The notes under the pieces: generated by a model
The model's input: only the letters and a program-made list of their open reading frames with translations
Database searches by the model: none
What the model was told of the DNA's origin: nothing
Shown here: positions 1-58,570 of the stretch, piece by piece
Numbering within the stretch: position 1 is the first letter of the stretch
How the letters are laid out: every line of letters begins with the position of its first letter
Made by a program: the position numbers and the translations under genes
Source: Girardia tigrina
Taxonomy: Eukaryota
DNA: 58,570 nucleotides
Assembly (NCBI GenBank): GCA_001938485.1
Contig: MQRK01172106.1
Coordinates: 1 to 58,570 of the forward strand
Reading direction: 5' to 3'

Positions 1-81
1 GGCAAAATGTGCACTATCGATTAGCACTTTTAAAATATCGATTAACACATTTGGACACTGTGCAGTGATCGATTAGCACTT

Positions 82-616
82 TTATCTACGGTCCTTAGTT
101 ACGGGGTGACGGTTGCTATAGATACGGGAACCGTTAGCATGGTTACAACCGCCTTGGATCACTGTATCCGTTGCTGATGAAAAACGTCCCTTGGTTACCG
201 TTACCCTGGGAACCATGACCTTGGTTACCATCACCGAGTNNNNNNNNNNNNNNNNNNNNNNNNNNNNNNNNNNNNNNNNNNNNNNNNNNNNNNNNNNNNN
301 NNNNNNNNNNNNNNNNNNNNNNNNNNNNNNNNNNNNNNNNNNNNNNNNNNNNNNNNNNNNNNNNNNNNNNNNNNNNNNNNNNNNNNNNNNNNNNNNNNNN
401 NNNNNNNNNNNNNNNNNNNNNNNNNNNNNNNNNNNNNNNNCCGTCGGCCAATCAGAAGCGTTTCTAAGGTGATCGCGACCGTTGCTAGGGAACCAAGGAG
501 CCAATCAGAAGCGTTTCTAAGGTGATCGCGACCGTTGCCATGGTAACCGCGACCGTTGCTATGGCAACCGTTACCCCCCCGGGGGGGTGGTGGAGAACGC
601 CCATTTTTCCCCTACT
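82..616. repeat. GC-rich minisatellite-bearing repeat end (contains N-gap 240-440)
   Basis: Recurrent GGTTAC/CCGTTGC/GGTAAC units; a ~39-bp block repeated with 53-bp period (447-485 and 500-538); the terminal 594-616 segment matches the opposite window end in inverted orientation. Confidence 0.7.
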
Positions 617-811
617 ATTTTATTATATCCAATAAAATTTAAATTAAATATTTTAAATAAAATAATTTTCTTCAAGTTAGTTCAGATTGGTATGAAAAGT
701 ATTAAACATTAAGTGATGGATTTAATTGAGAGTAATACTTTTGATCGTCATAGAGATGATCAAAATTGTGAATGTAATAAAAGTTCTATCAAATGTGTGA
801 GTTCTCTTAAC

Positions 812-1460
812 ATGGCGACTTCACACCACATGACTCCGAACATCAAAGGTCTAGAAACATTTTATGTATCCGAGCACAAATTAGAAGAATTCGTGATAAG
901 TTTTAACATGTATTCAAAGATTATTGGATTATCAGAAGAGAGGAAAATCTTACTGGTAACACCTTACTTGACTCCAGATACGATTTTGAGATACAAAAAG
1001 GCAACAGGGAGTATTTGCAAAGCGAAAATACGAGTGGCATTTTCAAAAGAAATATCTATTTTGAATTTGATGAATGATATCATAGATAGGGTTCCACATA
1101 GCAGATGAGATAATTGAAAAATTAGGGGAGAAAAAGTTTGGCAAGAAAGAACTATCAAATTTGGTCTATGCTAATATGATTGAGGATGATAACGTCGATC
1201 AAGAGATAGCGATTTGAGGTGTATCAAAGACAGAGGAGATCGAAAACATACAAATGGGGATGTATGAATACAGGAAAAGAAAGGAAATTCACTGATTGCA
1301 CCGTATAACACAAGGAAAAAAACGATTGGATAAATAAGGAGAATAAAAGAAGAACATCAATACAATGGAACGAAAAAGTAAAGAGAGAAGGTACATGTCA
1401 AAATTATAAAGTCAGAAAAATAATTTGTTGGGCATATCATGAGGAAGGTCAATTATTGGG
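812..1460 (+). pseudogene. Decayed LTR-retrotransposon gag fragment
   Basis: ORF 713-1108 reads LETFYVSEHKLEEFVISFNMYSKIIGLSEERKILLVTPYL (gag N-terminus-like); a degenerate zinc-knuckle-like ICWAYHEEGQ lies at ~1423-1452; stops and frameshifts in between. Confidence 0.45.
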
Positions 1461-1549
1461 ACAGAGGACGAATCAATTTTTTATTTCTATAAAGCACTTG
1501 TTCCTATTATTAATAATTTTACTTCAATCATTACCTTCCGCCTTTGTAT

Positions 1550-1980
1550 CTTACACACAACAATGTAAAAATTATATCTTACTCGCAAAGTCGAATGTTT
1601 GTTGGGGCTAACCCATTCCTTTAATTGTTTTATATTGATGTATAGGTACGATATTTCGACCCCAGTAATGGTCAAGAAATCTGTACTTGTGTCAGCGTGT
1701 TCAGCAAGAAAATCAATGGCTATTATGGATTGTTAATTTCTGACCTAACCAAGCAGATTGAATGCACTAAACACCTGAGACTATCTCAACAATTAAAAGA
1801 GATTCTCTATTGTACCATGGTTATATTCCAAACCCATTGGATATATTTTCAATTGAATATCTAGTTGTTTTCCTAACATTTTCGAACAAACTGATTCAAG
1901 CGCTCCTTATTGAAGTTAAATAGATGTTTAAAGCAAGTTATTCTATCAGACATAACGTCGTCCATCTTCCGCGGTTGTAG
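1550..1980 (-). mobile_element. Highly decayed mariner-like transposase fragment
   Basis: Translation FLTITGVEISYLYINIKQLKEWVSP resembles the mariner IVTGDE...WV segment. Confidence 0.35.
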
Positions 1981-2899
1981 AGAAGAAAAAAGTATAAAAA
2001 TCATTATTTTCGTTGACACTATATATAATTATTTAACCTAAAAAATAAAAAATCCTTAATCACCAATGTTGGGTTCCTGATCAAGATTATAATTCATTAA
2101 CACCAAAAATGTATTAACAACACAAAAATAACAATTATTTAAACAATTCTGGAGGAACTTTCGTTTTCTTTTGACTAAACTTCTTATACATAAAAATATG
2201 GAATTATAAATAGTGATAAGCTATTTATTAAAACGAGATTTTAAAAATTGAATTTTTTTCATTAATTTTATAGATTAACATTCTATTATTTGATAAAATT
2301 TAATTTAAAATCAGTATAAAATCAGCAAAATTTATTTTAACCAAATTAACAAAAGAGTTTAACGTTTTATTTATTATCAATATTTCAATTTTAAAATAAA
2401 TTTTCATTTGTTTTACATGTCTACATTTTTGAAATACAATTTACGAATTTAAAATACAATTATTAGTATTTGAAATACAATTTACGAATTTAAAATACAA
2501 AAATATTTAATTTAAGGAATATTTAAATTTATTATTATTTGATACGATTATAAAATTTTTAATGACAGTTTCTATATATATTTTTTAATAATTATTTATC
2601 AAATTTTAATTGGCAGAATTTCCAACTAACTTTTAAATTTAAAATTCTCTTTTTTTTATTACATCTCTGACAACATAAATTTCAGAATAACTTTTAAAAT
2701 AAATGCAAAACAATTTAAACAATACAATTAAAATTCAATTATGGATGAAAATAACCTTTTACAATTAATTAAAGATTTTTTTTAGTTATAACTGTTTAGA
2801 AAACTTTTGATTTTAAATAATTCCTTATTTTAGAGATTATTTATAAAAATTAATTATTTCAAAAATTTAAAGAATGAACCTGTCCTTCACAACCAAAAA

Positions 2900-3700
2900 T
2901 CACAGTTTCTTGTACACGAAAATTCTCAAATGAATTATGCTAAAGACATTTATTTTCAAGGATTTAATTCAAATATATGAAAAAGGAATCCAAATTTAGT
3001 GGAATTTGGGGAAGTTTAAAAGAATGGAATTTCAAATAAGAAGTTTTCAATTAATTACAAGGATGTTTATTCCATTTAGTTCAAATATAAAACTTAAAGT
3101 AGCAGATGAAGGTATAATCCATTGATATAACAGTGACCTAGGTTTTGCGCTTAAGCCGCACATGGTAAAGACTTTACCTTTCACTTGAGGAACTGGAAAA
3201 AGCATTCGAAGTTTTGAACAATAGTTTAACTGGTGAGTTTACTCCTTTTTGAGACTACTTCGAAGATTATTATAAAGGAAGGATGCATTGTAGTAATAAA
3301 CACTGTCAACAGCCTTTCTCCCTGCTATTTGGTCTGACTATTTAGGAACTATAGATAATGATTCTAGGGCCAATAATTTTGAGGAAGCTTTCCATAAAAA
3401 ATAAGTAGAGAACTCGTAGCAGATCTTCCATTTCTTTGGAAGTTTATAGATAGATTGTGTAAGATTAAAAAAGTTGATTAATTATATAGAAAGTTTATTT
3501 GGGGAGATTAGAATGCTTAATAACGAATATATGATAAAGAATACCCTAATATCATATATATCATCATTTTTGTAAGAAAGAGAGTCTTTTCAGTTTTCAG
3601 TGGTTGGAAAAGAACAAAAACTACTTAAAACAAGGGAATTATCATGGAATAATTAGAAATAGATCGTGACAGAACAAATCCGCTTTAGACAAAAATTTTG
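2900..3700 (+). mobile_element. Possible decayed LTR-retrotransposon pol fragment
   Basis: Scattered motifs (FQLIT, KVAD, GNYHG) in broken frames resemble RNase H/integrase segments; weak. Confidence 0.25.
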
Positions 3701-3849
3701 ATGAGATCGCTGTCTACGTTAAAAAAGATCAGATCATAAATGATCAGGCAATAACAATGTCATGAAATTTCAAAGAAAATAGATATAATAGAAGTATAAT
3801 AGTATCAATAGATAACTTCAATAGACAAAAAAGGTCATTTTACATTATG

Positions 3850-4362
3850 GTGAAATCTACAACAATCTTTTTGGAACTAGACCTAACTAGCACATCAGAG
3901 TTTCACTGTGAGGAAATTAATAAAATGTACCAAGAAGTACGTCAGAAACAGCCAACCCTAGTCAACAGAAATTATCTTATCCTACTGTGTGACAAGGCCC
4001 AACCACATGTTTTTCAAATCATCGGTCAGAAATTAAACGACTAGCAGGTTGAATCTGACTAACTAATCTTACTCCCGAGACCTTGCACCAAAAGACTACC
4101 ATCTTATTCAAATTAATCAATAACTTTATTGCCGGTAAAATCTTCGCCAATCAGGACAAGACATAAACGGACATAGTGATCTGTGTAGAATCTAGAGTAT
4201 CAAATGTTTTCTCTGACGGAATACATAGAATTATATAGCTTTGGCAGACGTGAACTTTTTCGGAGGTTATATACTTCGAATAAATACAATAAGTATTAAG
4301 AAATTCGTTATTGCTTAAAGATTACCAATTAAAACCTATAGAATTTTTGTGACAAACTTATA
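3850..4362 (+). mobile_element. mariner transposase 3' remnant with terminal repeat
   Basis: LVNRNYLILLCDKAQPHV (HDNARPH-like) and YSRDLAPKDYHL (YSPDLAPSDYHL-like, ~4070-4105); ends in a mariner-type TIR-like sequence followed by TA at ~4341-4362. Confidence 0.85.
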
Positions 4363-4797
4363 TTGTATTAGACTACACCATTCATTTTTCAGTACAGTAG
4401 CTCTGAGGATTATTTTCGAATGGTGTTTATTGTGTGTTGTGTTTGGTATGTTGTTTATAGGATAGCGTTTCTCCCGGAACCGTTGGATTATTCGGACAAT
4501 TTTGAAATTTAAAAAACAACTTTAAAGTAAAATTAATATTTAAATCAATTTAATTAATAAATATTTAATAATATTTTAATCAAAATATTTAAAATCTATT
4601 TGAAAGTGATTTAAAATATTTTAATAGTGGTTTGTAACAAATATTTATATAATCATAAATAAGGTATTTAAAATTAATTGAAATATTTTTGAAAATAAAT
4701 TTTAAATATTTTATTAAGGACTTTTAAATTAAATTTTTTCGTATTAGAGGTTTAGAAATAAAATTTAAATTTATTAATCCAGACCGATGTCTAACTA

Positions 4798-5345
4798 CTG
4801 TAGATTCTGTTTTTATGCGGTTTTGAACTAATGCATTTCATAAAGCATAAGGTTTTTCAAGCGTAATGTATTTCATAAAGTAAAAATAACCGGAAAGTTT
4901 GCATCAGCAAAGGAAAACAATTGTTCAAAATTATTGTAGATAGAGGATATAGTCTAGTTCAAGTCTTTAATGCAAACGAAACTGTATTATTTTGGAAAAA
5001 GATGCAAAGTCGTACCTATATAGCTTAAGCTAAAAAACCTGCAAGCTGTTTTAAACTAGCAAAAGATAGAATCACCTTTTTTTATTTTGCATCAGATCGG
5101 ATATTAAAACCTCTTGTTTCAAATCGGTCACTAAACCCTCGATCACTGAAGGGTAAAGATATGAGAAAGCTTCCAGTTCATTGGATGACCGACAAGAATG
5201 TAACGCGACAAGGCAATTTTCACAGAAATGTTCTTAGAAATTTTGGAACGTATATATGGTTTTACTATGGAATTAGTAACCTTTTTATGCGGTTTTTTAT
5301 GCTGTTCTTGCGGAACGTATTTACCGCATAAAAAAGAATATACTG
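4798..5345. mobile_element. Non-autonomous pogo/Tigger-like TIR element
   Basis: Imperfect TIRs CTGTAGATTCTGTTTTTATGCGG (4798) and CCGCATAAAAAAGAATATACTG (to 5345); TA on the left flank. Confidence 0.65.
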
Positions 5346-6330
5346 AACTAAAGTTTTGTGGAGAATTATCGTGGAGTAATTTGAGTTGTGATTTCAATAA
5401 AAGTATTTGTAATCATATTAGTGTTCTTATTAGTAACAATATGTCATATTCTTGGATGTTTTATAATCTTAGTTATTAGATAGTTGGTATAAACGTGGGA
5501 TTTGGAATGTATCAAGTTAATATACGATTTGTTTAAATTGTAAATGTCAACGTTGTTTACAGATATTAAAAAACTTATGTAATATATAAAATATAATATA
5601 AATACATAAATCTTTTCGTGAAATAAACAAATACTTTATTAAGCAATATATTTTATGAATTGATAAAAGCATTAATTTTTAATGCCATACGTCTTTCATT
5701 CTATAAAACTTTGTTTTCTGACTAATTGACCAATTAGCGACTTTTCCCTTGCGATTTGTGGAGCCTTCTTTATCCTTGCAAATATTTGCCTTCACGCAAT
5801 TCATGATAACCAGTCGGTCCTGGAGACATAAAATATTAACATATTGAATGAAAATAATTATCTAAACTAAAACCTTTTCGATAAATTTTTAATTATTTTA
5901 CCATTAATAAAATAAAATGTTAAAATTATACAAAATATAACTTGTTTCATAAGAATTATTATGGCTTATTTTATTATTGTCAATGACTTAATTAAGAATT
6001 TTATAATTTGATTATTTGAGACATAAATTAATTTTTTTGTAATTTTCATCATTGAGATTATAAAATAGTAATTTCTTATTATTAGATTTTCTTTCCTTTT
6101 AGAATTTTTTATTGTTTTTTAAATTAAAAGAAAATTACTAATTTTTAAAGAAGATCAATTGAACTGAAGGAGAGAGATTTAGAGAATGCTATCTCTGAGG
6201 ACTTAGTTTATTTTCATTTCACTGATCTAGATAAATAATATAAATCGATGACATGATTGTTAATTTAAAAAAAGTAGCATAAACATTGCTTGAATATCGT
6301 TTATTATCAAATTATAATTTTTATCTTATA

Positions 6331-6545
6331 TTAGGTTGTCCCAGACATTATTAGCGTTTTCAGTCAATAGCTTCAATTGTGAATAACAGTTAAACAAAAA
6401 ATTTTTATTCTTCGAAGTATAATCCATGATTTTCTATCACTTGAATCTGACTTTGAGCAAGTTGCTCAATGCCATGATGGTACCATTCGGGGAATTTGGG
6501 GGCAAAGAAACCAGTGATGGCAGTTTTTACATCCTCATTGTGAGG
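6331..6545 (-). mobile_element. mariner transposase C-terminus and TIR
   Basis: Minus translation NEDVKTAITGFFAPKFPEWYHHGIEQLAQSQIQVIENHGLYFEE* is a typical mariner C-terminus; TTAGGTTGTCCCA TIR-like end at 6331. Confidence 0.8.
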
Positions 6546-6592
6546 AATATTTTAAATTGTCTGAATATGTGAATGTATTATTGTTGTATATT

Positions 6593-6685
6593 GATTTGAG
6601 TATGCTGAACTTAGAATGGTGATTCTCCCACCCAGATGGAAATTGGTATTTTTTAAATTTAAAGTGATTGACTATTCGAACATAA
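6593..6685. repeat. Dispersed repeat family, core CTCCCACCCAGATGGAAATTGGTAT
   Basis: Near-identical inverted copy at ~22292-22386; weaker copies at ~23119-23146, ~28771-28798 and ~57215-57245. Confidence 0.75.
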
Positions 6686-7596
6686 TTAAAATAATCATTT
6701 GATAAGTTTATATTTTTTAAATTAACAATTTAAATTAAGTTTAATATTTTTTTAAGAAAAGAAAAGCATTCAATTAAATTTAAATAAATTTAATAAGATT
6801 TAAATTAAAGTCAATTTTAATAATTTGATAACATTTTTATAATTTTGTGTTTTATTGAGAAATGGTTAAAATTATTATTTTTAATTAATATTTTTTAGAA
6901 GTTAAATGTTTTTAAAAAGATTTAGAAAAATTGTTCGAATAATCATGATTAAAAATAGAAATAACGAAACCAATTAGAGTGATTCCAAATGATGAAAGAT
7001 CTTCTGAGAGTTGTAATGACTCTATATGTGATAGTAATAAAAATTTAAATGAGAATTGTCTCAATGTTCTTAATACTCATCATATTGGAAATTGCACCCT
7101 TGAAAAAATCGGCCAACGATAGGAACTCATGAAACTCAGAAGGAGAGAGGTAATCTGCACAACTTAAATGCCCAAACTGTATTTTCTGCTGCATCTTCTA
7201 TGAAGTAGGGGCTGCGGAGTTTTCCTGTTTGACAGGGCTCTTCGTGATTTTCCAATTCAGTGTATTTAATGATCAGAACAAGCTGATCCTGAACAAGCTA
7301 TCAATTTTTGGAAGAAACTTTTTAAATCTAGTTATTAAATTATCATATTTCTTAACTAATTCTTAAAAATCCTAAATCTTTAAAATCTTGATTAATCGAA
7401 AGGTTGAGAATCTTGTTGTGGTACTCCGGTGAAACGACCGAAATAAAAAAACTTTCAAAACTGATTTTTGTTAAATTAAATTGAATAAATTAAGAAATGG
7501 TGTAACAGTTTAAAATTTAATAATGGAACATTTCGAATAAAGAAATGTCTTCTCTTTGGTGAACATTTTTTTGTTAATGGATAATAATTTAAATCT

Positions 7597-7885
7597 CACT
7601 GTGTCCGATGAGGATGATCGGACGTGTCGATAACGTTCGAAGACCCATGGAACTCGTCGGTCACCGGTCGGTGCGCTAGTACTAACCGGCACTGCGATCG
7701 ATTTGCAAAAACTCCCCGTGGAATACTACCACCCGGACTGTTAACGGTACCCCAATCGATCCACACGTGCGATACAGGTGAGCACAACTGGCGGAGTCGT
7801 GTTGATCAGCAGTCCGCCGTCAGGTCGAGTGCGGCGGTATCGAACCGATCTGATCGGTTAATAAAACTTTTCGAGATCGACAACC
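7597..7885 (+). ncRNA. Putative structured ncRNA, island A (unknown family)
   Basis: GC-rich island in AT-rich DNA. Helices GTCCGAT/ATCGGAC (7603/7617), long-range TGTCGAT/ATCGACA (7625/7876), CCGCCG/CGGCGG (7814/7832) and AACCGAT/ATCGGTT. Shares motifs with islands B, C and D. Confidence 0.55.
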
Positions 7886-9810
7886 CGATTAATAACTGTC
7901 ATATTATCAACGAAGCGTGCCGAAGTTCAAAGCAATAACAAAAGTGTAGAAGATGGAGTCGACGAAACTATTATTTCAATTTTTTACTTTTTAGTTTTAT
8001 TACATATTATTTAAGCAATTGTTAATTTTTTTAGAATTAAATGTCCTTTATAATTTGTTTTTTGATATTCGATAATCGCAGCACCACAATAGTAAATTTT
8101 GATTTCTTTCGTTTCAGAAAATATTTTTAAAGAATGATACATTATTTCTATTTTTAACAAATTTAATATTTGTTATTTCATTAATAATTATATCTATTAA
8201 ATTAAAATGGTACAATTAATTTTCTAGATCAGACGGTTGAAATATTTTTTTACATTTTTTTCCATTTTCATAATAATTGAATCTATTCACGAATGGTTTA
8301 ATTTTCTATGCAAAAAGAAAATTCTTATTAATTTTATTATTTTAAAATATAATTTGTGCTTGAGGAAAAAAATTTGTTGGATAATTAATTTTCCAATCTA
8401 TGAAATTTTTATTATCAATTTTATGATTTAATTTGGATTCTGTGTAAATGTATTTTAAAAGAATTTTTCGAAAAAAGTAATAATAAATAATAATAATAAA
8501 TGACATTTTATCATATTTTGATACTACTCGTATTTTCAATGGCAAATTTCAAATAATCTTTCGTGGAAATTGCCAATTAATAGTGCCAATATACATATCC
8601 CTATAATTTTCATCAAAATCAATTTAAATAATCCCATCTCAATAAATCTGAATCCCAAATGCCATAAGCTACATTATTTTTTGGTAATTACTTGTTTCAA
8701 GGGAAGTTTATATTTTCAATCATCCTTCGTTGGGATATTTTCGTTGGCTTTACAATACGAAATCTCTACAACGCGCTCGACATATGTCCATCAAGTTTTC
8801 CTTCCGTAATAATAGTAATGCATTATTTACTTTTCATAATCCATTTGTTCCAATTATTTTAAAAAATTTTTTGGTAAATAAAAGAATGTTAAATATACAT
8901 AACAGTTTTAATTGGAAAATATAAATATTTATTTTTACTATTTTTATTTTTTGTTAATTATAATTATAATTATATTAATAAGAATAATATGATTTTCAAA
9001 ATTATTATTATTATCCCAATTTGAATTGTATCTAGGATAACTCTCCACAAAACTTTCATCTGTTGACATCGAACTTATTTGTTAAGATCTTAGACTGACT
9101 CGTTTTAATATGATTATTCGAACAAAAAATTCCATTTTACACAAATTAATTAATTGTACACGTTCATAACTATTTTATACACTAGAAAAAGACCCGTTGT
9201 TCGATTCACATTGATGGGGGCCCATATCGTAGTAAACCCCCCAAAAAATTTAACTTCCATTCGTCCCGAGTTGCAATTCTATCAAATTGATGTTCCATCA
9301 CGAAAAGCAAATATTATTTGGAAATTTCAAAAATAAATCTTTGTGTATCGATTAAAAAAATATTTGGAAATGTTCAATCAAAGAAACTGAAGGATTCTAT
9401 AAAATCTGCGGCTTATGAAATGCTCGATAATATACCGAATAATTGACGGAAATTCTATTACGTTTTCGATTAATTTATCGACTCTGTGCTTTTAATAATT
9501 AAAGTTTTATTTGTGTATAAAAAAAGAGAAAATTTAAATAAATTTAAAAAAATTAAATAAACAAAAAAATGGACACCAAAATGGCAAAATAAAAAAATAA
9601 TTAAAAGCTGTAATTTTTGATTTGTTTTAATCGATTATTGAGAAAAAAATCGGCGGTTTTCGTAATTTTGCGTACATGATTTATTATGGAAAAAAAATGT
9701 TTAAATTAATCAATTTTATTATGAATTTGGTGGAAATTTGATTTTGTGAAATTGTTCGAAATAATAAAAATTTGGCGTGGTGATTTTTTTTATTTGATTT
9801 GATGTTTTGT

Positions 9811-10416
9811 ATGGCGAATTTCACGAAGAGGAATTATATCAATGTTGGTCGAAATTAAACATCGTTGGTCGAAAAGTCGAAGAGTTTTTCAGTCGTTCTT
9901 GATCATGGTAATGAAATTATCAAACTTGATCCAAAGAATTGCACGTGGTGTGTTGGCGTTGGTGTTGTGCGTTTCGAAAGAGGAGAATATTCGCGATGTA
10001 TTATGGTGTTTAATAAAACCGTTGAAGTCGGACGTGAAAATCGGGCTGATTATAAATTAATCGCCAAAGCCTGTTCAAGAGCGGAGAATGTTCATTTAAA
10101 ATTAGATGATCTAATCAGCATTGTAAAAAAATTAACGATTTGTTCGATTGACATTAACGGAGTGTGGTGGAGTTGCTTTGAAAATTTGGAGAATGAATGC
10201 TTGTCGCAGTTGTATGAAACGGAGGACGGGACTGGAGCGGCGAGCCGCAGAGATCTGGCGATCGAGATGAGCGAGTCAGGGAGCGAGGGTGATGGAAGGG
10301 AGATTACGTTGTGTTTCTCCCTCCCCTGCCCTGGAATCACTGATTTCCCAACCCCGGGACGCCGCCACTACACTGCGCCCGCTCTGTCGCCAACACCCGT
10401 CATATATAACGAGTGA
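9811..10416 (+). pseudogene. Unassigned ORF-like sequence with one in-frame stop
   Basis: ATG at 9811, TAA at 9856-9858, then open to 10416 (183 codons), which is long for this base composition; no recognisable domain. Confidence 0.3.
10221..10402 (+). ncRNA. Putative long rod-like hairpin, island E
   Basis: Nested pairings GACGGG/CCCGTC (10225/10396), GGAGCGG/CCGCTCT, TGGCG/CGCCA, GAGTCAG/CTGATTT and AGGGAGA/TCTCCCT (10297/10316); several pairs work only as G-U on the + strand. Confidence 0.45.
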
Positions 10417-10489
10417 GCTGAATTTTCGTCTTTGAAAGTTTCTGCAGTAATTTTTAAATCACAATTATTATCATTTATTATTTACAGTA

Positions 10490-10940
10490 CAGATAAATCC
10501 GTCTCGATGCAGGCTATGCAGATTAATCTCAACCCTGCTTCTCCACCATTTTGCATTTTATCAGCATATATATGATCATACTGAAATTTGAGCTTGATCG
10601 ACAAATCGTGATTTAGATGCTAACGAAATTTCGCAAATTTAACCTAAATTGATTTTAAGAAATATAATTAGTAAATAAGAGATAGAAATCGTCGTATTCT
10701 CACGAAATTCCTTGTAGGAATAATCGTAATCGGCATTATTCGAATTAGGTTTTGATTTAACAATCTTTACCCGCACGGTCTTTGGTCGATTCCGTCGGCT
10801 TCGAGGCGTCTTTGTGGAGATAATGATTAAACTTATTTATTAAAAAATTAACCTAAACCCTAACCTAAACACTAACCCCAACCCCATCCGAAAGCACGAA
10901 CCTTAACGTTAACTCCTTATCCGAAACGTTAACCTTAACC
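10490..10940. mobile_element. Helitron/Helentron-like non-autonomous repeat, copy 1
   Basis: Homologous to 12168-12240, 12750-12870 and 12890-12925; followed by a degenerate CTAAC/CTAAAC microsatellite (10848-10940). Confidence 0.5.
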
Positions 10941-11764
10941 ACTTGTTGGGTATTAAAATCTTTAAAGTTAAATATTTACTTTTTAAAAACACAAATCGTT
11001 AATCTTTAATCTTTATTCCTTAAATTTTTAATCTGACCCTATTTAATCAGTAAGTTCTTCCAACATAAATATATAATGAATGAACACAAATTCTTTTTAG
11101 AAACTTTATTTTCAACAACACAAAATAACACACAGCTTTATATTGTTCAAATCAATAATATCAATAAACGTATTCAAAAACGGTTAAACGATGCGAGGTT
11201 TTCAGATCACAGTTTATTAACGTCGAAACTAAAAATCTTCTAAGTTGAACGATAACCGTTAAATCAGCAGTCAAAAATGAATTCTTGCTCTCCTATACAG
11301 GATACTGAATTCCAGTTTTAACTTTGATAATTTAAAAAGAAAAGATTTATTAAATAATAAATTTACTTTACTAACGGTTTCTTCTTTGATTATATCAACA
11401 GTAGTAATTTTTGTGTGAATATGACTGAATTAATTATTGTTTATATACTAGTTTTAAATAACCTTGAAAATTACTTTGCTAAACAATTCTAAAAATATTT
11501 ACAAATATTCGATAAATTTGATTAAAATAAATATTATGTGAATCGAAAATTATCATCAACAAAAGCAGAAAAACATTTTGAAAAATTAATTATGATAATA
11601 ATAAAAACATAATGGACAGTTGTTTAAATAAAATGAAAGAAGTCGAAAATAAGATAAACTGTCAAAATGTGTACATGTAATAATACATTAAGGTTTTTCT
11701 TGTAAAAAAGGGATTTCTCATCATTTTTCATCACATGGGATGCTTATGATTTATTGGCCTTGCT

Positions 11765-12035
11765 GAGTCAAAACGGCCACTCGCTCGCGGCTCCTGAGCC
11801 GATACGGACACACTCCTCTTGTATCCCACCACACTCTATGCATTCGGTACTAACCCGGCGCCGTGTCGCTTCACAGGGTCTCCAGCACATGAATGACCCT
11901 CGGTCGATTATTAACTGCTGACTCCGGGTTGATGTCGAATTCGACGACACATCGGCTGCAACCGGCCGTTTCATGGTCATCACTCTACCCCGTAACCCGA
12001 CGGTGATCTCCATCACCAACTGAAACGGGTCTTTC
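11765..12035 (+). ncRNA. Putative structured ncRNA, island B (unknown family)
   Basis: Nested helices AAACGGCC/GGCCGTTT (11771/11964), AGCCGAT/ATCGGCT (11797/11951), AACCCGG/CCGGGTT (11852/11924), AGGGTC/GACCCT; 3' domain ACCCG/CGGGT enclosing GGTGAT/ATCACC. Confidence 0.55.
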
Positions 12036-12117
12036 AAACCTAAGGAACCTAACAGACTCTGCGAAATTAAGTGGTTATGGATGCGTCTATCTCAGATCTC
12101 CGTCTACACCACACCTA

Positions 12118-13030
12118 TTAACCTTAATCCTAACCTTATATAAATGAAATGTTGATATTATTATTATAACGAAAATTTGCAACTTTATACTAAATTGATT
12201 TTTAGCAATATAATTAGGAACTAAGTGATAGAAATCGTCCTTTGTCAATTTAATTTATGTTATTAGTATTTGTGGTGTTGAAAAAAAACTATTAAAATTT
12301 TTTGTTTAAAAAAACTAAAAAATTAATTAAAATGTGTAAAAAATTCAATTTATAATTTCTTTTTGAAATAAATGTGTGACGATTCGATTTTGTTTTTGTC
12401 ACATTGAAATTTTGATGAGTTATATTTCAAACCACACTGTGTGGCAGCGGACTCGAGTGGCCAGATCACATGCGCCATCACCACACACAATTTGGCGACG
12501 CATGGTGGATCCCCACGACCTCACCAACCACGCACTCGAGTAACGTGTCGACGAACCGAACGAACAACCCACCACATAGAGTCTTATCGGCGGTCACAGC
12601 AACGAAGACGAGGTACGGGAAGCCGCAGCGTTTCGAACTAAACACCGTTACTTAGCGGTACTCCGACCGGCACCGGCCGAGCGACGATTTCCCGCATGAG
12701 AGGCCTTCACAGCCCCATCTGGAGGCCAGTACTATAGCATTTTTAAAAATATTTTCACGAAATGCCTTGTAGGAATCATCCTATTCGGAATTATTCGATT
12801 TCGGTGTTGATTTAATAATTTAACGACGTGCATGGTTTTCGGTCAATATCATCGGTTTTTTAGCGTCTTTTGGCAAAGGTAATGTACCAACAGACCCGTC
12901 TCGATGCGGGCTATACAGATTTACGCACTTACATGGATTCCCTCCGGGTACCCCGAAATTTTCCATTTTGATCATAGCGTGACTGATAAACAAACAAACA
13001 CACTTTTTAGACAAATATATTATATATTTT
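12118..13030. mobile_element. Helitron/Helentron-like repeat, copy 2, interrupted by a ~509-bp insertion
   Basis: Matches copy 1 on both sides of 12241-12749; ends with AAACAAACAAACAC and a TA-rich tail, as seen in Helitron-derived non-autonomous repeats. Confidence 0.5.
12432..12740 (+). ncRNA. Putative structured ncRNA, island C (unknown family, possibly 3'-truncated)
   Basis: Helices ACTCGAGTG/CACTCGAGT, ATGCG/CGCAT, CGGGAA/TTCCCG, ACCGTTA/TAGCGGT and GGCCTTCA/TGGAGGCC (G-U pairs on +); C/A-rich loops. Confidence 0.55.
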
Positions 13031-13310
13031 TAGAAATTTTTTATTTTAATACATTGGTATAAAAATTTTACTTAATAGAAACTTATTTTAAGGATTTTCA
13101 TTTTTGAAAACTTTCAATTGATCATATTAATAATTTAATCTAAAATGTTGCTAAAAAATTATTTGAATGATTTTTATTTTAAAAACTTTTATTTAATCTA
13201 TATATAAGAGATAATAAGAAGACGAAGCGTTTCTAGATCATAATCCCATCATAAGGAGATTAAACTAATTAATGTGTATTAAACTAAGACATTATACGGG
13301 ACTATGCAAT

Positions 13311-13692
13311 AATTAAAAAAAAATTTTATCAATAAATCATTGAATTAAAATGAATTTACATCATTTTTCCTGAAAATTGAGCAAAGGTTCATCAAACGTG
13401 GTCAATAACATTACCACAAACCACACATTTTTTTTTGGAAAATTTTAAAGAAAATAAAAAGAGGTATTTATAAGAAAAATGAAATATATTTGCCAAACAA
13501 AGTGTCCATTCGACCATGCCACTGATTTTTTAAGTCTAAATTTTATTGACTTACTAAACTTTGGCTGTAGGCCATACAAAAGCCCTCCATATCACTCTGA
13601 ATCAATTAAAAAAACATTTTATCAATAAATCATTGAATTAAAATGAATTTACATCATTTTTCCTGAAAATTGAGCAGAAGTTCATCAAACGT
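13311..13692 (+). repeat. Local ~88-bp direct duplication
   Basis: 13311-13399 and 13605-13692 are nearly identical (ATTTTATCAATAAATCATTGAATTAAAATGAATTTACATCATTTTTCCTGAAAATTGAGCA...). Confidence 0.9.
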
Positions 13693-14820
13693 AATCAAAA
13701 CCATAATGTGGAAATTTCGATGCGCATCTTGGAAGAGTTCTATTTTAACTAAAATCAATTCTTCGAAGACAACGTAAAATGTCTGCGGCAGATTTAATAG
13801 GACGGCAAATCATGGCCTCGATTCTATGCTCAAACGAGTTCATTTGTGGAAAAACATTTTATACAATAATCAAAGAGCTAAAATAATTGAATAAAAAAGA
13901 AGAAATACTTTTATTATAGAATGCAACAGTTCCAAAGTACCTCAGTTAGTTCACGCAGACCAAATCAAGTTCTAATATATAAAGAAGAGGAAGAAGAAAA
14001 AGTATACGACGAAGAAAGTGATGAACGGAGTACAAGGAATTCAGAAAATCAAACTTTAAGAAGTGAAAGAAACTAGAACGAACTACAAATCAATTACAAG
14101 ACTAAGGAAAATAAATTTGCATATATATAATTATTATAAAACGTATAACAATGAGAAGTTGTTTAAATATGTGATAAACACGCACAGTTTAATAAATAAA
14201 TCATAATAGGCTTAATGACTTATCATCAGTTTTAAAAATTTAGTTTATATCTTAACAAAATTAATAATTTAAACATTTAAATATATTACATTGAAATTTA
14301 AAATGTAAATCATGCTCGAACAATTACTCATCACGTACATCCAAATTACCAACTTTCCACGCGGGTCGCGGAAACACATTTCCAAATACCAAATTCAACA
14401 CACCAATTTTAAAATATTCCCCACAATCATAAAAGAAAAATGCGAATTTAAGTTATTTATTATAATTTTCCATTCCTTAAATTTATTTTATGTCTCATTG
14501 TGAGAAAAATTCTATTTTGTATTATTTATTTATTTTTAAGATTTATATAATTAAAATAAAAACTGATAATGTCAGGATTTTGCTTTTAATGAAGGAAATT
14601 TACATCTAACACTTCTGTTAAGTGATATTTGATTTATATTTAATTAGAATTAAGATAACTGAATAGAAATAAAAATGTATTTTTATTTTTTTCTACTTTC
14701 AGGATTACCAGAAAATAATTATTTTATTTTTTATTACATTTTAATCTTCTTGTTCATCATTTGAGAATAAAAGATTTTATTGCTTTTTTTCCTTTTTTAT
14801 GGAAATAATTTTAAATAACT

Positions 14821-15145
14821 TGAAGCGACGGCCAACGTTTGTGCAGAGAGGCACCGGTGGAAAAGAGTGACCAACCGCGACGACGTCAACCAGTAATTCC
14901 ACATATATAGAGCTCGTCGGTCGGCGGATCGCTTCGGATCGGTACCGCAGCCGATTCGCACCAGTTCCCCTTCATGCATCGCCAAATGTGGAGCGATGGG
15001 TACCGCTCGAAACAGTGAGCAGTTTACTCTATCCAGTCACTCAACATTGGATAGTCTCGTCGGTGGGGTAATGTGTACCAGCAGTGCACCGCAGGTCGAA
15101 ACGCGGCGGTATTGAGCTCAGTCGGATCTATTCAATCCGTCGTTT
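14821..15145 (+). ncRNA. Putative structured ncRNA, island D (unknown family)
   Basis: Ends pair (AAGCGACGG 14823 / CCGTCGTTT 15137, one G-U); internal CGGTACC/GGTACCG, CATCGC/GCGATG, GCTC/GAGC, CTATCCAGT/ATTGGATAG and CCGC/GCGG. Confidence 0.55.
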
Positions 15146-15549
15146 AATAGTATAATTCGGCAAAGTCAGCATTTTAATGATTAAAAATCAGTGAAAGAGA
15201 TAGAACAAATAAGAGAACGTACAACTAATAATTCTTTATTTTTCTTATTCTCACGACGATACAGCGATTCCAAATATCACCATATTTTATTTATTACATT
15301 TTAAAAAAAGTTTTTCTTTTATTAGTTTTTTTCTTCATTTATTTGGATGATTTTTTCTCAGTTAGTTTTATGATGTTCTTTCGAGCACCACATCACTGAT
15401 TTCCCCAACTTTTAAGATAAAATATATTAAACGAAGCGATAATTTAATCTATAAAAATATAATAATATAACTTAAAATTCATTCTAATGAACAATAGTGA
15501 GGCGGTAAAACTCAGTAAGACAATTTATGAGCATAACCTCTTAAAAATC

Positions 15550-17112
15550 ATCAATAATCCCTTTGATAATTATTGAAATGTTATTATATTTTACTCAACA
15601 ACTAATTTCTGAACTTTTCCAAGAATTTCCATAATGAAGGAAATTCATAACCCAAATTCATATGTATTCGGACACGTAAAATAATTTTTATTAAAAATTT
15701 TAAATTATAAATAATAAATACTAAATACTGGTATTATAGATGAACTAATTTAATATTTTACGATATTCTATTTACAATTCTAAAATAATTTGTAGAAATT
15801 AAATAAAAAATTTATATAATAAAAATTTTATTCGCGTTTTACAATTTGTTCTCTAATTCAAAAGAATTCGGATACTTAATAAAAATTATAATATAAATAT
15901 AGACAATAAATTATTTAAAATTCAATATAGATTATTTGTAAAAACATATATAGTTATTATTTTTTAAATATTTGAGTCTATTAAATTTTCGTTTTTTTAT
16001 AAAAAAATGGTTCGTGTAAAAAAGATGGATACTGAAATCCGTGAGAAAATATCTGTCATGTATGTTAAAGGAAATTCAATAAGGGAAATTTCACAAATTT
16101 TAGATACAAGAAAAGCGATGGTGTAATATAGCATTAACAAAGCTAAATATCGTAAGAATGACTCATTTCCAAAGAAATCTGAACTACCACAGTTGAATTC
16201 CGCTACTGATAACAGGTGTTTGAAGAGATTAATTCCTCAATATCGTCGTGCTACTGTTCAAGTAATCAAAGAGAAATGGAGTATGCAAACAGACTTTTGT
16301 TCTTCTCCGTCAACTTGTCTACGTTGAATACATGAATTAAATTATTCATTCTATAAGGTAAGATTTTCTTAATGATATATAATCATTAAGTAACATTTTT
16401 TAGGCCAAAACAAACCATTTTTGACATCTATTTATAAGAAAAAGATACTTAAATGGGCTTATAATTGGAATAAAGTTATTTTTAGACGTATTTCGTTTTG
16501 AATTGCGCATGGGCCAAAATGAAAAATTGGTCTTAAGTACTGAGTCCTTATTATCTGACTGATTACACCGAACTCTGAAATTTTCTGAGAGTGAATTGAA
16601 TTGGGGCTGTATGACAAGCGAAGTACTTGGCAGTCTTCATTTTATAGATGACACAATTAACGTCACAAAATATACCGAAATATTAACAGAGTCTCATTTC
16701 ATCTATTACACAATATTTAGACAATGAAAATTTCATTTTATAACAAGATGAATCATATTGTCTTACATCTATGTTTACAAAAACTTGGATGATGAAAGAC
16801 AGTATTTCCTTCTAGAAAAAGCCTTCAAAAAGCCCAGATTAAAGTCATATAAAGAATGTTTGAGCTATTATGAAAAAGAATAATAAAATAAAATTGATTG
16901 GAAGAACAAACTTTTAGCGACATGGAATTCTAATTCAATAAATAGAAGAATGGAAGATAAAAGCAACGGAAGATGTTACAAGATTATAAATAGTATGTGT
17001 CGAATTCTTTTGAATTCAGAATGCATATGAATTTGGGTAGTTTATAGGCTTGTTGAACAACAAAAACATCAATGTAACTCCTTTAAACAATATCAAATCG
17101 AGGGTTCTGATA
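15550..17112 (+). mobile_element. Decayed Tc1-family transposon with intron-containing transposase
   Basis: ATG at 16007 starts an HTH-like MVRVKKMDTEIREKISVMYVKGNSIREISQIL; WGCMTSEVLGSLHFIDDTIN, QD and SPD motifs follow; inverted repeats ACCCAAATTCATATG (15650) and CATATGAATTTGGGT (~17024). Outer limits approximate. Confidence 0.85.
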
Positions 17113-18431
17113 TAATAAACAAATGATTTTAACATTTAATGAATGTTTTATGTGTAACTTAGTACAAATCAACCTCTACATTTTTGCTTTTAGTAAAGGA
17201 TTCGAAAGAGCAAGCCAAATCTATTTCTTGTGCACATTCAATTGCATTTATATACATTTTTATTGTAAATTAAGCATCATATTTCTTTTTATTTTTTCTG
17301 GTCATTATGACATTAACAATAGGTTACGCTTTTATTTAATATACCATATATTGTGTTTAGTTCATTGAATAGGGAGGGACCGCCCTTAAGTAATCACTTG
17401 AATATTCCTGCTACTTCTGCGTTTATATTTGTAATTTTGTCTGGTAAAGTATCATTATAGAACAGAAAGTCTACTTTGAACGTGACATTTTGTATTTAGA
17501 AGATAACTGGAGTAAAATATTATGAATTGTGAGATATTTATTCACCTATATTTCGAGCTATGAAAGTGAAAGCTTCGTTCACTAGATAGATTTAACATGT
17601 ACGATATTACTTGTATAGTTAAAATGGAGTCTTCGTTTGTTTGGATTCTGTAGTTTTGGTTATATACTTTATAATGGTAAGGCGTTTTATAATATCTTTA
17701 TTATTCCAAATAACATTTTATTCAAATTTGATTTCTGAAAGAAGTAGACTCCCAGAATCACTAAGTTTTTCTTTAGCAATGTTTTTCTTCACATTATACA
17801 TCACTGCTTTCTGAAGTAGATTTACACTCCTCCGAAAATAAAACATTCAAATTTTTTGAAGCCAGTAATGATCTACCTATGTTTAAAGTATCAAAATTAC
17901 TGCTAAACATTTATGGTTAAAACTATGAGAAATATTTTCACATCTCAACATTTTATTTAGTTAAAACTGAGAATTTATTAATATTCATTTCCCACTTATT
18001 TAAATTTAATTTTTTAAAAAATATAAATCCAGATTTAATGAGTAGATGTATTACTCATTCTTTTTTTGTAAGAGGTGTTTGTAAAATCATTTTCAGAAAT
18101 CATTTCTACTCAAATTATATATACATTATAAACAATTTTCAAACAAAATTTTTAACTATTTTCTTAATAATCGATTCGCTGATCTCTATTTTTCCAATAA
18201 TTCTTTTAAAATTTTAATCAAATCAAAACAGTATTTAATGTTTCAATTTTTAAATTTTGAATGAAAATATTTATGACAATTATTATTTTAACATATTGTG
18301 ACAACGAATAACAAATCTATAAAATTTATTTTTCACTAACAAATACTTTTAAATAGATATTATTTAAACAAATAATTATCTATATTTTTTCATGTTAAAT
18401 ATTTCATTTAATAAATAAATTCAACATGTAA

Positions 18432-20640
18432 CACTCCCCCCAGATTCTTCGTCACAAGAATCTATATCTACTACATACTCGTTCAAATAATTCGGTTTTC
18501 GTCTTTCTCTTTTGGGTCTGTTGCTGATTCCCTATTCACTTTGCATAATACTCGAGGCTGATTCGTTGTTATTTTCCAACATGTAATCCGAGTAAGAGTT
18601 TCGCGGCAGGTCTGGTTGTCTTGGTCGAATATCTGCTATATGCCGTGGATAGCAAAAACCATCACAATTTATTAAGTACTTTCTTTGATCCAATTTTCTA
18701 ACGACAACACCTCTTGTCCATTGCTTTGTACATGGCATATTATTTTCAGGCTTTACCCAGACCAACTGTTGCTCTACGAAGTCTGTCTTTACCTTATTGT
18801 AAACCGGCTGCTTTTCAATTCTTTCGATTATCTCCAAACCGACTGGAATGTACTTGTAAAGTGCTGAACTAGGTGCCTCCTTTCCGTCGGACGGTGTATT
18901 GTTATACCACCATAAGGCTTCCATGATACTAATATTCGATCGAGACGCAATTCTCTTGATTGTCTTATGATTTCTCTCTATTATTCCGTTGCAATTTGAT
19001 CGATTAATAGCACGGTATAGGACATGTACATTCTACTTTTTCATCAACTTGCTGAATTCGGATGAATGAAATGTCGTATAATTGTCAATAATCAACTCCC
19101 TTGGAGATACCCGCTCGCAGAACAAATTTGAAAACTCTGTAACAATCGACTTGACATCCTCAGCTTTGATTAGTTTCCCTACTGCAAATTGAGAGGGTCC
19201 ACAATCAATGATACTTAAGAATTTTTGTTGATCAAATTTTGTGACATCCGCTGCAGGTCTTGTCCAGTTTTCATTGACAGCTAATTTTCCAGTTTCCCAT
19301 TTTATTGGCGACGGATCAATAGATTGGCGACTTTGACACTTCGAGATCAAATCCTTTATATCCGTATTTGACACATTTATTTCCAACTTATCGCACAGAT
19401 ATCGCATTCTCTTTGCACCTAAATGACATCTGTCATGAAGTTTCTGTAGTTTGAATAGGTCATCTGTTACAGACAAAAGGCAACTGCTTCGTTTTAATTG
19501 ATTGGATATTCTTGTCAGTTCATCAGCCTTGTTGTCTTCACTATTAACAAACTCAATTTTCAAAGTTATTTCGTATTCCTGGAACAACTCCTTAATCATT
19601 GACAATCGGCGCTTTATCAAAAGCTCGGAAGAGGCTTTCGTATGTAATTTATTTCGCTCTGATAGTGCCTCAGTTATCCAAAAACAACTGATTTGTTATC
19701 TGATTTTATTACAACATTCGTTAGTCCCCATTTAATACACAGATTTAGACCCTTTACAACTGCTTCTAGTTCTGCTACGTTTATGTCCCTAGAATCGTCA
19801 GTTTTCCTTAACCATGATGCATCTTCTATAATATTTCCTTTAACTTCCAATGCTGCCCCAATGGCTATCGAACTGGCATCACACCATATGATACCGTCTT
19901 TACAATCATCAATACTCCATATTCCTGTATAAGGATCTTCCTCCTTAACTTTTTTCAAAACAAATTTGATTTTCTCAAATAATTCGACATCTATTTTCTC
20001 ATCCCATTTTCCTTCACTGAGCCTTTTCATGTAGGAGCATGATGGACGTAGCCAACCAGCAACAATGTGGATTTCTACTAATTGGCCACACAGCGAATAT
20101 AACTCGCGACGCAATATTGATTTGGCAACTATCTCGTCCTTGAAATGATTATCTCTCATCCATCTCACCGAATTCTTATCTTTAAAGACTTTAACTCCCA
20201 ACATTCGCACCTCTTTATCCATTGAGAGATCTTCTGGTTTTTTGCATTTAAGACTAAATTTCTCGGACAGCATTCTAATTTCAACAATTGTGATTGTAGA
20301 TTCGTCAACGTAAATGTCATCGATGTACGAGTCGGTGTTTTCACGTGCTCTAAGATCAAAATTTAAAATCCACTTGACAATTTCAGTCATAATGGTTGGA
20401 GCGATATTTAAACCAAAGCCCATCATGGTAAGAGCGTACTTTTTCCATTAATGATGCATGATTGATAACGCAACATTTCCTTGTGAACGCGAATCTACCT
20501 ATACGCCTCTGATAAATCAAGCATGGAAAATCTTGATCCTTTTTGTCGCCAGGTGCGAAGTCTTTCCAAACATATATCTGCTGAGCCACTGTACACGTCT
20601 ACATAATTGTTTAATTTCCTAAAATCAAAAATCGGTCTTT
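18432..20640 (-). mobile_element. Gypsy/Ty3-type LTR retrotransposon pol (RT-RNase H-integrase), frameshifted, with polypurine tract
   Basis: RPIFDFRKLN, FGLNIAP and YIDD (RT); WCDAS, AELEA and NKADELTR (RNase H); H-H-C zinc-finger remnant and DDE core (integrase); GGGGGGAG tract followed by TGTT at ~18441-18430. Confidence 0.9.
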
Positions 20641-23585
20641 GATTTGAAAAGAAACGCTCATTTGAATGCTTTCCATGTGAAATTGCGTTTTAAATGCTTT
20701 TATTGGTATCTGCTGACACAATGCGTATGTTTTTTTATATTTATCTTGCCAGACAATATATGAATAGCAAGTTGCGTTTAAAGAAACATACAAAATGCTA
20801 GCCGACTTTATCCTTGTTAACTCTCGTCAACAGGCCTCAAAGACAGTCGATGATACACGCTCGCCAGTTCGAATTGGTAGATCTAGCTTTTGAATCAAAT
20901 CGAGCCTAATGTGTCAAAGTGAAAAAAATTCCTCCAAAGATTTAAACTCAAACAAAAACCGGAAATTACTATTATACTGATCATACTTTAAGTTATGTTG
21001 TCATTAAGACTGAATAAATCAAATTGCGAATTTTGTTTCTTAATCAGTATAGTGTTCTAGCACTTTTTCAAAAAGAATAACGTTTTAATAAATGATGACA
21101 AAATGCCTCCCCTAAAATTCCGACAACCTCTCCATTCATTACCTTGCCACACTCTAAAGTAAGAGCACAACATAAAATTTACAAAAAAATATCAAACAAA
21201 ACAACATTCAAAAATATTCTTCATAGTCCTTTCAATATGTATTCCTGATTGATTCCTTTATTTGTTATATATATAATGGTTTTTTGTTCATTAATGTGTA
21301 AAATAATAAAATAATTTTCAAGACATGATTATTTTATGAGGTAAAAGCCATTGAATTTTATATTGAATTTAACAGCAGTGCTTCTATCAAAAATAAAATG
21401 TATTCTAAGATTAAGTGGAAAATAAATTTCTTTCCATGTTCACTCTACCTGTATATGGAAAGCACTCAAGATAATAATTCATAATAATTCATATCAAATA
21501 TGGGGTGGGCGCCAAAGACACTCAAAAATTGAATACATATGTTATTAAGTAATTTTGTTACAGGTAAAATAAAGGACAAAAAAGAAAACAAAAATATTAT
21601 GGTTATGGTTTTTAATTGAATATGTATGAATTTTTACCTTATATTCCCAACAATTTATTTAGGAAATATTTATTAAGTCAAACATTAAATCTTTATTTCT
21701 TTTTAGTCACTTTTATAATTATATAAAAAATACAAAGCTTATAGAAAAATCAAATACCCATTTTTGTTAAGAGCATTGTGACAATTATTATTAGAACATT
21801 TATTAGTATAACATTTAGAGTCATTACAACTCTCGAAGGTTCTTTCAGTTTGACATCATTCTAATTGATTTTATTTCTATTTTTATAATAATAACTATAA
21901 GTATTCGATCAATTTTTCTAAATCTTTCTAAAATATTTAATATATTCTAATTTTTAAAAATAGTTATTAGATTAATAATTTTAACCATTTTAATATAAGA
22001 ACTTGTGAGATTCTAGAAGAAATAAAATGAGACTTGCAAATTTTATTTTCAAAAATAACTCTGATCTCGACTTTTGACGATTTAAACAAACGACATTTTA
22101 TTTATCCCACAGAACTCTAAATAAAAATATTTTATCAAATTCTAAAATGAATTTAAATTTAAATTTCATTATTTTTTATGTCCATTAAAATACTTTTCTT
22201 TTTTTTACAATATGAAACTTGATTTTAATTGTTCATAGTCTGATAAGTTTAAATTTTTGAAATTATCATTTCGTTATTTTTATTCTAATTAGGTTCGAAT
22301 AGTCAATCATCATAAATACAAAATAAAATACCAATTTCCATCTGGGTGGGAGAATCATCATTCTAAGTTCAACATACTCAAATCAACACACTAGATTGAC
22401 ATACAATTTAAATTATTTCTCATAATTTTGAATATTTTTATCGAGTTTACGTTTTATATCAGACTTTCTACTTCTTTGAGCTTATGTTCAAACTATTTGG
22501 TAGTTTATTTCATATCATTTCAGGAAAAATAATGTTGAAGGATTTAATAACATAATAAATAATAAAAATTATGATGATTTTAAAATCCTTAAATTATTCT
22601 TTTTGATTAACACTTAAGGTCATAACCATCCAAATTCTCGATACTGAAGGTCGGTCATTTCATGATAATAAGTACATAATTTATTGGTAAAAAAATTTTC
22701 ACAAACGTATCTTCATCATAATATTCTATTCTTTTGAATTTTACCAGAATTTATTTTTTTCCTCGAGGAAGTTTAAATTTTTGCAATTGTCCTTATGTAC
22801 TTTAATATATAAGCGTGCCTTTTTATTTTGGTGGACTGATGTAAATTCCGTTTTTAGCTTTTACTTGAAGGGACTTTACTCATAACTGAAAATTAGATTT
22901 TTCAAAAGATTACTTACTAAATAATTGCTCTTGAAACTCTTCTAAAGAATAATATCAAAAATAATTGACAGAACTGGTATTCTTAATGTGAATCAAAGCT
23001 CATTATACCTTAAAATCATTTTTATTATACTTATTATATTTCAAATATTTATGATAAGTACTGTGAGGAAAATTCTGTATGTTGTAAGTTTGTTGTTTGT
23101 ATGCTGTTTAGATTGGATACTCTCCCACTCAGATGGGATTGGTATGTTATAGATTAATTATTCAAATCTAATGAGATTAATTTATTAGATTAATGTTTAA
23201 ATACTAATTAATTAAAAAGTTTTCTAATTATTAATTTTTATAATATCTTTTTGTAAAACGATTTTAACTTATTGAATTTAAAATAATTTTTTAAAAAATG
23301 TTTATTTTAATTTACTAAATGTATATTTATCCAATAAAATTTTGAGAAATTAAGTTAATATTATTTATATCTAATTAATTAATCAAGGATTTGAATATAT
23401 ATGCAAAAAAATATATTAATCAAGAACGATGCTTCCCACAGAGAGGGCTACTGAAAATGAGTGTGTTAGTGTTGTTAATAATGTTTTCATGCAAATTGTG
23501 ATGTTGCTAATAAGTACATTTATTTTAACTTCAGTCAGTTCAATCGGATAAACTATACTTTCTGCTGGTATATTTACACGGGTGG

Positions 23586-23630
<45 letters not shown>

Positions 23631-24048
23631 NNNNNNNNNNNNNNNNNNNNNNNNNNNNNNNNNNNNNNNNNNNNNNNNNNNNNNNNNNNNNNNNNNNNNN
23701 NNNNNNNNNNNNNNNNNNNNNNNNNNNNNNNNNNNNNNNNNNNNNNNNNNNNNNNNNNNNNNNNNNNNNNNNNNNNNNNNNNNNNNNNNNNNNNNNNNNN
23801 NNNNNNNNNNNNNNNNNNNNNNNNNNNNNNNNNNNNNNNNNNNNNNNNNNNNNNNNNNNNNNNNNNNNNNNNNNNNNNNNNNNNNNNNNNNNNNNNNNNN
23901 NNNNNNNNNNNNNNNNNNNNNNNNNNNNNNNNNNNNNNNNNNNNNNNNNNNNNNNNNNNNNNNNNNNNNNNNNNNNNNNNNNNNNNNNNNNNNNNNNNNN
24001 NNNNNNNNNNNNNNNNNNNNNNNNNNNNNNNNNNNNNNNNNNNNNNNN

Positions 24049-24079
<31 letters not shown>
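23586..24079. repeat. (TA)n microsatellite spanning an N-gap
   Basis: TA runs on both sides of gap 23631-24048. Confidence 0.95.
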
Positions 24080-24086
<7 letters not shown>

Positions 24087-24689
24087 GTGATTCCTAACGG
24101 GGATCGGTACTGGTAAAAAATAAATAAAGGATTAATAATTTGATAGCCGCTTAGAGATGTGAGTTGTGTTAGGTATGTACCATGGTAGGCAATGTTAAAT
24201 TTTATATTGTTGTATTTTAAAATCGGATATTGAAGTGAATGTTTATGAGAATAGTTAATGAATTTTCAGACATAAATCGTAATAAGAAATGAATATGGAC
24301 ATTCATCAAATAATTGTTCCGATAATTATAGTAAGTCAAAATATACCTGTTGCGAAAAAAAATTGGTTTTAAAAAATGAATACAGATATGAAAATTTGTC
24401 AGAATAGTAATTGAATTGCGATAGTGAATATATCTAGTATTTTAGTTTTTGCGTAATTTGTGTCATTAGATTTCGTGTTTCTTCTTTTCAAGTTAGTAGA
24501 TTTTGTTAATTGAAAATTTTCAAAATGCTTGATAACTTCTAGAATGAGGATTAAACTTCAAATTTTCTTGATTATAATTTTTGGAAATTCGGTTGTGAGA
24601 TTTATGGAATATTTTTGTTAAAAAAAATATTTGATAAAAAAATACTCCGAATTCTGTGAACTGAACTGTTTGCAGAAATCAATGACTAC

Positions 24690-25843
24690 GAATGCTGCTG
24701 AAATCCCGGCCAGATGCTGTCCCAAGCAGCCCATTGGAATTACTTTCATGCATTATTTTCTAAGGCAATGATATATTTCCAAACGTGCGGATTACTTTGC
24801 AAATTATGCTGACAATCTCTGCGTCAATTGCAAGCTACGAGCGTTCATTTAGCAAACTAAAACTCATTATCTTATTTGAGAGCTTCAATGGGACAGGAGC
24901 GTTTGTCTGACTTGATCTTGTTAAGTATAGCTGGTCGAAACAATTAACTTTGATGATGTCATTGAAAACTTTGCAAGTGCAAAATCACGAAAAGTTATTT
25001 TTTAATAAAATGTGACATTCGCTACAGATTTTTTTTAACTTTTTAACATTACAAGTAAATTTTTGAATAGCATACTGATGAGTGTTCTTATGAACGGGTT
25101 TTCGTCGTCAATAAGAATCTGGTCTTATTTTCATGCACTTAAACAAATTTTTGTAAAAATAACGATTTTTATAAAAAAAATTAATCAAATAAAATACAAC
25201 TAGTGTAATTAAACTTTTGTTTTAAGAGATAAAATTTATAAAAATTATTAAACAGTGAGTCATTAAAATGATTATGTTTGTTATTTTCATATAGAACTAT
25301 GTAAATTTATTAATTTTTTACTTCTTCGTTTTTTTATATTTGACGATTCATTATTTATAGCTTTTGCACTTCTTATCCTATACATATGAAGTCATAGTGT
25401 ATAAAAGTAAAGATCAAGACTCTTGATATTTTGAGACAAAATAATAATAATATATTCAAAACAGCAAGTTTTTCTCTTTCAATTGAAAATTTTAATGTAA
25501 GCAACAGTATTATAAAACGAAATTTATGAAACAAAACAGATTCTCTGTTAGAAAAAGTTTGAGTGTAGGATAGGAAGATAACCGTCCAGTTGAAGAGACA
25601 AGATCTGTTATTAAAAACTGTTTTGAAGTTTTAAAACTAAAATCAACAAATATTGATCCAGAAATTTTTTATAATACGCAAGGTCTTATTTTTAGAAAAA
25701 AATTACTCCTAAAAACAGTGTCTCTTCGAATACAGACTCAATCTTATTTTCGAGAAAACCGGTGACATGAATGACATGAATTTTTGGTGGGGGCGCCTAC
25801 AGGTCTTGCTACCCCGGGCGCCAGACACCCTCGGACGCCATTA
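24690..25843 (+). mobile_element. hAT transposon 3' remnant
   Basis: FPNVRITLQIMLTISASIASYERSFSKLK...LRASMGQERLSDL...VIENFASAKSRK* (hAT C-terminal dimerisation domain, ~24775-25005); GC-rich hAT-like terminus at ~25788-25843. Confidence 0.8.
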
Positions 25844-26689
25844 CTCACAGGGATTTAACTTGGGTTTATTTTTCCTTATATTATATTCAATTCACGATCG
25901 TGTAAATAATATCAGTGAAACTTCCTGATATTGAGATGATTGTGACAAACAATAAATATCTTTTATGCATTTGTCTTTAACAAAGGAAAACAATTCAATC
26001 AAAAATAATCATTTTCCATATTTATTATTAACCCTAATTTCCATGAGATGAATCTTCGAAATTCATTTTGAAATTATCTTTTTTAGTTTTTTTATTTTTT
26101 CCACAAATATATTGCAATTTTCAATATTTTTGTATCAATTTAATTTTTCAAATATATGAATTTTATAAATTTTTAGTGTTAATTTTACTATGAGTCTAAA
26201 AGACTCATGGAGGGTGTTACACATGTAAAATGACACAGGTAATTATGGTTAACAATGGTCAAAGAACAGATCGCAATATCAACATCGACATATTTCGCCA
26301 ATATTAAAGCATATATTCATATATCCAGTCCGCAGCTGAAATTATCGAGTATACAATATCCGCAAGATCTTTCTAATTAATAATTTTATATTCACTGTTA
26401 TATCCTAGGGATTTATTCTATTTATCTCGATTTTTTGTTACGATTTTTTGCGTTATAATTGTAACTATAAATTCTATTCTTTTTATTTTATTTTTTAAAA
26501 GTTAGAATTTAAATGACACATCAAATCATTCTCACTATTTACTTTTTGTTAGTTTTTTTAATATTCTACACTTATTATTGCGGATTTTTAGATTAAGATT
26601 TATCTCTAAAATATGACCTCCATCTCTTTCAAATGATATTGAGAGTCTAAGCTTTTTAGAGGGTTCACCTACACCAAAGAATCACTAGC

Positions 26690-27000
26690 AATTCCCCGAT
26701 AGGCCACCTACGGCGTAGGATAGTTTAAGATAGACATTGCTGAAGAGATCCAAACTGAGTATGAGGAATAAGAAAAAAGTTATCAACGCATGCATATTAT
26801 CCGTAGTCTACTACGGCTGTGAAAGCTAGAGAACAGCGGACAAGAACATTAAGAAATTACATGCCCTTCATAACTTATGCACCTGCATAGTTAGAAAGAA
26901 ACAAAATTGAAAAGATCCATATGGATACCCTAGACTTTGGGCTCCCACATACTATGGATATTATCACTGAGGCTTACTTTCCACAGTACGACGGAAACTT
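26690..27000 (+). mobile_element. Non-LTR retrotransposon (RTE-like) RT C-terminal fragment
   Basis: KKKVINACILSVVYYGCES*RT...IKKLHALHN matches the LINE 'LLYGCEsW' region. Confidence 0.65.
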
Positions 27001-27131
27001 CAGAAGAGTACGAGACAGTCTCTAAAATGTAGAATTTTTACACCCGTCGCAATTATATTTATAAACCAAATATATTAAATTCCAAAACATAAACAATAAA
27101 CAATTCCTTAAAATTATTTTTCAAATCAAAA

Positions 27132-27132
<1 letters not shown>

Positions 27133-27169
<37 letters not shown>
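27133..27169. repeat. (TA)n microsatellite
   Basis: Direct observation. Confidence 0.95.
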
Positions 27170-27171
<2 letters not shown>

Positions 27172-28399
27172 TTTCCTATCCTGTTTTTTTTCAATAACCA
27201 GAAAAGTAAAAATATTTACAAAAATACTTTCCAAAACATTTGAAATTTTAGATAGGAAAAATCAACTTTACTTGTTTTTTGTTGTCCAATTTAAAATGAA
27301 AAATTAATTTTAAAAAAATGAAAAATTTTCCAACAAATTCGGTTGTTAGAGAATTAATAAAGGTTAGATTTAAAGCGCGTCACATTTTTCTTTCACTGAT
27401 TGAAAGTAAGAAAATTTAAGTATAATAAATGTGAATCTTGTAGCGCCTTCTTATCACGTTCACAAGTAGTCCGTGCCCGTGGGTTACTTGTACGACTGGC
27501 TGATTTATGTTAGTAATTTATCTGTCTCGGTTGAATTTTATCTGTGAAATTTTACTTTTTTTAAAAAATATAAATCCAAATTTATGTTCGAGTTTTATTC
27601 TTTTTTTTCAAAAAAACCTAAATAAATAATTTTTTCTTTTGAAAAAAATTAAATTAAATTAAAAAAATATTTTCCTATAAAATTCAATTAAATTAATATA
27701 ACATAAGCAAAAAAATTAATTAATTTACGTAAAATATTGAAATATTTTTTTCTAATATTTTTTAAAAGTTTTGATTAAAAAATATTCTTTTCAATAAAAA
27801 ATAGTTAATCTAATTTATTAACTATTGATTTTTTTTCTAATATCAAAAATAATTTCTTTTATAGAAAAACAATTTATCCGAACACGATTTGAAAGATAAT
27901 TTTCACGGAAAAAAACTCATCATCAACGTGAGTCGGTTCAAGTTTCTTCTACTCGCAAATTGCCGGTTCGAAAATTACATTAAAATGACAGCAATTAGAC
28001 CGTGTCAAATGATCGCTCAACTTAATTCGTTTTATTCTAATATATATAATGACTAGATTTTTTCGATTTTTTAATGCTTTATTTTCTATATTTATTTTTA
28101 CTTCTTTCGACCCAAAAAGAACGCTTTTTTAGAATTAAATTTCATCTTTAACCCTTTCGTTTTTTTTAGGCTAGGATAGCGGTCGAATGCTATTCCCCAT
28201 TTTTAATTAACTTTTCATGATTGGTATAAGAAATCTAGTAAAAAACTTTCGGAACTCGCGTAACATATAAAGATCATTTAAAATAGTCCTTTCTCAATTG
28301 GACAGAGAATATTGGAAGTATTGGCTAAAAGTGACAGTGCTAATATTTGTTTCTGACGATACTTCATTGTCTTATATTCATTGCAAGTTATAATATAAA

Positions 28400-28798
28400 T
28401 ATTTAGAATCAATATACATTATTCGTATTAACAATATCAATATGATTTTTCATACATTTATTAACATCACACTCAGAATTGTCATGACAACAATTATTCA
28501 AAAGGCTTTCGCTATTCGACATTTTTCTTGATTAATATATTTCTGAATTCATACTTATTTTTCACTAAATGAAAAAGATTTATTAATAATTATTAATTAT
28601 AGAGATTCTAATTGGTTAAAATTCAATCTAAACATTTTATAAAAAGTACATATTAAACTAATATATTAAAATTATAAATTACATTAAAAATTAAATATTA
28701 CATTCGAAAATTATTTTAAATCTATTTATTTTAAAATTAAATTATTTTTAATTATTAGGAATCAAAGAAAATACCAATCAGCCACCTGGTAGGAGAGG
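28400..28798 (+). repeat. ~390-bp dispersed repeat, second copy at ~56865-57245
   Basis: Colinear high-identity match, e.g. TTGTCATGACAACAAT and GATTCTAATTGGTTAAAATT...AATCTAAACATTTTATAAAAAGTA. Confidence 0.85.
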
Positions 28799-28883
28799 CA
28801 CAATCCGAATCAACATTCTACATGTACAATATCAAAAAACAATTCGTATACTAATACGTATCAAAATGATTAAATTTTTAACA

Positions 28884-29367
28884 CCGTGTTTCTCCAAATA
28901 TAAGACATCCATCCAAATAAAGACGTTTTTTGGGAATATTAATATAAGACCTAGTATTTTCTTAAAAAAATTTATTTGATAATTTCAAAAATAAAAAAAA
29001 TATGTAAATTTTAAAAATTGTTATACAGAATTTGTTTTTAAAAGTAATTTTAAATTAATCATTTTTCATCCTTTCATGAACCAAAACAGAAAAAGTTACA
29101 CAAAATGGATGTCGTTGAGGAGTCTCACGACAGAAATTCAACGGAATATTGTAAGGAAAAGTATGAAACAATTCTTCAGCAAAATTTTCTTGGTCTTTAT
29201 AATAGAAGAAAAATAGGATCAGGGAAAAAAGTCCGTTTTAATGATTTAGAAGAAGAATTTTTTCTATTTTTATTTCATATTTCAAAAATAATTCTAATAT
29301 TAGATCTACTGGTAATTTTTCCATCAAAATTAATAAAAGACAGTGTCTTATATTTCGAGAAACACAG
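28884..29367. mobile_element. pogo-like MITE
   Basis: 24-bp TIRs CCGTGTTTCTCCAAATATAAGACA and TGTCTTATATTTCGAGAAACACAG; TA on the right flank. A related decayed copy lies at ~25093-25763. Confidence 0.75.
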
Positions 29368-29939
29368 TAGTACAGTATAATCACTAAAATATTCACGCAA
29401 CTATTATTCCAATACCTCTTAAGGATGATAATACGTCTTAAGAATCAATTAGAACAGATGTGACCAAAATTGATCAGAGAATTGAAGATTAAAAATTCCG
29501 TTGTGAATGGGTTTAATATATAATAAAATTAATATAATCCCAAATAATCAATCCAGATCATTTGCCTGGAATTACTGTTGAATTATTTGTCACAGAAAAG
29601 CAAATAATAAGCTTTATAACACAAATAATATAATGAAAAGAACAAATAAATCAATTTATTACAAGACTTAAATCACAAATCTCTGGCCAAGTACCTCACA
29701 AAAGCTTCAGTTAAATATTGATAAGTTAAATAATGATAATAAGAAAAGTTATTATTTACACAAAAATCACACATAATATAAATCAAGAAATTGAAAATAT
29801 TTTCATTATATATAATTATTAATATTATTCGTAGTGAAATAGAAAAATCAGACAATAAAATAAGAAATACTTTTCCGGATTTTACAAGAGTATATTTTTT
29901 TGTTTTTGTATAAAAATCGCTATATATATAAATGTATAA

Positions 29940-29946
<7 letters not shown>

Positions 29947-29991
<45 letters not shown>
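29947..29991. repeat. (TA)n microsatellite in presumed 3' UTR
   Basis: Direct observation. Confidence 0.95.
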
Positions 29992-29995
<4 letters not shown>

Positions 29996-30344
29996 TATTA
30001 ATAAAATAAATTATGATTCAATGAAAAAAGAAACTTTCATTCCAGAGCGATAAATTATCGTGACGATGATAAAAATCTAACAAAAATTCACTTAATTTTA
30101 TTGTTCAAATTGATAAAAATCCAGACCGGTTCGCGTAACATCTGAAAATCGATATATTTACATATTGATTCATCGTTGCTTTTGTTATCACCATTATCAT
30201 CATCAACGTCCTCATCGAAGACTTTGCTTTTAACGGATCGATAATGTAGCGAGCGAGTGAGAGAGAGAAGAGAAATAAATGCGTCAAGGAAAAACTGAGT
30301 TGCAAAACATAAACAAATATATTATTTATTTATTTATTTAAGAT

Positions 30345-30891
30345 TCAAACGATTGGGGTTTCTCCGAGATATCCGCAATTCCTAAACGGATTTATGTTGG
30401 TAGAATTGAGCTGGGCTGTTGGGGGATTGTCGTAACAATGATTTAACTGATTCTCATAATAATTCCCATTTGGTGGAGGAGGAAAGAAATCTTTTGGATT
30501 ATTCGACGGGAAATAGTTGTGCTGATTGCAGATCAATCCACAATGTTGATCTTGGACTTGATGATCCTCGGCACATGTGTCATATGTGGCGTCTTCGTCG
30601 GTATAGTTCGATTGGGAGAAATATGAAGGAGTCATTTGTAGAAAATTATTCATAGTTGTTTGTGGTGCGAGAGAAGAAGAAGTTTGCCAGTCGTCATTCA
30701 CAGAATTTGAATGAGCTGATGTGTTACAATCGTTACTTTGGTCTTCTTCTTCATCATCATCATCGTCTTCTTCGTTTTCTGATTTCTCGGCTTCTTCGTC
30801 TTCTTCTAAAAGACTTGTAGAATCATCATTTTGACCTGATCTTGTCATTGATTCATATTTGTTATAGTCCCGAGTAGAATTACCCGACAAT
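30345..30891 (-). CDS. Terminal coding exon of host gene (acidic/Pro-rich tail)
   Basis: Long open frame ending GYLGETPIV*; AG acceptor at 30893-30892; contains a poly-E/D tract and DFFPPPP. Confidence 0.85.
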
Positions 30892-30948
30892 CTTAATGCA
30901 TGTCAAATATTAAAAAGTATATTTATTATCGTAACAAAATATACATAC

Positions 30949-31207
30949 ATAGCACTACTGCTGGAGCCATTTCCATTCGATATGTGGCTAGAAACCATTG
31001 ACATTAAATCTAAAGGATATCCATTTGTTCCCACAGGAGCAGTTCCATTTCCATTGGATCCTGGTAGATAAGGGTCATCGGATAAGTGCGTCATAGATAG
31101 CATATCATGAGGTGGTGGCAGAGCAAAACTGGATGCAATAGAAATAGTGTCAGAATGGCGTCCCATTGAAACCATATTGAATGGTGTGCATGAATAATCT
31201 ATGTACC
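30949..31207 (-). CDS. Penultimate coding exon of host gene
   Basis: TAG acceptor at 31210-31208 and GTATGT donor at 30948; a 57-nt intron joins it in frame (..SSA-I-LSGN..) to the last exon. Confidence 0.85.
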
Positions 31208-31409
31208 CTATTATACATGAAAACATGAATCAATTATATCAAAGAACAGTAATCAAAGAAATATACTCAATTAATGCTTTAAGACAATATTTTTGAAAAA
31301 TTTAAATAATATGCAGATGTTAAAATTCCTTAAAATTTTATTATTGAAATAATTTTGAAATATTTTTTTCAAGAAATTAAAAAATACCGTTTTACAACTT
31401 AATATTTTA

Positions 31410-31442
31410 TATTTTGACGGAATATCCGTCATCATCAGACAC
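31410..31442 (-). ncRNA. Minimal hammerhead ribozyme (core mutated), Penelope-associated
   Basis: Minus strand CTGATGA-TGACGGA-TAT-TCCGTC-AAAA; GAAA is changed to AAAA; lies just downstream of a Penelope ORF end. Confidence 0.6.
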
Positions 31443-31484
31443 TTTTGATCGTACATATTAAGCATATATTACGCAATTACTGCT

Positions 31485-31625
31485 TTATGAAGAAACTTTT
31501 AACAAAGTTGATGAGTCACTTGATTGAACATTAATTGCTGGATTAACCGATTTAATTATCAATGCCTCACACGAGACTCTTTCCCAATAATTTTTAAAAT
31601 TGACCCATAATACTTTGAAACTATT
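31485..31625 (-). mobile_element. Penelope-like element ORF C-terminal remnant
   Basis: NYWERVSCEALIIKSVNPAINVQ is nearly the same as the GIY-YIG C-terminus at 44720-44830. Confidence 0.8.
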
Positions 31626-34049
31626 TATTTCAACAGTAGTTTTACAGTTTTTTATGTTCAGTAATCTACATATTGTTAAAAAAAATACTATTTTGATATT
31701 TTGCATTTTGGCTTAAATTGTCAAAAAATGGTATTGGGTAAATAAAATACAATTCATTTATTTAACCATATATTGTCCACTTTAATTAACTTTTCATGTG
31801 ATTTTTTTTCAGATAATTGAAAGATTCAAATTATTATGGAACTTACCATCTTTTTTAAAGAACATCATTTTGCAGTTATACAGAGCATCAAAATTTCTAC
31901 CATTAAGTTACTATTTCAAGGATCTAAACAAATGGAATTCTAACAATGTAATATCATAGGTGAATATGGAGGATGGATTAGAACTTCTCAAATCATGTAG
32001 TCATGCGTTGTCCCCTCTGTTTATTCTAACTAGTTCCGGCCGGTCTTCAATATCTGCTTTAGCTGGTCTAACTCAACTTCTTAAAATTAATTGCTTTGTT
32101 CGAAGGAATGCACTCAAAATAAAGTTATAATTTCTAATAATTTTTAATCTTCCTGGAATGTAAACCAAATTTTTGAGTGATTAATGGAAAGGAAGTAAGG
32201 TTCTTTGCTTCAAATTGTTAAACATTACCCATTTTTAATTATCTATGACAATTCTCTTAAAAATAATTCGTCGTTATTTGGTTAGTAACGAACTTATTAG
32301 GGTGACTTTAGCATTTGTCATTAGTTAGATTTAAATATTTGCCATGAAAAAATTTGAAGTTCTCACACGTTACCTTCACTATCGTCAAGTACATCAGAAA
32401 TCTTTTCGTTGCTTGATCTGTACTTTACAATTACCCATAAGTTGAATTTTCGATAACTTAGTTTTTTTTCATTTTCGAAGAAATTTTAGTGACACTTATC
32501 AAAACTTTCAGAATAAGTATATTTTTAGGTAGAAATGTCTTTTCCACCATCATGTGAAAAAAATGCGATTTTATTTATATGTAACGATGTTGCTTATGGT
32601 CTCTAGCATGGAATTAATAACATTATCACTAAAAGTCCTTGACTATTGCTTGTAGAAGAGCCATGCCGAATACAGGTGTACTGATCAACACCCTCCAGGT
32701 AGGGTGTATTGGAACTTGACCAAAGCGCAGTACAAGTATTTTGATAAGTCTAAACATTCCGCCAAAGACTATTAGAAATATTGCGATAGCGTGCTCGATA
32801 TCCAATGTCAAATATTCTTCGGTGCAATTGGCATTTCATAGAGATGGAAGATTCCCAGGGATCCATATACTTAAACGGAACGAGATGGTATCCATGGACT
32901 CCATACTGACCATGGAAGAACCAGACAGTATGGAGGAGCCTAAAATGGAAACAGGTGCAGAAGATTTCAATCCGGCAGTCCTCGATGAGTTACTCAAATC
33001 ATACGTACATAGAATTGAGCAACTTGACGATGAGAACAAGTACCCATCCTCTAATGAAGAAATATCAGAACATGAGGAATAGACTGTAAGGTATATAAGA
33101 AGGCGGAAACGATCCCCCAATCTAGTGGTGCCGGGCAGGCTGCACAAAAGGAACCCCGGTAAAAACCATGACACAGCTCACCAGAAATGTGAATTTATAT
33201 AGGACTAAATGGATACTTTTTCCCACTGATAAAAAAAACAGTGTGTTTTGACGCCCTATTTGAAAACAAACTTTTTAAGGAATTATTACTGGCACAAAAT
33301 TATTCCCTTTGGTTATTATGATGAATTGTCTCAGGAAACTAACATTGAACATTAAATTATTCAGAAAACACCGCTTTGAAGTTCGTATGGATAAGATAAA
33401 TCAGGATAAAAATTTTAAAAATATTTTATCATTAGATTCCACTAAACAGTATGACGAAACTGGTCTTGAAAACATGGTAAATGTTGTCTCTATCAGCCCA
33501 TTCATTATCTTCGTATTATAATGATCAATGGAGCCAGCCAACATAAAGATAAGTTCAAAGTAATACGAGTATATCAGCCGGTTGATACATTAAGACACTT
33601 TTCTACTATTTGCCGCTGTCGTTGGTCTAAAGACCAGAAATAGGAATCCATCCCACTCGATTCTTCGACAAATTCCTACTTAAGTCCTGAATATCGGTTT
33701 TAAATTAAATTATTTTATTAAACTTTTTCCATTAATTTACAAATTATTTTTGAAAGAAAATAATTTCATCTCGTAATTTTTTAAATCATTCGTTTAGTTT
33801 GATATGGAAAGGGAAAACAACATTCGCAAATTACTAAATGAAATATCAATGTCACATTTAATTATCACAAATGACATATTTTTACAAATATATTCAACAT
33901 TTGTCTTGATATGGTTAGCCGCTTTTAAAGGAATTCCAACACTTGTATTTCGAAGTGTAATATTTTCAATACGAAAACTTGCATTATTGGTAGAAATGAA
34001 CAAAAGGTTTCGTTATTTATGTTTAATGGTAGCAAAATAAAAACTGACA

Positions 34050-34449
34050 GATCAAACAAGACGTGATTAAAGTTGCAAAGGTTCTTCAGCAGCGAATGGT
34101 GGCGAGACACTGAATCAGATTCCAAAGACCAGAGATAAAACTGTCAATTATGGCACGATGGGATTCACTTTATCAGTCTAGAATTACTGACGAATTCGGG
34201 CAGAAATGAAAGCAAACTAATCTGCTAGAGACCAGTAAATAATCTAATGTTGTATGTATTCATTTTAGAGAACATTAATCTCTGCTTGCAAGAGATGTCG
34301 ATGATTAATCTATTGATCTAGTCAAGTTGCTTATAACTATTGTGTCGTTGATTTTGTCAAGAAACTAAACCAAAACTGCTTAGGGTATGACGCCACAGAA
34401 GCTGAATTCATAATTTAAGTAGCAATAAATAAAACAAATTATTATTACA
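34050..34449 (+). mobile_element. Possible LTR fragment
   Basis: Higher-GC non-coding block ending in AATAAA...TTATTACA, as in LTR 3' ends; no partner LTR seen. Confidence 0.25.
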
Positions 34450-34594
34450 GTGTCCAAAATTAAGAAAGTTGGAATAGAATTTGAAATTTTGATTATCAAT
34501 AAACTTGTGATTCTCTTTTTCATTTAATATTGTCTAAAATATTAAAATTTAATTAAATAATAAACAATTGAAATATCGTTAGAGTTTTACAATA

Positions 34595-35342
34595 CACCTA
34601 TCCCCCGATTTGCACGGTAGATACGGTCCTGAGAAAACCGTGTAAATCGAAAAGCTTACAGAAAATGCAAAATTTTGCTATTTAACAGTTGTGATTTTTT
34701 TCAATATTTTTAGGTGTACACAGAAATAAAAATAAAATGCATTGACAGGTTAAAATATGTAATATATTACGGAAACACTGTTTTTTTTATTTAATTACAA
34801 TACATTAAACAGAAGAACAAAAAATAAAACCAAAGGTGTTTTATTATCCTTCATCACTGTCAGAAATTACTCTAATTCTTTTTTTCGGAATCGAAGGTTC
34901 GAATTCACTTCCATCACTCGAAGTTATTTGTGCCGATTCGATGTTTGAAGCAGAAATATTTACATTATGAGAAATGGCAATAAAATCAGTTATTAACAAT
35001 TGCTTCGAATTTTTTGTAAGATCTTTGTAAACTTCTTCATATTGAGCCAAGCAGCGATTTTATGGAAATTTTAATGTGTTATTATGTAAAGTAAGAATTA
35101 TTTTTTTATGTTATATAAAATTTTTTTATATTTCAATAATATGTATATTAATTTTTTAAGAGATTTTAACATTTAAATTACAAGAAGACCTTTTTAAAAT
35201 AACATTTATTCCAAAACATCTTGCTTTAGAAGCGACTCCGGAAAAAAGTCTTTATGTGCTTGAAATACTTCGATAGATTCGAGTACACCGTGTAAAAGCG
35301 AAAACGTGTAAAACAAGTACCGTGTAAATCGGGGGGTAGGTG
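34595..35342 (-). mobile_element. Internally deleted pogo/Tigger-like transposon
   Basis: TIRs CACCTATCCCCCGATTTGCACGGTA and TACCGTGTAAATCGGGGGGTAGGTG with TA on both flanks; internal YEEVYKDLTKNSKQLLITDF resembles a Tigger C-terminus. Confidence 0.85.
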
Positions 35343-37173
35343 TATGTATTTGAATGCAGTTTTTGTATCTTTGACACATGGCTAAGTACACTACAACCCT
35401 CAGGAACAATATGACATATATGGTGTCTTTTATACTGCCTACAGCGTTCAAATATAGACATGGTCTTGGGAATTTGTCAGTGAAGGTTTACAATTGTAAA
35501 AAATTGATATCATATAATTTTTTTAATTGTGTTGGTACAGTTGTTATTACTAACATAATACAAAAAATAAACCCATACATAATACGTGAAATGTGAGTAA
35601 CTAATATATACATTAAAGCGACTTTCCCATCAGAATGTTTGCAAATGTCGCCTTTGAAAATAGCATTTATCTTTGCAGAAAATTATATTTTCTTTCATTC
35701 AACAGCTTGTTCGTTGCTCTGTTGTTTGCAAACCAAGAAGCTGGACAATAAAGGCATTACCAGACTTCATTGTCTGTCGTTCCAATGAATTTATTTTCAA
35801 TAGTTTTAACACTAAACAAAAACTATTTGTACATATAGATATGTATAGCGGGGGTAAAGTTATAAAAAATCCTCAACATTTTAACAACTGGACAATTAAA
35901 AAGTATATAAGACTTTCATTCTATGGGGGGTTAATTTAAATTTTTTATCTCGCTTGAATAATTTATTATTTTTTAATTTAAAGGGTAAAATATTTTTATG
36001 TTAATATGCTTATTCCATATTTTAAAATTAAAAATGATATAATAAAACAACTATTAAAAAAGCAAAAACGTTTTTAAAAATAAAATATTTTTAATGTGTT
36101 TTTAAATATTAAAAAAAAAATTAAAAATGATATAATAAAAGAAAATCATAAAAAATAAAATATCTATTTAAAAATAAAAAATGTCTTTAATGTATCTATT
36201 AAATATCTTAAAATTAAAAATGTCAAGAAAACAAAAATATTAAATATTTATTTATAAATAAAAATATTTTTAATAAGCAATTTTAAATAAACTTTGAAAT
36301 AAATTTTGAAAATAAAGTTTAAATAAATGAATGAATTTGAAATGAATTCTCGAAATAAATTTTCAGGATTTTAAAAATTAAATGGAAAAGAATTTAATAG
36401 ATTAATTTGTGGCGAGGTAATTAAATTAACAGGAAAATTTGTTTTAAATATGTGAATTGTGATATAAATAAAATTTTGGTGTTAAAAAATGAATCCTGAT
36501 ATAGAGGTTGCAACCACTTCTCACACATTCAATAATAGAAAACACTGAGCTTAAGACATTTTAACACTAATTTACCCTTGCTTAAATGATTTTTTATAAT
36601 TATATGACATTGATAATAAAAATTAAATAAACTGTAATAATTCACAGAAAGTGATAAAATAAAATTTGCTAAATTTACTGAATATTCGTTGATTTTATCT
36701 AGTACCGAGGTTAGGAAATAAAGATATAATCATCTTAATATTTATTAATTTATTCACTTGTCATATTTCAAGCCAGATTCGATGTTAACATCGAACAACT
36801 GATATGTACAGACGGACTGTTGAACCGATCAGAATTAGCCGCACTTTTCACTGTTCATTAATTAATTCTTTAACTTACACGGATCATTAAATATTAAAAA
36901 GAAAATTTCAGGAAGTTATTGATTGTAATTTTCGTCCTTATCTTGAAAATAAATCACTGGGACATTTGTAGGTCTAATTCAGACAAAATAATGCATTTAG
37001 TTATCAAAAAAACAATTAACTGAAAAACATTTTCTTTCAAGATTTTATATTGAAATAAAGGGAAAGTGGTTTGTTGAACCCCATGGAGAGGTTTCTGTGG
37101 AGACTAAAGGATTTTTAGATGAGAACTTCAAAAAGCCTCTAAATTGCTATGATGACATTTATTTTATACACAA

Positions 37174-37975
37174 CTTCTTCTTCTTTTTAACCTTAGCCGT
37201 TGGGCCTTGGGTGCACCCGATTATAAACAAGCCTTCGCCACATCTCTCTATTTGTAGCCTTTTTTCTCAGACATTTCATACTCAATCCAATCCATTCTTT
37301 TAAATCATCTGTCCATTGCCACTTTGATCTTCCTCGTGGTCTTTCTCCTTCCACTCTTCCTTCAATCATAACCTTTGCTAGTGCTTGTTTTCTAATTTCA
37401 TTTCCATAGAATTTCAGCTTCCTTCTCTTAGTGGTCTCTTCTATTGATTCCGGTCTTTCACTTAGTACTTCTGTCACTCTCCTGCAGACAAAGTCGTTTG
37501 TCTTCTTTTCTTTCCACGGAATGTTCAGCATTCTCCAGTAGCACTTCATTTCAAGCGCTTTAAGTCTATCCATGCTCTTCTGATTTATTGTCAAACTCTC
37601 GCATCCATAGATTGTTGCCCAGACAACAGCCTTAGTGATCTTAAATCTACTCTAGAGATGGATTTCTTTGAGATTAAAAAATGATCTAAGCTTAATCATT
37701 GCACTAAATTGCAGTACCAATTCGGCTTCTGATTTCTTCTTCGCTTCCCCCATTCTCTGTGATAGTAGAGCCTTAGTATTTGAAATTCTTAACTTGTTCC
37801 AGCTTCTCTCCTTCAATGTCGATTTCCAGTTTAATCTCTAAACCATTATTTTGCTTTTTTGTCTCTTGATTTCCATTCCGAATTCGTTGTGATGCTTTGT
37901 TCAATCTATTCGTAAGTTTCTGAATCTCTGCCTCATCTTTGTCGATTAGCTCTATGTCGTCAGTATACATAATAC
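37174..37975 (-). mobile_element. 5'-truncated RTE-like LINE
   Basis: YTDD, LEQVKNFKY(LG), YGCESLT and MIEGRVEGERPRGRSKWQWTDDL motifs; short (GAA)n-type 3' tail at ~37174-37185. Confidence 0.9.
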
Positions 37976-40019
37976 ACAACTAATGTCGAATAAAATGATG
38001 TTCACGACTACATTTATCAAAAAAATTTCATTAAAAACAACAAAATGATTTATTTTGGTAATTAACGCTTAAAACGTAAATGTATCATTAAATATTACAA
38101 AACAAAGTGTACAATTTCATTTTTGTATTAAAGATTTCGGTTTGCTATAAAATTTTAAAATATCATGCAGTTAATAATTTCGACACGAAAATATGTTCTT
38201 AAAACAGATTAAAAATCATTAAATAATTCGAATTTTTTTAAATGAAAATGAAGAAGAATAAGAAGATTCTTTATACACTCTGAAATAAAATATGTAAAAA
38301 CCAGTGTTTTTGGATTTTAATCCATGAAAATACTTGAGAAACGATAAATAAATAGAACAATTATCGAATTTCCGTTGACAATTACGGTTACTTGTGGATT
38401 AAAAAATAAAAAAAAACAATTAATAAATTATTTCTAAAAGATCACCACTTTCAAAATCGAAAGAAAGAAATGCCAGAGAAAGCCAACAATAAATAAATAA
38501 ACTAATAAAAAACGAAAGCCGAGAAAATGTTTCAATTCAAATACTAAAAATTTGTTTTTTAAGTTTTTAATTAAAGTAGAAAATTGGCAATAATTTATAG
38601 AAAGTTCCACAATTATGTGAAAAATTCTTTTAAAATTCTACATTAACAAGTTTTATGATTAGGAAATTTAGAAAAAAGAACCAAAGTTATAGAAATAAAG
38701 TGACCTACTGTATTGAATTTAAACGAAAATTTAATATTTAAAAAAATTTTTGAATGCTTTAAATTTAACCTGACAAATATACCCTAATATTAATATATTT
38801 ATATTATTAATTATAATCAAGTAATTTTTAAAATTATTTAAATTTTTATTATTTAAAACTAATTTCATTAATATTCTAGTTGCAATTTGAAGTATTTTTT
38901 GAATTATTAATAATATAATTATAATATCAACATATAGATAATTAAAAAATAGAAAAAAATAATAATTTATTAATTGTACAAACAAAAAAAATCACGTATA
39001 AATTTACAAACAAAATTAAAAATTATTAATTCATTGAAACGTAATAATTTATTGCAATAATATTTTAATTTATTGAGAAATTTTTTGTATTCTTTTATTT
39101 TTTCATTTTTAATTTAAATAATAATTTAGATAATGCCTCATTTATATAAATAATTAAATCCCCATGATAATTTACTCTTTAATAATATTTTTTGTTGTTA
39201 CGAATTTATTTCTTAATTCATGATTTTAAAACAACAACAGTCAAAAATATCACAAAAACAATAATTTATTAAATTCGTAATTAATAATAAAATTAACGCA
39301 TAATGTAATTAATAATTTTTATTGAATAACTATCGCGCAAATGTCGGTGCACTATTTAGAACAGATATTCTTATTTTTGAATTAATAATTTCTTTTAAAT
39401 TTAAGCGATTTAATTTGCAATGTTCGATACAATGCGAAAAAATATGTATATGAAATTGTTGAATCTTTAACATTCTTTTAAGGAAATATGATGTTTATAT
39501 GTTTGATAACAAATAACAAATGTTAAATAAATCACTTAATACAATTATCACTTTTTATCGGCTATCTTTAGAATATTATTAAGTTGTCAAGTATAAAATT
39601 TGTAGGCACCATTATAATAAATTCAAATTGTTATAATTTCACATTGGCTTAAAATTTTGTTGCTCAGTTTTTTTTGTTTGATTGCTACATATATTGACTA
39701 TTGAACACATCAATAAAAATTAATTTAAATTTTTGATAACTTGTTTTAATAATGAGTATTTTAAAAATGGAAAAGACAGAAATTCGAACTATTATGAAGT
39801 ACGAGTTCCTATGTGGAACCTCAGCATCAAAAACTATGCGAAACATTATTTGTGTATTCTGATACAGTGCTACTACGCAGCAGACAGTCTCAAATTCGTT
39901 CAAGATATTCGTGAAAGGTAATTTTAATCTCAATAAGGAGTCTTGGAGTCGCCAAGGAATTCCGGTAGACAATGACGGACTAAAGTTAACCGTGGAATCG
40001 GATATATCACAAAGGGCTA

Positions 40020-40490
40020 ATAATTTATCGCTTATGTTTGTTGTTACAAAGTAAACAATACTGAATCACTTGACTCAAATTGGTAAAATGAAAAATTTGG
40101 ATAAGTGGATTCCACATGAGTTGAATGAAAAGCAAAAACAAAAACGTTTGGATACTTGCTTGATAGATATAAATATGTGATAAAATGTCGACCCAATATG
40201 ATAATCGTAAACGTTGAGCAAGCTGGGTGCGCACGAATGAAGAACCAAAACACAGTCCAAAACACAATACGAAATAAATTCAATTCCGAGGATGATGAAA
40301 ATGGTTTTCCAAGAAATTATAGATTCTTGCCCAACATATTTTAATTCAAATGGCATCAACAAGCTGCTACTGAAATGGCAAAAGTGTGTCGATAATATGG
40401 GTACATACTTTGATGAATGACATAAATATTTGTATTATATCAATAAACTTTAACTTTAGTTCTACAAATTTCATACTTGACGACCTAATA
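40020..40490 (+). mobile_element. Internally deleted mariner remnant
   Basis: HLTQIGKMKNLDKWIPHELNEKQKQKRL (WVPHEL motif); C-terminal KWQKCVDN..TYFDE*; TIR-like end TTGACGACCTAATA. Confidence 0.85.
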
Positions 40491-40770
40491 TTCTTAAAGC
40501 GGGCGCGTCCGTGCCAGGAGTCTCCTGATGGGGGCACTGAATGATATTTTTATTTTTTTTACAAAGTGCATTTAATTGTTTATTATGGTAAACTAAATAG
40601 CAAATTACCATCTGTATATTACCATACATATGTCGGTATTTCATTCTACGAATATTTACATTTGTTTAGGGTGCGGTGAGAATTCTTTTTCCTTCAGAAG
40701 CGAGTGGCAATTGTATAGCGGATGGAAATGTTTTCGAATATAAGCACTCTAAACTGACGACTTAGGCTAC

Positions 40771-41155
40771 TTTTTACAAGCTTTTATTACGTTTCATTTG
40801 TTTGTTTGTCTGTCTGCATCAAATCTTGCGATAGAAAATTCACCCACTTTCCGTTTACATAGCGACATGAAACTTTCAGGACTGATGTATTCTAGGTGAC
40901 AATACACTTTTTCACTGTCACTGCTCATCTACCGCCTTTAGTTTGGCCGCGAAAAGTAATTAAAGTGTCGTTTTCATGTTTTCCTCAGTAGTAGGCTTTG
41001 AAATTTACTACATCTAAATGCAAATAGAAAGCGGGTTTTCGCCTAGTAGGCTTTGATAATTCGGTCTAAAAATTTGGGAAGTGGGTGAAATAGATACATA
41101 ACCGCAAACATATGACAAATTATAAAAGCTTGTACACCAAAAAATTTTTTGGTAT
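40771..41155. mobile_element. Helentron-associated (HINE/DINE-1-like) element
   Basis: Subterminal inverted repeats TACAAGCTTTTAT (~40775) and ATAAAAGCTTGTA (41122); TTTG/TCTG microsatellite near the left end; short ACCAAAAAA/TTTTTTGGT stem-loop at the right end. Confidence 0.7.
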
Positions 41156-43147
41156 GATTATTTATTTCATCGACGTGTTACAATATTATTTATACAACGT
41201 TTAACCCCAAATAAAATCGTTTATAAATTCCCCAAAAATTAATAGAACGATCACAGACTCCTCATATGAACAACATTATTGTAACTGTGGACTTGAGTGC
41301 TCGTTATATCCCGATCAGTTCCCATCGAATTAGAATTTATAAAATTTGGTATTCAATAGAAATCGTTTCCATCCACAAAATATCTAGAAACAGACGGCAG
41401 CAATTCAAAATGTGTTAGAAAAGTATTTATTCAAGATTCATTAATTTTATTACCGCCAACAAATATTTGAAGAGCTTTCTAGATTGTTTTAAAATTAATT
41501 ACAGCAATAATTCATTTCATCTTACGCTACAAGAAATTCTGTTTCATAATTTTTGAAATATTTTAATTTTAATGAAACTTAAACAGCAAATTTAGTTGAT
41601 GAAAATTGAAAAAAAAAATTAATGTATGTGATAAATTTTTGCATAAAAGTTTTTCTCTTGCAAGTTTCAAATAAAAATTAAAAAAAAAATTCTCGACAGA
41701 ATCAGTTGAATTTTTAATTTTAAATAAAATCCTTTTGTTCTTTGTTCATCGGGCGGTGACTTTTATTCTTTATAATTTTGCCCACAGAGCTCTATTGGGT
41801 ATTTGAACACTTTTTGAACAAAACAGCATATAAAATCAGAGGGTGGTCGGATAGTATTTTCTTTCTCTGAGTTTAATTTTTCCCTATTTTTTTAATTGAA
41901 TCATGATATTAAAACCAGAGTCCGACGCTGGCCTCTCTACGGCGTCGGTGTCTGATTACAACATACCAACATTTACGTTACTAGAGGCTGCGCGACTGAC
42001 AGTGAAATGAAAAATAGGCTAAACTACTTACAGACACTAAGAAATTACTTGGCTGTTAAATTCACAAATTGCAATATGGGTCTGGTAATCTCTTCGGACC
42101 CCGGATTACTAAAGTTTGACTGCCTATGGCCATCAAGTCTGCCTAATCTAGGACTTGATATTCGATAAGGGAATATTCGATTATTAGTGACAATTATTTA
42201 AAGATATTATATTTTATATATACATGAATTATAAAAATCATTTTACAACTAGAAAGGCATACAGTTACTATAAAAAAATCCGTTGTTAATTAATATTTAT
42301 TTAATTGCAGATCGAGAATCAGTGATCTAAGTAAATAAAGAAACACGATATTTTTTTAATAATAAGTTACTGTTAAATTTTCGAAATCGATAATTTTAGA
42401 AAAGTTTCATTCACATAAAATTTACTAAAGAACAAATTAGAAACGACAAATTATTTTAATCATTAATTATTAAACATAATCTGGCGCATTCTTCATTCTT
42501 CTTTGGACATCGCTCCTTAATTCTTTTGTCATATCTTTCGGGGTTCCATGACAATTACGTAAAAAAATTATAACTTAAAAAAGATTATTTTATATCATGA
42601 AATAAACCGTAACCCTTAACCCTTACAGATTGAAGACAATAGATACAATATTGAGAGAGGGACCAACTCAAGTATCTGAGGAGATAGGCAAATAATTTAA
42701 TCAATAATTTTCAATAAATGATTAATGAATCTTTTTATTTCTTTTGATTTTTAGCTTATTTTAAAAATATAATTAAAATTTTTAATTAAACAGAATTTGA
42801 GAAATATTTGAAATGATAGATGTCATCATTTCATTCAAAATCATCAACAATTTAATATTAATAATTTAATAATCTCTACACAATTTTTATGTACGCCATT
42901 GTCTGGTCACAATCTTTCGAATATTAATATAAATGAATAATGGTTAACTTGTCTTCGAAGATTGTCTCCATTGGTGAATATATCCATGAATATTTTAGAT
43001 ATGACAACAAATTAAATAAAATGAGAAATCAAAGAATATGTATTAAATAATGTGTGATGTATTTTGTGTTAGAAAGTTAAGAAAAAGTTGCAGAAATCAT
43101 TTGATAGGTCGAGTATAAATGAACGAGATGTCCGTGAATCCGTTTAA

Positions 43148-43378
43148 CCCTTAATAACCTAGAGTTTCAATTTTGATACCAATCTTTTAAACTGAATGTT
43201 CACATTACTATTAGTTTTTTTATAGGTTGGCTGTACGTATTTTACTGTTGTATAATATTCTTTCCACGAAATTAAAAAAAATCAAATGTCATTATTGTTT
43301 TATTTTCTTTATTGTTTTATTCAAGCAAACACAGTAATATTAAAAATAAATCACTTTCGTAAATCAGGCTACTAAGGG
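43148..43378. mobile_element. piggyBac-like MITE
   Basis: TTAA-CCCTTAATAACCT...AGGCTACTAAGGG-TTAA: TIRs with a TTAA target-site duplication. Confidence 0.7.
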
Positions 43379-43639
43379 TTAATACAAAGATAGAGTTGAA
43401 AACCCGAAAACTTCAATCGCCAGAGAAAACTTGGATAAAATTAAGAACAAATTATTGATAATCTTTGAATTAAATAAAACTGAGGTTGATGAAATGTCTG
43501 TAATTTGTATTATTTATGCGAAGAAATTTTAAGAATTATTTTGAACATGAGGCGAGTAAAATTTGTAAATTGTTAACAAAAATGCATTGTAAAACACTCA
43601 GGAAATAATAGATAATGCAGCCAATGACTCAACATTTTT

Positions 43640-44080
43640 CCAGTGAATCATAACGGGTGACGCGACAATGCTGTACGGTGATAACATCGACATAAAAATT
43701 CAATCGAGTTGAAAGCTTTAAAATGAATCAAGACCCAAAGTGTTTTTCCGATTATCTTGGTACTGTGTACCATGTTTCTATAGTTAACAAGGAATACTTT
43801 TTGAAATTTGAGCGTCATCTGCGTGAAGCAATTCAAAGACAATGATTATGAGACTGAAAGAAAACATTTTAGAGCTTTTTTTGTTAAAAAATAACACGGT
43901 AATTAGATCCCAATCACCATAGTCATTGGATCCTATGTGATTTTTCTCATTTTTTATTGACCATATAAGAAATAGAAATAAATTTATGCGATGAGTTGAA
44001 AGATCTGAGATTCATTAGTGTTTTGAAGACTGGAATAAAGAGTTGAATATATTCAATGGAGACTATCTGTAAGACTCAAA
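43640..44080 (+). mobile_element. Decayed mariner remnant
   Basis: IITGD, RHLREAI and a degenerate PPYS..D...CDF motif in broken frames. Confidence 0.55.
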
Positions 44081-44604
44081 AATTACAAATTTTATACATT
44101 TAATAGTAAGTGATTTCTATTGAAGACTAAGGCTTAATGTATGTCGTTAAAATTAAAATAATTTTATCGTCCATTTATTTATTTTTTAACCCATTATCCA
44201 AAATAATCGTGAGGTGATTCATTTCAAAATAGAGCGATTTTACCGACATTTTAATGACTTAAGTACTTGGAAAAGGTTGTAAATGCCATTGCACCGTTAT
44301 TGATTCAAACAATCATAAAATATTTCAGAATAATAATTTATATTTTGCGGTATAATTTAAGAAAACGTTACATCTCGAAAATGGGCCATTAGTCGGTATT
44401 GAGTGAATTCAAGTAGAAAATCTTAACATACATTTAGATACAAATGAAGTTATCAAAAAAATAATAAAAATTTCTAAGACCAAAAATATAAGAAAATAAA
44501 AAATCAACTCAAATCAAACCAACTTTAATAGGAACAATAGTTGTTACTATGATGTCCTAAAACGTGTTTGAAACTTTGTTACCAAAATATAATAATAACC
44601 AAAG

Positions 44605-44652
44605 TCATCCATTTAAATATTTCGACGGATCTACCGTCATCTTCAGGTCACT
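44605..44652 (-). ncRNA. Minimal hammerhead ribozyme, Penelope pLTR type
   Basis: Minus strand CTGAAGA-TGACGG-TAGAT-CCGTC-GAAA-TATTTA; core and stem II intact, stem I pairing not obvious; ~70 bp downstream of the GIY-YIG stop. Confidence 0.7.
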
Positions 44653-44719
44653 AATTAATAATTAATTCACCTGTATACAAATATAATGATGATTATGTAA
44701 TCGATTGCATGAAATCATG

Positions 44720-45290
44720 CTAATCAAAAATTCTCAATAAGCTGGTTGAGACTGCCGATTGAACATTGATTTTAGGGCAACGTGACCTAATTAACAATGC
44801 TTCACACGACACTCTCTCCCAATAACTATCAAAATGCTTACACAGAATTTTGAAATTATCAAAATTAACATCACATTTACATTTTATCTTATGTTCTGCA
44901 ATATTACTCTTACTCTCTTTTCGACCATGTTCTTGAATTCGTTTACAGAGATGACGGGCTGTCTCTCCAATGTATGTGGCGTCGCACCCATTACATTTAT
45001 ATTCATAAATAATATCAGAACAAAGTGTTAAAGGTGTAATAGATTTATTACTAAACATATTTTGAATTTTATGAGATCGTGATATAATTTTTAAATTTAA
45101 TTCAATGTTAGTTTCTTTTAACAATGCATTTGTAAAGTTTTTAAATCCTTCATAATAAGGTACAATTAAACAATATTTAGGCATATTATTCATATCTAAT
45201 GATCCTTCGATTTCTTTATTAGATCCATCAGGAGAAGCCAAACTCTGATTTGTCGAAAAATCTTTCAAAAGTATTTTATCTACTGTTTCC
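44720..45290 (-). mobile_element. Penelope-like element, GIY-YIG endonuclease region (5'-truncated)
   Basis: IIYEYKCNGCDATYIGETARHLCKRIQEH...SNIAEH...EALLI...PKIN is the canonical PLE GIY-YIG with CxxC. Confidence 0.92.
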
Positions 45291-45454
45291 TTTATTAATT
45301 TTTCTAGAAATGGATGAAATTAATTTTTTAAATGAATGACTTTGGTTATTAAAAGATTTTCATCCGGACGTCGTTTTATCAAAATATAATAAATTGTCAA
45401 ATATGAAATAGAACAAAATTTTATTAAAATAAAACTCGATTTCTTTTAAAATTA

Positions 45455-46212
45455 TAGGTTTATTTATTTGAAGCAAAGTATGAACCGATATTATTTACGC
45501 ATTTTGTCATTACAACAATACCTCATTTATCCCTTTGTTGAAGAAATCTGCTTCCAGGAGTTAATGAACTACCAAAAGGCCGTTTTCATAGCCTTTGTGG
45601 ATTGAAATTTCTTTCTTGACAAGACGTTGTCCAGGTTTTCAAAGATTTGGATACAAGATTTAATGAATATAGTGAGTGACTGAAAATTTTTAACTTTGAC
45701 TGGTTTACCTTTGCCGTGGTCATTTGTATAGTGTGAGGTACAGCGTTATCATGTAAGAGAATTTAAATCGATTGATTGACCACTCTCGGTTGTTTAATTA
45801 CAGTATTTCTCATCCTACCATGCATTTTCTTCTAGTAGACATCCGCCACGATCGATGTTCCGAGTTTCAAGAATTGTGGTGGTTGACGCACGAGCTAAAC
45901 TGCCAAACAGTCACCACCAGTTTTTTCCTGGTGGACGTCTTATTTGGATGTGTTTTGAGAAATGATTCAGTTTTGTTTCGAAATAGAAGTGATATCGAGT
46001 GGATTCCATCTGCTCAGCCCTTAAACCTTGTTAATATGCGCCAAATTAGTCAGAATAGTTTGCTAAGATACACCAATAATCAGTGCTAGTTAATGAGGAC
46101 TATGATGGGGTTCGACTTCTAAGGCGATTTTTTCATTTGAGTTTCAGTTTGATTACTTAAATCATTGGATAAATCGAAATTAGCAGAAAAAAATCTTTTG
46201 AACCAATTAACT
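45455..46212 (-). mobile_element. Decayed mariner-like element
   Basis: TIR-like TTAATTGGTTCAAAAGATTT at ~46210 (minus); C-terminal ADFFNKGI-like segment near 45530; many stops. Confidence 0.5.
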
Positions 46213-46878
46213 ACCATTGTATTCGTAGCTACATAGGTCTGAAACACAGTTGATATTATCGACTGTCTGTCGTGTTTTGAATCTTAGGTGGGACTCATGT
46301 CTCATTAATACACTAGAATGATTTTGTTAAAATGTCTCTTGAAATATTAATATCTAATGTTAAAATTAATTTTAATATTGATTCTGAAAGAGGAAAGATG
46401 TACCTTTTAAACAACACGTTTATACCAAAGTGATATTATACGCGACTGTATCAAATATATGAGTTTTCTCCATTTCTTATTTGACGACCCAATATTACTT
46501 GTCTCTTTAACCAAAAAAAGAAAGCAAATTTAACTCTTAGAATATTTTCCAGTAATAATATTTAGCAAAATAGAAAATCGGTAACTAATCTTTTTGCCGA
46601 CTTGAGATTCCAAAAATAATCTGTCAATGTCATTACTGATAATTAAAATATTGAATGATTCCGAACATTATTTTTTTATCAAATTTATTTATTTATACAA
46701 TTTTTCAAAATAAAAAAAAATTATTAGAAATTTTCTTTTTGACTTTAACGACATCTGTATGGCTTTTATTATGTTAAATGACTAATTATGTTTGTTGTAA
46801 AATTTTAATCTTTCGAAAAAAATGTTTTAAAATCTAAATGAAAAACAATTTCCTAGACAGAAAAACAAAAAAAATTAC

Positions 46879-47148
46879 CTGGAACAGGAACCAAACTATT
46901 ATGCTTTGCTGACCAGAGATATCCAGGAATGGGAGAAATAGTTGTACTTGCGTTACTAATTGGGACATTAATTGGACAGCTTGCGTAGCTACAAGTACCG
47001 TCATCACCGCCGATGTCTGGCTGTAGATAATATGTACTATTCGATGCAGTTGGGGATATCGGAGCGGGAGGTGGAGGAAATTCTGGTGGTGGTGGAATCA
47101 CATGTCCAAAATTCAGCATTATTCCTTGTCCATTTTTGTCTAATTTAT
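46879..47148 (-). CDS. Internal coding exon of host gene (Pro-rich; Robo CC2-like/EVH1-ligand motif)
   Basis: TTTTTTCTAG acceptor (47149) and CAG|GTAATT donor (46878); phase 1 matches the exon at 31207 across a 15.7-kb intron; encodes KLDKNGQGIMLNFGHVIPPPPEFPPPPAP...LVPVPG. Confidence 0.8.
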
Positions 47149-47314
47149 CTAGAAAAAAGACTTATGTTATTTCAATTCACTTTTATTTAAAAGAAAAATT
47201 TAAAACTTAATCAAAAAGTTACATTTTAAAAAAAATGAAACTATTCCAAATTTTAAAAATCAAATCAAAAAGAAAATAAAATGAATTTTTTCCATATTCT
47301 ATATTAGCTTGCTT

Positions 47315-47317
<3 letters not shown>

Positions 47318-47352
<35 letters not shown>
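47318..47352. repeat. (TA)n(TG)n microsatellite
   Basis: Direct observation. Confidence 0.9.
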
Positions 47353-47354
<2 letters not shown>

Positions 47355-47359
47355 TCCTT

Positions 47360-47490
47360 GGAATCTAGAAACCTGTTTTTCAAGGCTTTTTACTCAATCA
47401 ATTTTCTCCAAACTTTGCACATTTACTAATTTACGATGACAATAAATGATAAGGTGAAAATTTGATCAAACTAGTAAATCAAAAACTTTT
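47360..47490. repeat. Repeat with inverted copy at ~52640-52782; 47905-47975 is also a direct copy of 52611-52680
   Basis: AAGGCTTTTTACTCAATCAATTTTCTCCAAACTTTGCA versus TGCAAAGTTTTGAGAAAATTGATTCAGTAAAAAGCCTT. Confidence 0.75.
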
Positions 47491-50400
47491 TTTTGTAAAA
47501 AACGTTTTACGATTATCCACAAATGTTTAAATTGTATTATATAGACATGTTTTGACTTTTTTCCTTCCATGCTTTATAATAAATTTATTATGTTATTTGT
47601 AACTATTTAATTGCAAAATTGAGTTGTAAATTTTTTGTACGAAATTCTCCCTTCTGCAATAGATTTAAATACTTCGTATATTTGCACAGCATATTTCGAA
47701 GACAGATTTATCGAACATACAGATATATCGTTATTGTATCGACTAAATATCAGTGCTTAGGTAATGGAAAGGGATAATATGGCTATATCGAACTACGGCT
47801 ATACCGAAGTTTTTTTTTCGATATATGCGGAGTCCACATCAATTATTAATAACATAGTTAATGTAATAACTTTCCCTTAGAATAAAAATAAAAAAATTAA
47901 TTATGTTGGCCAAATATAGTTCTGCCCGCATAAAGAATGGATATAAAAAAATTATTTTTGATTTAATAGTTTATCAAATACTTTTTGAATATATTTAAAA
48001 AAAAATTAATTTTAATTCTTTGAAAAAAAATAATTTGTGATATTATTTATGTAGAGACAGAAGCAAAATGAGTATCAAAATATGTCAAATAAATTTCAAC
48101 GAGTACATCAACAATATTTGATCAATATTTCATGATCATCATTTTCAATTTTCTGATTCCATTTAACATCAAAGCAATCCTAACGGCTATTAAAATATAA
48201 ATTCTATTTAATTTTCAATCATGCGATTTATACATGGATTAATAATTAATTATGAAATTCAGAGTAATTTGTTCTAGAAGCAAAATCTGTGATTCGATGC
48301 AGCGGTCATTTACTGGCAGTTCTAAAGGTGTGTCTCGTTGAAGAAGCATCTGCTCAACGAGTCAAAGATGGCATCGGTGGCAGCAATGGCAGAGACGGCA
48401 CACACACATACATATATTGCATCTGATGCGGCAGAATCCGATGCAATCTCACGAATCGCTCCTCTTTACTCAAAACTTGTAAAAGAAACACACGAATTCT
48501 ATTGATTCATCCGCCTTTCAAATTAATGCTTTTTTTCATAAAAATAACTAGATTTAATTAAATTATCCTTCTATAAATCTGTGATTTGTAGAGAACGACG
48601 TACAGTTTTACATCAATCCACTGATTGATACGCAAGACACCTCCGTCTTTCGGATTAGTTTATTTCTCATTTATGTCTTTAGAATTCAGATATATTTAAT
48701 AAAATGAATTTGGAAAAGAATTTTAATTATGCGATATATTAATGATTAATTTTCATAAATTTTACTGAAATAAACAAAATCTATTTGAATTTATATTTTT
48801 ATAGGCGTTTATATTTCTGTTGATCTTCTTCTCCCATCTCACACTTTTTGTCCGTGTAGTGCAAAACTTTGACCCTCAATTTGAACAACTCCCCATTAGG
48901 TTAGGATTCGAAATTCAAACCCCTTATCAAATGTTGTTCAATTAGAAAAAAGTTAGATAACAATCGAAAAAAATATATGAATAATGAAGATAGAAAATGC
49001 AAAGTGAGATCGCTTTCCATTTTAAAAAAGTTTAATTTTATTTTGTATGAGAAATGTTTGATGTTTTGTGTTCGATTGTTGTGCATTGATTTGGAATTGC
49101 GTCTCGCTACCAGGTTACTGATTACTATTTTGATTGTCTATTTTTTTATTTTAATTTTACAAAAATGGAATCTTTTCAATTTTTACTTTTTAACTATTCC
49201 TTATCCGGAACATAATCTTTTTCCATGAATGAAAGATCGACTACCGCTTACCTAGAAAAAACGCCTAGGTGTTGTGTTCGAATAGTACACATACTGAGCG
49301 CAGAATGCAAATAAAGCGCTCAGGGCGTAATATTCGAGAAAATCTCAAATGGTTATCAAAAAAAATTTGTAGAGTAAATCATAAAAAACAACTTTTTTTA
49401 CAATTAATTTTAATAAAAAAATATTTAATCAATTAAAAATTTGGTTCAAAAATGTGAAAATGTTTTCATTTTTTACAAATAATGATTTTTTTTGTTTATC
49501 TCGAATACAAAGTCTTGTATACAAAACTTTATGATTACTAGAATTTCTAACTTACATTTACTTAGAAAACATGATAAGAAGGTCTTTTAAATTTATTTGT
49601 TTCCTATTAATTATCAATTATAAGTACTTTACAGGTTTATGATAATTATAAAAAAACAATGGTGAAATTGGTACTAAATCTTTGATTATTTCAATTTTTC
49701 TCATATGATTTGAATAAATAGAAAATAAACAAAATCGCTTCAACAGAAAATCTGTCTATGAACCGAAGCTGATTCACAGGGTCTGATAAACAAAACAAGT
49801 GCGGATTGTATACGAATTAATACAGTGCCTATGCTATTTTGTAAACGAAAAATAAATAATGAGAAAAATTCATGTTTTTTGAGAAACTAGAATCTGAAAC
49901 GGTTAATCAAAGTTGCGTGAAATTAACAAATTTTTGAGTTAAGTTAAGAATAATGGCAACTTATTTACTTATTCCCCCCTACATGTGAAATAAAATTGTG
50001 TTCAGTTTCTTTTCTATTACTCTTTTTAAAATGATTTAACTTTTTATTACGTACTGACACATATAAATTGCTTTATTAAAATGCTTTTAAATATTAATAA
50101 ATTTAGATTTTTTTTGAAAATTTTTAAATTATTTTTTTATAATTGAAAATATTTGTAAATTTGTTATAAATAATTTTTTTAAATGTAAATAACCTTTTTG
50201 AGTTTTGTAAATTATCAAAAAAAACCAATTTAAAAAAAATTATTATATTTTTTAGTATTTAGTCTCTGTGCCGCTAAGTTACATTGGGATTTGACTTCTA
50301 TATAGAACTTACTTGATCGGTGAAGCAGGCATATTTAATGGTTTTTACACTATTTTTTAAAATATTTTTTTGATGAAAAAAATGTAATATCAATTAAAAA

Positions 50401-53400
50401 ATATTGGTATAAAAGAAAATTTGAAAATAAAAGTTTTTACGAAGAATTATTGAATATTCAACAAAATAACCTACAAAAACTGAATATTGCCTTGAAATTT
50501 TACTACCTTTTTCAGTCCCTTCACTAAAAATGAATTATAAAATTATTAATTTATTATCTTATTAAATTATTATTCTAAATATTATATGATTTTCTTCAAC
50601 TTACGCTTTCACTAAAGAACAATCTTTTATAATATTCGTTACGACAGTGTAAAAACTGCAATGAATAAAATTAAATGATATTTGCTTTTCCTACATTTTA
50701 CAATGGTTCAAAGTTTCCGGAAATGGACGATATTTCTGTTTTAACAGAGCAAATACATGTTTTATTACTTACTTTATCATTTTCAACGAGTAGTTTCTTC
50801 AATAAACGCATTAATTTGTACGTTTTATTACTTAATTATAAGCATGAAAAAATAAAGAATCTTATAAAATATTTATGTGACATATTTGAATTTTTATTAT
50901 TTTGTGTTATTATCATTTAAAATGAATAATCCCGATTTTGCATCAATTTGCTTTTAAAATGTAAATATGAACATCTTCTGAACCAGGAGCATCAATTAAG
51001 TTTTTAGGAGTCAAATGTATGGCGAATGTATAGTGCAACAACTATTTTAAAAGAATTAAAATGTGAATACAAAACTTTAAAATGAAGACAACTAGAAATA
51101 GATGTGGAATCTAACATAACATTGATTAAAGAAATTTGTTTTATTATTAATTAGAAAATATAATGGAGAGCATTTTAACGTTTAAAGACTTTTGAATAAT
51201 CAGAAAATAGACAACTCCATAATGGTTTAAACGGTAAAAAAACAGTGATATGATCAATTTTATACCTCAGTATTTGAAAATAATTCGACAGTAAATTAAA
51301 ATATATGTTGTAGTGACCTACAGTCGCTAAAATATTTTTATATTTATAAAACTAAATTTGTATATATAAAAATATAATTATTATTTATTATCGCTTCATT
51401 TCTTTTTTCCCAATTATAATCCAATTACGATCACAATCCAAATCCAAATCTGAATTCGTCGAATTCCATCCTCACTCGTCATCCGCCATCATCAACCACA
51501 ACAATTCCCAATGTCAAGCACAATCCCAATTAATTGCACGAAATCCAACAATCGTTTTTAACTAAAAAAACTCTCTTGAGATCGATCAACAATTCCAATT
51601 GTAATACGGTATTATTCGACCGCCGCGTCTTCTGTCAATTTCACTGACGATCAGAGCAATCATATCGTCAATAATTACTCGAATAACAACTTGAATTGTC
51701 AGAATTTTATTTCAATTTTATTTATGTTAGTTATTTATATTTTTTATAACGTAGTTAAATTAAAAGTCATTTTTTTTAATATTTTTATTTATTTATATCT
51801 TTTGATAGAGTTCACTGAAACATTCGTTTCAGTTAGCTCTTTTACATATGATAATTTTGATTGCGTTATAAATGTATATTAATTGTAGTTATAAAAGAGG
51901 GTTTAAGTAATTAAATTAGAAAGGGTTATTTCTAATTACGTTTCTAATCTCGTAGTATTGAATTCCACCTTTATCGAAGAGAAGTTTCTATTTAATGAAA
52001 GAATTTCAGAACTGGATCCTGATATTTCGACATATAATTAATTAATTATTTGTTTTTATTCAGTACAAAATTTATTAACCTTAAGACAACACGGGTGGCA
52101 AAATTTACAGCTTTCTGTTGTACACATATGCACATTATTATAAACAAAACTGAAAATATGTAAACGATAATCTTGATTTTGTTATAAATGTATAATTCAC
52201 TATAGTTAAACCAAAGAGTTTGAGTATTTGAACTAATAGGGATTATTGTGTCTCTTTCCATGAACTTTTCTTATCTCGTACCATCAGATTTCACCTTCAC
52301 CGTAGGAGAGTTTATATTCAATAAAAGATTTTAGGAACTAGATCCTTAGGTTTCCAAGTACAAATAGACTCTTAATGACCCTGGGAATTCAGTTATTAGA
52401 AGACTTATTGGTTGAAACAAAAGCCAGATTTGATGTAAATCAAAAAATTATTATTTTATTAGTAACCATTGAAATCTTTTGTAGGAAGAAAATTTTCATA
52501 TAAATTTTTTTTAAAAATCTATTTTGCAATTAAATAATTACTAATAACATAATAAATTTATTAAAAAATGAAATTTTAATTTTCCTTTCTACAAAAGATA
52601 ACAAAAAAAATGTTAGCCAAATAGAGTTCTGTCCGCATAAAGCATGAATATAAAAAATAATTTTGATTTACTAGTTTGATCAAATTTTTATATAATCAAT
52701 TATTGTCATTTAAAATGACAAAATATGCAAAGTTTTGAGAAAATTGATTCAGTAAAAAGCCTTCAAAAATAAGTTTCTAAATTTAACTGAAGAAGTTTCT
52801 TGTATATGTCTTAAAACTGAATTTGACAATATTTGATTTGAAAAATTTGTTCAATTCATGAGTTTTCCTAGTCTTAATTCTAAATTCTTTGACGACATCC
52901 TTCTTAATAATCATTTTATCCTCTTTGGTGATAGTTGTCAACCTGGTCTCTTATTAATAAAGGTTTGATTTGATTTATACTTCATATTATTTACATTTTT
53001 GGTAATTGAACATAATTGATAAAAACTGAAATTATACCTCTCCAGCACAAAAAAACTGAAATTAAAATATTCGATATTTTCTTATTAAAAAAATGTTATT
53101 TTCAACCAAATTCAATTAGTAATTAAAAAAATAATTGTTTTAACAACAAATATAGTTGCAAATTTATTAATTAAAATATTAAATAGTATCGACTTTTTCG
53201 ATAAGTGGAAAAGAAATTCGTTGAAGAATTCTGGCAGAATGTAAGACAAATATGTGATGGTAATAAAAAGAAATTATTAAATTTAATATAAATAAAGATT
53301 GAAATAATTTTTTTTCTCAAACGATGTATATTTTTTCCAGCTTCAGAGATAAATGAGATAAGATTTTATCAATTTTAAATCCGAAATTCTAACTTTTAAA

Positions 53401-54031
53401 ATATGAATATTTTGAATAATTTACCTGTTATTCGTTTTAATAAAATGATTTTAATAAAATGACTCATTCTAGATCAAAAAAAATAATTAATTAAAAATAA
53501 ATTTAATATTATTATTAAAATATACAATTCTGAGATTATAATATTTAATTTGCAGATTTTTCAATTGGAAATGAAACTCAAAATTAATTTTTATAAGTTA
53601 AAAACTTCTTAAATTATGGTACTTCGGTAGAAAACGAAATAGACCTTTACCTTTTAGGTCAAACTTTTAAATTAATATCAGCACTCATCTATCACAATAA
53701 AACAATTAATAAATAAATTGAAAAAAATCTGAAAAAAATAAATCCTTTCTATTGAAAAAAATTTAAATTTAAATAAATACTACAAACAAATATTAACTGA
53801 TACACTGCCTAAGCAAATAACGGAAAGAAATGGTCTTTTGAGGATCAAAGCTAAAGAAAATTATATAAGGGTTTGTTAAGAAACGCTTTGGTAACTAACG
53901 TTTGCTATCATGGGGTTTAAAGAATGGGACGTTATCGTAAGAATCGATGTAATAAATGCTGGTTGAGATTACCATAGGGTTGACTTGGAATTATTTGATA
54001 ATTGTTCAAAATAAAATATCTGATGATGATA

Positions 54032-55295
54032 AGGACTGAGTGCAAATATTACTAACTTTAAATCTCTATAACTCCAACATAAATTCACAAATTACATAAA
54101 ACTAATCAAGTAGGCCGTTGTTTGAATAAATCAAAATAAAATTCATTTTTAAATTTCATTTTTCATGAATATGTCGCCAGAAACAGGAAATCGCTAATTA
54201 ATTATTCGTTTATTTCAAGAAAATCCACAATTAAGTCCGAAAACAATTGCCAGAGAGGTAAAGGTTTGTCAGAAAACAGTTTCTAACGTTATTAAAAACT
54301 TCAATGATAACTTGAACGTTTTTAGAAAATTGGTTGAAGAAAGGGTTTTTCGTGTACACCGAATGTGAAGAAAGTAAAGGCTCTGTTAGAGAGACATCCT
54401 CGTCTATCAAATCGAAAACTGGCGCTAAAGGCAAATTGTAGTGAAAAAACTGTTCGGAAAATTAACCAATCTGTGGGTTTAGAAACGTATAAAGTTCAAA
54501 CAGTACCAGACTGGAATGCTAACAAGAACGTAAAGGCGCAGCAGCGATCCAGAAAGTTGAAATCTGGTTTTCTTGCAAATAAAAAATGTTGCATTATAGA
54601 TGTTGAGATTTATGTGCTCTGCGAGTTTTTCCAGCAACCCGGAAAATAATTTTACTCTGCAACTAAAAGAGGAGTTGAAGAAAAATTTAGAAGCAAGAAA
54701 AAATCTAAGTTTCCCAAAAAAATTCTTGTTTGGCAGTCTACATGTGGATGCGAGAAAAGGAGTAAATGCTTTGTCACATCTGGCACAATAAACACAGAAG
54801 TCTATGTGAAGGATTGCTTGCAAAAGCGTTTATTACCATTCATAAGTCAGCACGGAGGTCTTACTTTCTTTTGGCCGGATTTGGCATCGTGACACTATGG
54901 TAAGGCAGTCAATAAGTGGTACGAAGACAATAACGTCGATTTGGTGCGAAGAGAGGCAAACTCACCAAATTGTCCAGAGCTTCGCTCATTCTAAAGATAT
55001 TGGGCCTTGGTAAAAAAGCAATTAAAGAAGACAAAACAAAAGGGCACAGACAATTTGAGATTTTGGAAACAAGCGGAATTATGCAGCCAACAACGTGATA
55101 GAAACTATAATTGCAAGTCTAATGGCAGGCATTCGCTCACAGAATTTATTAAAAAAAATAAATAATCTTTGTTAGCTTACTAAAATTATTTTGAATTAAA
55201 CACATTTTTCAAAACAGTCGGTATTTTTTCATTCAAAAATATGGTTTTGAAGATAGAGAATTTTAAAGTTAGTAATATTTTTCGTACTCAGTCTT
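54032..55295 (+). mobile_element. Full-length but decayed DD37E (ITm superfamily) transposon
   Basis: TIRs AGGACTGAGT..AATATTACTAACTTTAAA and TTTAAAGTTAGTAATATT..ACTCAGTCTT with TA on both flanks; WPDLAS...NSPNCPELRSF*RYW, with 37 residues between the second D and the E position (now TAA). Confidence 0.88.
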
Positions 55296-58269
55296 TAACT
55301 TCTACAAAGTTTAAAATTTTTTTAACTTTGCCTTTCAGATTTTTTACCTAAAATTATTTATTTAATTAATTATTTAATTATTTAACCCGGTGAATGCCAC
55401 ATAGCAAAGTCGTTTGAATTAAGTAAGAAACTGAATAAAAATTGAATAAGTAAGAAACTTATGTTGAAATGAAGATGAAGATTTAGATGTTTATGATATT
55501 GTTGGTAATTTAATTTGCTTTTATGGATCAGAAGAGTTCCACAACTACTATTATAATTTTTTCCTAAAGATTTTGATCCAAAAAATAAGTTTCTTACCTA
55601 TCTTAAAATGTATTATTTATTTCTTTATTTTACTTAACTGACAGATTGCCCACTTTATGTATCAAATAATTTAAATCAGTTTTTAAGGAATAAGTCTATC
55701 GAACAAATAACCTTTATTTGGCCTGCATTTGGTTGGACTGGGGCCTGTAGGGTTTAAAAATGATATTTATTCGTCGGTAATGAAAGTGTGACATGAAATT
55801 AAATGTGAATATCCCCGCCCGACCTAGACTATCTCAATTCCAAACCTCTATCCATTTGATTCAATTTGTGACCCTTAAATGAAATAGAGAAGTATTCCTC
55901 TCCAACATTTATTCTCTCCTCAGAAAGTAAGACTTATTTAATTTCTCGTTCTCAAGACCACTCAGTTGTCTTTTTCAATTAATAAATTTAATAACATTAC
56001 TTTATAATTTTTTTCTATTTTCTTAAACTAAAATAAAAATTGAAAAAAAAATGATGTCGTATACTGAAATGAAGCATAATTTGTCTGTAAAATATTTAAT
56101 TATTGATGAAGAATTTTTTATTTCTAGTATATTTTTTTGAGAGATAATATGAAAATTTGATATTAAATTTCAATTAAATTTTAAGGTAAAATTATTTGAA
56201 TAATTTACACAAAAGGATTTTATTATTCAAAATTTATTTGCTTCCAGGGAGAAATATTCCTGTTATTTTAAGTATAATAAACGTAAAAAAATATGATAAA
56301 AATATTGATATTAATTTATGAATTATATTTGATTCGAACAAAACAAATTACATTCAGTATCATTATATTTTCGGTAGTTAATTATATCCCATATGTTTGC
56401 GGATTTAGCAAATTACTTTAGATATAATAAAAAACAGATTTTCAATCTCCCTCACTCTTCTCCCCATTCCAAAGGCAGTCTAACTTGAGAGCTGGATTAG
56501 GTGGCGATAAGGAAACAGTATTTTCGAAATTAAATTAAATATTTTCATAAGACTTTGCAGAAATAAACGCAAATAACACTAAAATCGAAATTATTCTAGA
56601 TTATCAACGCGCATTTACACGTAAAGCATCAGATATACTCGATCTTTCCAAAAAAGAAGCGGTATTCGCCATTAAAAATAATTGTAGAAACTCAGAAGAT
56701 AAAAAAACTTTTGAAGATAGATAAATTGAAATTACAGTAAGAAATCGTCACATTGACTTATGTTGGATTTAAAATATAACATAAAAACAAAACTTTCTTG
56801 AAGTTCGATACAAATTGAAAGCTTTCCTCAATTATATACGCTTTGCCTTTCGATTTTTAACATTAACGTTATTAACAACATCAATATGATTTTTTAAACA
56901 TTCATTAACATCACAAGTAGATTTGTCATGACAACAATGATTTAAACCGCCTGCACTATTTGACATTTTTTCTTTATCAATATATTTCTTAATTCATACT
57001 ATTTTTTTCAATAAATGAAAAACATTTAATAAAAATTATTAATTATAAAGATTCTAATTGGTTAAAATTAAATCTAAACATTTTATAAAAAGTATATATT
57101 AAATTAATATATTAAAATTATAAATCACATTAAAAATTAAATATTACATTCAAAAATTATTTTAAATCTTTTTACTTTAAAATTAAATTAAATTATTTTA
57201 AATTATCAAAGAAAATACTACTTATCCATCTGGGTAGGAGAGAGAGGTGTATAAGATCATTATTTTATACACCTCAAAATAATGAAATGTAAGTTTTCAC
57301 TCAGAAAGATGACTAGTTAAGGGAGTTCTGAGGGAGATCCACAAGACCTTATTAAGTCGAAATTTGCTTAGTATATACAAGTCCTGGTTAAAAGAAAAAT
57401 AATATGTATTACAAAATAGAATTAGGAAATATATTTTAAATTTTTGATAAAAGAAAAAATCGACAAAAAATAAGACAACAGTAAAAAGTAAATATTGAGT
57501 AGAGAATCTGCAAACATCGCTCATCCTCGCTCAATGATGACTTTTAATAATCTCCATTGTAAGTCTTCACTGCTTACAAATAACAGACACAAATATATCA
57601 AAATAAAGTCTGAAATTTTTTCTTCAAAGGAAGTTAAAAGAAAATAAAAGAATATATAAATGAAACAAAAAAAGCAAATTTATTAATTGTTGTATAAAAA
57701 ACTATGAGGACACATGTAAATAAGAAATACAAAATAAATGTTTTGAAATTGTCACATAATTATGAAACATCATTAAAACCTTAGTAAAGTGTACACGATC
57801 TCGTAAGAACTCAAGAATTTTCATGATTATTATTATCAGATTTGTAGTCTAGAATAATGCTAAAATATAGTAATAGTTTATAGAGGTGAAATAATTCCTA
57901 AATTTTAATGTATGAATCAGATTTTAAAATTTTTTTCAGAAAAAATAAAACTAAAACCAATTAAGGCTAATTCTTCTTCTGAAATCTTTATTCAAGAGTC
58001 AATACCACTTGAAGTCATCTTACGAATGATAATCTGTTTTTAATTAGATGATAAATATTTTTTTAATTTAATTTTAATTTTATTTTTATAAATTTTTAAA
58101 TTTTCGTATTTTTAAAACATTTTTAATGTACAATTTATTTTAAATATATTTTAGTAAGTAACGATACAATCTTTCTTCGATCTAAGATAATTAATTAATA
58201 TCTTGAGATTTCTGAACACTATTTATTAACAAATAATGTAATTTTTAACTATATTTTTATTTTCAAAAA

Positions 58270-58310
58270 ATGTTATTAATTTCGACGGATCACCCGTCAT
58301 CGTCAGACAA
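58270..58310 (-). ncRNA. Minimal type I hammerhead ribozyme
   Basis: Minus strand TGT-CTGACGA-TGACGG-GTGAT-CCGTC-GAAA-TTAATA-ACA: core, stem II, palindromic stem III and TGT/ACA stem I. Confidence 0.72.
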
Positions 58311-58347
58311 AACAAATAATGATCAAAACAACGTATCGTAGCACGTT

Positions 58348-58450
58348 AAAACGTCGAAAAAAAACGTCGAAAAAAAAAACGTCGAAAAAAAAACGTCGAA
58401 AAAAAAACGTCGAAAAAAAAAACGTCGAAAAAAAACATCGAAAAAAAATA
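58348..58450. repeat. Tandem repeat (A7-10 CGTCG)n, ~7 units
   Basis: Direct observation. Confidence 0.9.
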
Positions 58451-58570
58451 AATCTTAAAAAAATAAACATCCGAAATAAAAAAACAAAAAATGGTTTTGT
58501 TTTAAAATATAACAAAATTAACACATTTAAAAAGTAGGGGAAAAATGGGGCTTCTCCCCACATGACCCCC

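Follow-up and report, generated by a model that had tools for sequence, protein, structure and literature searches.

Three GC-rich islands grouped within 7.6 kb of a 58,570-nt window, the whole stretch of DNA analysed here, are homologous by sequence comparison when two of them (A and D) are read on the plus strand and the third (C) on the minus strand. We tentatively regard them as ancient paralogues belonging to a lineage-specific non-coding RNA gene family of low copy number, whose product would act as a ribonucleoprotein (RNP) scaffold. Their shape is kept while half of the letters have changed. Because no catalogued family matches them, the copies probably mark an undescribed small RNA.

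GC-rich islands and their folding as single sequences

A preliminary description of this DNA had pointed out four GC-rich islands, which lie where it placed them and contain 53-57% GC against 28% across the window.

7597 to 7890, plus strand: copy A, with paired ends; its optional hairpin is gone through a 19-nt deletion
7868-7871, plus strand: T4 run of copy A
11765 to 12040, strand unassigned: island B, GC-rich and possibly structured; family membership not demonstrated
12429 to 12737, minus strand: copy C, without gaps against D across 12436-12671
14821 to 15158, plus strand: copy D, with a 9-bp terminal helix (14823-31/15137-45)
5' arm of copy D, plus strand: extra segment of about 45 nt, by inspection
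14932-14937, plus strand: cUUCGg loop of copy D

A fifth GC island (10141-10457) was unrelated to the others by pairwise alignment. Runs of N occupy 240-440 and 23631-24048.

The helices quoted in the preliminary description exist, and the paired ends it reported were found in A (7625-31/7876-82) and D (14823-31/15137-45). Taken singly, the islands fold just slightly better than dinucleotide shuffles: the plus strands reach z scores of only -1.95, -1.34, -1.09 and -0.50, and single-sequence folding is unremarkable overall (z -2.0 to +0.7). On its minus strand, B has a 10-bp terminal helix followed by T4 (z -1.85). The structural signal comes from comparison of the copies and not from folding energy.

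Homology and strand of the copies

Plain-identity local alignment joined only A and D, whose common motifs reflect true homology (local score 52 versus 22+-3 in shuffles); transition-aware scoring was needed to bring in the minus strand of C. With the latter, pairwise z scores were 6.4 for A plus with C minus and 4.9 for D plus with C minus, against 1.4 at most for C plus, and the proposal that all islands share the plus strand consequently fails for C. Leave-one-out profiles recovered the third copy at E 1e-10, 5e-10 and 3e-4. Identity among the three copies is 46-53%, with K2P distances of 0.8-1.1, and the longest run identical in all of them is 7 nt, mostly within a helix.

The relatedness claimed for four islands thus stands for A, C and D and not for B, which shows weak similarity to A and to D (pairwise z about 3 each; profile z 1.7) and gave no match with the covariance model or any HMM built from the copies. 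The motifs said to be common to B, C plus and A are chance resemblances: the five island pairs other than A/D share 4 9-mers where 2.3 are expected (P 0.22), and the GTAC..CCGGC match in C plus corresponds to the same hairpin's other arm, reverse-complemented. Neither covariance model nor HMM revealed a fourth family member in the 58 kb window.

Relatives of A, C and D were not found in the public collections scanned. Pattern scans of viral, metagenome and prokaryotic genome contigs returned nothing or chance matches, one of which was read as a bacterial coding region and rejected; none of the 59 retrieved loci scored with the covariance model, and BLAST searches of D against phages and of C against plasmids were empty or trivial. 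These contig scans and BLAST searches uncovered no viral or phage relative, and the A/D motif is absent from the metagenome contigs scanned. The window holds three copies, none of them nearly identical to another, and the metagenome scans were empty or yielded chance matches. This argues weakly for a low copy number, because a JGI sample that carries this organism's repeats at 89-94% perhaps lies outside the scanned metagenome collection.

A fold shared by the three copies

The elements of the fold derived from A, C and D are as follows.

D 14921 to 14954 plus, A 7668-7701 plus, C 12666-12633 minus: hairpin I (helices 1-2)
D 14996 to 15032 plus, C 12591-12555 minus, A 7743-7760: arm II (helices 3-4)
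D 15046 to 15136, plus strand: arm III, a closing helix with hairpins H1 and H2 (helices 5-7)
D 15046-54/15128-36, equal to C 12541-33/12459-51: 9-bp closing helix of arm III
D 15060-15095, A 7788-7823, C 12527-12492: long hairpin H1 of arm III
D 15102-15111: short hairpin H2 of arm III, with a GGYG loop

Hairpin I consists of a 5-bp stem, a 4-nt 3' bulge, an 8-bp stem and a 4-nt loop, its helices 1 and 2 being paired in 100% and 79% of cells. Arm II is a 5-bp stem around an optional 4-bp hairpin (D 15005-15020), and the one long deletion of copy A takes out this whole hairpin cleanly. In the 9-bp closing helix of arm III, C and D differ by four double, compensatory changes (P about 0.007); copy A breaks the helix in register.

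Against conservation-preserving shuffles, the consensus fold energy of A, C and D has a z score of -3.9. That of C and D is -3.7 on the family strand versus +0.2 on the opposite strand, while the three-way alignment also reaches -2.9 on the opposite strand and pairs with A give a marginal z of -1.7. The structure conservation index reaches only 0.54-0.59. Of the cells in the 47 proposed pairs, 86% are paired, compared with 31-45% when partners are slid, and both sides have changed in 14 of the pairs versus 2-4 with slid partners, a test that is partly circular because the fold was derived from the same three sequences; the consensus-energy shuffle test is fairer. Three sequences cannot fix the fold, and both arm III and the UCCC strand have mutually exclusive pairings. 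A possible UCCC/GGYGRRG pseudoknot pairs in A, C and D but precludes better-supported helices.

Constraint on length and sequence

C and D align over 236 nt at 46% identity without a gap where neutral local repeats predict about 15, with 0 gaps in 127 mismatches, whereas local repeat pairs have 0.12 gaps for each mismatch. Codon periodicity is absent from their differences (46/47/46% by position). As previously described, the islands have no ORF in common, and the copies show neither the shared open frame nor the codon-position divergence pattern of a protein-coding exon; a protein search with the island reading frames, covering proteins 0.55-1.75 times the query length, was empty. Transitions predominate among the differences. 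At about 1 substitution per site the copies display no AT-ward decay, GC staying at 53-57%. Judging from these comparisons, indel suppression and retained GC are not what the neutral repeats of the window exhibit. The suggestion that the islands are paralogues keeping structure and GC despite drift holds for A, C and D, with B unproven and the strand of C corrected. Compensatory changes, indel suppression and the strand-specific consensus fold give it firmer backing than the preliminary description had.

Indel-free alignment and GC retention at this divergence, unlike local neutral repeats, together with G-U-tolerant, strand-specific pairing and double compensatory changes, also render it improbable that the islands are DNA-level elements or plain old repeats (enhancer-like, single-stranded DNA hairpin or GC-rich transposon cargo) instead of functional RNAs. 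Such elements would suit the weak single-sequence folding, the prevalence of transitions and the neighbourhood, where repeats are nested and a STIP1 fragment has been captured.

Comparison with known RNA classes

The absence of a catalogued counterpart holds for the islands, A, C and D included: Rfam 15, searched at gathering and E <= 10 thresholds with the whole region and single islands, returned no family. The best score (E 0.48) came from the opposite strand of D, a short stretch of which matched a C/D snoRNA model. ARAGORN detected no tRNA; there is no cloverleaf, and a B-box 9-mer occurs in C minus only, without a conserved A box. No copy has a tRNA, 5S or 7SL head, and searches for snRNA and snoRNA features revealed no Sm site, U1/U2/U6 words, C/D or H/ACA boxes.

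SRP helix 8 is characterized by a symmetric loop of CAGG and AGCA around a GNRA hairpin; this motif is absent from A plus, C minus and D plus, both words being present in A and D in reversed order. In RNase P/MRP, CR-I (GNAANNUC with a bulged U) pairs with CR-V beside the 3' P1 strand. CR-I is lacking in A plus, C minus and D plus, in agreement with the negative Rfam search, and B minus has a CR-I-like word without the bulged U. 7SK RNA has a 5' hairpin with paired GAUC motifs and a 3' LARP7 hairpin followed by a U-run; the GAUC..GAUCU pair in A and C, which we take to be a 7SK-like word, lies near the 3' end and is missing in D, and Rfam was again negative. Telomerase RNA carries a template of 1.5-2 telomere repeats (PMC4993307), and no such template of at least 8 nt (TTAGGG or TTAGG; the host repeat may differ) is present in A plus, C minus or D plus. 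Like telomerase CR4/5, arm III combines a closing helix with a long hairpin and a short one beside it. P6.1 pairs over 4 bp and has a 5-nt loop (PMC4993307), whereas the 3-bp stem of H2 carries a GGYG tetraloop, and the copies lack P6.1, a 1.5-repeat template and an H/ACA 3' domain. SRP, RNase P/MRP, 7SK and telomerase RNA were rejected, like HDV-like and hammerhead ribozymes, their hallmarks being either missing or not kept from copy to copy, and so were group I introns, ITS2 and pre-miRNA on comparison by eye.

We consider it quite unlikely, then, that the copies are highly diverged paralogues of SRP, 7SK, RNase P/MRP or telomerase RNA missed by Rfam models. Their size and paired ends would fit, as would the superficial likeness of the arm III three-way junction to CR4/5 and the GAUC pair, and such housekeeping RNAs are known to be hard to find in some invertebrates (PMC2770079). 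Against this, single islands have no Rfam match even at E <= 10, the SRP, CR-I, telomeric template and H/ACA hallmarks are missing on the family strands, and the GAUC pair is misplaced and not shared by D.

Neither descriptors nor Rfam identified hammerhead, HDV-like, twister, pistol or hairpin ribozyme cores in the islands, a relaxed HDV descriptor giving weak matches only, not conserved between copies. This bears on a further and very unlikely explanation, in which the islands are integrated copies of a viral untranslated region or of a circular RNA resembling viroids or retrozymes, perhaps containing a self-cleaving motif that has escaped recognition. Size, GC content, a foreign-looking composition and the insertion of one copy in a repeat agree with it, and metazoan non-LTR retrozymes are likewise mobile structured RNAs with a monomer of about 300 nt in invertebrate genomes. 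Animal retrozymes are, however, tandem, hammerhead-bearing and below 50% GC (PMC7229834), whereas the islands have no hammerhead core, exceed 50% GC and are collinear, neither permuted nor tandem, with no viral or phage relative.

Insertion of copy C and flanking sequences

12240 to 12749, minus strand: 510-nt insertion made of copy C and about 190 nt of 3' flank
12167 to 12239, plus strand: left half of the split repeat, 86% identical to 10621-10693
12750 to 12870, plus strand: right half of the split repeat, 76% identical to 10695-10813
A 8082 to 8088 plus, C 12277-12271 minus, D 15386-15392 plus: CACCACA flank motif
C 12630 to 12638, minus strand: perfect Pol III B-box-like 9-mer

Copy C and its 190-nt flank interrupt a repeat, and the unit is thus able to move. 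The 5' junction is about 10 nt ahead of the GC-rich head; no target-site duplication was found at the insertion, and no poly(A) or simple-repeat tail on the copies. Downstream of each copy, at a distance of 150-230 nt, CACCACA follows a T-rich tract (P about 0.006), and the A and D flanks align immediately ahead of it; by alignment score, A/C tail similarity is not significant against AT-rich controls. By inspection of the alignment, the B-box-like word is matched in the corresponding columns at 8/9 positions in A and 6/9 in D, weak evidence since the word overlaps a helix strand. The copies share no conserved A-box, conserved terminator or upstream element.

The location of C within a repeat keeps a SINE-like mobile RNA in play, and this is the main rival explanation, albeit an unlikely one. 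The copies would be heads of a non-autonomous retroposon, each from a different subfamily, with a fold selected for transcription of the element and capture of a LINE reverse transcriptase, and with a head followed by an AT-rich tail. The insertion beginning just ahead of the head and taking in the tail, the B-box-like 9-mer in C, the common tail motif and the reverse-transcriptase and GIY-YIG elements of the window point in this direction; like 7SL/Alu-type and other SINE heads, the copies are structured, about 300 nt long, with paired ends and a possible internal promoter, and the 5' end of C is at the insertion junction. Unlike such heads, they lack an SRP helix-8 motif, poly(A) and a target-site duplication, match no SRP, tRNA or 5S model in Rfam and give no sign of high copy number. 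The lack of near-identical copies in the window and scanned metagenomes, the clustering instead of dispersal, the absence of a tRNA, 5S or 7SL head and the absence of AT-ward decay further argue against it.

Proposed function and significance

In the RNP-scaffold reading, A plus, C minus and D plus would be read into an RNA of about 290-340 nt folded into a closed, multi-branched shape, with paired ends and three arms radiating from the terminal stem. The 5' arm would be long and irregular and carry hairpin I at its tip, the second would be short and bear the optional hairpin, and the 3' arm would hold a two-hairpin junction. The RNA would most likely act through its shape, presumably to the benefit of the host. 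It does not look like a guide, template or mRNA, because helices are kept, the longest common run is 7 nt and there is no reading frame. The copies may have multiplied by local duplication plus occasional insertion elsewhere, each time as a unit of about 500 nt made of a structured head and an AT-rich 3' flank. A putative internal Pol III-type promoter would account for the undecayed state of C despite its relocation and lost 5' flank. It counts against this reading that the family comprises only three sequences, with C inside an insertion and no conserved A-box, terminator or upstream element among them, and that its transcription is putative. We also see a slight chance that the copies represent a new animal RNA class of about 300 nt, catalytic or conformation-switching and self-copying without a known ribozyme core, B being a second undescribed structured RNA of the cluster; the mutually exclusive conserved pairings are the feature cited for conformation switching.

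A lineage-specific, GC-rich, multi-copy non-coding RNA family in an AT-rich genome is known from Plasmodium falciparum, where a Pol III-type internal promoter has been proposed for RUF6 (PMC6974570). The likeness is one of analogy: the 15 members of RUF6 are highly similar and all have A and B boxes (PMC6974570), whereas A, C and D are 46-53% identical, carry a full B-box in one copy and no conserved A-box, and have no sequence relation to RUF6.

New large structured RNA families seldom turn up in animal genomes, and annotation based on Rfam does not see lineage-specific ones. With about one substitution per site between them, the three paralogues already show the helices that are important, and probing and pull-down experiments can therefore be planned straight away. 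If the copies are a host RNA, they would reveal a new RNP; if they are SINE heads, their parent RNA would be none of tRNA, 5S, 7SL or snRNA.

Three of four GC-rich islands form one family

The preliminary description correctly reported four GC-rich islands (53-57% GC against 28% in the window, where a CpG observed/expected ratio of 1.15 indicates no CpG depletion):

7597-7890 (+): island A
11765-12040 (-): island B, with several crisp hairpins and a terminal helix of 10 bp that finishes with T4
12429-12737 (-): island C
14821-15158 (+): island D

It was right in spirit in taking them for related structured copies, three of which form a real family, but it placed C on the wrong strand and its inclusion of B is unproven. 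Under transition-aware local scoring, A+ matches D+ with a z of 12.8, A+ matches C- (6.4) and D+ matches C- (4.9), with no match for C+. Plain local alignment detects only the relationship between A and D. The C-/D+ alignment spans 236 nt without a gap at 46% identity, and the best 200-nt diagonal of this pair holds 94 matches against 71±2.5 in shuffles. Profiles built from two copies recover the third (D, E 1e-10; A, 5e-10; C on the minus strand, 3e-4). Pairwise scores and leave-one-out profiles thus define a family of A+, C- and D+, a comparison resting on three sequences from one genome.

Island B reaches a pairwise z of only about 3 with A and with D and a profile z of 1.7, and was recovered neither by any two-copy profile nor by the covariance model. 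The short words listed earlier for B and C occur as frequently in shuffles. On its minus strand B carries a word that resembles CR-I but is without the bulged U. B may represent another structured RNA, unrelated to the family.

The family copies have diverged to 46-53% identity (K2P distances of 0.8-1.1) yet retain about twice the background GC, as had been proposed. C and D differ by 127 mismatches and no gap, whereas about 15 gaps are expected at the local rate (0.12 gap openings per mismatch in repeat pairs elsewhere in the window). This constraint is not coding, since identity is even across codon phases (46, 47 and 46%) and stops occur in every frame. A DNA-level or non-functional explanation seems improbable.

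A shared fold

Folded singly, the islands are at best mildly more stable than dinucleotide shuffles (plus strand, z -1.95, -1.34, -1.09 and -0.50; minus strand, +0.44, -1.85, +0.69 and -1.07), and energy alone would not support the structure first claimed for them. Compared jointly, with shuffles preserving gap and conservation patterns, the A/C/D core has a consensus energy of -39.0 kcal/mol against -24.4±3.7 (z -3.9). For C/D the z is -3.7 on the family strand and +0.2 on the opposite one, although the three-way alignment reaches -2.9 there as well, only marginal values come from pairs with A, and the structure conservation index is only 0.54-0.59. Helices of at least 4 bp common to A, C and D number 20 on the family strand and 1 on the other, against 5±3 in shuffles. 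In the C/D register, a 9-bp helix closes arm III, which also comprises a long hairpin and a short GGYG-loop hairpin; it is listed here with a short unit that precedes hairpin I:

D 15046-54/15128-36 (+) and C 12541-33/12459-51 (-): 9-bp helix
A 7656-7669 (+), C 12682-12665 (-) and D 14916-14922 (+): GYCGGTC-like units

The 9-bp helix shows four double changes and one wobble change between C and D, and a common helix of this length arises in 0.7% of column shuffles; the opposite strand of C/D has no common helix of at least 6 bp. In D it adjoins the terminal helix, and a cUUCGg loop is present. It is broken in A in register, where, by inspection, 7739-7747 could substitute (8/9 pairs). In a model of 47 pairs, 86% of the cells are paired and both sides have changed in 14 of the pairs, against 31-45% and 2-4 for slid partners, a test partly circular because the model derives from A, C and D themselves. 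The sole long deletion in A (19 nt) removes one entire hairpin. Pairing by hand gives all three copies a possible long 5' arm that contains a helix of the GGAA/UUCC type (8/8, 6/7 and 5/5 pairs). Competing partners exist for arm III and for the UCCC strand. The 7-nt GYCGGTC-like unit, just before the conserved hairpin I, occurs by inspection twice in A, three times in C and once in D. Comparative analysis gives good support to a conserved RNA-type structure in A, C and D, its detailed pairings being provisional.

Genomic setting and insertion of C

Decayed transposons fill the window, which holds two N runs. Features noted in it, mobile or not, are:

1-650 and 58528-58561: GC-rich repeats that contain CCAAT words and X-box-like ones (GTTGCCATGGTAAC-type) and surround an N run; the end 587-622 recurs inverted at the far end, and a large element may have these as its terminal repeats
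9859-10416 (+): decayed STIP1/HOP TPR fragment (9859-10120; relatives animal-type) joined to unrelated GC-rich sequence
10480-10940, 12040-12240 and 12750-13010: nested non-coding repeats, related to one another and carrying degenerate telomere-like (TAACCC-type) runs; they flank the STIP1 piece, B and C and are candidate non-autonomous Helitron-type elements
16000-17050, 39700-40420, 45570-46090 and 54200-55150: fossils we take to resemble Tc1/mariner transposases, one with a weak HTH_Tnp_Tc3_2 match
18430-20800 (-): disrupted LTR-type retroelement bearing DUF7047 and RVT_3/RNase H domains; JGI and ENA metagenomes contain copies at 94-95%, and relatives at 40-45% occur in Octopus, Watersipora and others
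24700-25000: presumed fossil hAT C-terminus
28416-28797 and 56860-57242: AT-rich 380-bp direct repeat, 87% identity
30345-31229 (-) and 46856-47161 (-): candidate exons, with low-complexity stretches (proline-rich and acidic), of a probable spliced host gene; a homologue search with one exon, taken alone and unjoined, was negative
37196-37990 (-): fossil, presumably of an RTE-type LINE
44720-45268 (-) and 31522-31665: two related GIY-YIG endonuclease fragments, Penelope-like by our reading
58350-58450: short array of CGTCGA and A-run units

Window repeats have 89-95% identical counterparts in JGI sample 3300013315 and two ENA assemblies, so the source organism or a close relative is present in environmental data, as short repeat contigs only. 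A JGI contig carries the STIP1 piece again at 89-93% identity, there with another left flank, which indicates a multi-copy captured gene piece. The relatives of this fragment suggest that the source is an invertebrate animal; the sequence is not human. The 12-mer CACTGATTTCCC, possibly a transposon end, occurs in the window only at 10338, after the STIP1 piece, and at 15394, directly after the D flank motif.

A repeat with an intact copy at 10621-10813 is split by C together with some 190 nt of its 3' flank (12240-12749). The halves of the repeat join up to within one base, the 5' junction precedes the GC-rich head by about 10 nt, and a target-site duplication is absent. CACCACA follows a T-rich tract 150-230 nt downstream of A, C and D (P about 0.006), and the A and D flanks align at this motif; together these point to a duplicated unit of about 500 nt. 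For the family as a whole we tentatively favour low-copy host RNA genes, whose promoter is probably internal and of Pol III type; the main alternative, a SINE-like element of unknown parentage, is rather unlikely. At 12638-12630 C has a perfect B-box-like 9-mer that lies on a helix strand and is partially retained in A and D. The three share no A box, terminator or upstream element. Read oppositely, C+ ends in T5 and B- in T4; were the opposite strand transcribed, the CACCACA-bearing flank could be an upstream promoter region, but the comparative fold argues against this.

Comparison with known RNAs and interpretation

As anticipated, Rfam returned nothing at gathering level, nor on single islands at E <= 10, and a tRNA search of the region found none. 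In pattern scans, the family strand lacks words typical of SRP helix 8, RNase P/MRP, telomerase templates, snRNAs and C/D or H/ACA boxes, and hammerhead, HDV-like, twister, pistol or hairpin ribozyme cores. Arm III shares just its outline with the telomerase CR4/5 junction (PMC4993307), and a diverged known RNA appears quite improbable. Retrozymes of animals occur in tandem, carry hammerheads and have less than 50% GC (PMC7229834); an integrated viroid-like RNA is, in our estimation, very improbable. The nearest analogue in kind, without sequence relation, is the GC-rich RUF6 family of Plasmodium (PMC6974570). Viral, metagenome, prokaryotic, phage and plasmid collections and predicted proteins yielded no relative, a blank that says little about animals, whose genomes are scarce in these collections.

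No stretch identical in A, C and D exceeds 7 nt, and the one of that length is mostly paired. Conservation falls on helices and not on unpaired sequence, which fits an RNP scaffold recognised by shape better than a guide, template or message. The analysis demonstrates homology, strand, constraint, shared helices and the insertion of C; transcription, polymerase, partners and function are inferred. The islands comprise a genuine, unclassified family, with three copies of about 300 nt under structural constraint, together with one unplaced structured island.
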